This document shows positions 1-64,000 of a stretch of DNA of 64,000 nucleotides, one piece after another. Origin of the DNA: a virus; the IMG/VR virus record IMGVR_UViG_3300008108_000036; one strand, 5' to 3'. A program made the position numbers and the translations under genes. Positions within the stretch are counted from its first letter, which is position 1, and every line of letters starts with the position of its first letter. The notes beneath the pieces are model-generated. The model ran no database searches, was not told the DNA's origin, and was given only the letters and a program-made list of their open reading frames with translations.

Positions 1-516
1 TATCTTGCTATAAATGTTGTAAATGAAGCAGCAAGATTTCAAGAAAAAATAGACGAAAATCCTCAACAATATTTTCCTTGTACTATGTATAATTTTTTCT
101 GGTTATATTTAAAGGAAATTCCTGAAACCATTTTATCAAAACTGAATTTACATTCTGATACTTTAAAATGGGTTGCGGAGCTTTATGAAATTTATGTAAT
201 TAAAGACATGACGCACGAAAGTGCTGAAGCAACTATTATAAATGAAGCTGTATGTTTAATTATTAAATCTCCATTTAATCGAAAAAAGCAAACGATTATT
301 TCTCTAAAAGACGACGTCGAAGTTATTGCTGGTAAATTAGAAGACTGTTTTGCACAATTTATTCAATTTGTATTTACTGATAAACGTATAATTCAAAAAC
401 TAGAAAAAGAAGAATCACTTAATACTTGGGTAGGGAGAGGTTTTGCTTGGAGAAAAGAACGAGTAAAGTATGATAAGATGAGTAAAAAACTTCCTGAATT
501 AGAAGAAATATTTTAG
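1..516 (+). CDS. hypothetical protein, LPELxGxF C-terminal-motif family (5' truncated)
   Basis: Frame is open from base 1; ends AWRKERVKYDKMSKKLPELEEIF. Confidence 0.8.
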   Translation, partial: YLAINVVNEAARFQEKIDENPQQYFPCTMYNFFWLYLKEIPETILSKLNLHSDTLKWVAELYEIYVIKDMTHESAEATIINEAVCLIIKSPFNRKKQTIISLKDDVEVIAGKLEDCFAQFIQFVFTDKRIIQKLEKEESLNTWVGRGFAWRKERVKYDKMSKKLPELEEIF

Positions 517-1068
517 ATGAAAACAAGAGATCAAAAGCTTTTAGAAGAAGCTTACCTTAAAGTCAAACGAAGAAAGTCTCCAGAGAGTATATATGATTAT
601 AATGTTGTAGTTGATTATATCGAAAATGGATGCAAAGGAGATTTAATAATAAACGGAAGTTATCTTACAAAACTCCCAGAAGAACTTCATTCCGTAGAAG
701 GAGATTTTCACATGATGAGTTCAAGCATTAAATATCTTCCTAAAAATTTGAAATACGTTGGAGGAGCTCTTTTTCTCATGGAAAGTCCTATACAATTTCT
801 TCCTGATGATCTTACTGTTGGAAAAGATCTTAGCTTGTTTAAATGTGAAAAAATTAAAATCCTTCCTAAAAACCTAAAAGTAGGAAAAGATTTGATATTG
901 CAAGACAGTTCAATTACTTCTCTAAATCAATTTTCTCCAGGAATTGAAGTTGAAGGCGACGTTTACTCTTATGATTTTACTTCAGAAGAAGCAAAAGCCC
1001 ACATAAAAGAATTGAATAAAATAAGTAAAATGGAACAACATTTACCGGAATTAAAGGGAATATTTTAA
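517..1068 (+). CDS. LRR-like repeat protein (VGGxLxL repeats), LPELxGxF family
   Basis: Repeats such as LPKNLKYVGGALFL and LPDDLTVGKDLSL; starts MKTRDQKLLEEAY; ends HLPELKGIF. Confidence 0.8.
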   Translation: MKTRDQKLLEEAYLKVKRRKSPESIYDYNVVVDYIENGCKGDLIINGSYLTKLPEELHSVEGDFHMMSSSIKYLPKNLKYVGGALFLMESPIQFLPDDLTVGKDLSLFKCEKIKILPKNLKVGKDLILQDSSITSLNQFSPGIEVEGDVYSYDFTSEEAKAHIKELNKISKMEQHLPELKGIF

Positions 1069-1071
1069 ATA

Positions 1072-1485
1072 ATGAAAAAATACAACTCGGTCAAAAATCA
1101 CTTCTTATCGATTGAACCAGTTGCTGCACATGTAAAAATATGCAATAAAATCTTTCCCATTAAAGTTTGGCAGCTTTTTGATCACGATGTTGCTGCTTTT
1201 GCAAAAGTTGAGGAATTCAAATCTTTAGAAGAATTTGAATCAAAAATGGGTTCCGTCAAAAACTGGCAACCTGTAGTATTAATAACAAAACTTCAATTAG
1301 ACAAGTTTTATAAGGATAGTTCAACTTACTCAACAGATCAACATCATTTCTATATTGTTGAGCCGACTTCCGAATTTAAGAGTCTTGATGACACAAAAAA
1401 GCCTGAGGTGTATAATGATTATTTAATTCAAGATGAATATGCAGCATTAAAAGATAAATTACCTGAACTAAAAGGTATATTTTAA
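1072..1485 (+). CDS. hypothetical protein, LPELxGxF family
   Basis: Ends LKDKLPELKGIF. Confidence 0.8.
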   Translation: MKKYNSVKNHFLSIEPVAAHVKICNKIFPIKVWQLFDHDVAAFAKVEEFKSLEEFESKMGSVKNWQPVVLITKLQLDKFYKDSSTYSTDQHHFYIVEPTSEFKSLDDTKKPEVYNDYLIQDEYAALKDKLPELKGIF

Positions 1486-1528
1486 GAAACTGATCGCTCT
1501 TTGCTATAACTTTCTAATAAATACAAAA

Positions 1529-2128
1529 GTGAGAAACAAAGATTGTAAAACGTTAGAATTATTGTACGAGGATATTACAAATCAGTATGTTTTATTGGAT
1601 GAGGAAAAGCAATTTATTGAGCAATTAGCTACCAATATTACAAGCAACATATATAAAAACATATCTCCTCATACTCGTTTTTACGGAACAGAGCGTCTCG
1701 ATAATATAGTCCATTCGAAATTTACAAATGATATAAATTTTGGTTCAGCATTCACTAATATAACTCAAGAACAAAGACGCGCAATTGCTTTTGTGTTTGA
1801 ACAATCAATTTTAATTGTGTTATACTGCTATTTGGTTGCAATAGAAGGGCGAGATCGACCGGAAAGTGTTTGCTTTAAAACAGTTGATCAATGGATGGAC
1901 AGAGTTCATGATAAAGAAATAAAAGTACCTTACGAAAATAAAAAAGAAGTATTTGAAATGATGAAAAAAACTATTATAAACTTGTTGTTTTTTGTCTATA
2001 ATAGTTACGCCGATCCAAACGGAATGTATCATAACGAAACGGTAAGGATATGGTATGAATGGAGAAAAGAAAAAATTAGATACAAAAAACTTGTAAATAA
2101 GTTACCCGAATTAGAAGGTGTATTTTAA
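1529..2128 (+). CDS. hypothetical protein, LPELxGxF family
   Basis: GTG start 5 nt after TAAATA; starts NKDCKTLELLYE; ends WYEWRKEKIRYKKLVNKLPELEGVF. Confidence 0.8.
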   Translation: MRNKDCKTLELLYEDITNQYVLLDEEKQFIEQLATNITSNIYKNISPHTRFYGTERLDNIVHSKFTNDINFGSAFTNITQEQRRAIAFVFEQSILIVLYCYLVAIEGRDRPESVCFKTVDQWMDRVHDKEIKVPYENKKEVFEMMKKTIINLLFFVYNSYADPNGMYHNETVRIWYEWRKEKIRYKKLVNKLPELEGVF

Positions 2129-2191
2129 GCTATGCGAACGTCTTCGAGCAATTAGAGTATTTATAAAAAGTAATAATTACTATTGTATAAC

Positions 2192-2812
2192 ATGATCAAA
2201 TTATATATAAACGATCAAAAAACGTTAGAACTTCTTTATGAGCAGGTTTCTAATAATTTGATAAATGTCTTGCTTCCTGAAGAAGAGAGATTTGTTAATC
2301 TTGTTGCGGAGAAATATACTAAAGAAGTCTTTATTGCAGTAAAACGAATGGAAATTACAACGTCTGGATTTTTTTTAGATCAAATTTTTTTTACTAATCC
2401 TATAAAATATGATTTAGACGTGTTAAAAGTCGAGGACATCAAATTAAAAGAGGATGTTCGTGAAACAATCGACGATTTAATTTTAAAGCAAATAAACTCA
2501 AAGCTAATTTATTTGCACAAAACAAAACGAGGGCCGTTTATAGTTTTTAAAGACATTGAAATCTTGAGTGATTTGCACACTAAAGAAAATTCAAGCTTTT
2601 TAATAATCAAAGAAAACGAACAACTAATAACAACCTATGTTGAGCGGTTATTGAGACAGCTTATAATATATTTTTATAATATTTTAATAACATCTAGCAA
2701 GTCGGTACCACATTCTCTCGAAAATTTAAATTGGGTTAAGTGGCGGACAAAAAAGCTTAAACTTAAAAACCTCAGACAAAAACTTCCGGAATTAGAAGGA
2801 GTGTTTTCGTGA
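2192..2812 (+). CDS. hypothetical protein, LPELxGxF family
   Basis: Probable ATG at 2192; NDQKTLELLYEQV near N-terminus; ends QKLPELEGVFS. Confidence 0.8.
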   Translation: MIKLYINDQKTLELLYEQVSNNLINVLLPEEERFVNLVAEKYTKEVFIAVKRMEITTSGFFLDQIFFTNPIKYDLDVLKVEDIKLKEDVRETIDDLILKQINSKLIYLHKTKRGPFIVFKDIEILSDLHTKENSSFLIIKENEQLITTYVERLLRQLIIYFYNILITSSKSVPHSLENLNWVKWRTKKLKLKNLRQKLPELEGVFS

Positions 2813-3159
2813 AAGATCAAATATTAATTGCAGAAGTCTATTATCATGTTTTAGAAGAAAGAGCTAAAAAAACGTATAATGAATTATTAGCTCTTTTTAA
2901 AGAGCTTACCAATAACGAAAATCCTCAACCAGGAGACGAATATATATATGAATATAATAATTCGATTTATAAAATTGTTAAAACAAAAGACGGATTTCAA
3001 TGGGGAAATTGGTGGCAAGGTCAACTATGGGGTAGGTTTATAACTCAGCACTCTACGAGTGACGTAAGGGATAATGAAAAGCTGATAGAGTTTCTTAAAG
3101 CAACAAAAGTCAGGGAATTGGAAAAAAAGCTTCCTGAAATTGAAGGATTTTTTAGATGA
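2809..3159 (+). CDS. hypothetical protein, LPELxGxF family
   Basis: GTGA overlap with previous gene; starts MKDQILIAEVY; ends KKLPEIEGFFR. Confidence 0.75.
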   Translation: MKDQILIAEVYYHVLEERAKKTYNELLALFKELTNNENPQPGDEYIYEYNNSIYKIVKTKDGFQWGNWWQGQLWGRFITQHSTSDVRDNEKLIEFLKATKVRELEKKLPEIEGFFR

Positions 3160-3737
3160 AAACTAATGATCAAAAAAGCTTAGAACGACTTTACGAGCAA
3201 GTTACTAATAATGATTTTATGCTACTTAAAGAGGAAGACGTGTTGTTTGATGCAATAAGTTCTTTAATCACTAAAGAAGTTCAAAAAGTATTGAGAACCG
3301 TTGGAGATCTTAACGGTTATAGTCATTCCAGCTTGGGACAAATAGTACACAGTTTAAGTAATACTATTAATGCTAAAGACTTTGTCTGTAAGTATTTTCC
3401 TTCAGAAATTAAAGAACAAGCTGCTTTCGTTTATTTTGCGGGTATAATTTATTATATTGTAAGAAATAAAGTATTTCTTAAAAGATATTACGAACCGGAA
3501 GACATGTTGTGCTTCGAATTTGAAACTTCTGGTAGAGTCACAAATGTCAAGAGAAGAGTCGACGTTAAAGACAAAGAAAAGTTTAAACAATCTCTTAAGG
3601 AATGGTTTGTCAATCAATTAGAATTTATGTATGCGAGTTTTGCTCATGAATATCCAGAATGGGATAAATGGAGAGAAAATGAATTAAAATACGAGAAACT
3701 AAAGCAGAAGCATTCAGAACTAAAAGGAATTTTTTAA
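3156..3737 (+). CDS. hypothetical protein, LPELxGxF family
   Basis: ATGA overlap; starts MKTNDQKSLERLYEQV; ends WDKWRENELKYEKLKQKHSELKGIF. Confidence 0.8.
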   Translation: MKTNDQKSLERLYEQVTNNDFMLLKEEDVLFDAISSLITKEVQKVLRTVGDLNGYSHSSLGQIVHSLSNTINAKDFVCKYFPSEIKEQAAFVYFAGIIYYIVRNKVFLKRYYEPEDMLCFEFETSGRVTNVKRRVDVKDKEKFKQSLKEWFVNQLEFMYASFAHEYPEWDKWRENELKYEKLKQKHSELKGIF

Positions 3738-3769
3738 ACAAAAAAAAAAATGTACTGCTAATAAATTTT

Positions 3770-4036
3770 TTACAATCTCCAAATAGTAGTCGATACACTG
3801 TCTCCACATTGTTCGCAAACATAATCATCATGCTCCCAATCATCAGGTTGAAAAAGATGAACTACATTTTCAAACAAAATAGTTTGCTCATTAAGACCGT
3901 CTTTTATCTTTTCAAACAAATAAGTTAATACCTCGTTACGCTCGTCGTCATTAAATTCCGAAAGAGACTTCCCGTTTATAGTAAAGTCAAACGCAGTGCA
4001 TCCTGTAATTTCTTTAATTTCGTATTTAGTTTTCAT
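3770..4036 (-). CDS. hypothetical phage protein
   Basis: Likely start MKTKYEIKE overlapping the previous stop; C-terminal CxxC. Confidence 0.6.
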   Translation of the reverse strand: MKTKYEIKEITGCTAFDFTINGKSLSEFNDDERNEVLTYLFEKIKDGLNEQTILFENVVHLFQPDDWEHDDYVCEQCGDSVSTTIWRL

Positions 4037-4332
4037 TGTTTTCTGTACTGTTTGACGGTTTCCCAAAGAGATTCTATGGTATGGCATATTTCATTACCAT
4101 CTGCATCTTGAGCGGGAAGTATTTTTCCATTAAATCCTTCTCTTTCATATAAAAACCAACTAATCCAGTCACATCCTTCTTCTTCAAAAATGCTTTTTAA
4201 TAAAATAGTAACAACATTATGATAATCTTCATCATAGTTCATTAAATCAAGTCCAATTAAATAAGCAGAATGTGACCGTTCGCTGACTTTTTTTAATCTT
4301 TCGATTACTTCTTTAAATTGTTTGAAATCCAT
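4033..4332 (-). CDS. hypothetical phage protein
   Basis: Likely start MDFKQFKEVI; DWISWFLYE motif. Confidence 0.6.
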   Translation of the reverse strand: MDFKQFKEVIERLKKVSERSHSAYLIGLDLMNYDEDYHNVVTILLKSIFEEEGCDWISWFLYEREGFNGKILPAQDADGNEICHTIESLWETVKQYRKQ

Positions 4333-4339
4333 AAAAACG

Positions 4340-4954
4340 CTATGTCCAAAAATAATCTCTTCTTTTAATAAGTTCATTTAAAGTTTCTGTGTCTTTATCA
4401 TTTATTAATTTTTCAATTCTATTAACTTCAGCATATTTGACTTCATAAGGAATTCCATCATCAACCATAGTGAACATTCTTCTACCTTGCTCATCAGTAG
4501 TAGGAGTAAACATTTCTTCGAGAGATCTTGATGGTGGATATGCTTTATTCATATCGTTTTCAAGAGAAGGTCTTTCTTTTGTTATATAATTGTAGGCCTT
4601 TTCTAACCATTCTGCAAATTCTTTATGTTGTTCAGTTGCATTCCAATCAACAATATCAGCTTTATATTCTTCTTCATAAAAAGCTTTAATAAACTCAAAA
4701 TTTACTTCAATTATCAAATGGGAAATATCAGACCACTGTTTAGGAATAGCTTTTCTAATTCTTTGATTACAGGGTTTAAAGAGAGGTTTAATTTTATCAT
4801 AATAAATTAGAGACCATCTATATGGAAGCAAATCCCATATATCCCAAACATCAAACTTCTTTAAAAAAAAATTTCTAACAGACCAAAAAAATCCTTTATT
4901 TTCTTTTGGTGTTATTAGGCAATGATTTCGAGAAAAAAACTTATCTTGTGTCAT
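4340..4954 (-). CDS. hypothetical phage protein
   Basis: 204-aa ORF ending RRDYFWT; TTGATT..TAAGCT promoter-like site upstream. Confidence 0.7.
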   Translation of the reverse strand: MTQDKFFSRNHCLITPKENKGFFWSVRNFFLKKFDVWDIWDLLPYRWSLIYYDKIKPLFKPCNQRIRKAIPKQWSDISHLIIEVNFEFIKAFYEEEYKADIVDWNATEQHKEFAEWLEKAYNYITKERPSLENDMNKAYPPSRSLEEMFTPTTDEQGRRMFTMVDDGIPYEVKYAEVNRIEKLINDKDTETLNELIKRRDYFWT

Positions 4955-5088
4955 ATTATTTTAAAGCTTCCTAAGCTTAAACTATTTTGCTAAAAAATCA
5001 ACAACAACGAATTATTTCCACTGTTTATGCGTATTTTACACATGCTAATCTTAAAATTTTCCTGTTAATTTCATAAGTAAATATTGTT

Positions 5089-6045
5089 ATGAAAAGTAAT
5101 GTCCCCAGTAAAGCGGCTAAAAAAGTATTGTTGATTGGAAGTAACGGCTATATTGGAAGTTTTTTGCTGTCGTATTTGTCGGACAAATTTGATGTCAGTG
5201 GCATTGATTTGGGGTGGTTTAACTCTTTAACGACTAAAGAACAGCAGCTAGATTATAACACATTAAGTGAACAATTCATTCAAAGTTTTGATTCTATAAT
5301 TCTACTTGCTGGCCATTCAAGCGTAAAAATGTGTGAGAGAGACATGACAAGCTCGTTTAATAATAACATAAAAAACTTTCAAAATCTTCTCAACAAGATG
5401 AATTGCAGGCAAAAACTTATATATGCTAGTAGTTCAAGTGTGTATGGAATGGTTGGGACCTCGAGGGTATCTGAAGATTATTCTAGCTTTATTCCTCATA
5501 ATAATTACGATGTAACAAAGCATATTATAGACAGTTTAGCACAAAGATCTGAAATAGAATATTATGGTCTTCGTTTTGGAACAGTTAATGGATATTCTCC
5601 TAATACTCGAAGTGACGTAATGATAAATTCTATGGTTTATAGTGCTATGACAAACAATGAAATCAAATTATATATAAAAGATGTGATGAGGCCAATTTTA
5701 GGCTTAAATGATTTAAGTCGAGCAGTAGATGTTATTTTAGACAATTCAACAAACTTAAAAGGATTATACAATTTAGCTTCTTTTTCAAATACCGCAGAAA
5801 ACATTGCAAAAGAAGTTAGTCGAATTACGAAAGTTCCGATTACTCATTATACAAGCGATCCTAACAACATAAAAAACGCTAAATTAGAAACAAAATGTTA
5901 TAATTTCGATATTGATTGCACTAAGTTTAAAAATACGTTCAATTTCGCTTTTTATGATACGTTAGAAAGCTTAACCGAAAACTTAATACTTCGTTTTTCA
6001 AAAATAAATTTTAGTGATAGGAGTAGTAATAAAAAATATGAATAA
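5089..6045 (+). CDS. NAD-dependent epimerase/dehydratase (extended SDR)
   Basis: GSNGYIG Rossmann motif, YASSSSVYG, YxxxK (YDVTK), LRFGTVNG. Confidence 0.9.
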   Translation: MKSNVPSKAAKKVLLIGSNGYIGSFLLSYLSDKFDVSGIDLGWFNSLTTKEQQLDYNTLSEQFIQSFDSIILLAGHSSVKMCERDMTSSFNNNIKNFQNLLNKMNCRQKLIYASSSSVYGMVGTSRVSEDYSSFIPHNNYDVTKHIIDSLAQRSEIEYYGLRFGTVNGYSPNTRSDVMINSMVYSAMTNNEIKLYIKDVMRPILGLNDLSRAVDVILDNSTNLKGLYNLASFSNTAENIAKEVSRITKVPITHYTSDPNNIKNAKLETKCYNFDIDCTKFKNTFNFAFYDTLESLTENLILRFSKINFSDRSSNKKYE

Positions 6046-7249
6046 CTTTAAGCTAATAACTAAATGTAGGTGTTGTGAAAACGATGTAGAGGAAATTTTA
6101 GATTTAACTGATCAACCATTAGCTAATTCCTATCATCCACTGCATGAAAAATTACATAAATTTCCTTTAAAATTAAATTTATGTAAATCATGTTTCCACA
6201 CACAATTAAGCGTAGTGGTTGATCCTAATGAAATGTTTAAGCACTATTTGTATGTCAGCGGAACGACACAAACTTTAAAAGAATACTTTGATTTTTTTGC
6301 TAAGTTTACAATCCATAGATTTAAAACTTTCTTCAACGTAAATGCGAAAACCGTGCTAGACATAGCATGTAATGATGGGACTCAATTACATTTTTATAAA
6401 AATAAAGGATTAGAAACTTTTGGAATTGATCCTGCTGAAAATCTGCATAATATAAGCAGTAAAGAACATAACGTTGTTTGCGATTATTTTCCTTCTAATA
6501 AACTAGACAGAAAATATAACATTATAATTGCACAAAACGTTTTTGCTCATACGCATACTATTTTCGAATTTTTAACGAAATGCTCTGAACTCATTGAAAA
6601 AAACGGATTAATTTACATCCAAACTTCTCAAGCAAATATGATAAAAAACAACGAGTTTGATACAATATATCACGAGCACTTGTCGTTTTTTAACTCTCTT
6701 TCAATGAAAACTATTGTAGAACGTTGCGGTCTCAAACTCAATAACGTTTTTAAATTTGACATACATGGAACGAGTTATGTATTTGAAATATCAAAACACA
6801 ATCTCAATTCGAATTTAGAATCTGTTCTTAAAGAAGAAGCTGAAAACGGTTTATATAATATAAAAACATATAGAGCATTTACTGAAAACGCGAAATCAAT
6901 AGCTGTAGAATTTAAAAAAACAATTGAGGAGCATAAAAATAACGGGTACGACGTTATTGGTTATGGAGCAGCAGCAAAAGGCATGACGTTCCTCAACTTT
7001 GCCCAAACTTATCTATATTATATTATAGATGATAATAAGTTAAAGCACGACCTATACTCTCCAGGAAGTGATACTATTATTAAAGGAATAGAAACTTTAG
7101 CTGCTAAAAACAAAGAACACAAAAAAATTCTTTTCGTTCCTCTAGCTTGGAATTTTTATACCGAAATTCGTGAAAGAATTAAAAAAGTTAGAAACAACGA
7201 AAACGATTTATTTTTAAAATATTTTCCAAAAGTGGAAGTATTAAAATAA
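6038..7249 (+). CDS. NDP-sugar C-methyltransferase (Zn-binding N-terminus, class I SAM)
   Basis: CRCC..QPLAN..CKSC, LDIACNDGT, FDTIYHEH, GYGAAAKG. Confidence 0.9.
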   Translation: MNNFKLITKCRCCENDVEEILDLTDQPLANSYHPLHEKLHKFPLKLNLCKSCFHTQLSVVVDPNEMFKHYLYVSGTTQTLKEYFDFFAKFTIHRFKTFFNVNAKTVLDIACNDGTQLHFYKNKGLETFGIDPAENLHNISSKEHNVVCDYFPSNKLDRKYNIIIAQNVFAHTHTIFEFLTKCSELIEKNGLIYIQTSQANMIKNNEFDTIYHEHLSFFNSLSMKTIVERCGLKLNNVFKFDIHGTSYVFEISKHNLNSNLESVLKEEAENGLYNIKTYRAFTENAKSIAVEFKKTIEEHKNNGYDVIGYGAAAKGMTFLNFAQTYLYYIIDDNKLKHDLYSPGSDTIIKGIETLAAKNKEHKKILFVPLAWNFYTEIRERIKKVRNNENDLFLKYFPKVEVLK

Positions 7250-7261
7250 CTCAATAGTTAA

Positions 7262-8011
7262 ATGAAAACTATTCTTAGCCATTTTTATAACGAAGAATAT
7301 CTCCTACCATTTTGGTTAAATCATCATAAAAAATTTTTTGATCACGGCATAATGATAAACTATCAATCTACAGATAAATCTGTAGAAATAATAAAAACTA
7401 TTTGCCCAACGTGGGAAATTCATGATAGTAGAAATAATTGCTTTGATGCAATAAAAGTTGATCGAGAAATAATAGTATATGAGAGATCGATACAAGGTTG
7501 GAGAATTTGTTTAAATACTACAGAATTTTTAGTTGGAGACTATACAACACTCGACAATTTATTAGATATGCAACAACAGCTAATAGTACCTGTGTATACA
7601 ATGGTAGACAAAAAGGAATTAACGAACGAAGAAGTTGTAATTAATGATTTGATTAGAGAGAAAACTTTCGGCCTTCCTAATCCTGAAGATTGGGGCAGAT
7701 CACTTCACAATTTTGTTATAGGGGGATATTCGCCCGGAAGACACTGGCTCTGGGGTTTTGAAGGGTGTCGTCGGACTGACAATTTTGTAATATTAAGATA
7801 TACGTATTCTCCTTGGAATAAGAGTTTTATTTCTAGAAAATTACAAATTGGAAATAAAATACCTGAGTCTGATAAAAAAGCAAGATTTGGTGTTCAACAT
7901 TTTTATTCCGAAGAAAAACATGCTGAAATTTTAGCAAATTTTCAAAAACGTTGTGTGGACTTGTCGATATTACCTATTTTAAATAATAAACAAATACGAG
8001 ACTTTTTTTAA
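7262..8011 (+). CDS. glycosyltransferase family 2-like
   Basis: FYNEEYLLPFWLNHH...STDKS...W..LNTTEF pattern. Confidence 0.7.
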   Translation: MKTILSHFYNEEYLLPFWLNHHKKFFDHGIMINYQSTDKSVEIIKTICPTWEIHDSRNNCFDAIKVDREIIVYERSIQGWRICLNTTEFLVGDYTTLDNLLDMQQQLIVPVYTMVDKKELTNEEVVINDLIREKTFGLPNPEDWGRSLHNFVIGGYSPGRHWLWGFEGCRRTDNFVILRYTYSPWNKSFISRKLQIGNKIPESDKKARFGVQHFYSEEKHAEILANFQKRCVDLSILPILNNKQIRDFF

Positions 8012-8045
8012 TTACATATAAACAGAGAAAAAAAATATTAGGGAT

Positions 8046-8285
8046 TCAATGGGTCGTATTTTTAGCGTTTTTAGTTAGAAATTGTTTTAAATCCCAAGAA
8101 TACACTCCGTGCTCGCCGTTTTCTAAGAGCGGACAAGTTTTTCCTCTCATAAAATTATCCCAAGCTTCTAATTTTTCGTATGGCAGCGATGACAATATGA
8201 CGCTTTCTTTTAAATACTGTTGGGTTTCCGTTAGTTTTAACAGAAAACGGTTCCATTCCGTCATCGAATCGTTGTTCTTGGCCAT
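8046..8285 (-). CDS. hypothetical protein
   Basis: Part of a coupled minus-strand run of small ORFs. Confidence 0.5.
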   Translation of the reverse strand: MAKNNDSMTEWNRFLLKLTETQQYLKESVILSSLPYEKLEAWDNFMRGKTCPLLENGEHGVYSWDLKQFLTKNAKNTTH

Positions 8286-8575
8286 TTAGGATTAATCCAT
8301 TTATCAAAACGTTTAAATGTATTAGTTAGATGTTTCTCACAAGCTCCTTTAGCTGCTTGTTCCGTTTTATATGAAACTTTAGATATTTTAACGGGATCTG
8401 AATCGGTTTTTGTGAGATACATACTAGCTTCATATTTGCTTTTGTGTTCTGTTGAGTTTTCAGTATCGTAACATTCAACAATATACTCCCAATTGATGAT
8501 AGGTACTTTTGCTGAATACCAGCTTCCGGATTTATCATCCAACCATTTTTTTTTCCAAGTCAATTTTGTTTTCAT
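8261..8575 (-). CDS. hypothetical protein
   Basis: Small ORF in the minus-strand run. Confidence 0.55.
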   Translation of the reverse strand: MKTKLTWKKKWLDDKSGSWYSAKVPIINWEYIVECYDTENSTEHKSKYEASMYLTKTDSDPVKISKVSYKTEQAAKGACEKHLTNTFKRFDKWINPKWPRTTIR

Positions 8576-8984
8576 TTATTAAGTTTAATAGATAGTTTAT
8601 ATGGGTTTGTAAGTTTGTCAAGTCTTCTTCTAAGATAGATGAGACGGTAGCGTGAAAGGTTGGTCCCGCATAGTTTCTTTTATTGTGCAGAATTGAATTG
8701 GGATAGTATCTAATTTCGAAAACAAAATATTCTTCAGCAACCGGAATTAAGGCTTCCAAGTGCATTCTTGTATGTTTTTTATTTTGACTTCTAAAACCAA
8801 ATTGCCACATCGTTAATGACTCTTCTCTGTCTGGCCTTTCTGAGGCTACAGACATATTATTCCACACGGAATTATAAACCCCATCAGAATACCAAAAAAA
8901 CTGGAGTTCTTCAAATCCATTCTGTGTTAAAACTTTTTTGAATGAATTTACTTTTTTAATTAGTTTTGTTAGTTCAGGACTCAT
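8535..8984 (-). CDS. hypothetical protein
   Basis: Likely start MSPELTK. Confidence 0.55.
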   Translation of the reverse strand: MSPELTKLIKKVNSFKKVLTQNGFEELQFFWYSDGVYNSVWNNMSVASERPDREESLTMWQFGFRSQNKKHTRMHLEALIPVAEEYFVFEIRYYPNSILHNKRNYAGPTFHATVSSILEEDLTNLQTHINYLLNLINENKIDLEKKMVG

Positions 8985-9210
8985 TTTTAATATTAAACCA
9001 CGAGAGCTCAACTTCTTCGTTTGTTTCTTCTAAAATAACTCCAGTAGAAGAAGAAGCTACGTTTATTTCTTTTACAGTATACTCATTACCAGTAATAAGT
9101 TTTTCAGCATTTTTAATACGATTTATAAACCAATGGTGTTGGGATTTCGTAAAGATTATTTTATCTCCAACTTTGGTGTTTAAATATGTTGCGTAGGTTG
9201 TAGAAATCAT
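8974..9210 (-). CDS. hypothetical protein
   Basis: 78 aa; a degenerate copy lies at 10521-10662. Confidence 0.6.
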   Translation of the reverse strand: MISTTYATYLNTKVGDKIIFTKSQHHWFINRIKNAEKLITGNEYTVKEINVASSSTGVILEETNEEVELSWFNIKNES

Positions 9211-9407
9211 TTTGCTTTGATAATATTGAATGCTTTGTTAGGGTTTATGTTGTTAACTTTGACTAAGCAGCTCGTTTTTAATTTTAGTGTTTGCGTTTGG
9301 GGTGCCACAAAGTTTCTAAAATAATTTAATAAATATCGTTTGTTGGGATTATCATAAATCACTCCATTTTCAACATTATGGGAATAAGACCAATCATTGC
9401 ATTTCAT
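9207..9407 (-). CDS. hypothetical protein
   Basis: ATGA overlap with the next gene. Confidence 0.45.
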   Translation of the reverse strand: MKCNDWSYSHNVENGVIYDNPNKRYLLNYFRNFVAPQTQTLKLKTSCLVKVNNINPNKAFNIIKAK

Positions 9408-9592
9408 ATTAGTTCGGAAATAATACCTCTGCTATTTTTGTTCATAGCAAACTTATTAATTTTACGCAAACAATTTCCAAATATTCTCTTCCTGGAAGTT
9501 CCTCATGATTTGAAACCTAAATGTTTTAACACAGTTTCGCACATTTTATTTTATTAGAGCTGCTCATCTGACTTTGTTTATTTTCGTAAAAT

Positions 9593-10306
9593 TTATAGAA
9601 TTTTCCAATTATTTTTGTTATAACTAATTAAATGAAATCTAGGTTGTCCCTTGTTAACATAACTTATGTGATAATATAATTTGTTTGTTTCGAGATTTAA
9701 ATTATCAGCTAAGTGCTTGAAACTAGAGCATATGCAATGAATTTCAGCTGCATTTTCGATTACAGTACACCAATCAAATATAGTTTCTGTTTTATGTGGT
9801 TCTATAATAGGTAAAGATTTGGTTTCAATAAAATCCCGATTTATCTTATAACAACTTTCATGAAGAAAAATGTATTTATTTTTTTCTATATTTAGAGAAT
9901 TAAATAATTTATTTTCATTATCTAAATTTCTGTTAACATAAAAATTTTTCCATTTTGTTTCTATTGGTAAATTAAACTGAGAGTAAAATGCTTTATCAAA
10001 ATATTTATCTTTTTGATAAAACCTAAAATGCTCAAAACCTATTTTAATCACATCATCATAACATACATCTTTTAAAAAAGCGTTAACATCGTAATCATTT
10101 GTTATTTCTATTAGATCTACATTAGGTAGATCCTGATACATAAAACTTACAGAAGGTTTATTGTGGTTTTTACAAAAAATAAAATATGTATTATTATCTT
10201 TTATTAAGTTTCTAACTAGTCCATTGCATATAATATGATCACCGAGTCCTAAATGATGGTAAATGTATTTAATGTTTGTTGGAGATTTGACGAGGTTTAT
10301 ATCCAT
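9593..10306 (-). CDS. glycosyltransferase-like protein (GT9/GT-B-like)
   Basis: HHLGLGDHI motif and IENAAEIHCICSSF motif. Confidence 0.6.
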   Translation of the reverse strand: MDINLVKSPTNIKYIYHHLGLGDHIICNGLVRNLIKDNNTYFIFCKNHNKPSVSFMYQDLPNVDLIEITNDYDVNAFLKDVCYDDVIKIGFEHFRFYQKDKYFDKAFYSQFNLPIETKWKNFYVNRNLDNENKLFNSLNIEKNKYIFLHESCYKINRDFIETKSLPIIEPHKTETIFDWCTVIENAAEIHCICSSFKHLADNLNLETNKLYYHISYVNKGQPRFHLISYNKNNWKIL

Positions 10307-10344
10307 TATCTTATTTATTTGTTTTTGGTCAGTTCAGCATGTCA

Positions 10345-10520
10345 TTACGAATATCCAGTTTTAAACTATAGTTCTCGTTTTCTTACTAGAAAATTATGTG
10401 AAGCATTTAGTGGCCATATAAATGTGGTATCGATGGTACTAAAATAACTTCATTTGTATACAACATGTTTTACTTTTATTGCAGCTTTAACATAATCGTT
10501 TGTTATCATTCTCGCTTAAG
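10345..10520 (-). pseudogene. degenerate copy of the 3' end of the pilin-like gene at 12701-12880
   Basis: Translates MITNDYVKAAIKVKHVVYK*SYFSTIDTTFIWPLNASHNFLVRKREL*FKTGYS versus MITNDSSKAALKVEYIV..ATFIWPPNAPESSLVRRELWFKTGYF. Confidence 0.85.
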
Positions 10521-10662
10521 AGAAGTTACGTTTATTTCTTTTACAGTATACTCATTACCAGTAATAAGTTTTCAGCATTTTTAATACAATTTATAAATCA
10601 ATGGTGTTGGGATTTCCTAAAGATTATTTTATCTCCAACTTTGGTGTTTAAGTATGTAGCAT
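10521..10662 (-). pseudogene. degenerate copy of 9052-9195
   Basis: Near-identical DNA with a 1-nt deletion and a TGG>TGA change. Confidence 0.85.
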
Positions 10663-10708
10663 AAAATTACTAGAAAGCATTAAGAATAATAGTACCGTAT
10701 TTTATAGA

Positions 10709-11716
10709 TTAAACAACAGTTCTTTTGTAAAATTCAATAAAATGGCTTTTAATATAAATGGATTGTTTTAGCTGAATGAAATCATCAAAATTTTCGATGC
10801 TCTCTCTATAACTTTTTATAACTTTTCCTAATTGTTGTCCTTGAAGATTAGTCCATTCAGAAACCATTTTACCATTAAACTTTTCTTTTAAAAATTTTTT
10901 ATATGTGTGTTTAGCAATCAAAATTTCTGCTTCTTTGTTAATTTGCGTTTTAAAATGGTTGTCGATTTCTTCTATATACACGGTTTTATCTGCATTTCCG
11001 ACAAATTTATTTGGTTTATCTTCTATAAATTCTAACCAATTATGATAATCTTTTCGTAATCTATCTCTTTTTCTATTAATATGATTTAAATTTTCAAGAG
11101 CAAATATGTCTTTGTTGAAAAGAGTAGAAGATGTTGCCCATTCAAATATTTCTATTTGGGTATTAAAACATTCCGCAAAATTAATAAAAGAAGAATGAGG
11201 TTTAAGTTTTAATCCCATGAATTTCAACATTAATTCAAATGCTTGGTATGCAAATTTTCCAACTTGAATTTCTCCAAGTTGTTCAGAGTCAGATAATTTA
11301 ATCGGATACGTCAGTCCGTTTATACCCCACTTTAACCCTTTTTGTTTAATCATTCTTCCTAATATATTACCGAGAGGAGAAAAGCACGAAAACAGATAAT
11401 AGTTTGTAACCGATTCGATGTTCGGTAAAATGGCTAAATCTATTTGAACTTCTTTATAATCAAAGGAATGAACACATGAGTTTTTTGAGTAAAATTTTGA
11501 GTTAAAAAGCTGTTTGACGTTTAGATTAGCATCAACGTTTAAACCAACAAAATCTATATCTCCGTGATCTTGTTTATTCTTGTAATGAAGAATGTCTTCA
11601 AATACTGAAAAATAACTTGCGTACTTTTGTTTAATTTCTAAAACAAGACCTTCGTATTCGGCTTTGGAAACTCTTCTTGCAACGAACCCCAAATGCTTTA
11701 ATGCTGTCCCACCCAT
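10709..11716 (-). CDS. nucleotidyltransferase-fold protein (possible tRNA nucleotidyltransferase)
   Basis: MGGTALK N-terminus, GDID metal-binding motif, QIDL; tail NGKMV..LQGQQLGKVI resembles CCA-enzyme tails. Confidence 0.55.
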   Translation of the reverse strand: MGGTALKHLGFVARRVSKAEYEGLVLEIKQKYASYFSVFEDILHYKNKQDHGDIDFVGLNVDANLNVKQLFNSKFYSKNSCVHSFDYKEVQIDLAILPNIESVTNYYLFSCFSPLGNILGRMIKQKGLKWGINGLTYPIKLSDSEQLGEIQVGKFAYQAFELMLKFMGLKLKPHSSFINFAECFNTQIEIFEWATSSTLFNKDIFALENLNHINRKRDRLRKDYHNWLEFIEDKPNKFVGNADKTVYIEEIDNHFKTQINKEAEILIAKHTYKKFLKEKFNGKMVSEWTNLQGQQLGKVIKSYRESIENFDDFIQLKQSIYIKSHFIEFYKRTVV

Positions 11717-11728
11717 TATATAAACGTT

Positions 11729-12019
11729 TTAGCTTTTATTTAGTGATTGACGCGCTTCTGAATATTTTTTTATCATTTCTTCTATAGTTTTATCAGATTT
11801 TGGAGTATCAAGAAGCTTCCAAAAAGCATTATTAATAGTTTGTTGTTGTTTTTTATCGGATAGCTCCCCATTGCCAATTCTATGTGAATAAGACCAATTA
11901 TCAGCGTTTTGAACTAATTCTTTAATACCTTCATTGTTACAAGAAACAACAAACGAATTAATTTTATGTAGAAAATTCTCGTACATTGCTATTTTTTGTT
12001 TAAGAGTTGGTGTTTTCAT
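11729..12019 (-). CDS. hypothetical protein
   Basis: Coupled minus-strand ORF. Confidence 0.6.
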   Translation of the reverse strand: MKTPTLKQKIAMYENFLHKINSFVVSCNNEGIKELVQNADNWSYSHRIGNGELSDKKQQQTINNAFWKLLDTPKSDKTIEEMIKKYSEARQSLNKS

Positions 12020-12213
12020 TGCATTTTAAGTAAACTAGGAATGGATTCAATTTCTTTCAAAAGAACCTCTTCATCAATTGTACCTTTAAACATTCTAGAG
12101 TCAATATATAATTTTCCTTCAAATACGGTTTCGTTATTTTCTGTGTTGATTGTAATAAGTTTGAATACTTTTTGTGTATTCATATCTATCGTTCTTTTTA
12201 TTTCAGTCTTCAT
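12016..12213 (-). CDS. hypothetical protein
   Basis: Coupled small ORF. Confidence 0.45.
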   Translation of the reverse strand: MKTEIKRTIDMNTQKVFKLITINTENNETVFEGKLYIDSRMFKGTIDEEVLLKEIESIPSLLKMQ

Positions 12214-12526
12214 GTTGTTTTACAAGGGTTTCTCCACTTTCATCCCACATATAATCTTCGACCATATTACCAACAATCTCTAAAGAAGCAAGATCTAAAT
12301 TCATAAGAGGGTAATCATTGATATAGTATGCACAAGAATCTGCACTGTATACAACTTCTCCAATTTCTTCTCCGTTAAAAGCAAAAAATTTTACAACATC
12401 TCTTTCATAAATCTCTCGCAAATTCTTATCTAAGATGCCAATAAACTGATGATGGGTTTGTGGAAGATCTACTTCTTGAAAACTCTTTCCACTTCTGCTC
12501 CAAATTCTAAATTTATTTTTGTTCAT
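12203..12526 (-). CDS. YopX-family protein
   Basis: KFRIW...QFIGILDKNLREIYERDVV...EIVGN. Confidence 0.8.
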   Translation of the reverse strand: MNKNKFRIWSRSGKSFQEVDLPQTHHQFIGILDKNLREIYERDVVKFFAFNGEEIGEVVYSADSCAYYINDYPLMNLDLASLEIVGNMVEDYMWDESGETLVKQHED

Positions 12527-12700
12527 TTTAATTTTTATTAATAAACCAACGATACCCCCAAATAAAGAGCCAATAAACCGTTAATGCGGACATCCAATGA
12601 TTTTGAGTTACACTTGTAGCAATGTAACATAAAATCATTATAACAAAAGCAGAATCAGAACTTTTCATAATTTTGTTGTTTATTTTTAGACAGCATATTA

Positions 12701-13168
12701 TTAAAAATAACCAGTCTTAAACCATAGCTCTCGTCTTACCAAAGAACTCTCTGGAGCATTTGGCGGCCATATAAATGTAGCATCAATCATATTAAAATTA
12801 TTCGATTTGTCTACAATATATTCTACCTTTAGTGCTGCTTTACTGGAATCATTTGTTATCATACCGTTCTCGTTTAAAAAGAATGTTCTGTTTTGAGATA
12901 ATGTAAAGTTTCCAACGTATGGTATCGGTATAGGTTGATCTCTATACTCTCTTGGAAATGCGTCCCATATACCAAAAATAGTTTCACAAAAATTGTTTGC
13001 TATAGTTTCATTCTCCACTGAACGAACTGAATATAAAGCAATAGAAAGCAAACCAAAAATACTCACTATAACAGAAGCAAATATTCCTACTGCTACAATC
13101 ACTTCAATCAAAGAAAACGAATTCTTTTTCACAAAATCAAAGTTATACTCGCCCGTATAATAAGTCAA
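12701..13168 (-). CDS. type IV pilin/pseudopilin-like protein
   Basis: KKNS-FSLIEVIVAVGIF N-terminal methylation-type motif plus hydrophobic helix; true start possibly the GTG near 13133. Confidence 0.75.
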   Translation of the reverse strand: MTYYTGEYNFDFVKKNSFSLIEVIVAVGIFASVIVSIFGLLSIALYSVRSVENETIANNFCETIFGIWDAFPREYRDQPIPIPYVGNFTLSQNRTFFLNENGMITNDSSKAALKVEYIVDKSNNFNMIDATFIWPPNAPESSLVRRELWFKTGYF

Positions 13169-13362
13169 TCAAAAAACCCCTCGTCTCTCAGATATTTTTC
13201 AACTTTATGAAAATCTTTCTCCGTGAAATTTTTGTACTCACACTTTAGAGAGTTCATATAATCCATTGTTAAATTTAAATTTGCTGTATAATTTTTACCT
13301 GCATAGTCAAACACCACGGTTTTTCTTAAGCATCTATTTAGCGCTGCCTGAAGTTCGGTCAT
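13165..13362 (-). CDS. hypothetical protein
   Basis: Coupled small ORF. Confidence 0.55.
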   Translation of the reverse strand: MTELQAALNRCLRKTVVFDYAGKNYTANLNLTMDYMNSLKCEYKNFTEKDFHKVEKYLRDEGFFD

Positions 13363-13366
13363 TTAA

Positions 13367-13667
13367 CTATTTTTTCCAACAAAATACCACGTTATCAAAT
13401 TTCTCCAAAGATCTTACGAGATATATAGAAATTAACTTTTCCCATATCAAAAACCTATTAGCAGCTCCACTTCCTAGCCTTGAAATATAAAAAGTCTTTG
13501 TTGGATAACGCTCTATAATTCTTGCAAGTTTAATAAGCTCCTCGAAAGGTTTTACATGCACTCTCGCTATTTGCCTTCTTCATGAAGTTGTCTCCGAAGA
13601 TAAAATATGCATCAGGATTTGCGTTCAAAAATTCAAAAGTAATTTTAATTTGTTTATATGTAGCCAT
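13367..13667 (-). pseudogene. frameshifted, internally deleted gene (YFIFGDN...LGSGAA, macro-domain-like phage family)
   Basis: ATG 13667 gives MATYKQIKITFEFLNANPDAYFIFGDN then a stop; C-terminal half FYISRLGSGAAN is in another frame. Confidence 0.5.
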
Positions 13668-13832
13668 TATTCAAAGGGATTTTCATAACCATTGTTATAA
13701 TCTTTCTCTGTTTCTTTTAACCATACACCAATTATATAAAGCACAAGAGCACTAGCTAAAAAAGCCACTCCGCCAATAATTCCAACAATAATCCAAAACA
13801 TAAATTTAATAATAGCCTCTAATTACACGAAG

Positions 13833-14063
13833 TCAATTCCAGTATACATCTAATCTGTACTTGTATTCTCGCTCATTGTCACTAACAATATTTAAATGCC
13901 ATATGGTACCTTCTTCATTCTCTTCTTTAGTTAAATACATATCATTAACTTGAGGTTGGTTTTGGGGTTTAGATACAACTTCTGGAGCTACAATGGGCCT
14001 ATGAATAAGCGGTGCTGGTTCTTTAACGATTGTTGGTGTATAAACTTTACTTGTATTGTTCAT
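13833..14063 (-). CDS. hypothetical protein
   Basis: Small ORF. Confidence 0.5.
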   Translation of the reverse strand: MNNTSKVYTPTIVKEPAPLIHRPIVAPEVVSKPQNQPQVNDMYLTKEENEEGTIWHLNIVSDNEREYKYRLDVYWN

Positions 14064-14088
14064 ATTAAATGACGAAAGCGTTCATGTG

Positions 14089-14460
14089 TTAGTTACCATG
14101 ATTCCAACTTTTTAATAAGATTCTACCATAGCTTTCAATAGCTTTTTTTGTATAATCATCTAAGTTTTGTAGACATCCATCAGCTGATAATCCAGCTTCA
14201 TAAAAAGCATGCTCTTCCATTACTTCTAATGGTGTTTTTACTGGTTTGGTTTGGTCTTTCCACAAATTTTCTGAAAAAGCATACATTAACACATCAACAG
14301 CATCATTAATTCCTTTGATAGCATGTTGTGGATTATACGTCAACTCTTGATGGCTATATTCTGAACTCGTTGTCGTAGATGCAACAGAAGTTGAAGTTTC
14401 GGAGTCTTTTACTGTTATTTCAAAAAAATATTTTTTCATTTTATTCAATATACTATTCAT
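14089..14460 (-). CDS. hypothetical protein
   Basis: ORF; start uncertain. Confidence 0.5.
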   Translation of the reverse strand: MNSILNKMKKYFFEITVKDSETSTSVASTTTSSEYSHQELTYNPQHAIKGINDAVDVLMYAFSENLWKDQTKPVKTPLEVMEEHAFYEAGLSADGCLQNLDDYTKKAIESYGRILLKSWNHGN

Positions 14461-14773
14461 TCTCTTTAATATCAACTCTGTCTTTTAACCAAGCTTTTAT
14501 AGCCCAGTGATAATGTGTATAGTTCGGATCCCCTTCATAATGAAAAAAAGCGTGCCCTATATCAAAAATTATATCAGATAAGATTTTATTTTTTATTCCT
14601 TTGATGTGTTTAATGTTAAAGCTATTTAAACCAACAGTTCCGTCCATTCCGAAGTCCCATGTAAAATACACCGTCTTTGTTTTTCTGTCAATATAATATA
14701 CGTCTATATAAATTGGCTCTTTACAAATAACTTCACTCAATTCTACAAATTGTTTAGGAAGATACAATCTCAT
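14453..14773 (-). CDS. hypothetical protein
   Basis: ORF in the minus-strand run. Confidence 0.55.
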   Translation of the reverse strand: MRLYLPKQFVELSEVICKEPIYIDVYYIDRKTKTVYFTWDFGMDGTVGLNSFNIKHIKGIKNKILSDIIFDIGHAFFHYEGDPNYTHYHWAIKAWLKDRVDIKENE

Positions 14774-14818
14774 ATTGCTTGTTCTTAATTAAATTCTGAT
14801 ACCATTTGGTTTAATAGT

Positions 14819-15199
14819 TTATTCAGTTTTTATATTTGTTAGCGTAGTTCCAATTACTTTTACTTTCCAATTAAAAATTTGTTTAGTGAGATCATGGAGC
14901 CACATATGTGAAAGTGTGTTGTCTTCTTCTACAGATTGAGCCAGTACTAAAAATGCTCCGTCATAAAAAGTTATAAACGCTGTATGTTTTTTGGACTCTT
15001 TGTTCGTTACAGGTCTTTCAAATTCTATTACATCATTTTCATAAATGTAATTGCCATAGCTGTCTTGAACACTCGTGTGTTGACAAGGAATTAAAAGAGG
15101 ATCTTCAAATAGTTCATCTACATATCCGTTATATTTGTATTGCTCTATAAATCCATTAGCAGCAGTACAAAAAAATTTAAAATGGTTTTTTTTATTCAT
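14819..15199 (-). CDS. YopX-family protein
   Basis: CQHTSVQDSYGNYIYENDVI...VKVIG. Confidence 0.7.
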   Translation of the reverse strand: MNKKNHFKFFCTAANGFIEQYKYNGYVDELFEDPLLIPCQHTSVQDSYGNYIYENDVIEFERPVTNKESKKHTAFITFYDGAFLVLAQSVEEDNTLSHMWLHDLTKQIFNWKVKVIGTTLTNIKTE

Positions 15200-15464
15200 G
15201 ATCAGCCATAAAAATTCTCAAAAAGGAACTTCCCAAATCTAATCTATTAACGGCTTTTGGATTATCATATTCGAATATTTCGATTTTCTTTTCATCTGGA
15301 GTAGTATAATCATCTAAAAATAGTTTAGCATATTCATAAGTCTCAAAGGACATATCATAATGGACATTATGCCAACCAAAAATGCCTTTTTTTTGTGGAT
15401 AATATTTTTCACTTTTGAAAGTTTTGACCTTTTTAATTCTATATTTACCAGCTTTCGTCTTCAT
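15192..15464 (-). CDS. hypothetical protein
   Basis: KYRI...YYPQKKGIFGW pattern. Confidence 0.55.
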   Translation of the reverse strand: MKTKAGKYRIKKVKTFKSEKYYPQKKGIFGWHNVHYDMSFETYEYAKLFLDDYTTPDEKKIEIFEYDNPKAVNRLDLGSSFLRIFMADHE

Positions 15465-15735
15465 CTTTTAATGAATTTTTAAACTCTTTTTCTCGTTCGA
15501 TTGCTATTTGTAATTGGCGTTTAATTGTTTCAAGAGCCTCTTCATATGTAGAGCATTCTATTTCAATATCAGATAGAATATACCCATAGTGTTCTACTAT
15601 ATAAGTAGGTGCATATCCATATGACCATTTTGTATTAATATACCAATGGCAATCCTTGTCTTTATGATGGGAAGAGCCTAATAACTCGTACCATTCATTC
15701 GTTAATTCTGTAATCCGTTCGATTATTTCATTCAT
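15445..15735 (-). CDS. hypothetical protein
   Basis: Likely start MNEIIERI at 15735, downstream of TATAAATA. Confidence 0.6.
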   Translation of the reverse strand: MNEIIERITELTNEWYELLGSSHHKDKDCHWYINTKWSYGYAPTYIVEHYGYILSDIEIECSTYEEALETIKRQLQIAIEREKEFKNSLKDEDESW

Positions 15736-15740
15736 GATGA

Positions 15741-15753
15741 ATAAATATTTATA
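15741..15753. promoter_or_regulatory. palindromic divergent late-promoter-like element
   Basis: ATAAATATTTATA gives TAAATA on + and TATAAATA on -, between divergent ATGs at 15735 and 15755. Confidence 0.55.
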
Positions 15754-15754
15754 T

Positions 15755-15907
15755 ATGAGCAAGCGTCTCTCTGTTTTTGAAAAAGACAAGCTCGAGTTAT
15801 GGATAGGGAGACATAACCGCAAACTTGAACTTCTACGAACTATAGTTAATGTGATTGCTTTGCTTTTAACTTTGTGCGTCTTTTTAAAAATGTTTAATTT
15901 TTTATAA
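15755..15907 (+). CDS. small membrane protein (50 aa, not in the ORF track)
   Basis: MSKRLSVFEKDKLELWIGRHNRKLELLRTIVNVIALLLTLCVFLKMFNFL; single C-terminal TM helix. Confidence 0.6.
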   Translation: MSKRLSVFEKDKLELWIGRHNRKLELLRTIVNVIALLLTLCVFLKMFNFL

Positions 15908-15909
15908 TT

Positions 15910-16095
15910 TTATTTAGACGTAGAATTTACTAACCCTTGAATCTGCTCGATGGATAAGTTAGGGTTACTTTCTTGAATATGGGTTGTGATTTGATGTTTA
16001 CGGATGTTATTACATGCCATTCTCCAACACAACATTAAAGCCCATATTATGATAATCGAGATTATTAAAATTAATATGTTTTTACGAGGTTGCAT
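15910..16095 (-). CDS. small membrane protein
   Basis: N-terminal hydrophobic helix. Confidence 0.5.
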   Translation of the reverse strand: MQPRKNILILIISIIIIWALMLCWRMACNNIRKHQITTHIQESNPNLSIEQIQGLVNSTSK

Positions 16096-16351
16096 TTAAT
16101 AAAGAAATAATTTCGTTCGTTTCTCCAATTGCGTATTGATATTCATGTATTTTAATTCTTAATTCAGAAACATCTGCAATATATGGTTTAGAATGGTTGG
16201 TTAAAACCAGTCTTGCATTAACTTTAAAACGATCAGTTACTTCTTCTATTATATACCCATATCCATCAATTTCCCAGCCATGATGATACACTTTAAATTT
16301 TCGAATAATTTTACCAAATTTGTTTTGGATTTGTTGCTCAATGGATTCCAT
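16082..16351 (-). CDS. hypothetical protein
   Basis: Likely start MESIEQQI. Confidence 0.5.
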   Translation of the reverse strand: MESIEQQIQNKFGKIIRKFKVYHHGWEIDGYGYIIEEVTDRFKVNARLVLTNHSKPYIADVSELRIKIHEYQYAIGETNEIISLLNATS

Positions 16352-16356
16352 ATAAT

Positions 16357-16599
16357 TTAGCGTTGAAAGTAAAATACGTCCGTCATCCAATTGTTATAAG
16401 CCCACTTGTAAAAATAATCAAAATAATCCTCAAATAGTTTCGTATACTCTGTCAACTCTATATTGTGAGTTCTATCTCTATATTCTTTGCATATATTACG
16501 TATATGAAGATTATCAATTTCAGCTAAAGGAAGTGTCTCCAAAAAAAGTTTTTGAGATTCAGATACCACTAAATGCTTGTCTAGTTCTTTAAACGTCAT
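16357..16599 (-). CDS. hypothetical protein
   Basis: Coupled ORF. Confidence 0.5.
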   Translation of the reverse strand: MTFKELDKHLVVSESQKLFLETLPLAEIDNLHIRNICKEYRDRTHNIELTEYTKLFEDYFDYFYKWAYNNWMTDVFYFQR

Positions 16600-16943
16600 T
16601 TTGATGGTTCATCACTAATGATTTCGTAAGAAATTTGTTCGCTTGGATCATAAAACTCGCCGCAGTAATTAATATCTAAATCGAAATCTTTGGTCTTAAA
16701 TTCGTCTAGTTTGATTTCATATTTGTCGATCATTTCATCATAAGTACGTTTAAAATCAGATAAATAATGCGAGAAATCATCTACGCGAGGATCGTCACAA
16801 TTGAAAATATAATCAAATAAATAATCTTGACCAATCTTGTTTAAGTTTAACTCATCAAGTAAACGGTTGAAATATAGGTCTTGAACTTTTTGTAGCTCGT
16901 TAATGAATGCTTTGACTTTGTGAATGGAATCTTCTGGATGCAT
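16596..16943 (-). CDS. hypothetical protein
   Basis: ORF with LFDYIFN motif. Confidence 0.6.
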   Translation of the reverse strand: MHPEDSIHKVKAFINELQKVQDLYFNRLLDELNLNKIGQDYLFDYIFNCDDPRVDDFSHYLSDFKRTYDEMIDKYEIKLDEFKTKDFDLDINYCGEFYDPSEQISYEIISDEPSK

Positions 16944-16963
16944 AAAACTATTTTACCACATTT

Positions 16964-17962
16964 TTAGTTCTGCTCAACATTTAACTCTTTGTGCTTTAAA
17001 GGATGTTCTAATAAAACTCTAGATACATAATCCGTTATACTTGAGTTATTTAGTTGTGCGTTAGTTTTAACAAAACAAATGAGAATATTATATAAGATTT
17101 GATCCATTTGAGTTCTATTAGCAAAAACGGATTGAGTGTGTGTAGATAATTGTGAAAAAGTTATCTTTTCATAAGGAGTCGAATTAAATTTTAAATTTAT
17201 TTTTAGATAATCAGGAATTATGTTGATGCTTATTCCCAACGAAAACTGAAAAATACTTTCTAATAATAAATCAACTTCGGAAATATGATGCATAACAAAC
17301 GAATTTAAAATATTAATGGTTGAGATTAAATTAGTTAGTGTTAGTATTTGTGTGTTGCTTACATCAGAAAATTCTCTAATCAGCCAACTATCCTCCAATT
17401 GTTCCGAGCAAATATAATCTTCTAACTCAGACGCATTTACATGGTTATAGTGGATTTCATGTTTAGATGCATACGATTTTAGATAATAAAACATAGAGCA
17501 ACAGCGGTCAAACGGTTCTCTGAAAATTAAAAATTTCTTTATAATTTTGTTGCGAATAAAAGGTTTAAGAAAAAACTGATGTTGCCTAAGTCCTAATGGC
17601 TCAACTACTATCCCAAGTAACATTAAATCTAGCAAAAACTGATCATCGATATATTTGAATTCTATTTTATAATTTGTACCTCCTATGTGTTGTAAAATCT
17701 GCTTGTTCATTGTTTGCATACGGCATTTGATATCAAGAATAGCAATCCTAAGTACTGTATTCGAGTTGTGAAGGACGGTTAACATCACCATCGAATTTTC
17801 ATTAAACTCTCTAGTTTCGTTTACTACGATTGATCTCCAATATCCTAATAAAACGTAAAACCAACTTAAAACATAAGTCCCGGCATTTTTAGGAATATGA
17901 TAGAATATAGGTAAATTAGGTGTAGGAATTTGACAATTTATCATTGATGTCCAACTTAACAA
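16964..17962 (-). CDS. sulfotransferase-like protein (Sulfotransfer_2 type)
   Basis: HIPKNAGT 5'-PAPS motif and REPFDRCCSMFYY 3'-PB motif; paralogous to the C-terminal half of 31666-33348. Confidence 0.7.
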   Translation of the reverse strand: MLSWTSMINCQIPTPNLPIFYHIPKNAGTYVLSWFYVLLGYWRSIVVNETREFNENSMVMLTVLHNSNTVLRIAILDIKCRMQTMNKQILQHIGGTNYKIEFKYIDDQFLLDLMLLGIVVEPLGLRQHQFFLKPFIRNKIIKKFLIFREPFDRCCSMFYYLKSYASKHEIHYNHVNASELEDYICSEQLEDSWLIREFSDVSNTQILTLTNLISTINILNSFVMHHISEVDLLLESIFQFSLGISINIIPDYLKINLKFNSTPYEKITFSQLSTHTQSVFANRTQMDQILYNILICFVKTNAQLNNSSITDYVSRVLLEHPLKHKELNVEQN

Positions 17963-17968
17963 TTTAAG

Positions 17969-19465
17969 TTAAAAAATTCCATCAAGTTCTGGAAGTTTTT
18001 CTCTTAATCCTCTAAACTGAATTTCTTCATCAATTTGTTCTTGAGTATATCCTTCGATGGTATATTTTGATGCTTTAGGCAAACCAGACAACGACTTTGG
18101 TTTTTTATGAACGTACAATTGTCCTAATATTGTTGTATTGCTACATTCGAATGAATCTAATTCAAACTTAACAATGACTTTATTTAAATTATCAGGAAGC
18201 CCTTTTAACGTTTTAAGTGTTGCTCCACAACTTTCGTTAAGAAATAAAGTAATATTAGAAGGACACCCATCTAATGTCTCTAATCGCAATAACCTTGAGT
18301 TGTCGGTAAGCATACTGTTGTATGTGCCAATTTCTAGTTCTTTTAAGTCGTGAAAAGTCTCTAGTCCTTTTAGGCTTTTAATTAATGGAGCTTTATATAA
18401 TTCTATCCTATCGACTTTTGTATTATTATCTGTTGAAAGAGATACAAGTTGATCTCCTTGAATATGAATTTTAGGAACAGATAATGGACAATTATTTAAA
18501 TTTGTTGCAACAGCATCATTGAACGAAAACACATAAGATTTTAGATGATACTCTCTAATTAAACTTCTGTCTTCGGGTTTGATAAAATTTAAGCTGTCAA
18601 AATCAATTGAGTTAGTTAAAACTTTTCGCTCTCCATCGGTTTTTAATTCGCCGCATATTTCAAGTAAGTCTTTTGCTGTGAGTTTGTCTAACGACAAAAG
18701 TTTATTAAAATTTTCAAATTTAGGTTTTATATTTACTTTTTCTGATTCTTTTTGTATTTTAGCATATGAGGCTTGAGTTAATTTAAAAAGTTTATTTACA
18801 AGAGCTAATGGCTTCTGTTCGATATTTAAATCTTGTTTATTATTTAGAAAAAATTTTAAACTAGGAAAAATTATTTGATATGGTGAGTAATCTTTAGTTA
18901 GTAGTTTTTTTGTTAAAGGATCGTTGTAACGTATAATAGAAAATTGATTAAATCCTTGTTTTTTTAAATTTGTATTACAATGGCTTTCAAAGGATACTTC
19001 TGAGTCAGTTCTAACAGCTAGCACTGTTATGATTTGAGGTTTATATTCCGCTGTCTTAAAACTAATTGGAGTTTCTAGCCATTTGAAATTGAAAGGCTCT
19101 TTTGTATAAATATCTTTAAGCGTTTTTTCAAGTTTGGGAAGCGTTTTATATTCTGTTGAAAATGCGGTAGACTTAAGCCTTAAATCATCAATCGAATCTT
19201 CTATGTTAACGTTATTTCGATATTTTAATGCAATTTCTTTCGTTTTATATGGTCCTCTTAAATACTTCTTTTTTGTTACGAATAATGTACCGTTTTCAAA
19301 TTCAATTAAATAGTCTCCAGCTCCGTAATATTTAGATCTGTAGCCAACAACTTGACCCAATTGCCCTCCATAGCTTCCATATCCCTTTATAATCCAATCC
19401 CCAATAGCAAATTTCGAATTCTTTGGAATTGGTGACGCGTAAAAATTTTTATTTAAGACTCTCAC
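17969..19465 (-). CDS. large protein with KOW/SH3-like N-terminus, LRR-like C-terminal half and LPELxGxF tail
   Basis: FAIGDWI..GQLGQVVGY; SLKGLE, TLDGCP, TLKGLP repeats; ends LREKLPELDGIF; TAAATA at 19475-19480. Confidence 0.75.
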   Translation of the reverse strand: MRVLNKNFYASPIPKNSKFAIGDWIIKGYGSYGGQLGQVVGYRSKYYGAGDYLIEFENGTLFVTKKKYLRGPYKTKEIALKYRNNVNIEDSIDDLRLKSTAFSTEYKTLPKLEKTLKDIYTKEPFNFKWLETPISFKTAEYKPQIITVLAVRTDSEVSFESHCNTNLKKQGFNQFSIIRYNDPLTKKLLTKDYSPYQIIFPSLKFFLNNKQDLNIEQKPLALVNKLFKLTQASYAKIQKESEKVNIKPKFENFNKLLSLDKLTAKDLLEICGELKTDGERKVLTNSIDFDSLNFIKPEDRSLIREYHLKSYVFSFNDAVATNLNNCPLSVPKIHIQGDQLVSLSTDNNTKVDRIELYKAPLIKSLKGLETFHDLKELEIGTYNSMLTDNSRLLRLETLDGCPSNITLFLNESCGATLKTLKGLPDNLNKVIVKFELDSFECSNTTILGQLYVHKKPKSLSGLPKASKYTIEGYTQEQIDEEIQFRGLREKLPELDGIF

Positions 19466-19524
19466 TGTTATATATATTTATTTATTATTTGACTTTTAGC
19501 TCTTCTAAACATTATTACTTAGTA

Positions 19525-19779
19525 ATGGAAGAAGAAACGGTATACACAGTAAAAGGAAGTTCTAGTGTAAATAAATTAGAAGTAACATTAGGGTCTTTTG
19601 AAAATCCAAACGATGCATATGATTTTATTAAATTATGTTTTAATGAGTCATTACATAATAAAGAATCATATTACAATTGGACCAAATATACTATAAATGA
19701 AGAGCGAAACGGGCAACATATAAAAGATATTACATATGATCCCGACTACGCAAGTAAAAAATTAATGTCATCTAACTAA
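19525..19779 (+). CDS. hypothetical protein
   Basis: Likely start MEEETVY downstream of a TTGACT promoter-like site. Confidence 0.55.
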   Translation: MEEETVYTVKGSSSVNKLEVTLGSFENPNDAYDFIKLCFNESLHNKESYYNWTKYTINEERNGQHIKDITYDPDYASKKLMSSN

Positions 19780-19786
19780 ATTAATT

Positions 19787-19969
19787 TTACTCTACTAGCA
19801 AATCATTTAATCTAAGAAGCGTATTATAGCAATGTTCTAATTTTGCTAAGGAAACCAAAGAATTACTTTCTCTAGGATATGTCTTTAAATCTTCTGAATG
19901 ACTTTTTACTAAATCCTTAAGCAAAGAAATTTGGTTTTCAGTATTTGTAATTAGTTCACGTATTTCCAT
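19787..19969 (-). CDS. hypothetical protein
   Basis: Small helical ORF. Confidence 0.5.
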   Translation of the reverse strand: MEIRELITNTENQISLLKDLVKSHSEDLKTYPRESNSLVSLAKLEHCYNTLLRLNDLLVE

Positions 19970-20016
19970 AACCGAGATTGTATTAAAAAATTTACTATAC
20001 GAAAATTAATTTTTAA

Positions 20017-20304
20017 TTAAATTTGAATCGTGTTTTGTTTAGTTTCTGCAACTTCAGTCAATTTATTAAATGCATCGAATGATATTTTACTTGCTGAAAG
20101 GGCGGGATGTCCTTCGATTATGTTTGCTAAGGTTTGATTAAGGTCTTTTAGTTGATTCACATAAATTTCTCTAGAATCTTTTGTTGCATCGATGATTTCC
20201 GAAGCAGTACGATATTCCGACAATAAAATTTGAAGTATCGACTCCAAGTCGTTTATTTTACTTTTAATGCTTCCAACTAATTGATTAATGGTTTGAAAAC
20301 TCAT
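20017..20304 (-). CDS. hypothetical coiled-coil protein
   Basis: Heptad-like pattern. Confidence 0.55.
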   Translation of the reverse strand: MSFQTINQLVGSIKSKINDLESILQILLSEYRTASEIIDATKDSREIYVNQLKDLNQTLANIIEGHPALSASKISFDAFNKLTEVAETKQNTIQI

Positions 20305-20334
20305 TTTTAAAGTTTAGCATTATTTATAAAAAAC

Positions 20335-20730
20335 TCAACGTCTGTAATCAGCGGAATTAAAAAGCCCTTGAGCAATTTCATCTTCACGGTTTGTGTTTTT
20401 AGGTAAAATTGTTACAAACTCAACATTGTCTGCAGTGATATATCCAATTCTGCCGCTTTCTGTACTAACTTTAACCCAGGTTTTAGTTTTTTCGAGAACT
20501 TTTAAGTTTGTTCCATTTAGGATAGTAATAGGAGGAAATGCCCCTTCTGCATCAAACATCAATGCTCCAGAATTGTTTGTTCTCACTAAACAATATTCTA
20601 GTTGTTCGGGAGCTTTTTTAGAAAACTCTTCATAAAGTGTATACGTTTTTTCGTATAAAGCAATAGCTGTCGTAATTAAACAGGACACTACAATCAATAT
20701 TATACAAGCAACATTTAGCGTTCGCATCAT
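20335..20730 (-). CDS. membrane-anchored or secreted SH3-domain protein
   Basis: N-terminal hydrophobic segment; LKVLEKTKTWVKV..GRIGYI bacterial SH3 pattern. Confidence 0.7.
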   Translation of the reverse strand: MMRTLNVACIILIVVSCLITTAIALYEKTYTLYEEFSKKAPEQLEYCLVRTNNSGALMFDAEGAFPPITILNGTNLKVLEKTKTWVKVSTESGRIGYITADNVEFVTILPKNTNREDEIAQGLFNSADYRR

Positions 20731-20777
20731 TGTTTATTTATTTGTGATACAAACAAAATGCAAATCTTTTTAAATAG

Positions 20778-21260
20778 TCAAGAAGAGGTTAGCGTTGAGT
20801 CTTGTTCCTGCCAGTACTGCTCAGTTTGTTCATTACAAGCAGTAAAATGCAACTCTCTTGCTTTTTTTCTGCATAATGTTTTATACCACCCTCCGCGTTT
20901 ACAAGGAACTCCGTATTCTCCAGTTTCTTCGCATATGCTTGAGGAGGTTTCTTCGGCTTTATCAATGATGTCATGCAAGATTTCATCTTCGATATTTGTT
21001 GCTCCACTAGTACTTGCATAAAACCGTAACGTTCCAAACTTTTCTTTAATTTGATTTGCTGTTATTTGAACTTCCTTTCCGTCTTTAGAGCATAAATCAC
21101 AAAAATGTTGAAGTTTTTCCATACATTTATCTAAAAGATTAAACCAGCCATCGCCACATTCCATTCCCCAAGCCATACATGTTTTGCTCATATCCCCACG
21201 ATAATCTTTAAGAATTTTTGGATATTTGCTTACTAACTGTTGTTCGAGATCTCTATTCAT
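20778..21260 (-). CDS. conserved phage hypothetical protein
   Basis: CGDGW...QIKEKFGTLRFY...ICEETG...GGWYKTLC motif set. Confidence 0.75.
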   Translation of the reverse strand: MNRDLEQQLVSKYPKILKDYRGDMSKTCMAWGMECGDGWFNLLDKCMEKLQHFCDLCSKDGKEVQITANQIKEKFGTLRFYASTSGATNIEDEILHDIIDKAEETSSSICEETGEYGVPCKRGGWYKTLCRKKARELHFTACNEQTEQYWQEQDSTLTSS

Positions 21261-21267
21261 ATGCCAT

Positions 21268-21295
21268 AAAATACGTTAATTTTGTCTGTTGTCAA
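21268..21295 (-). promoter_or_regulatory. sigma70-type promoter
   Basis: TTGACA-16 nt-TATTTT, 7 nt before ATG 21260. Confidence 0.5.
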
Positions 21296-21424
21296 CGCTC
21301 GGAAATATGAGTAGAAAATAAATGTATTTCAAGCACTCTGTTCAGATCAATATTGTAGAGCAAAAACTTCAAAGCTAATAAATTGGCTAACCGCATAAAT
21401 TAAGCAAAGGTTGTATAATACTGA

Positions 21425-23422
21425 TTGAGTCTCACTTTTTATGCAGCTAAAATGGTAAGACTTAAAATAAACCCGCATAAAATCAGGAAAGTCATATTAA
21501 GTATGATTGTCATGAAACCTATAATGCCCAGTTTAACAACTAAACAACAGCAGCTAATCCATAATGATTACGGATTTAAGAATAGTATCTTAATTGTCAA
21601 TTTTAATTATGCCCAACACGTTATACATAAAGATTATTTAAAAGAACTATATAATTCTCATTTTAAAAAAATTATCTTTTATTCAGACGTTGGTAACGGA
21701 TTACAAGATGAAGAGGTAAATTATATTTACACTTGTCGTGGTCAACTCACTCAAGGAATATTTAAACATTTTTATCATAAATATTACAACGACGTAGACT
21801 CTTCAGACGGTATATTCTATACTATGGATGATAATATTTTAAACCTCAATACATTAAATTTGTATAGAAACGATAAAGTTATATGTTTTCTTTCATCGAA
21901 TCTTGGCGAGTTAATAGATCTTAATTCTCTAATCAATTCTTGTTGGTTTAAGGATACTGAATTTGGAGTTGAAGCAATATTGTCTCTTTTCCACAATCAA
22001 GAGTATATACAAAAATTTAAGTGGAAGGATGGAATCCATTCTCTTAGTGATTATTTTTTTATACCACGAAAACATTTTAATCAAGATTTTGTTGATGCAA
22101 TGGATATTTTTGCAAAAATGAAGGTTTTCCTCGAGATTGCAATTCCAACTATTATAAGTCATCTTATACCTAATAAAAATGATTATCAATTATTTGGACA
22201 TGCTACCTATCTGTGGAATAAGTTAAGGCAAAATTTAACAAATTTTTCTTATATAAAGAATTCTTTTAACCAAACCCACACATTTGCTTTACATCCTTTA
22301 AAATTTAATAGTGCTTCTACCGATTATCAACATGTACCAGAAACAAAACAATGGCTACGGGATATTTTTTGCAAAAAAAAATGTGTAGTTATAACAACAA
22401 TAAATTCACCAAGTGAGACAATATTAAAACATGTTTTAAATGAAGAGTATGACACCATTATTGTAGCAGATGAAAATACACCTTCAGGAGAATATCGAGA
22501 TTTAAACTGCATTTATTTAGACATTGATTCACAATATCGTTTATTTCCTGAATTGAGTAAGTTAATTCCGTTTAATCATTATTGCAGAAAAAATCTTGGT
22601 TATTTGTATGCCATTCAAAAAGGATACGAAGTTATATACGAAACCGATGACGACAATATTCCAAACAATGATTTCGATAAATGTTTAATAAATAAGAGCG
22701 AAAATGCATTGCTGGTTAAGCAAATAAACAGTCAGTGGATAAACATCTTCAATCTTTTTTTTGGAGATACTATAAACTTATGGTTGAAAGGACTGCCTTT
22801 ATCAGAGGCTCAACGACAAAATAATAGTATATGGCCTAGAGGTCTTCCACTTTCTCAAGCATATAAATCTACAGAGTTTGCTGTTGAATATACAAATACA
22901 CAACCTTCGATTATTAATGGTCTCATAGAGAACGAACCTGACGTAGACGCTATTTACAGATTAACTCATGCACATAAAAATATACATTGGAGTCATTGTC
23001 AAGATATAGTTGTAGATAATAAAAATATTTGTCCATTCAATACCCAAAATACATTTTGGATCGATAAAGATATATTTGCTTGTTTATTGATCCCTTCTTC
23101 GGTATCTTTTAGATATTGCGACATATTAAGAGGCGTAATAACAAATATAATATTAAAGAAACTAAATAAAAATTTAATGTTTGTTGCTCCTAATGTAGTT
23201 CAAAATAGAAACAACCACGATACATTTAAAGATTTAGAGAGTGAAATAGAAATGTACAAACACAATGAGTATATTGCTGATATAATCGAAGAAAATACTG
23301 AAGGATTAATTTCAACACGGGATTTACTTAAACAAATTTATAAAAACTTGCTAAATCAAAATATAATTAAACAACTAGACATTGATATTTTAAACATTTG
23401 GCTAGAATATTTTGTAAAATAA
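21425..23422 (+). CDS. STELLO/DUF288-like glycosyltransferase
   Basis: VVITTINSP, RKNLGYLYAI, IYETDDDN, WPRGLPL, DVDAIYRL, PFNTQNT, FRYCDILRG; true start probably near 21503-21523. Confidence 0.8.
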   Translation: MSLTFYAAKMVRLKINPHKIRKVILSMIVMKPIMPSLTTKQQQLIHNDYGFKNSILIVNFNYAQHVIHKDYLKELYNSHFKKIIFYSDVGNGLQDEEVNYIYTCRGQLTQGIFKHFYHKYYNDVDSSDGIFYTMDDNILNLNTLNLYRNDKVICFLSSNLGELIDLNSLINSCWFKDTEFGVEAILSLFHNQEYIQKFKWKDGIHSLSDYFFIPRKHFNQDFVDAMDIFAKMKVFLEIAIPTIISHLIPNKNDYQLFGHATYLWNKLRQNLTNFSYIKNSFNQTHTFALHPLKFNSASTDYQHVPETKQWLRDIFCKKKCVVITTINSPSETILKHVLNEEYDTIIVADENTPSGEYRDLNCIYLDIDSQYRLFPELSKLIPFNHYCRKNLGYLYAIQKGYEVIYETDDDNIPNNDFDKCLINKSENALLVKQINSQWINIFNLFFGDTINLWLKGLPLSEAQRQNNSIWPRGLPLSQAYKSTEFAVEYTNTQPSIINGLIENEPDVDAIYRLTHAHKNIHWSHCQDIVVDNKNICPFNTQNTFWIDKDIFACLLIPSSVSFRYCDILRGVITNIILKKLNKNLMFVAPNVVQNRNNHDTFKDLESEIEMYKHNEYIADIIEENTEGLISTRDLLKQIYKNLLNQNIIKQLDIDILNIWLEYFVK

Positions 23423-23449
23423 AACATTAATATTGTATGTCGTCGACGG

Positions 23450-23746
23450 TTAAAATCCATCTAAATTATTTGGATTGCTTTGCCAACAATTATTAGCAAA
23501 ATCCCAGTGTCGACTATCATAAATTTGTGCATAAAGTTCTACGCCAAGCAAACTAATTGCAAGTCTAATCCCCGCATGATCTTCTTTAAAACTAACCTTA
23601 AATTCTAAATTTAGTAAGTGATAAGAATCTCTGAGGCACTCAAATTCAAAGTATTTGTATTCAGTAAGTTTTTTATGAAATGAAAAAAAACCTTTAAAAT
23701 TGTTTTTTTTATAAAAAAAATTTTTAATTGAAAAATTAAGGTACAT
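23450..23746 (-). CDS. hypothetical phage protein
   Basis: DHAG...YDSRHWD motif. Confidence 0.6.
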   Translation of the reverse strand: MYLNFSIKNFFYKKNNFKGFFSFHKKLTEYKYFEFECLRDSYHLLNLEFKVSFKEDHAGIRLAISLLGVELYAQIYDSRHWDFANNCWQSNPNNLDGF

Positions 23747-24011
23747 AAATTACTAATCGAGAAGCGACGCTAAAAAATTTATCCTTTATGAATTCAGCAA
23801 ATTTACGCGTCTTCGTTTTAGGTTTTCTGGTAGCAAGATCATAAGTAACCGAAATAATTCTTTCGAAGTATTGTTGTTGTTTTTCTTTTGGCCAATGGTG
23901 TGCTACATTAACCGAATTCATGAGATCACCAACTATGTCTTTACAATCTTTTGTTAATGGTTTACAAACTCTCCATTCTCCATCAGTATAATAATCGTAA
24001 CGTTTTTTCAT
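23736..24011 (-). CDS. hypothetical protein
   Basis: Coupled ORF. Confidence 0.55.
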   Translation of the reverse strand: MKKRYDYYTDGEWRVCKPLTKDCKDIVGDLMNSVNVAHHWPKEKQQQYFERIISVTYDLATRKPKTKTRKFAEFIKDKFFSVASRLVIYVP

Positions 24012-24026
24012 ATTTTTAAAAATAAT

Positions 24027-24248
24027 TTATGATTTTCTGGGCAATAAAAGTGCTGGCTTTCCTTTTAATTTTAAGTAGTCTTCGTGATATTCTCCCTCCC
24101 AGGTTTTCTTTTTTGATTCGGAATTAGGAATAATAAGCACTTCTTTAATTTTATCTACTTCATCAAAACCGCATTCATACCCATCAACAACAACTATCAG
24201 CTCAGGATTTTTTTCACTCAGCAACTGCATTAAATCTTTGACTTTCAT
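24027..24248 (-). CDS. hypothetical phage protein
   Basis: MKVKDL...VVVDGYECG motif. Confidence 0.6.
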   Translation of the reverse strand: MKVKDLMQLLSEKNPELIVVVDGYECGFDEVDKIKEVLIIPNSESKKKTWEGEYHEDYLKLKGKPALLLPRKS

Positions 24249-24249
24249 A

Positions 24250-25338
24250 CTAGTTGGTAAGCTGCTCTTTTATAAGTTTGATCCATTGCAGACTGGTTAG
24301 AGGCTTGTTGTCTAATAGAGTAAAAGCATAAGAAGAGTTTGAAGAAAAATTTCTTTTTATCATTTCAGCCTGCTCTTTTCTCGTTTTAACATTTCTAATA
24401 TCGTGTACTACGCTCATCACTTTGCTTATGTATTCTTTTGCTAAAATTCCAGCATCAACTATTTTATGTATTTGGTCAGTCAATTGAACAGCAATTTCAA
24501 AATCAAAGTTCGTTTTAATTTTTTCGAAAAATTCTTCAAAATCAGGCAATTCAGATTCAATATAATAATCAATTAAATTATCTTCAGAGTTTAATTGAGA
24601 TTTGACTCGATGGCAAAACAGATACCAATCAGATTTTAATTTTATTCTGTTTTGATTGTTATTATAACAAACAACTACCCCTTCTTGCCCCTTCCAATGC
24701 TTTATCGCATTTGCTAAATCTGCAATTGTTTTAAGCTCTTCGATTTGAAAGGTTTTTGGAGTTGGCATGCAGCCGATTTGTCTCCAAATATCCAATACAT
24801 TTTGTTGACAAACTATTTGCATACAACTTTTATTAATTGCTCCAAGAAAATAAAATTCAACCTCTTTTGGTCGTATTACAATGACGTTGTTTGGAGTTAC
24901 TATTTCAAACAACAAAGTTAAATGAGAATTGTTTTTTAAAAATTCTACAACTTTTGGGTATTTTGTACACAATAAAGTGAAGTCCTGTGAATTGTCTTGC
25001 TGGAGATAATTAAAACAGCCTCTCGTTCTCATAGAGAATTGACCATTTACGTGATCCACGATTAACAACGAACCGTCTAACTTTTCTTGTATTGACCAAT
25101 CTTTAAACTCTTCTGGATTAGGATACAATGAGGAAGCTTCGCCTAAATTAAAAAATTTTGGCCAACCGCAAGAAAGTACTTGTTGGGTTTCTCTACCAAC
25201 TATTAAAGAACGGTAAAATAAGTTATTCGAATTCCATTCAGCACTAATTTTGGGTGTAATTAAGTATGAATCTATACCGCAAAAAACTCCTTCGTTTATA
25301 TAAAACTGTTCGTTTTCGGTTGGCAACTTAACTTTCAT
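24250..25338 (-). CDS. RNA ligase, T4 Rnl1-like
   Basis: PKFFNLGE, EKLDGS (motif I), LFEI, EGVVV, KLKSDWY. Confidence 0.85.
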   Translation of the reverse strand: MKVKLPTENEQFYINEGVFCGIDSYLITPKISAEWNSNNLFYRSLIVGRETQQVLSCGWPKFFNLGEASSLYPNPEEFKDWSIQEKLDGSLLIVDHVNGQFSMRTRGCFNYLQQDNSQDFTLLCTKYPKVVEFLKNNSHLTLLFEIVTPNNVIVIRPKEVEFYFLGAINKSCMQIVCQQNVLDIWRQIGCMPTPKTFQIEELKTIADLANAIKHWKGQEGVVVCYNNNQNRIKLKSDWYLFCHRVKSQLNSEDNLIDYYIESELPDFEEFFEKIKTNFDFEIAVQLTDQIHKIVDAGILAKEYISKVMSVVHDIRNVKTRKEQAEMIKRNFSSNSSYAFTLLDNKPLTSLQWIKLIKEQLTN

Positions 25339-26096
25339 TGAAATAGAAGTTTAATAGGTTTAAACGGTTTTTCAATTATTACAAAAAAAGTTCCTGCCTC
25401 TTCCTCTATAGCATATTGAGAGCCTTGCGGAAGAGGAGTTCGTTTAAATCCTTTATCGATTACATTCCAAACTTCGCTATATTGTTTATTTTGGACTAAT
25501 TGTTTTATTTTTTGTTGATATCGTTGTGGTATTTTTACTTTTTTTATGGGTTTCCAGTATTTTTTTGTTTCTGGATCAATTACTTTCGCACTAGGAACGC
25601 CAGAAATATTAAGAACACCGTCACCATCCACACCCATATCTCTATAACCGTTGTTTCGCTCATAATGTAAATACTCTTGAAGTGCTTTTTTGATCTCCCA
25701 TGCAATCGTGCCACGTGTCATTTCTTTGCAACCGACTCCAAAGGAAGAATTAGCATGATCTAAATGAGGTCTTGCCTTTTTTTGCTTCCACTCTTCGCTT
25801 TCTTCTACAACGCTCCCATTCTCATCGTATACGTTGTTGTATTGATCATAAAAACCTCCGTGACCATCATACTCTCTTTTAAGATTTTTTGGAAACGCTG
25901 CATATCTTATAGTATTTTCGATGTGATTTCTCTCGTCATGGGTAAGCCATCTATCAGCATAAACTTCATCCATAGCAATTGAAACTTGACCGGATTGCAG
26001 CCGGGAATATGTTTCTAAAGCCGAAATAATTACAGGTAAATGTTCTGCATCAAACTCTACTTGAATTTTTTTAGAAACGGTCTTCGAAGTTTTCAT
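25335..26096 (-). CDS. hypothetical protein
   Basis: 253-aa ORF coupled to the RNA ligase. Confidence 0.7.
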   Translation of the reverse strand: MKTSKTVSKKIQVEFDAEHLPVIISALETYSRLQSGQVSIAMDEVYADRWLTHDERNHIENTIRYAAFPKNLKREYDGHGGFYDQYNNVYDENGSVVEESEEWKQKKARPHLDHANSSFGVGCKEMTRGTIAWEIKKALQEYLHYERNNGYRDMGVDGDGVLNISGVPSAKVIDPETKKYWKPIKKVKIPQRYQQKIKQLVQNKQYSEVWNVIDKGFKRTPLPQGSQYAIEEEAGTFFVIIEKPFKPIKLLFQ

Positions 26097-26099
26097 CTA

Positions 26100-26666
26100 T
26101 TATTCTTCCTTTTGTTGTCGATCAGGTATTATAAACAATTCTTCCGAATTAAGACAACGCATTTTCCAATTTGCTATGGGAGTCTTAATGTCTATATTTA
26201 AAATTTGTGATGCAAAACCTAAAATTCTTAAGTTAGGCCAAGCTACAGGTCTAACTTTTAAAATTTCTGTTAAGGCTTGTTCTGCAGTTCTGCCTGACAT
26301 TACTAGCGCAGTAATACCAATAGCTGTTGATCTTGAAATACCAGCAAAACAATTTACTCCTAAACAATGCGGCTTAAGATCTTGCGTATAAGGTTTAATA
26401 AATGTTATAATGTTTTGAATGTGCTGTATTTGAGGGGCTTCGCGTTTTAAATGTTCCCACTCTATTCCGTCATCATCAGACCAATCTGCAAAAAATTGAT
26501 GAAAAAACTTTACATTTTTTTCTTGAAAATTTTTTCTCATCCGATTTATTTGTTTTCTATCTTCTTCTCCAACAACCGATATCCAAACATCCCATTCGGT
26601 GTTGTTTTTATTATAGCTGTAACTTTCAGCATCAGCTAAATTTGTTATTTTTATTTTATTAATCAT
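26100..26666 (-). CDS. protein-tyrosine/dual-specificity (CX5R) phosphatase
   Basis: VNCFAGISRSTA P-loop; RPVAWPN. Confidence 0.85.
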   Translation of the reverse strand: MINKIKITNLADAESYSYNKNNTEWDVWISVVGEEDRKQINRMRKNFQEKNVKFFHQFFADWSDDDGIEWEHLKREAPQIQHIQNIITFIKPYTQDLKPHCLGVNCFAGISRSTAIGITALVMSGRTAEQALTEILKVRPVAWPNLRILGFASQILNIDIKTPIANWKMRCLNSEELFIIPDRQQKEE

Positions 26667-26675
26667 CTACAAGCA

Positions 26676-26704
26676 ACAATAAACGCAAAAAATGGTTTTG
26701 TCAA
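26676..26704 (-). promoter_or_regulatory. sigma70-type promoter
   Basis: TTGACA-17 nt-TATTGT, 9 nt before ATG. Confidence 0.6.
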
Positions 26705-26708
26705 CAAC

Positions 26709-27365
26709 TTAAACCTTCCATGCATTGAGAGTATGCTTAAATGGGCTACCATTTATTTGCTGAACCAGTCTCAGCATGCTTTGAGCAATTTCTCTAATTT
26801 CTTTTTGAGCATGTTCGCTGTGTCGTAATTTAAGAAAATTTGCAAAACTTCTCATGTTAAACATAACATCAGATTGTATTTGCGAATTATAAGTTTTAAA
26901 AAACCTAGCAGATTCTTTGGCTCGTTTTCTCCCTACCAAGGGCTCTAAATCCTTTATGCATGCATGATAATATGTATTACCTAAATCTGTATATATTTCT
27001 AACAATCTTTTCCAAGTCATATTTGGATCTCCTCCTTTTAAAGATAAAACCCTTACTCCTTCCCAATCGTCAGGAAGATATGTTTTATCTTCTTTCAATT
27101 CTTTATATCTTGCTGACTCTGCATTGATGCTAGCTATTCTGTGTTTAAGTAAATGAATATGACTTGCAATATCACAATCTATTAAAAAGTGAACCGTAGC
27201 TTTTTCAAAGGGAGTTTCATGACCATTTTCCCAAAGAGTTCTAATCAAGTTTCCGACTCTGCCTTTTTTCTCTTCCGTTAATTCTCTTGATGTGGAAGTC
27301 CAAGCAGAGCATGCAATAATTTCGTCTGAGCCATAATGGCCAATTAATTCAACTCGATTTTCCAT
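26709..27365 (-). CDS. thyX: flavin-dependent thymidylate synthase
   Basis: GHETPFE, KHRIASINAESARY, LRHSEHAQKEIR. Confidence 0.9.
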   Translation of the reverse strand: MENRVELIGHYGSDEIIACSAWTSTSRELTEEKKGRVGNLIRTLWENGHETPFEKATVHFLIDCDIASHIHLLKHRIASINAESARYKELKEDKTYLPDDWEGVRVLSLKGGDPNMTWKRLLEIYTDLGNTYYHACIKDLEPLVGRKRAKESARFFKTYNSQIQSDVMFNMRSFANFLKLRHSEHAQKEIREIAQSMLRLVQQINGSPFKHTLNAWKV

Positions 27366-27629
27366 TTAAGAATTAAGAACTTTCCATCCCCATTTTAAAT
27401 TAAACCATTCATATTCTCTTTCAATCATGGTTTTGTTGAACTTTAAATCTTTTTTAGCTTCAGTAATAAACCATTTTTTAAAGTCTTCTGATTGAGCTTC
27501 AGTCCAGGTTTTTTGATTGTACCAATCTTCAGAGTTCCTAGTAAAATCTTCATTAAAACACTTAAACCCTACATATGTAAACATTTTATCTAAAGCCTTT
27601 TTGAGAAATTTATCAAATTTATTACTCAT
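27366..27629 (-). CDS. hypothetical protein
   Basis: ORF immediately upstream of thyX. Confidence 0.65.
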   Translation of the reverse strand: MSNKFDKFLKKALDKMFTYVGFKCFNEDFTRNSEDWYNQKTWTEAQSEDFKKWFITEAKKDLKFNKTMIEREYEWFNLKWGWKVLNS

Positions 27630-27635
27630 TTCACG

Positions 27636-27665
27636 ATATTCGTCGAAAACAGTTAAAAGTCAATA
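27636..27665 (-). repeat. 30-bp promoter-containing direct repeat, copy 1
   Basis: atattcgtcgaaaacagttaaaagtcaata; contains TTGACT on the minus strand. Confidence 0.85.
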
Positions 27666-27713
27666 GAGTTAAAATATTTTATATTTTATGAATAATGATA
27701 AATACAAATAACT

Positions 27714-28763
27714 ATGAAAATCATCAGCCAAGTGCAATCCGATAAAGAATTTCAATATCCTTGTGAAGATATTTCAAAGTTTCCAATAAGTGATAAGCAT
27801 ATTAATATCATTAAAAATTTTTCAAAAGGACATAGTATCTCTCCTTCTCCTTTCATTATAAAAACTCAACAAAATATAAGTGTTCAAGGAATCTATGGAT
27901 TAGAAGTGACCTCTGGTAATTATTATTATTTTTTACAAAACAAAAACGAAAACATTTTAACCTTTTCAAAAGTTAAAATTTTAAATGTACCTTGGGGTGA
28001 AAACTATGGTCACTGTTTACATGACGTGATTCCTAAAATAATATATGAAGAAGCAAATACGGATTGTGATGTTGTGTACGTGTGTTCTAGTCCGGTTTTA
28101 AATTCGTTGGTATCATTATTTCAAATTAAATTCAGCAAAGTGGTACTATTGAACAATACAGAATTACAAATTTTTGCAAACGAAATAATTGTTGAAAATC
28201 ACGAGTCATTTCATTACAGAGACAAAAACAAAATTAAAATGCTGAAAGCGCAAATCGATAATGTTATTGAAAAACAATACAAAACCGTTATCTCAAACCG
28301 CTTAATATATTGTTCCAGAAACAGTAAAGATGTTACTCATGCCAGAAAAATGGAACCAGCTAATGAAGCTGAAATAATTTTATTGTTGAAGCAGTTTTGT
28401 GTTCAAAATAACTTAATTTTTACACTTTTTAACGGAGAAGAAAATGGAAAAACGATGAGTCACTTAAACCAACTAAAACTGTTTAGTGAGGCAACAGTGG
28501 TAATCGGACCTCATGGTAGTGCAATGGCTAATATTATATATTTAAATCCTAAAAACAATTGCAGTATATGTGAATTTACAAGTGGCACTGAAAATATAAT
28601 TTATGCAGGATCGTTTATAAAGCACTATAATATGCTATATGGACATTTGCCGAACGATTTGTTCAAATATTTTTTAATACCTTTTAATAAAGAATCAACT
28701 AATTCATGTACTTCAATTGAAATATGCAATTTACAGGAATTTTTAAAATGTCTTAGTATATAA
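27714..28763 (+). CDS. glycosyltransferase family 61 (DUF563)-like
   Basis: NYGHCLHDVIP, QLKLFSEATVVIGPHGSAMAN. Confidence 0.8.
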   Translation: MKIISQVQSDKEFQYPCEDISKFPISDKHINIIKNFSKGHSISPSPFIIKTQQNISVQGIYGLEVTSGNYYYFLQNKNENILTFSKVKILNVPWGENYGHCLHDVIPKIIYEEANTDCDVVYVCSSPVLNSLVSLFQIKFSKVVLLNNTELQIFANEIIVENHESFHYRDKNKIKMLKAQIDNVIEKQYKTVISNRLIYCSRNSKDVTHARKMEPANEAEIILLLKQFCVQNNLIFTLFNGEENGKTMSHLNQLKLFSEATVVIGPHGSAMANIIYLNPKNNCSICEFTSGTENIIYAGSFIKHYNMLYGHLPNDLFKYFLIPFNKESTNSCTSIEICNLQEFLKCLSI

Positions 28764-28769
28764 ATTAAT

Positions 28770-29462
28770 ATGCAACCGGAAATATATATATATATATATT
28801 GGCAAATTGCTGAAATTAACCATTGGAAAGATATTGTTTTAGAGCAAAAAGCTTTATTGGTAGAGACCGGGTTATTTGACTTAGCAAAAGAAATAAAAAT
28901 ATCATTTTTAGGTAAAGATAGAAAAAATATTAATTTTTTACTGGAAACTCATAAAAAATTCAATTTATATTTTTATAGCAACGACTTACTATTGTATGAG
29001 CGTCCTTCTTTTGTGCTAATGCAAAACGATGCTGCTGAAACTAATAAAGATTATAATATTTTTTATTTTCACGTAAAGGGAGTTTGTCATAAAGACAATA
29101 TTTTTGTTCAACAATGGAGACAAATGCTTCAAAAACATTTAATAACAAACTATAATGAGTGTATATCTCTTTTAAAAAGGTATGATGTGCTCGGATGTTA
29201 TCTACACGATGCAGGACCTGATAATAATTTTTATCCTAATGTTTTTCCTCCACACAAAAAACATTTTGCAGGAAATTTTTTTTGGACAAAAGCATCCCAT
29301 GTGAGAACATTGCCTAGTCTGAACATGTCTCATTTAAACCTTTCTGAAACTAATGTGCGGTTTTTATATGAAAGATGGATTCTGTATAACGACACAAATT
29401 TTTTCGAAGTATATAAGGATCCCAATGGACATCGCCATTTTTACCATCAAAGTCCATCATAA
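28770..29462 (+). CDS. putative glycosyltransferase (YFHxKG family)
   Basis: YERP, FYFHVKGV, WRQ, HFAGNFFW, ERWI. Confidence 0.6.
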   Translation: MQPEIYIYIYWQIAEINHWKDIVLEQKALLVETGLFDLAKEIKISFLGKDRKNINFLLETHKKFNLYFYSNDLLLYERPSFVLMQNDAAETNKDYNIFYFHVKGVCHKDNIFVQQWRQMLQKHLITNYNECISLLKRYDVLGCYLHDAGPDNNFYPNVFPPHKKHFAGNFFWTKASHVRTLPSLNMSHLNLSETNVRFLYERWILYNDTNFFEVYKDPNGHRHFYHQSPS

Positions 29463-29485
29463 AATACTGTTTAATAATTAACATC

Positions 29486-29515
29486 ATATTCGTCGAAAAC
29501 ATTTAAAAGTCAATA
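29486..29515 (-). repeat. 30-bp promoter-containing direct repeat, copy 2
   Basis: atattcgtcgaaaacatttaaaagtcaata; one mismatch to copy 1. Confidence 0.85.
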
Positions 29516-29518
29516 ATT

Positions 29519-30283
29519 TTATTTTGCGTTTTTTGTCGTTAAGATATTTTTAGCAATACGTTGTTTGAGAACTCCATTGCAAATCAAATTTAAGTTAGAA
29601 TTTGTTGTTTTTAAATTAATTACGCTATCATTTGATATATGATATAATTGATGATTTTGTTGTTCACCATTATAAAGATATACTTTACTTTCTTTTGGTA
29701 TGGTGACATTAAGAGGAGTTGCCAACCATCCGTTTTCATTAACAGAATTAAAAAAAGGCTGAATTTTATGAATCAACCACAAAAAATCTTGATCATGGAA
29801 CGTTTGTAAGTTATATTGTTGGTAATAATAAGTTAACGGTTCAGCAAATTCTTCAGAAAAATTAATAATTTGCTTTGTAAAATTTAAGTACTGCTCTGAA
29901 GTTCCTATCGCCAAGCAAGGACAATATCGATCTAAAAATGTTAATTTATTGGTAATTTGGTTTCTTGCATCATTTACTGAGAAGTTATAATTTATAACAT
30001 CATAGTCTGAAACTAAGAATGGCTCTTCCGTATTTAAACTAGCATATGCTAACCATCTCGAATAACAAGATTTACCATATTTTTTTAATGACTGCTTAGT
30101 AATTTTTATATACAACTGATCAATATTACTAAAAAAATTATTATAATATGAGCATTGAATTGCATGTTCTAAATTTAGAACTAACGTTGTAAAGCCTTGA
30201 TTTTCCCAGCTTGTTTTCCATATTTCTAAAAGTTGATCTTGTTGATCAAAACGTATGTCCTCATAATATGTACAAATACGCAT
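29519..30283 (-). CDS. putative GT-A glycosyltransferase, tandem paralog 1
   Basis: WKTSW, RWLAYA, SDYDVIN (DxD), HDQD. Confidence 0.6.
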   Translation of the reverse strand: MRICTYYEDIRFDQQDQLLEIWKTSWENQGFTTLVLNLEHAIQCSYYNNFFSNIDQLYIKITKQSLKKYGKSCYSRWLAYASLNTEEPFLVSDYDVINYNFSVNDARNQITNKLTFLDRYCPCLAIGTSEQYLNFTKQIINFSEEFAEPLTYYYQQYNLQTFHDQDFLWLIHKIQPFFNSVNENGWLATPLNVTIPKESKVYLYNGEQQNHQLYHISNDSVINLKTTNSNLNLICNGVLKQRIAKNILTTKNAK

Positions 30284-30285
30284 GT

Positions 30286-30987
30286 TTAGTTGGTTTTTTG
30301 CAAATAACGTTTAACAATTTCACATCTAACATGTCTGTTGTAGTTAATGTTTTGTTGCTGGCAATAAGAACGGCATGAAGCAGTAGAATAGTGAACTAGT
30401 TCTTTTTCCCAAAAAATGCCTTCTCCTGGAAATCCGAATCTCTTTGTCCTTTCCTCTGTCTTTTTAAACAAAATCGGGTTTAAAAAATGAGTAATTAATA
30501 AAAATTCCTGATCATGAAAATGAATAAATTGGTTCTGCTGAACTATCTTAATAACGTCTTTTAAGTTTTCTTCTGTAAAACTTAAAAGCGTTTGACACAT
30601 TTTTCCGAATTGAGATGAAGTACCGCTTGCGGCACAAGGACAGCACCCATTTAAAAAATGTAATTGATCATCTGGCTCGCTGATAGGAAAATGATGATTT
30701 ATAACATCATAATCACAAACGTAAAATTTTTCTTCAGGTTGAGTAGCATAAGCCAACCAACGCAACCAACAAGCTAAGCCGTAATCGCTGAGAGGTTTGC
30801 TCATTATTTGTATATGAAACTCTAAAAGTTTAGATTTAAACTCATTATACAATAAATGATTTTCAGCATCAACTTGAGATAGTACGATTGGTTGATATCC
30901 TTGATTACTCCAGCTTAGTTTCCATAAACTTAGTAATTCGTCTTGATGTTCAAATCCAATATTGTTAAAATATGTATACACTTTCAT
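30286..30987 (-). CDS. putative GT-A glycosyltransferase, tandem paralog 2
   Basis: WKLSW, RWLAYA, CDYDVIN, HDQE, LVHYS. Confidence 0.6.
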   Translation of the reverse strand: MKVYTYFNNIGFEHQDELLSLWKLSWSNQGYQPIVLSQVDAENHLLYNEFKSKLLEFHIQIMSKPLSDYGLACWLRWLAYATQPEEKFYVCDYDVINHHFPISEPDDQLHFLNGCCPCAASGTSSQFGKMCQTLLSFTEENLKDVIKIVQQNQFIHFHDQEFLLITHFLNPILFKKTEERTKRFGFPGEGIFWEKELVHYSTASCRSYCQQQNINYNRHVRCEIVKRYLQKTN

Positions 30988-31688
30988 GAATTTTTCTTTA
31001 AGGATTCTTCGATTAAATTAACTCGAGCTTGTGGAGTAAATTTTTTCAAAAAACGTTGTAAATATAAATCACATAAAGCACTACCATAATGTACTAAAGG
31101 CTTTTTCCAAAATTCGTGCATGAGTGGAGTGCTTAAAAACGTTTCCCTATTTCTAGTCATTTTAATTAAGTTATGATCCAGCTCGTTAACAATTTGAAAA
31201 AATTCTTGATCATTAAACCAGTAAGTTTCTTGCATGTTCTTATAAATTTTTTTAAAAAAATCTTTATTATTATTTACTGTATGTATTAAGGTTTTGCACA
31301 ACCACTCAAAATCTTTTGGTCTACCACTAGCAATGCACGGGCAAGTGTGATCCAACATATATAACCCTACGAGCGGTTTTGTTGGATAAAAGTTATGATT
31401 TATAACGTCATAATCACTTACGTAAAATTCTTCATCGTTTTGTGTAGAATATGCTAGCCAGCGTAGCCAACAAGCTAATCCATATTCGGTTGGAGGTTTT
31501 CCACTTATTTCAATTGAAATTTTTCTAAGTTCATTTGAGTAGCTTGTGTAATATGGATGCTCAATACAATCTTTTCTCGACAAAACTATTGGAATAAATC
31601 CATTCTGTTGCCAACTTTGTTTCCATATTTTTAAAAGTCTGTTTGAATGTTCGAACCTAAGATCTTCATGATATGTGTAAATTTTCAT
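30984..31688 (-). CDS. putative GT-A glycosyltransferase, tandem paralog 3
   Basis: WKQSW, RWLAYS, SDYDVIN, NDQE, LVHYG. Confidence 0.6.
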   Translation of the reverse strand: MKIYTYHEDLRFEHSNRLLKIWKQSWQQNGFIPIVLSRKDCIEHPYYTSYSNELRKISIEISGKPPTEYGLACWLRWLAYSTQNDEEFYVSDYDVINHNFYPTKPLVGLYMLDHTCPCIASGRPKDFEWLCKTLIHTVNNNKDFFKKIYKNMQETYWFNDQEFFQIVNELDHNLIKMTRNRETFLSTPLMHEFWKKPLVHYGSALCDLYLQRFLKKFTPQARVNLIEESLKKNS

Positions 31689-33348
31689 TTTGTTTGTTGT
31701 CTATATTAAGAGTTCTCGAACAATACTTTTCATATAATTTTTGATCGTACATAGTTCTATTATAGAAAAACTCTTTAGCTTCTTCGTTTAAATCATTAAA
31801 AGTCGTTTTTGGCTTATTGGTGCTTTCATTTCTCGAAACTAATTGTCCGTTAAACTCATTTGGCAATTTGCTGTAATCTATTTCATAACATTCTTGTAAT
31901 ATTTTTGTTAATACTAAATTCGTTTTTTTTGTGCTATCTATAACAAAAAATGAATTTAAATATTGTGTCGTATTTTCATAATGTTGTTCAGTTATAATTT
32001 CGCTTGGTTTTAATCTCAACAATTCTCGTATCAACCAACTATCTTCACATTCGAAGGAGCTTAGATATGACTCGAATGTTTCTGATTTTATAGCCTTATG
32101 TGTTGTTTCGTGCTGTGAAGCAGCACTTGAGAGATATGAAAACATTGATTTTGCTTTAGTGAAAGAATCTCGCATGGTTGTAAAAAGAACAGGATCGAGA
32201 CCCCAGTTGTCACAAATAGCTTCAATTATACCCGATAAAATAAACTGAATGCCGTGTGATTGTATTACAATAGCAAAAACAAAAAAACGAAAGCTGTGTA
32301 TGTTTGCAAGTAAATCGTCTAGATATATAGTAGAACTATAATCATCCACTCTTTCAACCTTCTCGTTTTCTTCGCATAAGTTTTGATAATCATAGACTAA
32401 TAAAGTTAAGCAAGTTTGGTCCGTTCTTGTTAAAACCGACACTCTACGAAGACAAAAATTCCATAAATGGCTAGACGTTTCGTTCCATTTGTTTTGTAAC
32501 CCATACCATGTCATTACTCGAGTTAGTACTCCTTCTATATAAGTTCCTGCGCATTTTGGTATATGGAGAAATACGGGGACTTTTCGACAATTATTTGACA
32601 GATTCTGCTTAATGTTGTTTTTTTGCGTTTTTAGTTTTTTAATTAAATCTATATGAGTATAATAGAAGTTTTTCGTGTGAATTACGACAGCTTCATTTTT
32701 TTTGTCTTTGTGATGTAAATTGAAATCATCAATATCTGAAAGGTTTAATATTGATTTACTGTCAACACAATATGATGAATAGCTGTCTTTCATTGCTTGA
32801 TGTAAAGCAAAATCATAATTTGTGTGAATGTTTTCAAGATTGTGAGTTAAGAAAAGCTCGTTTAATAACTGTAGAAATTTACTACTTCTGTTATAAACAG
32901 CTACTCCGTTCATGTGGTTTGAATAATCTTGTGGGGTGTTTTCAACCGTTTTCCATTTATTTCCGTAGTATGTTGAACCACAAATAAACCATTCAGACTT
33001 ATTTAAGGATAAAATCTCACGATTAAGATGTTCGTCAAATCTTGGAAATATGGCACAATCAGATTCCAACAAAAGAATTTTTTTATACTTTTCTGGTTCA
33101 TAATTTATTAAAAAATGAAAAACTTTTGTTGTTGGATTCAATACGGTTGTGTCGTCAACGACAATGAATTGTATTAAAGAACTAAAGCCAATTAAAGATG
33201 ATAGGTTGGCTTTAAAACTTTCTTTATCTAAAAACACACAAATGTCTATTATTCTTGTTTTGTGTTTAAAAATGCTTTTGATAAGTCGTGCTAATCGTCC
33301 ATCTTCGATTTCTTTTGAGCAAGATTGTATAAAAATTGCATCTAACAT
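31666..33348 (-). CDS. glycosyltransferase-like plus sulfotransferase fusion
   Basis: N-half LLESDC..HMNGVAVY..YD; C-half HIPKCAGT PAPS motif. Confidence 0.65.
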   Translation of the reverse strand: MLDAIFIQSCSKEIEDGRLARLIKSIFKHKTRIIDICVFLDKESFKANLSSLIGFSSLIQFIVVDDTTVLNPTTKVFHFLINYEPEKYKKILLLESDCAIFPRFDEHLNREILSLNKSEWFICGSTYYGNKWKTVENTPQDYSNHMNGVAVYNRSSKFLQLLNELFLTHNLENIHTNYDFALHQAMKDSYSSYCVDSKSILNLSDIDDFNLHHKDKKNEAVVIHTKNFYYTHIDLIKKLKTQKNNIKQNLSNNCRKVPVFLHIPKCAGTYIEGVLTRVMTWYGLQNKWNETSSHLWNFCLRRVSVLTRTDQTCLTLLVYDYQNLCEENEKVERVDDYSSTIYLDDLLANIHSFRFFVFAIVIQSHGIQFILSGIIEAICDNWGLDPVLFTTMRDSFTKAKSMFSYLSSAASQHETTHKAIKSETFESYLSSFECEDSWLIRELLRLKPSEIITEQHYENTTQYLNSFFVIDSTKKTNLVLTKILQECYEIDYSKLPNEFNGQLVSRNESTNKPKTTFNDLNEEAKEFFYNRTMYDQKLYEKYCSRTLNIDNKQNENLHIS

Positions 33349-35934
33349 ATGCTTGTAATTATGCTTTCAGATAATAGATGTAAATTAATTTTGTAGTAAT
33401 TTGTTTTTATGTAGTCTGTTGTATTATCAGCTTTTTTATAAAAAACCGAGGTGTTACCAAAGTAATTGAATTCTCCTAATCGTTCTAAATTAAGAAGGTG
33501 CGTTTTACACTTATCAGCTAGCTCTTTCTTAATATTTATTAAGGTATGTTTTTCTGTTTGTATTTTGTATTTTGTTTGAACCTCGATGATTTCCGTCAAT
33601 TCGATTTTTTGTTGTTCTGTTGATTTATTCTTTAAATCATTAACTATATACTGTAAAAATACTGGATCTGCACAACGTTCATCGAAAATTAAACTTTGAG
33701 TTGTACTTTCAGACTGGCTAAGTCGCTTAATCAATTTTTTAAAATTGGCTGGACATAAATGAGATAGTCTTTTCCAAAAAGCGTTAAACGTTTCCGTCAA
33801 AATATGCTGTTGAAAATCTATTAGGAAAAAATGCTCAGGACTTAATTGTGTATACAGTGAACCTACTAAAGTTTCTATTTGAGGAAAAAATTGAGTAGAA
33901 CAATGTTGTATATAGTGATTTATATTAAAATTTTTAATTGTTTCTATAGAAGAGTTTTCTATCCGTTTAATTGCTTTAAATTTTAGATCATCATATAAGT
34001 TGTCTACTAAAAATATAGAGTTAATTTCAAGAAAATTATTCATTTCATCGTAAAAATAATTAAATATTTCTGTTCCTGACATAACAAACTGCTCTCCTAA
34101 TAATAAAATACTGTCTTCTTTTATTGTTAGAGAGATGTAACGTAATAAAGAAATTAAAGCTCTGTGTTCTGATTCGTCAGTTAGCTTGAGTAGTTGTCTG
34201 GCTAATGTATTATGTAAGATTCTAGACGGATCAGAAAACCACGATGTTATCTCCCACCGAGACGTTTTAAACTCTTTTGCTAAACGTTCGTTTAAAAATA
34301 CTATTTGATCGTTAGCAGCAAGGTATTCCATTAGGCTTAAAACTTTTCTAGGAGCATAACAAAACATGCAAAATAGCTTTGGGGTGTTATTTTTTGCTGT
34401 TGTTTTATGTTTAACATTAATATAATCGTTGGTTTTTTCAAATAATTGTGAAATGTCTAATATGTGTTCTAATATATCATTGCGTTTTAAAATTTCTAAA
34501 AAGACAATAAGCGAGCTTTCAAAAGTTATTTCGGTTTGTAATTTTTGAATATTATTGCTATTGTTCAATTCGTTGCTCGTAATAGGCGACTTAAAATTTT
34601 GTTGTACAATACTATTCCATGAAACATTTGAAATATTATCTTTTATAATAAAGTCTTCATTTAAATCATTTGTTGTAACTTCAACAAACTTTGTATTATT
34701 GGTTAATAAACTATTCTCTCGTACGTGTATTCCTGTATGCTTCCCGAAAAACGCAAACGTGACAGGGTTGGATAAAATGTTTACAAACACGTTTTTGCTT
34801 AAGATTACATTAATATTGCTGATATAAATATTCTCAGATCGAGTATAAGACCATTTATTGAAGTCAGATACCGTCACTGTTCTGCCAACTGTACTTTCTT
34901 TAGATATATGTTTAGCTCTACATCCGTCATTGAAAGAAATATTATACTCAATTGTTATATTAGTATTTCCACCCATCACACTAATAAATCCGCCTGCATT
35001 GTCTCTACAAATATTGTAGTTCACATGAATAGAGTGGTTGTTCTTTTTTAAATAAACGGCTGTTGAGCGAATTTCTCCAAAACATGAAGTTATTTCATTT
35101 TTTAATATTTTAACATTTGAACAATTTTCAATTGTAACACCCGAAGATCCTTTTGTTGAAATATCTGATGTTAGAAATTTTCCAGCTCTTGTTATTTTAT
35201 TGAGTTCGATTAAACCATGTGTTACATGGTTTAAGAGTATTGCTGTAGAAGATGTATTTCTAATTTGGTTGTTTTTTATTATAACATTTTTAAAAATATT
35301 AGCATTATTATCCAAATAAATTGTTTGAGAAGTTCTTAGTAAAATTGCGTGACATGCAATGCCTTCAAATTCACAATTTTCTATACTAATATTTTCTATT
35401 TTAATATTATTTCCTAGCACGTTAAACTCTATTGATGATTTAGACGAATCTCCTGTATATATGTTGTGCATATAAACATTGCTGATAAAAAACCCGCCAA
35501 ATAATTCATTGTGGGTTGATTGATTTATCAAATTACCAAATGTAAAATATATTTTTCCGTGCCTTATTTCTAAATTTTCTATATGAATGAAACTGCAGTT
35601 TTTGAATTGTATGCATTGGTGTCTATCTGGCGAAGGAAGTATGACGGGTCTCTTTAAGTGTTGTGATGAAGAGCTATCATACCAATTTATTTTAATCGGA
35701 TTATCTAATCGGATTATCTTTAGTTCCATGCAAGTTTTTAAACATTACTGTATCAGTAAATACAGAACCTGACTTGAGTAAAATTTTGTCACCCGGACCG
35801 AGTGGATCATTTATGTGATATAAAGCTAATTTATTTAAAGTTTTCCAAGGGCAGTTAACGTGGGTTCCTACATTTTCGTCACAACCGTTTATTGAGTCTA
35901 TATAAAAAGTTTTATTTGTAATGTTTTTTAACAT
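33342..35934 (-). pseudogene. right-handed beta-helix (pectate-lyase-like) protein split by a 13-bp tandem duplication
   Basis: 35701-35934 encodes FYIDSINGCDE..PWKTL..PGDKILLKSGS; removing one aatcggattatct copy (35694-35719) fuses it in frame to 33342-35729. Confidence 0.8.
35694..35719. repeat. perfect 13-bp tandem duplication
   Basis: aatcggattatct x2. Confidence 0.95.
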
Positions 35935-35969
35935 ACTATGTGTTTATTTATTTAAACGTATAGCATAAC

Positions 35970-36965
35970 TTACATACGTTGAATCGTATAAACCGTATGT
36001 TTATATAAATTACAAATAGTAGTAAAAATCTCAGTCAATTCTTCATCGTAATAGCTTTCTGATAAATAATTCAAATATCTTTTATATTCGCAACTATTAT
36101 TCCAATCTTGATTTCTATAAATTCTTTCTTGGAATACTTGCTTAATATCAGGTTTTAAATATTTAAAATGTGCTAATATAAAATGTTGTTGGGTTATATT
36201 TAAATGTCTGTTTGATTCCGTCCAGTTGGAGTATGCAATTTCAGGAGGCCACCAACAAGTAAAATCTTTTGGTAATATCCAATGCATCCCCACAGAAAGA
36301 TTATGAGTATCGTAAAAATCATATTTAAAAAAACTTTTTTTGGTTAAGCAGACTGAGCTGGAATTAGGTTTTTTGTTACCATTTAAAATAACGTGTCTCA
36401 AACCGCCTTTTATTTCATAAGAGTTGTCGGGTGCTGCTTTAGAGTATATCGTTTTTTCAGTAAACTTGTGAAAATAACATGAATGTTCAAAAAAAGAAGT
36501 TCCGGTCGAATATGCAACTCCATCAAACCTCTTGGGATAAAAGTCGACGAGACAAGTTTGTGCAATATTAGTTTTTTGGTTTTCCATTTGTAATACTGAA
36601 TCTTGTACTGTAGTACTACTACTCGGAAGAACTAAAATTTCATCTATATCTACGACCAAGCACCATTTATTGTGCATTTTTAAATTAAGAATTTCGTTTA
36701 CCCAAGCAATTCCATAATTGGCCTTCGAATATGAGTCGCTACAAGAATACAATTCTAGATTTAAGTCATTCCGATTCTTTAAATACTCAATAGTACCATC
36801 GTTTGAATTGTTGTCAATAAAAATGAAGTGAGTTACTCCTAGGGTTTTGTAGTACTGTATAAAAAACGGCAGCAATAACAATTCATTCCATATCACACAT
36901 ATTAAGGTTACATCAACTATATTAGTGTCTACGTTTACGTTATTTTCTTTTATACATTCTAACAT
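35970..36965 (-). CDS. glycosyltransferase family 2-like
   Basis: NELLLLPFFIQYYKTLGV..IDNNSNDGT..WCLVVDIDE. Confidence 0.85.
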   Translation of the reverse strand: MLECIKENNVNVDTNIVDVTLICVIWNELLLLPFFIQYYKTLGVTHFIFIDNNSNDGTIEYLKNRNDLNLELYSCSDSYSKANYGIAWVNEILNLKMHNKWCLVVDIDEILVLPSSSTTVQDSVLQMENQKTNIAQTCLVDFYPKRFDGVAYSTGTSFFEHSCYFHKFTEKTIYSKAAPDNSYEIKGGLRHVILNGNKKPNSSSVCLTKKSFFKYDFYDTHNLSVGMHWILPKDFTCWWPPEIAYSNWTESNRHLNITQQHFILAHFKYLKPDIKQVFQERIYRNQDWNNSCEYKRYLNYLSESYYDEELTEIFTTICNLYKHTVYTIQRM

Positions 36966-36966
36966 A

Positions 36967-37581
36967 CTAGTGGTTTAAATCAAATGTATAATCAAACATT
37001 TTAATATCTGTCAAAAAATATTGTTCTACTATTTTTTTCGTTTTTGTAGTATAAAAATCCGAATAATGTGTTTTATTATTTGACCCATTTAACTGCAGTA
37101 ATGGTGACCATTCAATTTCTAAGACATTATTGCATATACGCTTAAAGTCTTCGTTAATTGTTTCAAACCGTCCGAGAAAATTGACGTCTAATTTGCCAGT
37201 GCTATCGGTTATAAACTTTGATGATTCGGTAAACACAAAGTTCGGAGCAGTTAAAATAAATTCTTCAAAAGAAATATTATCTGAGATTGAGTATTTACTT
37301 TGTTTATGTAATTTGAGATAATTATACCAAGATACTACTTTGTCCCAAGGATTTCTTACAAATCCTATAGTATTTATATTTGATACATTATAATGTTGTT
37401 TTACTGCCATTAAAGAAGCATGCTTTCCGCTAACATCACCAAAAGGTTTATTAGTTTCTTTGGTTTTAATGTGTGGAAAGTCATTTTCTTCACAGTACAA
37501 TGACAAAAAAGATTCTATAGAAGTTGTTCCGGTTTTTGGCACTGCAATGAAGCAGAAAGATAGAGGCTTACAGTAAATCAT
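36967..37581 (-). CDS. sulfotransferase family 2
   Basis: FIAVPKTGTTSI, VRNPWDKVVSWY, GRFETINEDF. Confidence 0.85.
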   Translation of the reverse strand: MIYCKPLSFCFIAVPKTGTTSIESFLSLYCEENDFPHIKTKETNKPFGDVSGKHASLMAVKQHYNVSNINTIGFVRNPWDKVVSWYNYLKLHKQSKYSISDNISFEEFILTAPNFVFTESSKFITDSTGKLDVNFLGRFETINEDFKRICNNVLEIEWSPLLQLNGSNNKTHYSDFYTTKTKKIVEQYFLTDIKMFDYTFDLNH

Positions 37582-38342
37582 AAATCAAAGTTGATTTCAA
37601 TATTTCTAAAAAACTCGAGTTCGTTTTTAATTAAAAAATCTATTTTTGTTAATGTTGCATCGGAAAACACAGTTCGAATATTTGGATATTTATAACTTTT
37701 ATGAATATCTATAGCAGAAATTTGTTTGATTTGATTTTTATCTGCATTGTTTTCAATCCTATAAATGTTATTGAATATATTGTTTGTTTTTTTGTGTAAA
37801 TGTTTGATCTTATCATAATACTGCTTTCTCCAAATAAATTTATATATACGTTCGACGACAGAAGTGTCATAAAATAAGCTTAACGTAGACGAAATACGGT
37901 TCGGAAGCAAAGCAACAAATGTATTAAGACTACTAACTTTCTTTTCAAAATGCGTTAAAATCCATTCTTTGATTTTATTAACTTCTTCTTGAGTGCAATC
38001 TTCAGTTTTATGTTCAATATAAGAAGAAAACGAACGCTCGAATTCCAAATGAGTATCGTTCAGAGAGTAATTTTCTAGATATTCCGAAAAAAGCCGATAA
38101 TAAGGATTGCGCCAAAAAATTATTAATTTAAATTCGTCTAAATTGTCACAATTCGTTACAGGTTTAGCATAAAATTTATCATAAATCTTATTGTTTATTT
38201 TGTAGTTTTGCTCCTTTTTGTTGTTTAATATTACTCCATTTTCTAAATGAGTTACAATTTCTAACACTGCTGGATAAGGGGAAATATCGGACCATAAGCA
38301 AACAGCTTTAGAATTTCCTTTTATTAATTTATGAAGTTTCAT
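37578..38342 (-). CDS. degenerate sulfotransferase-like protein
   Basis: RNPYYRLFSEY 3'-PB motif; 5'-PSB motif not evident. Confidence 0.45.
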   Translation of the reverse strand: MKLHKLIKGNSKAVCLWSDISPYPAVLEIVTHLENGVILNNKKEQNYKINNKIYDKFYAKPVTNCDNLDEFKLIIFWRNPYYRLFSEYLENYSLNDTHLEFERSFSSYIEHKTEDCTQEEVNKIKEWILTHFEKKVSSLNTFVALLPNRISSTLSLFYDTSVVERIYKFIWRKQYYDKIKHLHKKTNNIFNNIYRIENNADKNQIKQISAIDIHKSYKYPNIRTVFSDATLTKIDFLIKNELEFFRNIEINFDL

Positions 38343-38983
38343 GATTTAATAAATGATTTTATTTGCTCAATAAAATAAGAATCTTTTGTTATATCGCCTT
38401 GAATAACATTGATATCAGTTTGTGTATTTAAAAACGTTTCGATTTTTTCTTTTTTGCTTTTAATTCTTTTTGCTATTGACTCCTCATTCTCTGACCAATT
38501 TTTCATGGAGCTTGTTAATACTTCGTTATCAGAGCGTTTTAAATATATGTATTTTACAGTGCGATATAATTTATTTAATATATTTAAAAAATTTAAATTT
38601 TCATACATGTCCCATCTAATCTCTTTAAATCCTGTAATTTGTTGGTTATAATATGTAGTTAAAGTTTTAATTAATTTATAATTTAACGTTTCATATGCAT
38701 CGCAATTATGGTACATTTCATTACCAATATAATAGTCAACTCCAGCTATTTGTGTTTGCAATTTAGCATCGGCCACTGTTTTTATGCTTTTTTTTATATG
38801 AGGGTGGTTAGAAATATGAGTTAAAAATTCATTTAAACAATCAATAGTTTTTAATAAACTTAAAGTTGTACCCATATCCTCTCCATAAATTGTAGTATTA
38901 CAATCTCTGTTAAGTTGATTCATAACAAACGTAGACCCACATCTCCCAACGCCCATTATTATAACAAACGTCGAGTTTATCAT
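38339..38983 (-). CDS. sulfotransferase (P-loop, Sulfotransfer_3-like)
   Basis: IMGVGRCGSTF, GFKEIR, YIYLKR. Confidence 0.75.
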   Translation of the reverse strand: MINSTFVIIMGVGRCGSTFVMNQLNRDCNTTIYGEDMGTTLSLLKTIDCLNEFLTHISNHPHIKKSIKTVADAKLQTQIAGVDYYIGNEMYHNCDAYETLNYKLIKTLTTYYNQQITGFKEIRWDMYENLNFLNILNKLYRTVKYIYLKRSDNEVLTSSMKNWSENEESIAKRIKSKKEKIETFLNTQTDINVIQGDITKDSYFIEQIKSFIKS

Positions 38984-40842
38984 AAATAATGATCTAAGCA
39001 AAGAGGATATTTGTTAATTTGTGCTTCAACTTGACTGGGAGACATTTTCCATATATGGCCCATTCCGCCATCAATATCTGACGCTGCACAATCAGCATTA
39101 ATATCTACGCACGGGTAGTTTAAAAACTTCAATTGCACTTCCGGATCGCTTTTTGGATCACAGCACATAGATATAAACTTATCAGCAGGAGCTATAATAC
39201 TGTTAGGTTCGTATACTTTGCAAGGTTGTTTAATTTTCTGTTGTTTTGCTATTAATTTCACGTTTGGTGGATCATAGTGATACACATGCTCTAAAAACTT
39301 AGGTTGTTGAGTTGCTCTAATTAATTTTTTAGCTCCCTCAAGACTAACAATATAACTTTCAGTTCCATGAAAAATTACTCTATGCTCTGGTTTTACATAG
39401 CTAAACCTTTTATTCAATTGAATAAATTCGTATGCCTCTATATTTACTGGCATACGATTTAAAAATTTGTTTAAAGAATGAGTATCAACATCATCTTCAA
39501 CCACGAGAACATGTGATAACTTTTGTTGTACAATTTGTTCCCAAATTAAATAATGGCTTAAATAACATCCTACTGCTCCATTTGCTCCTTTAAAATACAT
39601 AGAATAAGTAATGGTAGAAGGTCTTACTACGAGATTATAATCTAGACACAATTCGGGAGTTTTCCGAGTATCAATGGCGCTAAATTCTTGAATAAAAGGT
39701 ATGTCCGAATTAATTTTTTTCCATCTCTCACGGTTGTCTTTAAGTGTAACGCAAACTCCATGTTCTATAGATTTGTTTGGAATAAACTTAACATTGAATT
39801 CAGAAGTTTTATAAAAAACTTTATAAGGAGTTCTTTGAACAGATGCAAGAGGCTGATGACAAATTAGTCTGTTAGATATATTAGATTTTGATTTATTTGC
39901 TAATTCGTAGTTTTTAGTCCTTTCGTCGTCATTATGAGGTAAATGTTTGATAAACAGACTAGCGTCTGGCCAGATTACTTCTTTCATTCTTGGCTTGGTT
40001 TCTATTATTCTTCTACTCAAATCTAAATCATCAAATCCCCAACCATTTAAATCTTCTCTGTAGTAAACAAAGTCCTTTTTATCACAAAAAAGCAATCCGC
40101 TCATCGAATGACCGAATCTCCAATCTCCTCTAATAAAGTAACATTCTGAACTATCGTATACTGCATTATCAAGTCTGGTAATCCAGGAAGAATCAACGCA
40201 CAAGTGATCACAGTCTATTTTTAATAATTTATCACACGACGCAAAATCTGCTGCCAAATTGTAAGCCTTGCCTAAATTGAAGTGATTTTCTTCTTCGACT
40301 CTAACTATAATGATTTTTTGATGTTTGGCCCATTCTTTAATCAAAGAAAGTTCGGATAAAGGAATTTTAGAATTAAAATCTACGATTATATATTCTTTAA
40401 TTTGAGGTATATCAAACCATGTTGGTAAAGTTTGAATCAAGTGTTCGTGACGGTCCATGCATGCTACGATTAAAGAAGCTTCTATTTTAGAAGTTTTTAC
40501 GTGATTTTTTATTATAATACTTTGTTCTGTTGTTGTTTCATTCTCAGCAAACCATTGCTGTAATTCATTCACCGCTTCTACCCACATTTGATCTAATGAG
40601 TGTTCGGTTGGTTCGCCGTCTTTGTATAGTTTGTTTAAGACATATTTTACTAAGCTTGGTTTATTTAACTGCTTTGCAGTGATTCCGCATAAAATTAAAG
40701 TTTCTTTTTGAGAACTTTGTGTTTCTATAAACTGCTCTAATTCTTTTTGGTCTTCTTTAAGTCGTATTATGTTGTTTAACACGACGTCATAAACATCAGA
40801 AGTCTCTAACGTTTTATTTACAATTTGATCAACATTTTTCAT
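38980..40842 (-). CDS. multidomain glycosyltransferase (GT2/GT7C plus GT25)
   Basis: ACMDRHEHL, KIDCD, GWGFDDLD; GAVGCYLSHY..VVEDD. Confidence 0.85.
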   Translation of the reverse strand: MKNVDQIVNKTLETSDVYDVVLNNIIRLKEDQKELEQFIETQSSQKETLILCGITAKQLNKPSLVKYVLNKLYKDGEPTEHSLDQMWVEAVNELQQWFAENETTTEQSIIIKNHVKTSKIEASLIVACMDRHEHLIQTLPTWFDIPQIKEYIIVDFNSKIPLSELSLIKEWAKHQKIIIVRVEEENHFNLGKAYNLAADFASCDKLLKIDCDHLCVDSSWITRLDNAVYDSSECYFIRGDWRFGHSMSGLLFCDKKDFVYYREDLNGWGFDDLDLSRRIIETKPRMKEVIWPDASLFIKHLPHNDDERTKNYELANKSKSNISNRLICHQPLASVQRTPYKVFYKTSEFNVKFIPNKSIEHGVCVTLKDNRERWKKINSDIPFIQEFSAIDTRKTPELCLDYNLVVRPSTITYSMYFKGANGAVGCYLSHYLIWEQIVQQKLSHVLVVEDDVDTHSLNKFLNRMPVNIEAYEFIQLNKRFSYVKPEHRVIFHGTESYIVSLEGAKKLIRATQQPKFLEHVYHYDPPNVKLIAKQQKIKQPCKVYEPNSIIAPADKFISMCCDPKSDPEVQLKFLNYPCVDINADCAASDIDGGMGHIWKMSPSQVEAQINKYPLCLDHYL

Positions 40843-40847
40843 AAAAA

Positions 40848-40876
40848 TTATTAAATCGAAATTGGCATTTTGTCAA
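40848..40876 (-). promoter_or_regulatory. sigma70-type promoter for the leftward glycan operon
   Basis: TTGACA-17 nt-TAATAA, 5 nt before ATG. Confidence 0.6.
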
Positions 40877-40893
40877 CTAATATCTTTATGTGT

Positions 40894-40922
40894 TTGACCT
40901 TAATCAGACCATAGCTTAAGTT
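40894..40922 (+). promoter_or_regulatory. sigma70-type promoter for clpC and the rightward glycan operon
   Basis: TTGACC-17 nt-TAAGTT, 7 nt before ATG. Confidence 0.55.
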
Positions 40923-40929
40923 ATGTTAA

Positions 40930-43437
40930 ATGTCTCAAAATTTTACTCCACGTGCTCAGCAAGCCTTAGCTTTAGCAAGAAAAGAAGCTGAAAATTTAAA
41001 TCACACTTACATAGGAACAGAACACTTGTTGCTAGGATTTTTAAAACTAGGTCAAGGATTAGCATTAAAAGTATTACAAGAGTTAGGAGTAACTATAGAA
41101 ATTGTTTACGAGATAATTAAAAATAATTCTTCTGAAAATAATAACTCGCTACTAAATTCTAAAAAAGAGAATATCCCGATTACACCTAGAGTTAAGAAGG
41201 TTTTACATTTAGCGGAAAAAGAGTCTAAAAAAATGGGCCATACATATGTTGGAACGGAACATTTATTGCTAGGATTATTGAAAGAAACTGAGGGAGCTGC
41301 TGCAACAATTCTACAGCAAGAGTTTAATATTAATTACGAAAAAGCAAAAGAGCAAATACTAAAAGAGATCGATCCGAACTATCAAAGCAATGAACCTGTA
41401 CTAGCTGGTCAAGAAAATTTTCAAAAATCAAGCTCATCAAAAAAATCTACAGCACTTAAAACATACGGAAAAGATCTAACAGAATTAGCAAAAAACGGAA
41501 AGCTCGATCCTGTTATAGGTAGAGTAAATGAAATCGAAAGGACTATTCAAATTCTTTGCAGAAGAACAAAAAATAATCCAGTTTTAATAGGAGAAGCTGG
41601 TGTTGGCAAAACAGCTATTGCTGAAGGATTAGCACAAAAAATTATATCAAATAATGTTCCTGAGTTACTGTTAAATAAACAAGTTATTACATTAGATTTA
41701 GCTTTATTGGTTGCAGGAACTATGTATAGAGGTCAATTTGAAGAAAGATTGAAAACTGTAATGAATGAAGTAAAGAAAAACGGAAATGTTATTTTGTTTA
41801 TAGACGAGCTACATACAATCGTAGGAGCAGGATCCGCTTCAGGGTCAATGGACGTTTCTAATATTTTTAAGCCTGCTTTAAGTAGAGGTGAACTTCAAAT
41901 CATTGGAGCAACTACGTTAAATGAATATAGAAAGTATATAGAAAAAGATACTGCGCTGGAAAGAAGGTTCCAGCAAGTTAAAATTGAGGCTCCGAGCGTC
42001 AATGACGCTATTCAGATTTTAAAAGGAATCAAACATAAGTACGAAGAGCATCATAAAGTTATATATACAGACGAGGCACTAGAATCAGCATCACTGTTGT
42101 CGGATAGATATATTTCTGATAGATTTTTGCCAGATAAAGCAATCGATTTAATCGATGAAGCAGGATCTAGAGCAAGAATTAACTCCACAATAAAGCCCCA
42201 AGATTTTACTACCTTAGAAAATTCTATTACAGAATTAAAAGCTAAAAAACAAGAAGCAATTAAAAATCAGGAGTTTGAAAAGGCCGCAGCTACGAGAGAT
42301 CAAGAGCGTAGAGCTACTGAATCGTTAGCTGAAGCTCTAAACAAATGGAAGAAAACTAACAAAGAAAATATCGTTACGGTGAATAAAGAGGATATTATAA
42401 CTGTATTATCTAAATGGACAGGAATCCCTTTGTCGAGAATCGATGAAAAGGAAGCAGAAAAATTATTACAGTTAGAACAAACTCTAGAAAAGCGAATTAT
42501 CGGTCAAGAGGAAGCAATAAAAGCTGTGAGTACAGCAATTCGTAGAGCTAGAGCGGATTTAAAAGATCCAAAACGTCCTATAGGCACTTTTTTATTTTTA
42601 GGTCCTACAGGAGTCGGTAAAACATTTTTAGCAAAAAATATTGCTGAATTAATTTTTGGCAATAAAGATTCGCTTATTCAAATTGATATGAGCGAATATA
42701 TGGAAAAATTTTCAGTTTCCAGATTAATAGGATCTCCTCCTGGTTATATCGGTCATGAAGAAGGAGGACAATTAACAGAGAAAGTCAGAAAAAATCCTTA
42801 TTCTGTAGTTCTATTTGATGAAATAGAAAAAGCTCATCCTGATGCTCTACATTTGTTATTGCAAATATTCGAAGAAGGAATTGTTACGGATTCGCTTGGT
42901 AGAAAAATAGATTTTAAAAATACAATTGTAATTCTCACTTCAAATGTTGGAGCTACCTTTGCTTCAAAACAAACTAACTTGGGATTTGGAGTAAAAAATG
43001 AACCAAACACGAATTATGAGACAATGAAAGAAAAAACTATGAGCGAAGTTAGGTCTTTTTTTAAGCCAGAACTTTTAAATCGAATGGATAGCATTGTTGT
43101 TTTTAAATCTTTAACTACAGAAAACATTAAATTAATAGTTCAATTAGAGGCTTTGTGTTTAATTAATCGATTAAAAGAAAACAAACAAATTACGTTAATT
43201 CTTGATGAGTTAGCTGTAGAATTTATTGCAGAAAAGGGTTCTAAAAACGAATATGGCGCTCGTCCGATTAGAAGAGCGATTGAAACTTATTTGGAAAATG
43301 CAATAGCCGAAAAAATCTTAAGCGGTGCTATAAAGAACAAAGAAACAGTAATTGCGACCGTATCGGCTGACAATAAAAATAATATAACTCTATTAAAAAA
43401 TCAAAATAAAAAACAACGTAAAAAGAATTATTTTTAA
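40930..43437 (+). CDS. clpC: ATP-dependent Clp protease ATP-binding subunit ClpC
   Basis: Two Clp-N repeats (GTEHLLLG), Walker A GEAGVGKT and GPTGVGKT, UVR-like QEFEKAA, LGF ClpP-docking loop, GARP. Confidence 0.95.
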   Translation: MSQNFTPRAQQALALARKEAENLNHTYIGTEHLLLGFLKLGQGLALKVLQELGVTIEIVYEIIKNNSSENNNSLLNSKKENIPITPRVKKVLHLAEKESKKMGHTYVGTEHLLLGLLKETEGAAATILQQEFNINYEKAKEQILKEIDPNYQSNEPVLAGQENFQKSSSSKKSTALKTYGKDLTELAKNGKLDPVIGRVNEIERTIQILCRRTKNNPVLIGEAGVGKTAIAEGLAQKIISNNVPELLLNKQVITLDLALLVAGTMYRGQFEERLKTVMNEVKKNGNVILFIDELHTIVGAGSASGSMDVSNIFKPALSRGELQIIGATTLNEYRKYIEKDTALERRFQQVKIEAPSVNDAIQILKGIKHKYEEHHKVIYTDEALESASLLSDRYISDRFLPDKAIDLIDEAGSRARINSTIKPQDFTTLENSITELKAKKQEAIKNQEFEKAAATRDQERRATESLAEALNKWKKTNKENIVTVNKEDIITVLSKWTGIPLSRIDEKEAEKLLQLEQTLEKRIIGQEEAIKAVSTAIRRARADLKDPKRPIGTFLFLGPTGVGKTFLAKNIAELIFGNKDSLIQIDMSEYMEKFSVSRLIGSPPGYIGHEEGGQLTEKVRKNPYSVVLFDEIEKAHPDALHLLLQIFEEGIVTDSLGRKIDFKNTIVILTSNVGATFASKQTNLGFGVKNEPNTNYETMKEKTMSEVRSFFKPELLNRMDSIVVFKSLTTENIKLIVQLEALCLINRLKENKQITLILDELAVEFIAEKGSKNEYGARPIRRAIETYLENAIAEKILSGAIKNKETVIATVSADNKNNITLLKNQNKKQRKKNYF

Positions 43438-44231
43438 TGAAAATAAGCGCAAACGAAATAACAGCCATTACTAATAAAATTAAAGAAGATGTCGTTGTTA
43501 TAACGTTCGTTGATTTCAAATATATTGAAATATTTAGAATATTTTACAAATTTTGGAAAACCCACGAGTTAAATAATTTGATTGTCGTTTGCTTAGATGA
43601 AAAAACAAAACAAGAAATCGAGAAGTTATGCATTCCATGCATTTATTTTAAATATGTTGTCTCTTGCAAACCAGAATTCTGGGCAATTCGTTTAGATATT
43701 ATTAACTCTATTTTTACAAGTTCAAAAAAAACGTTAATACATACCGACGTTGATTGCTTTTGGATTAAAAATATAATACCTTTACTAAGTTGCTTTGAAC
43801 AAGATGTAATATATTCAACTGGAAACGAATATCCCAAGCACCTAGCAGAAAAATACGGTTTTGTATTGTGTTGTGGGTTTTTTGTAATAAAATATAAGGA
43901 AAATACTAAAAATTTTTTTAATAATATAATACAAAATCATATAAAAAATACGTCCAAGCTAATAGACGATCAAATAGCAACCAATGAGTGGATTTTTTCT
44001 AAAGTTGCTTCTATTTCTCTAATCGATCAGCCTTCAAAAAAACATCCTTCACAAAATATCAACATAAGAGACGTTTCGATAGTTGGTCTTCATAGAGGAT
44101 TGATAACAAGGTGGACAAATCCACCTAAGTGGGCAATCGATGAGTGTTATTGTTACCATCCGTACTTAACCGGCAATATATCAGATCGCTTATTTCAGCT
44201 TGAACATTTAACTTCTTTATATAATTGTTAA
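43437..44231 (+). CDS. nucleotide-diphospho-sugar transferase (GT77-like)
   Basis: VVCLD, HTDVDCFW, CCGFF, DDQ. Confidence 0.75.
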   Translation: MKISANEITAITNKIKEDVVVITFVDFKYIEIFRIFYKFWKTHELNNLIVVCLDEKTKQEIEKLCIPCIYFKYVVSCKPEFWAIRLDIINSIFTSSKKTLIHTDVDCFWIKNIIPLLSCFEQDVIYSTGNEYPKHLAEKYGFVLCCGFFVIKYKENTKNFFNNIIQNHIKNTSKLIDDQIATNEWIFSKVASISLIDQPSKKHPSQNINIRDVSIVGLHRGLITRWTNPPKWAIDECYCYHPYLTGNISDRLFQLEHLTSLYNC

Positions 44232-44244
44232 CACCATTTAATTT

Positions 44245-44451
44245 ATGAAAACCATTGTAAACCATAATAAGAAAGAAATATTAACTATATTAAAAGCGGA
44301 ATTAAATAAAAAATATACCAAAACATTTAGCATTGCTCTTCAAGAACTATTTAAAAAGTTGTACAAAGAAAAAACTACGAAAAATCACAGCAATACGACT
44401 CTGAAAAACATATTGAATGAGATACTATCTACTACAAAAAATAAAAAATAA
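44245..44451 (+). CDS. small basic hypothetical protein
   Basis: ORF within the operon. Confidence 0.4.
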   Translation: MKTIVNHNKKEILTILKAELNKKYTKTFSIALQELFKKLYKEKTTKNHSNTTLKNILNEILSTTKNKK

Positions 44452-44457
44452 TTAGGA

Positions 44458-45315
44458 GTGACTATTCAGCCTAAACTTGTAACGGTAATCACTGCTGCTA
44501 AAAACAGTAAGTCTGTAATTAAGCGATGCATAAATTCTGTAGCTAACCAAACATATAAGCATATAGAACACATAATTGTGTTAGGAAAGTCAACAGATGG
44601 AACTAATAATGTTATTGACAGTTATATGTTAGCTAATCCGCAACATAATATACGTATCTTATATGAATCAGCACCTGGTATTTATCCTGCGTTAAACTAT
44701 GCAATTCGGAAATCGAAAGGTAAGTTCTTATTAATTTTAGGATCTGATGATTGGTTAGAACCTTTTTGTATACAAGAATTACTCGACGCTATACAGCAAA
44801 ATCGGTCCGATTTTGCTGTAGGTTATGCGAAAATAATCGACCCTAGTATACAAAAACTCGATAAAATTTTTAAAATATCGGAATTTGATGAACGAATCCT
44901 TATGGGCTTGATGCCGTTTTGTCATCAAGCCTTATTGGCTTCTAAAGAATGTTTTGATGTTTGCGGCTTATTTAACGAACAACTAACAATTGCTTCAGAT
45001 TATCAATGGATTAAACTTTTATTTTTACAAAAAATGAAAATGGCTGTAGTCCATAAGTGTGTAGTAAACTTTTATAAAGGAGGAATTTCGGATTTAAATG
45101 ACCAGTTAGCAGTAAATGAAATGATTTCTTGTATTCAAGATCAATATAATGTAAAATACGAAAATGCGAAATCTTTGTTGGATTTATTATTAGGAGAAGA
45201 ACGTATAAATAAATCCAATATAACTTCTTTAATCAAAGAGTTAACTGACGTAAATGCTGTTAAGTCTATAGCGTTGCTTTTAATGGAACAATTAGATAAA
45301 GTAAAAATACTATAA
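44458..45315 (+). CDS. glycosyltransferase family 2
   Basis: CINSVANQTY..STDGT..GIYPALN..GSDD..HQA..IASDY. Confidence 0.9.
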   Translation: MTIQPKLVTVITAAKNSKSVIKRCINSVANQTYKHIEHIIVLGKSTDGTNNVIDSYMLANPQHNIRILYESAPGIYPALNYAIRKSKGKFLLILGSDDWLEPFCIQELLDAIQQNRSDFAVGYAKIIDPSIQKLDKIFKISEFDERILMGLMPFCHQALLASKECFDVCGLFNEQLTIASDYQWIKLLFLQKMKMAVVHKCVVNFYKGGISDLNDQLAVNEMISCIQDQYNVKYENAKSLLDLLLGEERINKSNITSLIKELTDVNAVKSIALLLMEQLDKVKIL

Positions 45316-45328
45316 CCAAACGTTTGAA

Positions 45329-46183
45329 ATGAAATGTCATGAATTAACTCAACAACAAGTTTTAGTGTTTTGGGGACAAAAATGTGGAGCTACGTGTCTT
45401 AAAGAAATAATAATGCACTTAGATAGCTCCGGAAGCTTTTTTGATAATGGTGGAAACGACGATGTTACACATCAAATTTACGAGGTTTTTTATAAAAACC
45501 AACCAAACTATAAAGATGTAGATTATTATAAAAATCACAAAATAGTCTTTTTTGGTAGAAATCCATATCACCGAATTGTTTCATTGTATTTAGATAAATA
45601 TGTCGCGATTGATTCACCTACTCCTGAAATTAATCGAAACACGAACACTTTTAGAGAATTTATAGAGCATATATACAATGTGGGGTTTTTTTCGGAGAAC
45701 TCGCAGATTGAAATTTTTGATGGATTTTTTCCTATAACTACTGGTGAGTCCTTTTTGTTTTTTGAAGAACTTCTAATTAAACAAACACATGCGGTCTTTT
45801 ATCTTCTTCCGGACTTTTGGTTGCCTGATGGAAAATTAATTCACGACCCCGCTAATTTACGATCGTTATATGATATGGCGGGAGAAAAAATATTATTCGA
45901 AGAAATAGCAGATAGATTAACAGAAGCGTGGAATTATAAAAGCTGTTGTTTGAAATTAGCAACCAACTGTTCTGATCGTTTCGATTTTGACTGCAGCAAG
46001 AAACGTATGTGTGATTACACGGTAGCTGAATTAAGAAATGTTTTAAAAATAACTAAATTTGATGCTATGAGTTTCTTTACGAAAGAGTTGGTTGATATGT
46101 TTAATGTGCTTTATCAAACAGAACTAGCTTTTTACGATAGGAACAAAATGAGCTTTTGTAGCCTTTTAACTCATATAAAGTAA
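45329..46183 (+). CDS. sulfotransferase family 2-like
   Basis: QKCGATCL, RNPYHRIVSLYLDK. Confidence 0.7.
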   Translation: MKCHELTQQQVLVFWGQKCGATCLKEIIMHLDSSGSFFDNGGNDDVTHQIYEVFYKNQPNYKDVDYYKNHKIVFFGRNPYHRIVSLYLDKYVAIDSPTPEINRNTNTFREFIEHIYNVGFFSENSQIEIFDGFFPITTGESFLFFEELLIKQTHAVFYLLPDFWLPDGKLIHDPANLRSLYDMAGEKILFEEIADRLTEAWNYKSCCLKLATNCSDRFDFDCSKKRMCDYTVAELRNVLKITKFDAMSFFTKELVDMFNVLYQTELAFYDRNKMSFCSLLTHIK

Positions 46184-46191
46184 TTAACTAA

Positions 46192-47382
46192 ATGAAGCAA
46201 AATCTACAAATAGCTGTCTCTTTTGATGAAACATATATAGATCAATTTCTAACTGTTGTAAATAACATTTACACGTTACACAAACAATACACAAATCCGT
46301 CACGCTGCAGCAATGATTTATTAAATATAACAGATACGCTAGAATTTTTTGTTTGCTATGATGGCAATTTATCTAATTTGCCTGCCATACAAAGCTATAT
46401 TACGTCTATTTTTCCAACGATAATTTTTAATTATAAACATGTTCCGACTGAATGCAAGGAAATTTATAAATTTTTGGTTGAAAACTATCCGTTCAGTAGA
46501 TCGAGAAATACTCTGCAAACCTGTTCTGTGTATTATAGACTATTTTTGGATACAATTTGGCCTACACTAGATGGATTAGTGTTACAGATTGATTTAGATT
46601 TAGTTTTTAAGCAACCGGTAAAATCTTTGTTTCAACTAGTATACGACATGAGCAAAACAACTAAGCATAGCTTATATGCGTGCGAATGGCCTGCCATTCA
46701 GTGCTGGGATTTTAAACTTTCAACGTTAGGACCTAACGAACAACAAGAATGGATACCAATTAGAGGAAAAACTATTCTTCAATATTATGTGGATAAGTGG
46801 TTTAAATGGTTTATCGAATGCTCTCGTACATTAAATACGCCTATTAATTACTTAGACTATTGTACTGATTTAAGCACAAAAAACGCAATACATTTTAATG
46901 CTGGAGTATTAATGTTTGATCTTACCGAATATAGACGAAATAATATCCAGCAAATTTGTAAAGATTGTGTCGTTATTCAGAAAAAATTTCATACTTTTTT
47001 TCATAACGATCAAGGACTTTTAAATTTTGTGTTTTTTAACAAAGTTGGAATAATACCAAAATCGTGGAACTTGACTGATTACGGTTGTGGTTATTATTAT
47101 CTTCTTCATCCGACTCCCGAAATTCAAAAAGAGTTTAAAGAAGCTAACATAATACATTTTAATGGGCAGTATAAACCTTGGCAACATACAGATAACATTC
47201 CTTTACATGCTTTAGAATTGTGGAAAACGTACGAACTAAGCTGTTTGAAAAATATCATACTAACTAAAGTTGCGGAAATTCCTAAACATTATAACGTAAA
47301 TTCAAATTTTAAAGAGCAGCTAATTTCAAATTTAACAAAAGTCCAAAAAAATCTTACACAAAATGACAAAATCCCCAATTAA
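46192..47382 (+). CDS. glycosyltransferase family 8
   Basis: YYRLF, IDLD, FNAGVL, DQGLLN, IIHFNGQYKPW. Confidence 0.9.
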   Translation: MKQNLQIAVSFDETYIDQFLTVVNNIYTLHKQYTNPSRCSNDLLNITDTLEFFVCYDGNLSNLPAIQSYITSIFPTIIFNYKHVPTECKEIYKFLVENYPFSRSRNTLQTCSVYYRLFLDTIWPTLDGLVLQIDLDLVFKQPVKSLFQLVYDMSKTTKHSLYACEWPAIQCWDFKLSTLGPNEQQEWIPIRGKTILQYYVDKWFKWFIECSRTLNTPINYLDYCTDLSTKNAIHFNAGVLMFDLTEYRRNNIQQICKDCVVIQKKFHTFFHNDQGLLNFVFFNKVGIIPKSWNLTDYGCGYYYLLHPTPEIQKEFKEANIIHFNGQYKPWQHTDNIPLHALELWKTYELSCLKNIILTKVAEIPKHYNVNSNFKEQLISNLTKVQKNLTQNDKIPN

Positions 47383-48790
47383 CTTTTTATTTATTATTGC
47401 TGAAGATGTAGGAATAGGGGATTATTCATGTTACAATAATTACAGTAAAATTAAAACAAAAAACGTAGAAGATTTAGCAAACGGTGGAGTAATTTTTACA
47501 AACGCTCATTCGACAGCAGCATTGTGTGCTCCTGCTAGATATTCGCTTCTGACCGGCAATTATCCTAATAGACAAAGATTAGGCAATAAAGGAGAGTGGG
47601 GATTTGATGTCTCATCTTCTATTACTCCTAATCAAAAAACGTTAGCGAATATTTTGCAACAAAATGGTTATCGAACTGGTCTTTTTGGCAAGACGGGAAT
47701 AGGAGGATTATACAACAAGACAGAAACAGGAGAAATAGACTGGACAGCTCCAATGGTAGATGGTCCATCTAATTGGGGATTTGATTATTCGTTTATCATA
47801 CCTCGTGGTCATCAATGGCTTCCTTTAATCTTTTTGGAAAATAATATTCCAACTTGCGACCCTAAAACCTTAATCAGAGGTCAGCAAGCAATAGAATTTG
47901 CTAGACAAAAAAAATGTGTTGGTGGAGGCAATGAACAGCATTTTTTAAATTGGCTTGATTATGTTGATCCTAATTTTGAATTATCAAAAATTGGAGAGAC
48001 TCTCTTAACTAAAGTAGAAAAATTTTTAGATACAACCGATATGGCAAAACCGTTTTTTATGCATTTTTGTTGTGATGGAGCACATTCTCCTCACGACCCC
48101 CCTCAAACGATAAGAGGGAACGAGATATTAAATACGTGTATTAATAGACGAGACGACATGGTTTATGAAACAGATGTGCTTTTAGGAGAATTACGTAAAA
48201 TTTTAAAAACGAGAGGTCTTGAAGAAAACACAGTCATATGCTTCAGTTCGGATCACGGAGCTGTCAGTGGCGATAAAGGAAATATGCATTTAAGAGACGG
48301 GAAAAGCACAATCTACGAGGGAGGAGTGAGAGTTCCTTTGATTGTTAATTATCCTTCTAAATTTTTGCAAGGAAAAGTGTGTGAAGATTTAGTTTGTGCT
48401 ATGGATATTTTACCAACCTTTTTAGATCTTATTGAAGTACAGATTAACGAAGATGAAATGCTGGATGCGAAAAGTCTAATTCCTCTTCTTACAACAAATT
48501 CGCTTGAGCCTAACAGAAAGCATTTATTAATCAATCATGCTCACTGTTGTATAAACGAAACGAAAAACGAATGGGGAGGAGCAAGCTCGATTTATTACTT
48601 AAACTGGAAATTAATATTTGCTGGGGATGTACTGGTAGGTAACCATCCAATTGCATTATATGATTTAGAAGCAGATTCTTCTGAAACAACAAATTTGATA
48701 GACCAAGACCATTTAAAACAAACAATAGAGGAGTTGACTAGCTTAAGAACTCTTTTAAATTATAGTGTAAACACAAGAGTAACCCCTTAA
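47363..48790 (+). CDS. arylsulfatase (formylglycine-dependent)
   Basis: AEDVGIGD, CAPARYSLLTG (CxPxR), GYRTGLFGK, SDHG, YEGGVRVP. Confidence 0.9.
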   Translation: MTKSPINFLFIIAEDVGIGDYSCYNNYSKIKTKNVEDLANGGVIFTNAHSTAALCAPARYSLLTGNYPNRQRLGNKGEWGFDVSSSITPNQKTLANILQQNGYRTGLFGKTGIGGLYNKTETGEIDWTAPMVDGPSNWGFDYSFIIPRGHQWLPLIFLENNIPTCDPKTLIRGQQAIEFARQKKCVGGGNEQHFLNWLDYVDPNFELSKIGETLLTKVEKFLDTTDMAKPFFMHFCCDGAHSPHDPPQTIRGNEILNTCINRRDDMVYETDVLLGELRKILKTRGLEENTVICFSSDHGAVSGDKGNMHLRDGKSTIYEGGVRVPLIVNYPSKFLQGKVCEDLVCAMDILPTFLDLIEVQINEDEMLDAKSLIPLLTTNSLEPNRKHLLINHAHCCINETKNEWGGASSIYYLNWKLIFAGDVLVGNHPIALYDLEADSSETTNLIDQDHLKQTIEELTSLRTLLNYSVNTRVTP

Positions 48791-48797
48791 GTTATCT

Positions 48798-49988
48798 TTA
48801 TGTGAGTGGTTGCAATAATTCATTTGTTAACGTTTGCATTTTTGGTGCAATATGATGAAAAAATTTTTTGTAACCAGAGCATAAATAATTTAAACCGTAC
48901 TCTCCGCCAGGTGCTCTTAAAAAACGATGCTTGGGACATTCACCATGACAGGCAAATCTAACATCACAGCGTTTACAATAATTTGGTAAGGTGTCCCGCT
49001 TGTCGTTTCCAAATTTTTTTTGCCGTTCTGAGCTAATCATATCTCCTAAAGATGATGATGTTATACTTCCTAATTTATATGACGGGTAAACATAATGATC
49101 GCACGAATAAACTGTGCCATCATGCTCTAAAGCAATTGCTTTACCGCACGTTTCACTAAATACACACAAACTATTCGGCTGCAGTCCAGACCAATTACCT
49201 AAAGTTACATCAAAAATTTGAACAAACACTTTACCTTTGTCTTTTTTATACCATTCATCGAAAACCGTTATTAAAAATTCTCCATACTGAGTAGGTTTAA
49301 CGCTCCACTCGGTAACGGGCAAATTTTTCTCGTCGTTTATTGTTGGTGGAAAAGCTAGATCAAAACTTAATTGATTAGTTTTAACATCAGGTAGCCGTTC
49401 AACTAAAGGAATGAATTGTATAAAGTTTGAGCCAATTTTTTTTAAAAAATTATAAACTTCTAGTGGTTTTTTTGAATTAATATTATTAACAACAGTTATA
49501 GTGTTAAATTCAATTTCATGCTTTTGCAATACACGTAGTCCTTTTATTACTTTTTCGTATGTTGGAAGTCCTTTTTTATCTACTCTGTATGCATCGTGTA
49601 GTTTCGGAGGACCATCTATACTGAGACCGACTAAAAAATTATGTTGCTTTAAAAAATTTCCCCAGTCATCGTTTAATAGAGTACCGTTAGTTTGAATGCT
49701 GTTTGAAACAATTTTCCCTTTGGCGTATTGTTGTTGCATTTCAATAATTTTTTCAAAGTATTTAATTCCCAGCATTGTAGGCTCTCCACCTTGCCAGGTA
49801 AAAATAACTTCTTTAGTTGGCTGAGAATCTATATACTGTTTTATATATTCTTCTAAAAGTTCTTCTTTCATTTTAAACGTTTCGTTTTTCGGAAACATTT
49901 TTTCTTTTTCTAGATAAAAGCAATATTTACATCCTATATTACACAAAGGGCCTATAGGCTTAGCCATTACATGGAATAGTTCTTTCAT
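48798..49988 (-). CDS. anaerobic sulfatase-maturating radical SAM enzyme (anSME/AslB/ChuR)
   Basis: CNIGCKYC, WQGGEP, SIDGP, SPASM cysteines (YSCDHYV, CHGECPKHR). Confidence 0.95.
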   Translation of the reverse strand: MKELFHVMAKPIGPLCNIGCKYCFYLEKEKMFPKNETFKMKEELLEEYIKQYIDSQPTKEVIFTWQGGEPTMLGIKYFEKIIEMQQQYAKGKIVSNSIQTNGTLLNDDWGNFLKQHNFLVGLSIDGPPKLHDAYRVDKKGLPTYEKVIKGLRVLQKHEIEFNTITVVNNINSKKPLEVYNFLKKIGSNFIQFIPLVERLPDVKTNQLSFDLAFPPTINDEKNLPVTEWSVKPTQYGEFLITVFDEWYKKDKGKVFVQIFDVTLGNWSGLQPNSLCVFSETCGKAIALEHDGTVYSCDHYVYPSYKLGSITSSSLGDMISSERQKKFGNDKRDTLPNYCKRCDVRFACHGECPKHRFLRAPGGEYGLNYLCSGYKKFFHHIAPKMQTLTNELLQPLT

Positions 49989-50168
49989 ATAAAAATGTTA
50001 TTTCAAAACAAACAACATTCAACTATATTTTTCACAAAATTTAAACAATAACTCACTCGAGTCAAAAATATTTCTAACGAATGAGATAGTCCATAGATTA
50101 AAATAGTAAACACAGAACAAGTTGATTGCTTAAACCACCTGCTAAAACAACGCTAATTGTAGGACTTT

Positions 50169-50726
50169 TCATAAATTAACAGTATATTTTTCGCAAAGCT
50201 GAAACGGCAATCCACATAAGTCTTTTGATGAAACAATTGGTGCTTCATGTAAAGGCCATTTGATATTTAATGTATTATCATTCCACAATAATGTTCTATC
50301 AAATAATGGTTGATGATACGTTTTAGTAACTTTGTAATAAACATCTACAACATCACTTAAAACCAAAAACCCATGTGCACATCCGGGAGGGACCCATAAC
50401 CGAAGATGGTTTTCTGACGTCAATGTAAACCCAGCCCATTTACCGAACGTTTTCGAATTTTCTCGTAAATCAACTATGACATCATACACGGAACCTGACA
50501 TAACCCAGACTAGTTTTCCTTGTGCAGCATCACCAATTTGAAAGTGCAAACCTCTCAAAACATTTTTTGTTGATTGGCTGTGGTTATCTTGAATAAATTT
50601 TAACTCTAAGCCTAGACTTTTAAACGTATTTTCATTCCATGCTTCTAAAAAAAAACCTCTATTGTCTTTATGCACTTTCGGCTTTAATAAAAAAGCATCT
50701 TGTATATCAGTGTTTATTTTTTCCAT
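50169..50726 (-). CDS. rmlC: dTDP-4-dehydrorhamnose 3,5-epimerase
   Basis: DNRGFF, QDNHS, LRGLHFQ, VPPGCAHGF. Confidence 0.95.
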   Translation of the reverse strand: MEKINTDIQDAFLLKPKVHKDNRGFFLEAWNENTFKSLGLELKFIQDNHSQSTKNVLRGLHFQIGDAAQGKLVWVMSGSVYDVIVDLRENSKTFGKWAGFTLTSENHLRLWVPPGCAHGFLVLSDVVDVYYKVTKTYHQPLFDRTLLWNDNTLNIKWPLHEAPIVSSKDLCGLPFQLCEKYTVNL

Positions 50727-50727
50727 A

Positions 50728-51609
50728 TTAACATTTTAGTAATACCGTTTCTAAATATTTTTTATAATTCGAATTACCAAGATTGTTTGTGCAATTTTTA
50801 AACTGTTCTTTAGTAAGAAAATTTTGATTAAGACCAATTTCTTCCAAACAACCTAAATATAACCCCTGTCTCTGTTGAATCGTTCTAACAAATTCTGCAG
50901 CTTGAAGTAAAGAATCGTGAGTTCCGGTATCAAGCCAAGCTGTTCCTCTACTTAACTTTTTAACTCGTAGTTTATTGTCATGCAAATAACTTTGATTTAA
51001 GCTAGTTATTTCGAGCTCTCCTCTTAAGGAGGGACCGATAGCTTTAGCTCGATTCACTACTTCGTTAGTATAAAAATACAAACCAGGAACAGCAAAGTTG
51101 CTTTTTGGTTTCGCTGGTTTTTCTTCTAAAGAAACAGCTACTCCTTCATTGTTAAATTCAACAACACCATAAGAACTTGGTTCAGCAACTTCATATGCAA
51201 ATATCGTAGAATTCTCTAAATCTTCATTCGCCTCTTGTAGTGTTTTAGTGAAATCACAACTATAAAATAAATTATCTCCTAAAACTAAAGCTGAAGGAGA
51301 ATTTCCCAAAAAATCTTCAGCAATTAAAAATGAGTGTGCCAATCCTAAAGGAACAGGTTGTTCAGCGTAAGAAAAGTTAACTCCGAACTGGTGTCCTTTT
51401 CCTAAAAGTTTTTTAAAATCCGGTAAATCCCATGGAGTAGAAATTATCAGTATGTCTCTAATTCCAGCCAACATCAACGTTGAAATTGGATAATAAATCA
51501 TTGGCTTGTCATAAATTGGCATCAATTGCTTACTAACAGCTAATGTAAGAGGGTGAAGTCTCGTTCCTGATCCACCAGCTAGAACAATTCCTTTTCTGAT
51601 TTGTGACAT
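50728..51609 (-). CDS. rmlA: glucose-1-phosphate thymidylyltransferase
   Basis: LAGGSGTRL, SKQLMPIYDKPMIYY, RGELEIT, WLDTGT. Confidence 0.95.
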   Translation of the reverse strand: MSQIRKGIVLAGGSGTRLHPLTLAVSKQLMPIYDKPMIYYPISTLMLAGIRDILIISTPWDLPDFKKLLGKGHQFGVNFSYAEQPVPLGLAHSFLIAEDFLGNSPSALVLGDNLFYSCDFTKTLQEANEDLENSTIFAYEVAEPSSYGVVEFNNEGVAVSLEEKPAKPKSNFAVPGLYFYTNEVVNRAKAIGPSLRGELEITSLNQSYLHDNKLRVKKLSRGTAWLDTGTHDSLLQAAEFVRTIQQRQGLYLGCLEEIGLNQNFLTKEQFKNCTNNLGNSNYKKYLETVLLKC

Positions 51610-51684
51610 TTAAAGTAATTATAGCTTGAATTTATATTAATAAAGAAAATATTTTCGTTCGTTATTTTTTTCGCTAAAGCATTT

Positions 51685-51972
51685 TTAATTAAGACCCAGC
51701 ATCCAGCCTTTATCAGTCAAAGTATATGCATCTTCGTTTATTGTTTCTATTAAACCGTGTTCGTGTCCAAACGATAGTGCTAACTGAATCATCAGTACTC
51801 CATAATTAATATCTTCTTGATAGTTCAGCTTTGCTGCAAGGTCGTTTATTGTTATCGAAATTAAACTACAATCTACAAAGATTTTGCAAATACGTTTGAT
51901 ATCTTCTGCATAAGAATTATTTTTATATTTTAATTCTTCAAAAATAGAAAGAGATGTAATTTCTTGAACCAT
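51685..51972 (-). CDS. hypothetical protein (winged-helix-like)
   Basis: GLIE...YTLTDKG wing pattern. Confidence 0.5.
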   Translation of the reverse strand: MVQEITSLSIFEELKYKNNSYAEDIKRICKIFVDCSLISITINDLAAKLNYQEDINYGVLMIQLALSFGHEHGLIETINEDAYTLTDKGWMLGLN

Positions 51973-52043
51973 GAATTAACTATAATTTGCTATAGTGGAC
52001 AATGCAACGAGAATTTGAAGCTTATGAGATAAGTAATTCTGAT

Positions 52044-52283
52044 ATGAAAAAAGAAAAAACTACAACTAAACCATCAACAGTTAAGAGAGGACGTCCTTCA
52101 AAAAAGAAGTCTCTACCCTCTTCTACATCAGTTGAAGTTAAAGCTGCAGTTGAACCACAACAGACATGCGGTGATAATTGCTGTGAAGGCAAAACGGCAT
52201 ACGAAAAAGCTAGTTGCTGCACGATAATGCTTGTTAAATCAGCAGTCAATTCGTTGATCGGTAAATTCAAGAAATTATTTTAA
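52044..52283 (+). CDS. small basic protein with AT-hook-like KRGRP
   Basis: Likely start MKKEKTTT; KRGRPSKK. Confidence 0.5.
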   Translation: MKKEKTTTKPSTVKRGRPSKKKSLPSSTSVEVKAAVEPQQTCGDNCCEGKTAYEKASCCTIMLVKSAVNSLIGKFKKLF

Positions 52284-52392
52284 ATTTTTTGAATTTACTA
52301 ACAACGTTGTTTTGAATCTTAATTTAGAAGAAGCTTTGCTTATTGCATTGCTGTCCTTTCTGCTGTTTCTTTTAGGGGAAACCTTAAGGCTT

Positions 52393-53199
52393 TTATAATA
52401 CAATACGCGAATCAATAATTCTTCTGGTAATTTCTTCTTTAATAATTTCCCCAGAAGATTCGTGCTGAATCCGATTTTGTATAAATTGATTTTTAGTTTT
52501 TTCTATTTCCTCTTTAGTCTGGTTTGAATAGGAATGAACATCGGATGATATTTGGTTTTTTGCTTTTAAAAACTGAGCTTTTAAATCATCGGTTGCGTTT
52601 TTAAATTCTTGAAGTTCTTTTGCTTTGGTTGCTGGGCTTTTTGATTTATGTGCAATTGTTGGACTCTGTAGAGTTTTTGGGCCACTCTGAAGATCAAATT
52701 CCACTCCTTTTAATGCATCAAAAAATCTATTAGCTGACCGAAGAACACGTTGCGGCGAAGTTTTAGATACTGTAATTTCCTTGCTTGAGTTTGTGCTAGA
52801 CGATTTCTTATCAGTATTTATACCAGATGAACTATTACTTAAAGAGTTTGTCGACGGAGGTTGTTCTAAAGAGTTTGTTGGAATTGAGTTAAAAGTTAAA
52901 TCTTTAGCTAAGTTGAGTGCTGTTCCTAAAAAAGAAGGTGTTTGCGGTTGAACTGTTGCGGGAATCTTAATAGGAGATTGTGCAACAACTGAAAGAGGAC
53001 CGGGCTTAGGAAACAAAGAAGAGGAATTTTTTTGCATTAATTGCTCTCTGTATATTTGCTTAGCTAATGCATATTCTTTTTGTTTTTCTTTTCTATATGC
53101 AGAAAACGCAGAAATTCCACAAAACCCAAGAATATGCAAACAAATTGTTATAAAGAATGCTTGTTTAAACGTTATTGGCTTTGGTTTAGTCTGAAGCAT
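52393..53199 (-). CDS. membrane-anchored low-complexity protein
   Basis: N-terminal TM helix with His (ICLHILG); S/T/P-rich. Confidence 0.6.
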   Translation of the reverse strand: MLQTKPKPITFKQAFFITICLHILGFCGISAFSAYRKEKQKEYALAKQIYREQLMQKNSSSLFPKPGPLSVVAQSPIKIPATVQPQTPSFLGTALNLAKDLTFNSIPTNSLEQPPSTNSLSNSSSGINTDKKSSSTNSSKEITVSKTSPQRVLRSANRFFDALKGVEFDLQSGPKTLQSPTIAHKSKSPATKAKELQEFKNATDDLKAQFLKAKNQISSDVHSYSNQTKEEIEKTKNQFIQNRIQHESSGEIIKEEITRRIIDSRIVL

Positions 53200-53201
53200 T
53201 T

Positions 53202-53771
53202 TTAGAAAAATTTGAGTTTTTGTCCAACTTTAAGTTGATTAGGATTTTTAATTTGATTTAAATCCATCAATCTTTGCGATACTAGCTTGTAGCGTTTTGA
53301 AATTCCATATATTGTATCTCCTGGCTTTACTGTATATTCTCTTATTAGATTATTAGTTGAAACAGACTCTGTTTTATTACTATAGTCATTTTGAATAGGA
53401 TGTTTTGTGGAAGGTGCATTTGATACTTTTGGTGCATTTGTTGTTTGCACTGGTTTAATGTCTTTCATAACATTAGTTACTGCCGGCTTAGTGGAAGAGG
53501 AGTCATTCGTAGTTGTTTTATTTTCTGTCGTCGAGCATAAAGTAGAATTGTTAGTTTGTGCTGGATTCGAACTGTTTTCTTTGGAGTTTAAAATAGGAGT
53601 AATTCCAAACACCGCTGCCGCTCCAATGAGATGAGCGATTAAAACAACTCCAAGAATTACATTAAAATTGGAAATAGTTTTGTCTGTTGTTTTCTTTTTC
53701 ATAAGTTTTGTTCGAAACATATTGTCTTCTTCTGGCGTTACATCTATGTGGTATTGTTGTTCGGTTTTCAT
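53202..53771 (-). CDS. membrane-anchored LysM-domain protein
   Basis: TM helix; [29 protein letters not shown]. Confidence 0.9.
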
Positions 53772-54034
53772 AATTTTGTATTTTGCTTTTTTCTGGAGGA
53801 CATTTCAACTATTTTTTTATTTTTAATAAAATTACTATCAAGAGCATCAGAATACGGACCGAAATTAAATGTTTCTTTCTTTTTTGTAGCAAAAGAACTT
53901 AAATATGAATTAATAAATCGATCGTTTTTTATATAGAAAACAAACAACCAAAAATTACAAATTATAATTACATATCCAATTAAAACGCACGTTAACTTTA
54001 CACACATAGGTATTTGTGGTTCGTGTCTTTTCAC
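53768..54034 (-). CDS. small membrane protein
   Basis: One TM helix; coupled to the LysM gene. Confidence 0.5.
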
Positions 54035-54051
54035 TTATAAAACGAAAGTTG

Positions 54052-55056
54052 TTAATTATCTTTATAATTTCTGCTAAGGATTTTAAAGCCTAAAGGCCTT
54101 CTAGAAGAAAATGATTTCGGATATGCAGTAGGCCGTACTACAATACCTTCAGCAACTTCTCCAGATGAATATTTTTGCTGATCAGCTAATTCTCCAAGTT
54201 TTTCTAAAGCGATTTGTAAGTCGCATCCTACAAAAGAGCATTCTGCTACAAAAGGTGCTACATTACACTTTAGCTCGATATTGCAAAATCCTTTCATTTC
54301 TTGGTAGTTCATATATTCTCCAGAGCTTTTTTTTATTTGAAAAACAAAAACTTCATGATCTTCTAATTTAAGTGTATTTTTTTGAATTCCTGGACCTACA
54401 AGCTCTCCTTGAATTACTCCGGTAAATCCCTCCAAATAATTTAGCTTTTGAGCAGCTTTCCAAAAAATACTGTCTTCGGTATTTTTTTTAGATAAATTTC
54501 GAGAACACACTTCTGAAATTTGTCCGTTTTCTACTATTATAGTAATAGAACTACCATCAAGCTTTTGTGTAATTGTAACTGAAGAATGTTTAATTACTTC
54601 TTCTACTAAATCTAAATTCGACAGTCCGTTGTCTTCGTCTGTTTTTGTTGCTAGATGAGTCGGAAAATCCCCAACGTTTTCTCCTGACAGATTAGCAGGA
54701 ATTTCTTTTATGTACTTTTTAATTCCTAGGTATTCTGTTACATCTGCTCCGATTTCAAGTAATTGTAAGTCTGGAAACAGCGACAGCGGAAGAACTACTC
54801 CAGCTGAGTGTTCTCCTCTAAGCTTAATCATCTTTAATCTAATTTGTTTTTCGGGATTTTTTCTATCAATCAGAAATTCGGACCACGCTGTTTTTGGAAG
54901 GATTGTGTCGATCATAATAAAAACAATTTTATCTCCTTCTTTGTGTAAATTAGCTTGTACGACAGATTGCCACCCCATTACCTGAGCCAATTCTAGTTTA
55001 TCAGCATTTGGATGCTTCTTTAAGCTTTTAATGGTTTCTATTGATGCTAATTTCAT
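54052..55056 (-). CDS. RNA ligase, DRB0094/Rnl2-like with N-terminal OB domain
   Basis: HPNADKLE, KLRG..S.G, KTDE, QKLDGSS, QGELVGPGIQ, EGIVVR, FKILS. Confidence 0.9.
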   Translation of the reverse strand: MKLASIETIKSLKKHPNADKLELAQVMGWQSVVQANLHKEGDKIVFIMIDTILPKTAWSEFLIDRKNPEKQIRLKMIKLRGEHSAGVVLPLSLFPDLQLLEIGADVTEYLGIKKYIKEIPANLSGENVGDFPTHLATKTDEDNGLSNLDLVEEVIKHSSVTITQKLDGSSITIIVENGQISEVCSRNLSKKNTEDSIFWKAAQKLNYLEGFTGVIQGELVGPGIQKNTLKLEDHEVFVFQIKKSSGEYMNYQEMKGFCNIELKCNVAPFVAECSFVGCDLQIALEKLGELADQQKYSSGEVAEGIVVRPTAYPKSFSSRRPLGFKILSRNYKDN

Positions 55057-55064
55057 ATAACATC

Positions 55065-55093
55065 AAACTACGATTAAATTTCGTATATGTCAA
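55065..55093 (-). promoter_or_regulatory. sigma70-type promoter
   Basis: TTGACA-17 nt-TAGTTT, 8 nt before ATG. Confidence 0.6.
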
Positions 55094-55103
55094 CAGCAAA
55101 AAA

Positions 55104-55409
55104 TCATTTGCCGTCGTTAAACAAACGTGTGTACAGAGTTAATTCTTCTTTAACCTTATCTTCTGATGAAATTAAAGTTAGAACACTCCCATTTATCGTT
55201 GGATGTTTGTTGTCCTTTTCGTTGAAAGTCAGCAATACCAATACTTCTTCTCCCTCGACTACTTCCGTCCACGATAGACAAAAAAATTCGTTAGAGTCTT
55301 CTCCTACTAAATCATAAATCTGAGGTTCTAAAAATTGCCCTTCTAACTCAACTACAGGACATTGAAGTAATAATTCATGAGCAACTCTTAGGCTTATGGG
55401 TTTTGCCAT
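55104..55409 (-). CDS. hypothetical protein
   Basis: ORF. Confidence 0.55.
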   Translation of the reverse strand: MAKPISLRVAHELLLQCPVVELEGQFLEPQIYDLVGEDSNEFFCLSWTEVVEGEEVLVLLTFNEKDNKHPTINGSVLTLISSEDKVKEELTLYTRLFNDGK

Positions 55410-55488
55410 AAAGTTACTTAACGTAAAATTGTTTTTTTTTAACTAACTTTATCTTATCTTAAATAAATCGCTCAAAGCATGTGGTTCT

Positions 55489-55695
55489 TTACACTGCTTC
55501 GTAGCCTTCTAAGTCTTCGTCTGGATCCTGAGCTCTTGCCTCTAAATCGTACGCAATTTCTTGAAGTTCTGATACCGCCGTTTCTAGTTCGTCTAATAAA
55601 TCATAATCAATTACTGCAGATTGATGAGTTTTAACGTATTTGGACAGTGAATTAATTGAATCGATTGTTTCTTGTACTGAAGTTTCTATTGTCAT
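55489..55695 (-). CDS. small acidic protein
   Basis: D/E-rich. Confidence 0.55.
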   Translation of the reverse strand: MTIETSVQETIDSINSLSKYVKTHQSAVIDYDLLDELETAVSELQEIAYDLEARAQDPDEDLEGYEAV

Positions 55696-55698
55696 AAA

Positions 55699-56283
55699 TT
55701 ATTTTTTTTTAGTTTTAGGAATTTCATTTGAAACGAATTTAATTCCATCAAATGAAATATGTTTTGGTAAATTTTTCAAATCATTTTCACAGATTTTGTA
55801 ATATTTGCAACCATCGCAATGTCTTCCGTTATGTAAGAAAATGTCAGGCCTTAAACACATACTTTGAGAGTCTTTTGATAATTCACTTTCTGTCATCGGT
55901 CTAGAAGGATTGTTAATATTAATGAGAGGTATATCGTACCTACCATTTTCTTTCGTTAAAGCGTTTGAATCTTCTCTATCTTTTTTCTTTCGTTTTTTAT
56001 AAATTAGAGTTGTTTTCTGCTTTTTTGTTGCTTGTCTACACACATAACTTCTGAGTAATTTTTCAGCAGAACCAAACTCATTTACTTTTTTTCTTAACCA
56101 TGGTCCTACTGCTGTGGTGAGTTTTCCAGTAACATTACAAGGAATTTTTGATCCAGGAAAACTTTTGTGTTTATTATAATGTTTAACAAAAACCACAATT
56201 TGATCTTCTGTTAATTTTAATCCAGGAACGAGTTTAAAAGGTTTTCTTTTAGATGCCTTTTTATTAACTGCTACGCTAATCAT
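55699..56283 (-). CDS. basic cysteine-containing hypothetical protein
   Basis: CNVTG, YVCR, CLRPD..CDGCKYYKIC. Confidence 0.7.
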   Translation of the reverse strand: MISVAVNKKASKRKPFKLVPGLKLTEDQIVVFVKHYNKHKSFPGSKIPCNVTGKLTTAVGPWLRKKVNEFGSAEKLLRSYVCRQATKKQKTTLIYKKRKKKDREDSNALTKENGRYDIPLININNPSRPMTESELSKDSQSMCLRPDIFLHNGRHCDGCKYYKICENDLKNLPKHISFDGIKFVSNEIPKTKKK

Positions 56284-56327
56284 TGAGGTAATTTATTAAA
56301 TTTTTAATTTTTGGCAACACGCCTTTA

Positions 56328-56564
56328 TTAATCTTTTGATGGAGATGATAAATCTGCCCTAAGCATGATCAGAAGTACCGCAGCACAAGACCAATGAAAA
56401 AAGTCGTAAGGAATAGTTAAATTAAATAATCCATTAATTGCCCAAATAATTGCTAATGGACAAGCAGCTAGCAACATTATAGCTCCAATAACAGCAATAA
56501 TGCTGACGCTAATAGCTGTAAAACTATTTTTTTGTTTTGATGATTCGTCTTCTTCGTCTTTCAT
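56328..56564 (-). CDS. membrane protein (2 TM)
   Basis: Hydrophobic; IWAINGLF. Confidence 0.65.
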   Translation of the reverse strand: MKDEEDESSKQKNSFTAISVSIIAVIGAIMLLAACPLAIIWAINGLFNLTIPYDFFHWSCAAVLLIMLRADLSSPSKD

Positions 56565-56565
56565 G

Positions 56566-56817
56566 CTATTCGTTTTCTTTTTTGATAGAATGATTATGCA
56601 TTTGAGCTTTTATCGGAGTGAAATAGTGTTTGTTATTTTCATAAAATTCTGCAGACATTGTTTGTAACACTCCTCCAGTTTTTCCGTCAAATACCATAAT
56701 ACCTTTTCTAGGTTTAATAAAATTATATTTGTGTGCGCAAGCAGCACAACATAAAGTATTTGGCAGAATTTGTAGTCTTTCGAGTTCAATATTATCATTA
56801 CATGTTTTACATTTCAT
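56566..56817 (-). CDS. DksA/TraR-type C4 zinc-finger protein
   Basis: CKTCNDNIELERLQILPNTLCCAACA. Confidence 0.75.
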   Translation of the reverse strand: MKCKTCNDNIELERLQILPNTLCCAACAHKYNFIKPRKGIMVFDGKTGGVLQTMSAEFYENNKHYFTPIKAQMHNHSIKKENE

Positions 56818-57167
56818 AAATTTATGCGTACCAAAGATGTTTAGAAGTGGACAGTTCTGTTTGCGAAGTGTTAGTGTTTAACGTATCTGGTGATGTATTT
56901 TCTGTTTCTTTTTTTTCTTTTTGTTTCTTGTTGCGATTCCAATGTTTTTGAAAACTATGAGAAAAATTAGAATAAATCGGAGTAGTCGGTTCAATTTTCA
57001 TACAAATTAATAATTTTATTGTTATCTTGACGATGTTCTTTCCACATGTTTTTAGCTCTTTTAATAACTGCTAGTATTGTTTCTGCAATACTTAAGTTAC
57101 TATATGAAAGAAGAGAGCATAGTTTTTCTAAAGTTTGTTCTATATTGTCGTCTATTGTTTTCATCTG

Positions 57168-57359
57168 TTAATATCTTTTTTCAAAGAGAATAAAGTCTTT
57201 TATAAATTCATCAATATCCGATTTAAGAAAATTTAAAATTTCAGTTTTGCTGTAAATAAAATCCACATCTTCCGACAACGGAGAAGTTAAAGCTTTTTGA
57301 ACAATCGATACAATAGCATTACGCATTTTTTCTGAATCTGTTGTAACTTTACTATCCAT
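57168..57359 (-). CDS. hypothetical protein
   Basis: ORF downstream of a TTGACA site. Confidence 0.5.
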   Translation of the reverse strand: MDSKVTTDSEKMRNAIVSIVQKALTSPLSEDVDFIYSKTEILNFLKSDIDEFIKDFILFEKRY

Positions 57360-57419
57360 TTAGTACAATCTCTTATATATTTTAAAATATGTCAACAATA
57401 ACTTAAATAAAATAGAGGT

Positions 57420-57767
57420 ATGGTATTAAAAAACTTAAAAGATGTCGTTCAAGGAAAGGCAGATTTTGGAAAAACAAGATCTAAACAATGGCCTTCTGTC
57501 AGAAAACAACATTTAAAAACTAATCCAACTTGCGCTGTTTGTGGAGGAAAGACGAAATTGGAAGTTCACCATAAAGTTCCATTTCACGAAAATCCTAATT
57601 TAGAATTAGAACCAAGCAATTTGATTACACTTTGTGAGTCCAAAAGTTTTGGGGTAGTTTGCCATCTTTTTGTTGGTCATTCTGGAAACTACAAAAAAAT
57701 TAATAAAGATGTTGATAAGGACGCTGTTTATTGGAAACAAAAACTTTCAGAAACAATTAATAAATAA
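57420..57767 (+). CDS. HNH endonuclease
   Basis: CAVCG..EVHH..NLITLC..CH. Confidence 0.85.
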   Translation: MVLKNLKDVVQGKADFGKTRSKQWPSVRKQHLKTNPTCAVCGGKTKLEVHHKVPFHENPNLELEPSNLITLCESKSFGVVCHLFVGHSGNYKKINKDVDKDAVYWKQKLSETINK

Positions 57768-58094
57768 TCACTCAAACCATTCTAAAATATCTTTATATGC
57801 TTCTTCAAATTTTGTTAGAGATTGACTAGGAACAAAAGATTCTTTTACGCTTTTTTTGTTTTTCTTTTCTTTACTTTTAAAATGAGCTTTTTTGATAGCC
57901 AAATCCTTAGCTTTTAAATAATCCTCTGAGTTAACTTTGCCATCACCTGTTAAATCTTTTGATTTATTAGCTTTGTGCTCTGAACATTCAATACATTCTC
58001 CACATTCACATCCATCTACAGCATATTTGCAATGTTCTGCCTTTTCTGTCATAGCAGTATAAGCTTCAATTAAAAGTTTTTCGTCTTTATGCAT
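57768..58094 (-). CDS. putative virion head or core protein with EF-hand-like DxxGDGKVN motif
   Basis: Start MHKDEKLLIEAY 7 nt after TAAATA; DLTGDGKVNSEDYL; Cys cluster. Confidence 0.5.
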   Translation of the reverse strand: MHKDEKLLIEAYTAMTEKAEHCKYAVDGCECGECIECSEHKANKSKDLTGDGKVNSEDYLKAKDLAIKKAHFKSKEKKNKKSVKESFVPSQSLTKFEEAYKDILEWFE

Positions 58095-58135
58095 AATAAA
58101 GTATTTAATCAAACCTTTGTAATTTTATACGAGGG

Positions 58136-58207
58136 AGCCGGGTATCGGGGTCGAACCGATGACCTACGGTTTACAAAACCGTCGCACTACCACTGTGCTA
58201 ACCCGGC
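58136..58207 (-). tRNA. tRNA-Thr(UGU)
   Basis: Cloverleaf; ACGGT-TTTGTAA-ACCGT. Confidence 0.9.
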
Positions 58208-58213
58208 TTAAAA

Positions 58214-58289
58214 TGGTAGCGACGTTGGGACTCGAACCCAATTTGTGTGCTTATGAGACACACCAGACCACCTGGCCTAGCCCATCGCG
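58214..58289 (-). tRNA. atypical tRNA-Met(CAU)
   Basis: CTCATAA loop, TTCGAGT, CCA; C1:U72 mismatch, G8. Confidence 0.75.
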
Positions 58290-58300
58290 ATTAAAATTAT

Positions 58301-58438
58301 TTAGTTAGAACGGACTGGTTTACAAACGGTTTTGCAATCAGCAGGTTTACAAGAATTTTTTACGCAAGCTTTGGGAGATGTACAAGAAGAAAGAGCAATT
58401 ACAGTTGCTAGCGACAAAATAGCCATGAGTGTTTTCAT
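58301..58438 (-). CDS. small Cys-rich lipoprotein
   Basis: MKTLMAILSLATVIALSS-C lipobox. Confidence 0.65.
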   Translation of the reverse strand: MKTLMAILSLATVIALSSCTSPKACVKNSCKPADCKTVCKPVRSN

Positions 58439-58484
58439 GTTTAGTACATTAAAAGATTTTTTTAAAAAGACAACTTCAAAATGA

Positions 58485-59255
58485 TTAGAAAAATTTTGGG
58501 CAACCAGGTTCATTCAATAAGGATGAATGATTTGAGATTAAATAGTCTTTCATTTGGTCGTAGTTTAAAAAACAACTGTCGATTGGTTCGATAAATTGCT
58601 TTGCATACTGTGTGGTTAATTTATGCTCAGAAAAATCATTAATTTCTAATCTATCAAAAATGTTTTTTATCGAATTTCTACTAATAACATCTTCGTATGT
58701 TATGTTTAAATATTTATCAGGAAATTCTTTTGCTTTTCGCAAATAATACCGAGCTCCACAGATATGATCTCTCAAAAAAAGTTCAAACTCGTCAGGATCA
58801 AATACTAGTTTTCTTGCGGTCGGTTCAGTCTTAATTTGAAACCATTTTCCTGTAGCTTTAGCTCTCAACGTCGAGATGTACCTCGCAATGGGATTCCTTA
58901 ATAATATAATTTTTTGATACTTAGGTGAATCAGCTATATACTTTAATAATGTTTGATTTTGATCCCAGAATATTTTAAATCCGATAGCTTTAAATTTAGA
59001 ATTACTACTCAGCTTTACTATTTCGTTCCAATAAGCTAAAGGTTCAGCTTTGTTTCGTTCTTTCCAATTTTGATGTGTACTTCCATGCTGAATTATCCAT
59101 TCCTGATCCGAATATTCTGTATCCGGTTTGTATAATTCATAATAACATTTAATCGAAGGAATACGATCTAATATATCTACCAATAAGGATGAACCTGTTC
59201 TATGCAGAGAAAATATTGCAAATTGTTTTATATCATCTTGATGACTTGTTCCCAT
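58485..59255 (-). CDS. sulfotransferase (Stf0-like), tandem copy 1
   Basis: HRTGSS, GFKIF, LRNPIARYIS, YEDV. Confidence 0.8.
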   Translation of the reverse strand: MGTSHQDDIKQFAIFSLHRTGSSLLVDILDRIPSIKCYYELYKPDTEYSDQEWIIQHGSTHQNWKERNKAEPLAYWNEIVKLSSNSKFKAIGFKIFWDQNQTLLKYIADSPKYQKIILLRNPIARYISTLRAKATGKWFQIKTEPTARKLVFDPDEFELFLRDHICGARYYLRKAKEFPDKYLNITYEDVISRNSIKNIFDRLEINDFSEHKLTTQYAKQFIEPIDSCFLNYDQMKDYLISNHSSLLNEPGCPKFF

Positions 59256-59301
59256 TGTACGAATAATTAAATTAAGCTATTTGAAAGACAACACAAAAAA
59301 G

Positions 59302-60096
59302 CTAGGGAAGTTCTGGGCAACCGGGGTTATTCAATAGAGTCGGATGGTTTGAGATTAAATAGTCTTTCATTTGTTCGTAGTTTACAAAACAACTATCAAT
59401 TGGCTCAGTCGATTGCTTTGCTAAATCTGTAAACATTCTACACTTGGGAGGACAATTGATGGTTAACTTATCGAGAATGAGTTTTATTGATTTTCTACTT
59501 ACAACGTCCTCATACGTTGTAATCAAATATTTATGTGGTTGTTGTTTAGCTAAATGCAAATACCAATTAAAGGATTCATTGTGTTTTTTCAAAAAAAGTT
59601 CAAACTCATCAGGATTAAATATTAGTTTCTTTGTTAATGTTGTATGTTCGTCATCTATTACTTGCAACCATAAACCCGTAGTGATTGCTCTAGTAAATGA
59701 AATAAACCTTGCAATAGGATTTCTTAATAATATAATTTTTTCGTAGTTAGAAGATTTCGCTATAAACTCTAAAAATTTGTCGTGGTGCCCTGCAAATATT
59801 TTAAATCCTACAGCTTTAGTAGATTTATCACTCAATCTTACTATTGTATTCCAAAAAGCTAATGGGTTAGATTTTTTTTGTTCTTCTAATCTACTGTATT
59901 GCTCTATTCCTAGTTTAGATATAATAAGTTTTGTGTGAAGATAGTTGGGATTCAACTCATCCTGGCTGCAATATACTTCGTCGTAACATTGAACGTGATC
60001 AATGTTATCCAATAAACACGTCAAAAGATTCGTGCCTGACCTATGCAAAGAGAATATTGCAAATTGTTTTATATTATCTTGCTGTTTTGTTCCCAT
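59302..60096 (-). CDS. sulfotransferase (Stf0-like), tandem copy 2
   Basis: HRSGTN, GFKIF, LRNPIARFIS, YEDV. Confidence 0.8.
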   Translation of the reverse strand: MGTKQQDNIKQFAIFSLHRSGTNLLTCLLDNIDHVQCYDEVYCSQDELNPNYLHTKLIISKLGIEQYSRLEEQKKSNPLAFWNTIVRLSDKSTKAVGFKIFAGHHDKFLEFIAKSSNYEKIILLRNPIARFISFTRAITTGLWLQVIDDEHTTLTKKLIFNPDEFELFLKKHNESFNWYLHLAKQQPHKYLITTYEDVVSRKSIKLILDKLTINCPPKCRMFTDLAKQSTEPIDSCFVNYEQMKDYLISNHPTLLNNPGCPELP

Positions 60097-60139
60097 TGTA
60101 CGAATAATTAAATTAAGCTATTTGAAAGACAACAAAAAA

Positions 60140-60212
60140 CTACGGAGATAGGACTCGAACCTATAACCCTCAGATCCAAATTCTGATGCACTACCAATTG
60201 TGCTACTCCGTA
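60140..60212 (-). tRNA. tRNA-Gln(UUG)
   Basis: TCAGA-ATTTGGA-TCTGA; U1-A72, G73. Confidence 0.85.
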
Positions 60213-60218
60213 TTAAAA

Positions 60219-60293
60219 TGGCACTCCCAAGGGGACTTGAACCCCTGCTACCTCCGTGAAAGGGAGATGTGCTAACCGCTACACTATGGGAGC
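60219..60293 (-). tRNA. tRNA-Glu(UUC)
   Basis: CTTTCAC loop; CCA. Confidence 0.9.
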
Positions 60294-60299
60294 AAAAAA

Positions 60300-60384
60300 C
60301 GGAAGAGGAGAGATTCGAACTCTCGGAGACTTGCGCCTCGGCGGTTTAGTAAACCGCTGCAATAGACCACTCTGCCACCCTTCC
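60300..60384 (-). tRNA. tRNA-Ser(ACU)
   Basis: GCGGT-TTACTAA-ACCGC; long variable arm; G73. Confidence 0.85.
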
Positions 60385-60402
60385 TTTTATTTAATTAAAA
60401 TA

Positions 60403-60485
60403 TGCTCATGGAGGGACTCGAACCCACATTCCTTACGGAACCAGATCCTAAGTCTGGCGCGTGCTGCCAATTTCGCCACATGAGC
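60403..60485 (-). tRNA. tRNA-Leu(UAG)
   Basis: CCAGA-CTTAGGA-TCTGG; long variable arm. Confidence 0.9.
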
Positions 60486-60492
60486 TTTAAAA

Positions 60493-60568
60493 TGGTGCTC
60501 GGGGTGGGACTCAAACCCACGATAGCCTGCGTGTAAAGCAGGTACTTTAGTCGCTAAGTTACCCGAGC
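60493..60568 (-). tRNA. tRNA-Val(UAC)
   Basis: CCTGC-TTTACAC-GCAGG; CCA; T-loop TTTGAGT and D-loop without GG. Confidence 0.8.
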
Positions 60569-60626
60569 TTTGAAAAATAGACCATTTGTTTTGAAATATT
60601 TGGTCTTATTCTCATAAATAATATAC

Positions 60627-61193
60627 ATGCCTAATCTAATTGAATCAGTTTGTCAAAATTGTACTAGTATTTTTTTTCAAAACAAATGCAAAGAAGAGCG
60701 TTTAAAAAAATTCTGTAATCGATCTTGTGCAGCTTCATATAATAACAAGCAAAGAGAGTATAAAAATACAACCTCATTTAAAAGCAACTGTAAAAATTGT
60801 AAAGTCGAGTTTGTGTATTCTTGTCATGCGTCTACTGGAACATATTGCAGTAATAAATGTCAAAGAGATTTTCAATTTCTTAATGAAACTCTTTTAAGAG
60901 CTGAGCAAGGACTAATAAACCAATCCTCGACATTAAAACGTGTAATAGAATTTAAAACAAAGCACAAATGCTTTTGCTGTGGCATTACAGAATGGAACGG
61001 AAAACGTTTAAGTTTGCATTTGGATCACATAGACGGTAATTCTGATAACAATTTTTTAGAGAATTTAAGATTGTTATGTCCAAATTGTCACTCACAAACT
61101 GAAACATTTTGTGGACGGAACATTAAAAACACCAAACGTTCATCTTATAATAAAAGATATAGAATTAAAAAATTAGCTCTACCGCTGAGCTAA
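60627..61193 (+). CDS. HNH homing endonuclease
   Basis: FCNRSCA and YCSNKCQ repeats; LHLDHIDGN..NLRLLCPNCH. Confidence 0.9.
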   Translation: MPNLIESVCQNCTSIFFQNKCKEERLKKFCNRSCAASYNNKQREYKNTTSFKSNCKNCKVEFVYSCHASTGTYCSNKCQRDFQFLNETLLRAEQGLINQSSTLKRVIEFKTKHKCFCCGITEWNGKRLSLHLDHIDGNSDNNFLENLRLLCPNCHSQTETFCGRNIKNTKRSSYNKRYRIKKLALPLS

Positions 61194-61199
61194 CTCCGC
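61176..61199 (-). pseudogene. 5' remnant of a tRNA (acceptor 5' strand plus D-arm)
   Basis: GCGGAGTTAGCTCAGCGGTAGAGC, followed by HNH sequence. Confidence 0.75.
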
Positions 61200-61211
61200 C
61201 TATTATAAATG

Positions 61212-61285
61212 TAGACCTAGTTGGACTTGAACCAACGACCTGTTCATTATCAATGAACTGCTCTAACCAACTGAGCTATAGGTCT
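61212..61285 (-). tRNA. tRNA-Ile(GAU)
   Basis: GTTCA-TTGATAA-TGAAC. Confidence 0.9.
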
Positions 61286-61290
61286 GAAAA

Positions 61291-61364
61291 TGGTGCGGGA
61301 TGGGAGAATCGAACTCCCAACCGAAGTTTGGAAAACTCCTGTTTTACCATTAAACTAATCCCGC
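61291..61364 (-). tRNA. tRNA-Gly(UCC)
   Basis: TTTCCAA loop; CCA. Confidence 0.9.
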
Positions 61365-61367
61365 ATA

Positions 61368-61439
61368 TCGAGTACCTCGGTACTGCCCCGAGTATTTCCT
61401 GGTCCCAAACCAGGCGGATTTCTTTCTTCCTCGTACTCG
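61368..61439 (-). tRNA. atypical tRNA-Pro(UGG)
   Basis: Perfect stems; CCTGG-TTTGGGA-CCAGG; T-loop GGCAGTA; purine-only D-loop. Confidence 0.7.
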
Positions 61440-61448
61440 AAGTTGGTT

Positions 61449-61456
61449 TATTTATA
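61449..61456 (-). promoter_or_regulatory. T4-type late promoter TATAAATA
   Basis: Exact consensus 9 nt upstream of the atypical tRNA-Pro. Confidence 0.55.
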
Positions 61457-61489
61457 CAATTTGTACATCGAGTTCAAATCTTCCTGAAG

Positions 61490-61574
61490 TGGTGGGTAGT
61501 GCAGGACTCGAACCTGCGAAGCCCGAAGGCAGGAGATTTACAGTCTCCGGTAATTGCCGCTATACGAACTACCC
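61490..61574 (-). tRNA. tRNA-Tyr(GUA)
   Basis: GGAGA-CTGTAAA-TCTCC; long variable arm; CCA. Confidence 0.9.
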
Positions 61575-61598
61575 GCAAAATATTGTTTTGTTTAAAAA

Positions 61599-61693
61599 TG
61601 GTGCAAGGTGTGGGAATCGAACCCACGCTCGGCCCACATCTAGGGCACACAGATTATAAGTCTGTCGGTACTATCCAGTTATACTAACCTTGC
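61599..61693 (-). tRNA. tRNA with UAU anticodon (nominal Ile) and long variable arm
   Basis: ACAGA-CTTATAA-TCTGT; variable arm GCCC-TAGATGT-GGGC; CCA. Confidence 0.85.
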
Positions 61694-61701
61694 AAAAAAA
61701 A

Positions 61702-61774
<73 letters not shown>

Positions 61775-61783
61775 ATTATAAAA

Positions 61784-61860
61784 TGGCGTTCCCAGCTGGA
61801 ATCGAACCAGCAACCTACGCTTTAGAAGAGCGTTGCTCTATCCAGTTGAGCTATGGAAAC
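61784..61860 (-). tRNA. tRNA-Arg(UCU)
   Basis: ACGCT-CTTCTAA-AGCGT; CCA. Confidence 0.9.
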
Positions 61861-61868
61861 GTAGAAAG

Positions 61869-61954
61869 TGGTACTCGGAGAGGGACTCGAACCCTCACGG
61901 TCGTTAGACCAACGGATTTTAAGTCCGTTGCGGCTGCCATTACGCCATCCGAGC
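61869..61954 (-). tRNA. tRNA-Leu(UAA)
   Basis: ACGGA-CTTAAAA-TCCGT; long variable arm; CCA. Confidence 0.9.
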
Positions 61955-61970
61955 AAAAACAATGTTAAAG

Positions 61971-62045
61971 TGGCTGGCAAGGTAGGATTCGAACCTACGA
62001 CCAATCGGTTAACAGCCGACCGCTCTACCACTGAGCTACTCGCCA
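61971..62045 (-). tRNA. tRNA-Asn(GUU)
   Basis: CTGTTAA loop; CCA. Confidence 0.9.
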
Positions 62046-62217
62046 AATTTTTGTTGTACTTTTCAAAGATCATTGTTTGCTAGTTTTGAATTAGCTTTAT
62101 TGTTTGACTACTGTCCGTTATTTACTCTATAAAGGCAACAAAAAATCAAAAAATAAATTAAATTACGGTAAAATAATAAACAGTCGGCTTTTATAGATAA
62201 TGGAGTATAGTTAACAC

Positions 62218-62769
62218 ATGAATATATTTTTAGACATGGATGGTGTCCTTGTTGATTTGTATGGAAAAATTGCGTTAGAAATGTTTAATAAGACTTACTT
62301 GGAACTCACACAAGATGAAATATTAAACGCAAAAGCAATTTGGAAGGACAAAAAGCGTGCTTCAGCTTTTTTTAATAATTTCGGAGGAGTAGAATCATTT
62401 TTTGCTGATTTGCTCGAATTTGAAGACAAAACTCAACAAATCGTAGAAATCGTGTCGGGGTTCGATCCTTTTTATAAAATATGCTCTAAGCCTGCTCAAA
62501 TTGATATAGAAGCATCAAAAAAAGGAAAAATTCGCTGGATTAAAAAATATTTAGTTAAAAATCCTCCAAGCGAAATAATACTGACTCAAAATAAAGCTAA
62601 GTGGGCTATTAGTGAAAGTGGACAGCCTAATATATTAATTGATGATTATGATCCGTATCTTAAAGCTTGGACAGAAAGCGGAGGAATATCAATTAAGTTG
62701 GATTCTATAAATCGTACAACAAATGACATTAAAATAATTTTAACTAATCAGTTATCAAAAATTTTATAA
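62218..62769 (+). CDS. 5'(3')-deoxyribonucleotidase (HAD, NT5C-like)
   Basis: FLDMDGVLVD, GKIRWI, ILIDD..W..GG. Confidence 0.85.
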   Translation: MNIFLDMDGVLVDLYGKIALEMFNKTYLELTQDEILNAKAIWKDKKRASAFFNNFGGVESFFADLLEFEDKTQQIVEIVSGFDPFYKICSKPAQIDIEASKKGKIRWIKKYLVKNPPSEIILTQNKAKWAISESGQPNILIDDYDPYLKAWTESGGISIKLDSINRTTNDIKIILTNQLSKIL

Positions 62770-62779
62770 GGTAGGACTT

Positions 62780-63052
62780 CTAACAATTCCAACCGTATAT
62801 CCATTTTCCTTCAGAATCCTTTTCAATTTCAGTCCACTGGTGCACATTTGTTGTGTTTCCTCTATAAAGTACCATCCACAAAGAAACATTTGTTGTTGTA
62901 GTTATTATCCATTTACATTTAGCCAATGTAAGAACCATGCTTAAAAAATGAACAGCTAGTGCTGATTTTTCAATTAAATGGTCAAATTCGTAATTTCCGT
63001 TATGTACTCCTTTCCACGAGGTTTTATTTAAACACGGCAAATTGCTGTTCAT
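62780..63052 (-). CDS. hypothetical protein (resembles a C-terminal fragment of a GT-B transferase)
   Basis: LAKCKWIITTTTNVSLW..YRG. Confidence 0.4.
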   Translation of the reverse strand: MNSNLPCLNKTSWKGVHNGNYEFDHLIEKSALAVHFLSMVLTLAKCKWIITTTTNVSLWMVLYRGNTTNVHQWTEIEKDSEGKWIYGWNC

Positions 63053-63053
63053 T

Positions 63054-63821
63054 TTAGCTGTATGTTTGAGCTATTCTTTTGCAATTAGTCATTTCGTCGT
63101 TATAATTTAAGTTAAAAAAAATAGTTTCATTTGCTTGTGGAGAGTTTCGTACTACTGTGAAACAATCGTGTAACGACTTGCTGTCGTTTGTTGTATCATA
63201 AGAGAACATCTCTTGACTAATTATTGATAAATTGTTGGCTTTAGTTAAGTTATTAACTAACTCAAACCCTACATCTGGAGATCTCCAGTGTTTGTTATTC
63301 GATGTATTGCAATTTTGCAAATTGCTGTGATGTAAAAACATGGTTCCTCCGGGCTTTAGAGTTCGTTTTGCTTCTTTAATATAGCTTTCTATTACATCCA
63401 ATTGAGAGTGAACTAGCGAATCATAGCTAAATATAAAATCTACCGAATTGTCTTCGGTATGAGTTAATGTTTTTCCGTCATTTAAATAAAAGAAAGCTTT
63501 TTTATTTAAGATGTCGAAATAGAATTGCTGCTCACAATTCTTAATTCCTGTATCGTTAATGTCATAGCCAACGAACTTGTTGCACGTGTTGTTTAAAAAC
63601 CGAGACCACCTACCCCAACCACAAGCTATTTCTACAATGCAGTGTGAATTAATATATTTTCTAATTCTGGGAAATATTGTAGTCCACCATTGAGAGTCGC
63701 TTCCGCCAAAAGCATTGCTCCATCCTTCTCCTCTAAAGGTGTCGCTTCCTGGAGTTGACCACGCTTTTTTATTATTTGCGAGTGTTGTTTCTCCAAGAGG
63801 ATGATTTTGACTTGTGCTCAT
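63054..63821 (-). CDS. class I SAM-dependent methyltransferase
   Basis: VEIACGWGRW, DFIFSYDSLVH, LKPGG. Confidence 0.85.
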   Translation of the reverse strand: MSTSQNHPLGETTLANNKKAWSTPGSDTFRGEGWSNAFGGSDSQWWTTIFPRIRKYINSHCIVEIACGWGRWSRFLNNTCNKFVGYDINDTGIKNCEQQFYFDILNKKAFFYLNDGKTLTHTEDNSVDFIFSYDSLVHSQLDVIESYIKEAKRTLKPGGTMFLHHSNLQNCNTSNNKHWRSPDVGFELVNNLTKANNLSIISQEMFSYDTTNDSKSLHDCFTVVRNSPQANETIFFNLNYNDEMTNCKRIAQTYS

Positions 63822-63866
63822 TAATTAATTTAGTTAATAAAAAACAAAAGACAACTTTAATTAAAG

Positions 63867-63939
63867 TGGAGGCAAGGGGATTCGAACCCCTGACATCCAG
63901 CTTGCAAAGCTGGCGCTCTACCAACTGAGCTATACCCCC
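63867..63939 (-). tRNA. tRNA-Ala(UGC)
   Basis: G3:U70 pair; TTTGCAA loop. Confidence 0.9.
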
Positions 63940-64000
63940 TCAATCTAGTTTTAATTATTAAATGGAATAAATAGTTAAACATGTTTAGTCCTTTTAATTT

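What the first reader, a model, noticed from the sequence alone, without database searches (positions are those of the whole stretch)
1..3737. Array of dissimilar proteins all ending in a conserved K-L-P-E-L-x-G-[IV]-F tail: candidate sorting or docking tag system
Seen: seven consecutive genes end KLPELEEIF, HLPELKGIF, KLPELKGIF, KLPELEGVF, KLPELEGVFS, KLPEIEGFFR and KHSELKGIF, each after a basic amphipathic stretch (in four cases WR.....[YL].K[LM]). The bodies differ: one is LRR-like, one has a W-rich core, three are helical paralogs. The codons differ synonymously (ctt/tta, cct/ccg/ccc, ggt/gga), so selection acts on the peptide, not on a DNA repeat. Inference: a portable terminal tag that routes diverse cargo to one partner. 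Candidates are capsid or portal packaging of ejected internal proteins, a sliding-clamp-type motif (T4 gp33/gp55/gp43 use a C-terminal LDFLF-like motif) or a Clp recognition signal. I do not recognise this motif as described.
Basis: partly seen in the sequence, partly recalled or inferred. Interest (0 to 1): 0.88.

Follow-up and report, generated by a model that had tools for sequence, protein, structure and literature searches.

The report
Phage cargo-module boundary peptide
A short conserved peptide (K-L-P-E-L-x-G-I-F) ends eight otherwise unrelated proteins of a T4-like phage; in related phages the same modules are strung into long polyproteins joined at this peptide plus a glutamate, so it is most likely the boundary and processing signal of proteins packed into the phage head, a signal not described before.

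Summary
Seven tandem plus-strand ORFs (1-3737) and an eighth on the minus strand (17969-19465) end in K-Φ-P-E-L-x-G-[IV]-F, against 0.000 expected by chance. Conservation is on the peptide, not the DNA. The bodies are not paralogs as a set: across relatives, 143 bodies fall into 31 unrelated clusters, and two folded members have different folds.

The main new result is that the peptide is not only a terminal tag. In related uncultured phages the same modules are fused into polyproteins of 2-7 modules, and the residue after F is Glu at 52 of 54 junctions. In the window a stop codon sits exactly there (TAA versus GAA, one base apart).

The junction [IVL]-F-E|S fits the T4 prohead-protease rule (cut after Glu in L/I-x-E). 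Polyproteins start with T4-CTS-like leaders, and the arrays sit behind late-promoter-like TAAATA boxes.

Best reading, confidence about 0.45: a boundary, processing and docking element of late, head-packaged internal proteins. Clamp binding, a Clp degron and simple paralogy are disfavoured. No protease, capsid or partner sequence of this clade could be reached, so cleavage and packaging remain inferred. First-stage notes on this same genome had already flagged the tail.

The parts
1..516 (+). W1, 5'-truncated member of the 'WR' body family; tail KLPELEEIF at 487-513, stop TAG
517..1068 (+). W2, LRR-solenoid body with N-tag MKTRDQKLLEEAY (517-555) and tail HLPELKGIF (1039-1065); same frame as W1, separated by one stop codon
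1072..1485 (+). W3, C-tail-only member (tail 1456-1482); same frame as W1 and W2
1529..2128 (+). W4, alpha/beta body with no structural match; N-tag (GTG start) and tail KLPELEGVF (2099-2125); AATAAATA box 5 nt upstream of the start
2183..2812 (+). W5, paralog of W4 and W7; tail 2780-2806 plus one Ser caused by the GTGA overlap with W6
2809..3159 (+). W6, Trp-rich small body; short N-tag (V)KDQILIAE; tail KLPEIEGFF (3127-3153) plus one Arg caused by the ATGA overlap
3156..3737 (+). W7, paralog of W4 and W5; N-tag MKTNDQKSLERLYEQV; degenerate tail KHSELKGIF (3708-3734)
17969..19465 (-). W8, 498-aa protein with an LRR-like C-terminal half by eye; tail KLPELDGIF (17972-17998); AATAAATA box 13 nt upstream; its C-terminal, tail-proximal part (residues 401-478 of the trimmed body) matches module 2 of polyprotein P0022 (blastp E 1.6e-7)

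Best explanation
The KLPELxG[IV]F 'tail' is the C-terminal boundary element of a family of cargo modules encoded by a hyperplastic late locus of a T4-like phage clade. The modules are made either as one polyprotein, with junctions ...helix-K-Φ-P-E-L-x-G-[IVL]-F-E|S..., or, as in this window, as tandem translationally coupled genes in which a stop codon replaces the junction Glu. Proposed mechanism, with the status of each step. (1) Late transcription from TAAATA-type promoters: inferred from boxes 5-13 nt upstream of starts. (2) Loading into the prohead core through N-terminal T4-CTS-like leaders, either the polyprotein leader M-x-[ST]-F-x-[KQ]-x-Y...Φ-x-E or the window's N-tag M-K-[TS]-x-D-Q-x-L8-L-E10: inferred by likeness to T4 IPI, IPII and IPIII. 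(3) The prohead protease cuts after Glu at the leader and at each [IVL]-F-E|[SN] junction and frees the modules: inferred. (4) Each module keeps an amphipathic helix plus K-Φ-P-E-L-x-G-I-F, which serves as an extended docking and recognition element for the protease or the core, so that C-only proteins are handled too: inferred, and the weakest step. (5) The modules (LRR and other unknown folds) travel in the head and are ejected with the DNA as host-directed effectors, as T4 IPI* is: by analogy only.
For: Shown here. (a) 8 tails at ORF ends against 0 expected, with peptide-level selection. (b) 143 bodies form 31 unrelated clusters, and 9 clusters hold both fused and stand-alone members; the N-tag is present or absent within one body family. 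(c) A profile search of 1.84 billion proteins returns 69 hits, 68 of them family members, 18 of which carry 2-7 internal copies. (d) After F comes Glu at 52 of 54 internal junctions and never Asp, whereas terminal copies with an extra residue carry Asp 6 times and Glu 2 times (Fisher p = 6e-7); in T4, Asp at P1 blocks processing (PMC9026906). (e) The codon after F is TAA 55, GAA 15, TAG 3, GAG 2 of 83. (f) Polyprotein leaders (MSTFNKEYRSILE|G, MISFQKFYRVNE|S and others) resemble T4 IPI, IPII and IPIII leaders read from the T4 record, and their putative sites [IVL]-x-E|[SGNK] match the junction logo. (g) An (A/T/G)ATAAATA box lies 5-13 nt upstream of array starts, polyprotein starts and N-tag gene starts; it precedes 8-23% of genes against about 0.6% expected, and the two annotatable box genes are a tail tube and a tail-collar fibre. 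(h) T4 kinship of the clade: gp18 at 46% identity, UvsW, family-B polymerase. (i) In L020 the polyprotein is flanked by VWA and MoxR genes with 8-10-residue I-x-E leaders behind TATAAATA and AATAAATA. (j) AlphaFold2 gives confident cores with low-confidence terminal tags. From the literature: gp21 cuts after Glu in L/I-X-E; the CTS is the first 10 residues of IPIII, with residues 8 and 10 governing processing; Alt and gp21 have C-terminal propeptides (PMC9026906); T-even internal proteins are diverse and share only a CTS (PMC3012670).
Against: No prohead protease, scaffold, capsid or portal gene of this clade was found in any sequence I could reach, so the enzyme and the receptor are assumed rather than seen. 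Conservation reaches far beyond a protease site (P16 to P1'), and it persists in split genes that need no cleavage, so cleavage alone cannot explain it. The bodies are not depleted in [LI]-x-E (z = +3.8, control +2.2). Body pI is about 6, unlike the basic T4 internal proteins. Position 2 of the tail can be H, F or V, so the inner 'LPE' is not a reliable gp21-type site. The window's N-tag lacks the aromatic residues at positions 4 and 7 that govern targeting in T4. The late-promoter reading rests on a motif and two annotated genes. There is no expression or proteomic evidence.
Confidence: 0.45

Rival explanations
1. The element is a short linear docking motif for one conserved hub protein, of the phage or the host, unrelated to the capsid. 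Polyproteins would be multivalent, uncleaved scaffolds, and the split genes would deliver the same modules to the same hub individually.
For: Strict conservation of K, P, E, L, G and F over about 16 residues on 31 unrelated bodies is typical of a binding motif. It persists in split genes where no cleavage is needed. The tags are low-confidence appendages on folded cores.
Against: It does not explain why the next residue is Glu at 52 of 54 internal junctions yet relaxed, often to Asp, at termini. It does not explain the CTS-like leaders with Φ-x-E sites on the polyproteins or the late-promoter boxes. No candidate hub was identified.
Confidence: 0.22
2. The element is a sliding-clamp (T4 gp45 or PIP-like) binding motif that tethers diverse proteins to the clamp.
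For: L-P-E-L-x-G-I-F can be written x-x-x-L-x-x-[IV]-F, loosely like the PIP pattern Q-x-x-L-x-x-F-F, and it is usually C-terminal.
Against: The DNA polymerase of the syntenic relative G002 ends QTDLFELFGDN, a canonical clamp motif that differs from the tail. All tagged genes of G002 sit in one locus of unknown genes and none is a replication or transcription protein. Internal copies followed by Glu-Ser and a conserved Pro and Gly are not expected of clamp motifs. No clamp gene of the clade was available to test.
Confidence: 0.04
3. The element is a C-terminal degron or adaptor signal for the phage-encoded ClpC-like ATPase (40930-43437) or for host Clp proteases.
For: The window encodes a ClpC-like AAA+ protein that is conserved at 73% identity in G002. 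The tail ends in hydrophobic residues.
Against: Eighteen family proteins carry the element internally, where it cannot act as a free C-terminal degron. Tagging some 20 late gene products for destruction has no evident logic. The ending does not resemble LAA-type tags.
Confidence: 0.03
4. It is ordinary paralogy: one gene family duplicated in tandem, whose ends happen to be the best conserved parts.
For: W4, W5 and W7 (and the C-terminal half of W1) are true full-length paralogs (blastp 1e-19 to 1e-12).
Against: With the termini trimmed, 143 bodies fall into 31 clusters with no detectable similarity. W2 is an LRR solenoid and W4 a mixed alpha/beta fold. The N-tag comes and goes within a body family.
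Confidence: 0.03

Closest known systems
T4 internal proteins (IPI, IPII, IPIII, Alt) with capsid targeting sequences cut by prohead protease gp21
   Same: The phage is T4-like. There is a variable locus of unrelated small proteins that share only short terminal peptides. The N-terminal leaders are about 10 residues with Φ at 8 and Glu at 10 (window N-tag), or M-x-T-F-x-K-x-Y...Φ-x-E (polyprotein leaders), compared with T4 MKTYQEFIAE|A and MKTFKEF...ITE|A. Putative cuts follow Glu. T4 Alt and gp21 also have C-terminal propeptides (PMC9026906).
   Different: T4 internal proteins have no shared C-terminal element and are never polyproteins. Here a 16-residue C-terminal element is the most conserved feature, and modules are fused into chains of up to 7. 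The bodies are not basic. Packaging and cleavage are not shown here.
Ejection and inner-body proteins of giant phages (phiKZ, 201phi2-1, SPN3US) processed by a gp21-like prohead protease
   Same: Many diverse head-internal proteins are matured by cuts after Glu at a short motif (S/A-X-E in phiKZ; PMC9026906).
   Different: Those are separate proteins with N-terminal propeptides. No conserved junction peptide or multi-module polyprotein is described there. No homology to them was found.
Viral polyproteins cut at conserved junctions by Glu-specific proteases
   Same: Modules lie in one ORF and are separated by a conserved junction with Glu at P1 and a small P1' residue (Ser or Asn).
   Different: That strategy is known (my own knowledge) from RNA viruses of eukaryotes. 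Here it is a dsDNA tailed phage, the cargo is accessory rather than replicative, and the same junctions are interchangeably stop codons.
Encapsulin cargo-loading peptides and C-terminal capsid-binding helices of scaffolding proteins (P22, herpesvirus)
   Same: The concept is shared: a short C-terminal peptide or helix on diverse cargo docks to the inside of an HK97-fold shell (my own knowledge).
   Different: There is no sequence likeness, no shell protein of this clade could be tested, and here the element also occurs internally.

Membership tests
T4-type CTS / internal-protein system | The phage belongs to the T4 group | tested here: met
   The syntenic relative G002 encodes gp18 sheath (46% identity, E 2e-44), UvsW (E 3e-51), a tail tube (phrog_45) and a family-B polymerase with a T4-type clamp tail.
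T4-type CTS / internal-protein system | Short N-terminal leader ending in a (L/I)-x-E site, about 10 residues long | tested here: met
   Window N-tag M-K-T-R-D-Q-K-L8-L-E10. Polyprotein leaders end ILE|G, ISE|S, VNE|S, LQE|S. T4 leaders were read from the T4 record for comparison. The aromatic residues at positions 4 and 7 are present in the polyprotein leaders but absent from the window N-tag.
T4-type CTS / internal-protein system | Unrelated bodies that share only the signal, in a variable locus | tested here: met
   31 body clusters. All tagged genes of G002 lie in one locus.
T4-type CTS / internal-protein system | A gp21-type (S77) prohead protease in the same genome | not testable with these tools
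   The head module is absent from every stretch reachable: Pfam PF03420 and PF07068 and tblastn with T4 gp20-24 found nothing in the window, G001, G002 or the fetched loci. These are genome fragments, so absence is not shown.
T4-type CTS / internal-protein system | The proteins are present in virions and are cleaved | not testable with these tools
   This needs proteomics of particles.
T4-type CTS / internal-protein system | Late expression | tested here: inconclusive
   TAAATA boxes lie 5-13 nt upstream of starts. They are enriched about 15-fold or more over chance and are shared with tail tube and tail-fibre genes. No transcript data were used.
Protease-processed polyprotein | Conserved junction with a fixed P1 residue between independently folding modules | tested here: met
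   Glu follows F at 52 of 54 junctions, with Ser or Asn at P1' in 39 of 54. The modules also occur as stand-alone genes.
Protease-processed polyprotein | Actual cleavage at the junctions | not testable with these tools
   Only indirect evidence: Asp never occurs at internal junctions but is the commonest extra residue at termini (p = 6e-7).
Sliding-clamp binding motif (T4 gp45 / PIP-like) | The same motif at the C-terminus of the phage's own clamp clients, such as the DNA polymerase | tested here: not met
   The G002 polymerase ends QTDLFELFGDN.
C-terminal Clp degron (ssrA-like) | Acts only as a free C-terminal end | tested here: not met
   54 internal copies occur in 18 proteins.
Sortase LPXTG sorting signal | LPXTG followed by a hydrophobic span and a basic tail | tested here: not met
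   The motif is LPELxG with no Thr, and the protein ends 2-3 residues later with no hydrophobic span.
Leucine-rich repeat proteins (body of W2 only) | LRR solenoid fold | tested here: met
   AlphaFold2 pLDDT 88. Best BFVD matches are 'Leucine-rich repeat' proteins of uncultured Caudovirales (E 3e-5, TM 0.63), with weaker PDB LRR hits.

The most novel reading that the evidence does not exclude
T4-like phages of this clade package a large, fast-evolving arsenal of effector modules into the head as polyproteins. The prohead protease cuts them at a dedicated about 16-residue helix-KΦPELxGIF-E|S junction that doubles as a C-terminal capsid-targeting or docking signal. Evolution toggles each junction between 'cleave' (GAA) and 'stop' (TAA). 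This would be the first polyprotein strategy, and the first C-terminal cargo-loading peptide, described for a tailed phage head.
Probability: 0.3. Interest if true: 0.85.

Novelty: new variant of a known kind. Interest (0 to 1): 0.68.

Why it matters
If the reading holds, it extends the T4 internal-protein paradigm in two ways. Cargo would be made as multi-module polyproteins, and a conserved C-terminal junction peptide would accompany the N-terminal CTS. That would explain how a phage can carry some 20 or more unrelated, rapidly exchanged proteins into the host with its DNA; these are likely anti-defence or takeover factors, and all of them are currently without a known family. It would also give a simple sequence handle (the tail profile) for finding injected phage effectors in metagenomes. 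It would offer a second, C-terminal tag and a defined cleavage linker for loading foreign proteins into T4-type capsids, which are already used as delivery and vaccine platforms (PMC3012670, PMC9026906). Even if packaging is wrong, a 16-residue motif shared by 31 unrelated protein families and interchangeable with a stop codon is an unusual, well-defined object for experiment.

Tried and rejected
1. Pfam and PHROGs scans of the 8 window members and Pfam of 10 polyproteins gave no credible family.
2. tblastn of W8 and of polyprotein P0021 against 50,697 phage records gave no match, so no cultured relative carries the modules.
3. A literature search for the peptide strings found 0 papers.
4. Complex prediction with three copies of W2, testing tail-tail or N-tag-tail self-assembly, returned no verdict (score 0.00). 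It counts neither for nor against binding.
5. A test for depletion of [LI]-x-E sites in the bodies found none (z = +3.8; control proteins +2.2). It is uninformative, because gp21-type enzymes cut only exposed sites.
6. Structural search for the W4 body found no match above Z 5 in PDB and nothing in BFVD.
7. The search for the clade's head module failed: Pfam Gp23 and Peptidase_S77 on G001 and G002, tblastn with T4 gp19-24 on all fetched DNA, and two contig walks.
8. The window's own contig is not in IMG/VR and no whole genome is held.
9. A suppressor tRNA that would read the stops as Glu was considered. None of the 16 tRNAs in the window has a stop anticodon, and the Glu codons in the polyproteins are real GAA/GAG under table 11.
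10. A 2A-like ribosome-skipping peptide was considered and dropped. There is no likeness to the 2A consensus, and the element persists where a stop codon already separates the genes.
11. Most single hits of the degenerate DNA pattern in metagenomes (about 100 of 134) are unrelated mid-protein occurrences and were discarded.


Full report
OBSERVATION. A six-frame scan finds an eighth copy on the minus strand, 17969-19465, a 498-aa protein ending KLPELDGIF. All eight occurrences in the window lie at ORF ends. Shuffling the 91 window proteins gives 0.000 such ends and 0.006 occurrences anywhere per proteome. The genes are tightly coupled: W1, W2 and W3 are in one frame and separated by single stop codons, and W5/W6 and W6/W7 overlap as GTGA and ATGA, which explains the extra Ser and Arg after Phe.

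Across 30 copies from this and related phages, all four Pro codons and four Leu codons are used. Within the window, identity is 0.94 at second codon positions but 0.55 at third.

An alignment of the last 32 residues shows that the conserved element is longer than nine residues: Φ-x-x-[LM]-x-x-K-Φ-P-E-L-x-G-[IV]-F. Its hydrophobic positions are spaced 3-4-3-3, which gives one amphipathic face. Five of the seven genes also share an N-terminal tag, MK[TS]xDQxLLE..Y, which this finding did not mention.

ARE THE BODIES RELATED? W4, W5 and W7 are full-length paralogs (blastp 1e-19 to 1e-12, and still 1e-11 to 1e-7 with the tail removed), and W1 joins them through its C-terminal half. W2, W3, W6 and W8 share only the termini. 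AlphaFold2 gives an LRR-type solenoid for W2 (pLDDT 88) and a mixed alpha/beta fold for W4 (pLDDT 83). In both models the N-tag helix and the last roughly ten residues have low confidence, as expected of flexible appendages. W2 matches 'leucine-rich repeat' proteins of uncultured tailed phages (TM 0.63; weaker PDB LRR hits). W4 matches nothing.

WHAT GENOME IS THIS? No family library names any member. The window holds 16 tRNA genes, a ClpC-like ATPase, many glycosyltransferases, a sulfatase with a radical-SAM partner, and RNA ligases. No whole genome is held. A back-translated tail pattern found two IMG/VR contigs, which I fetched in full as G001 (56.7 kb) and G002 (124.5 kb). G002 is syntenic with window 31-56 kb, including ClpC at 73% identity. 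It encodes a T4 gp18 sheath homolog (46% identity, E 2e-44), UvsW (E 3e-51), a tail tube and a family-B DNA polymerase. The clade is therefore T4-like by my own tests, in agreement with unchecked first-stage notes on this genome.

DISTRIBUTION AND MODULARITY. The W4 family has only eight clusters among 5.8 billion proteins, all from metagenomes. Their contigs carry arrays in which every gene ends in the tail; in L005, ten genes in a row do so. Variants such as KIPELNGIF, KVPELKGIF, KFPELKGVF and KLPELEDIL define the core as K-Φ-P-E-L-x-x-[IV]-[FL]. In G002 all tagged genes lie in one locus at the contig end. The longer metagenome copy of that contig shows that the locus continues as a second, divergently transcribed array. 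Proteins carry the N-tag only, the C-tail only, or both, and within one body family the N-tag can be present or absent.

THE KEY RESULT. I searched a profile of the 32-residue element against 1.84 billion representative proteins. It returned 69 proteins. One, P0059, is an unrelated acidic repeat protein. Of the other 68, 18 are long proteins with 2 to 7 copies of the element inside them. These are chains of the same kinds of modules. Trimming the termini and clustering 143 bodies gives 31 unrelated clusters, and nine of those clusters contain both fused and stand-alone members, including the W8 family.

At 54 internal junctions the residue after Phe is Glu 52 times, and the next residue is Ser 31 times and Asn 8 times. 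At 47 of 59 terminal copies the stop codon follows Phe directly. At the DNA level the codon after Phe is TAA 55, GAA 15, TAG 3 and GAG 2 of 83, so the fused and split states differ by one G/T change. Both states coexist in one phage: in L020 a five-module polyprotein is followed directly by two coupled tail-only genes, with N+C, N-only and C-only genes nearby.

The element is therefore a module boundary, and not only a terminal tag. A capped scan of metagenome contigs with the DNA pattern gave about 27 family-like copies in 13 loci. About 100 further matches were unrelated mid-protein occurrences followed by arbitrary residues, which shows that 'stop or Glu after Phe' is specific to this family.

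MECHANISM. According to a review of T4 head assembly (PMC9026906):
- The prohead protease gp21 cuts after Glu in the short motif L/I-X-E.
- The capsid targeting sequence (CTS) is the first ten residues of IPIII, with residues 4 and 7 governing targeting and residues 8 and 10 governing processing.
- Asp at position 10 blocks processing but not targeting.
- Alt, and probably gp21 itself, also loses a C-terminal propeptide.

A second review states that T-even internal proteins are a highly diverse set sharing only the CTS (PMC3012670). I read the T4 leaders from the T4 record: IPII and IPIII are MKTYQEFIAE|A, IPI is MKTFKEFTSTTTPVSTITE|A, and Alt is MELITE|LFDE.

Measured against this:
- The junction [IVL]-F-E|[SN] fits the cleavage rule.
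- The complete polyproteins begin with leaders such as MSTFNKEYRSILE|G, MSLFNQIYEKFKISE|S, MISFQKFYRVNE|S and MTFNKHFQKSKVFLQE|S. These share the T4 layout (aromatic near positions 4 and 7-8, then Φ-x-E), and their putative P3, P1 and P1' preferences match those of the junctions.
- The window's N-tag M-K-T-x-D-Q-x-L8-L-E10 has the T4 length and the 8/10 processing geometry, but it lacks the aromatic residues at 4 and 7.
- Asp never occurs after Phe at internal junctions, yet it is the most common extra residue at terminal copies (Fisher p = 6e-7). That is what a Glu-specific cut needed only at internal junctions would predict.

An (A/T/G)ATAAATA box lies 5-13 nt upstream of the start codons of array starts, polyproteins and N-tag genes. 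It precedes 8-23% of genes against about 0.6% expected, nearly always at 5-9 nt. The only two box-bearing genes with an annotation are a tail tube and a tail-collar fibre. This fits the T4 late promoter TATAAATA. In L020 the genes beside the polyprotein, a VWA protein (MSVYYRKIDE|A behind TATAAATA) and a MoxR ATPase (MELESITE|S behind AATAAATA), carry similar leaders.

Taken together, the most economical reading is a late locus of head-internal cargo proteins. They would be loaded through N-terminal leaders and separated by the prohead protease at the junctions. The conserved helix-KΦPELxGIF would act as an extended recognition or docking element that each module keeps. I put this at about 0.45.

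WHAT WEAKENS IT. I could not reach any prohead protease, scaffold, capsid or portal gene of the clade, so neither the enzyme nor a receptor has been seen. Conservation over 16 residues, and its persistence in split genes, means cleavage alone is not the full story. The bodies are not depleted in [LI]-x-E and are not basic. The promoter inference rests on a motif and two annotated genes.

RIVALS.
- A docking motif for a non-capsid hub remains possible (0.22), but it does not explain the Glu/Asp contrast, the leaders or the promoter boxes.
- Clamp binding is disfavoured (0.04). The G002 polymerase ends QTDLFELFGDN, the classic motif and not this one, and no replication or transcription protein carries the tail.
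- A Clp degron (0.03) cannot act from internal positions.
- Plain paralogy (0.03) is contradicted by the 31 clusters and the two folds.
- No suppressor tRNA is present, and the Glu codons are real, so recoding is not the explanation.
- The single complex-prediction job, three copies of W2, gave no verdict and is not used as evidence.

COMPARISON AND NOVELTY. The system works like the T4 CTS/internal-protein system and like the processed ejection proteins of giant phages. It differs in having a conserved C-terminal boundary element, in building polyproteins of up to seven modules, and in toggling junctions between Glu and stop. Neither the peptide nor any body has a Pfam or PHROG family, no cultured phage carries them, and no paper holds the peptide strings. 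I class it as a new variant of a known kind. First-stage notes on overlapping windows of this genome had already flagged the tail and the N-tag. One of them states that the tail is always at the extreme C-terminus, which the polyproteins contradict.

VERDICT. Interest 0.68.

Noticed in passing
window 40930-43437 (+): Phage-encoded ClpC-like AAA+ protein (Clp_N repeats, UVR motif, two AAA domains, D2-small domain), conserved at 73% identity in the syntenic relative G002. This is unusual cargo for a T4-like phage.
   Followed up: partly
window 58133-63939 (-): Array of 16 tRNA genes, including a 95-nt tRNA-Ile(tat) and a tRNA-Ser(act). None has a stop anticodon.
   Followed up: partly
window, G001, G002: upstream of 8-23% of genes: An ATAAATA box sits almost always 5-9 nt before the start codon, including before the tail-tube and tail-fibre genes. 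It looks like a T4-type late promoter, and the spacing implies nearly leaderless late mRNAs. Array genes lack Shine-Dalgarno sequences.
   Followed up: partly
L008 1399-3951 (-) = G002 polymerase: The family-B DNA polymerase of the relative ends QTDLFELFGDN, a clear PIP/T4-type clamp-binding tail.
   Followed up: yes
window 47363-49988: A sulfatase (PF00884) lies convergent with a radical-SAM/SPASM enzyme (an anSME-like maturase), among five or more glycosyltransferases at 38-47 kb. This looks like a glycan-modification island.
   Followed up: no
L086 5189-6060 (157-kb contig of the G002 phage): Two tail-gene arrays diverge from a 29-nt gap that carries TAAATA boxes on both strands, a compact bidirectional promoter-like region.
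   Followed up: partly
L003 9913-9954 (+): A 13-codon remnant ORF, MEQSLPEIEGIFR, lies in the spacer before the next array gene. It appears to be the relic tail of a lost module.
   Followed up: no
L019 1-7839 and 13091-23009: The seven-module polyprotein P0010 is flanked by very large (1000-1500 aa) Laminin_G_3 (concanavalin-like lectin) proteins, probably fibres, and by a DNA ligase.
   Followed up: no
P0022 (844 aa, metagenome protein): An N-tag-like SDQKLLEEKYE follows an internal junction after a 9-residue spacer, so the N-tag can also be internal.
   Followed up: no
window 24250-25338 (-) and 54052-55056 (-): Window 24250-25338 matches Pfam RNA_lig_T4_1. Window 54052-55056 is 68% identical to an L020 gene that carries PF09414 RNA_ligase, so it is probably a second RNA ligase; it was not scanned directly.
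   Followed up: no
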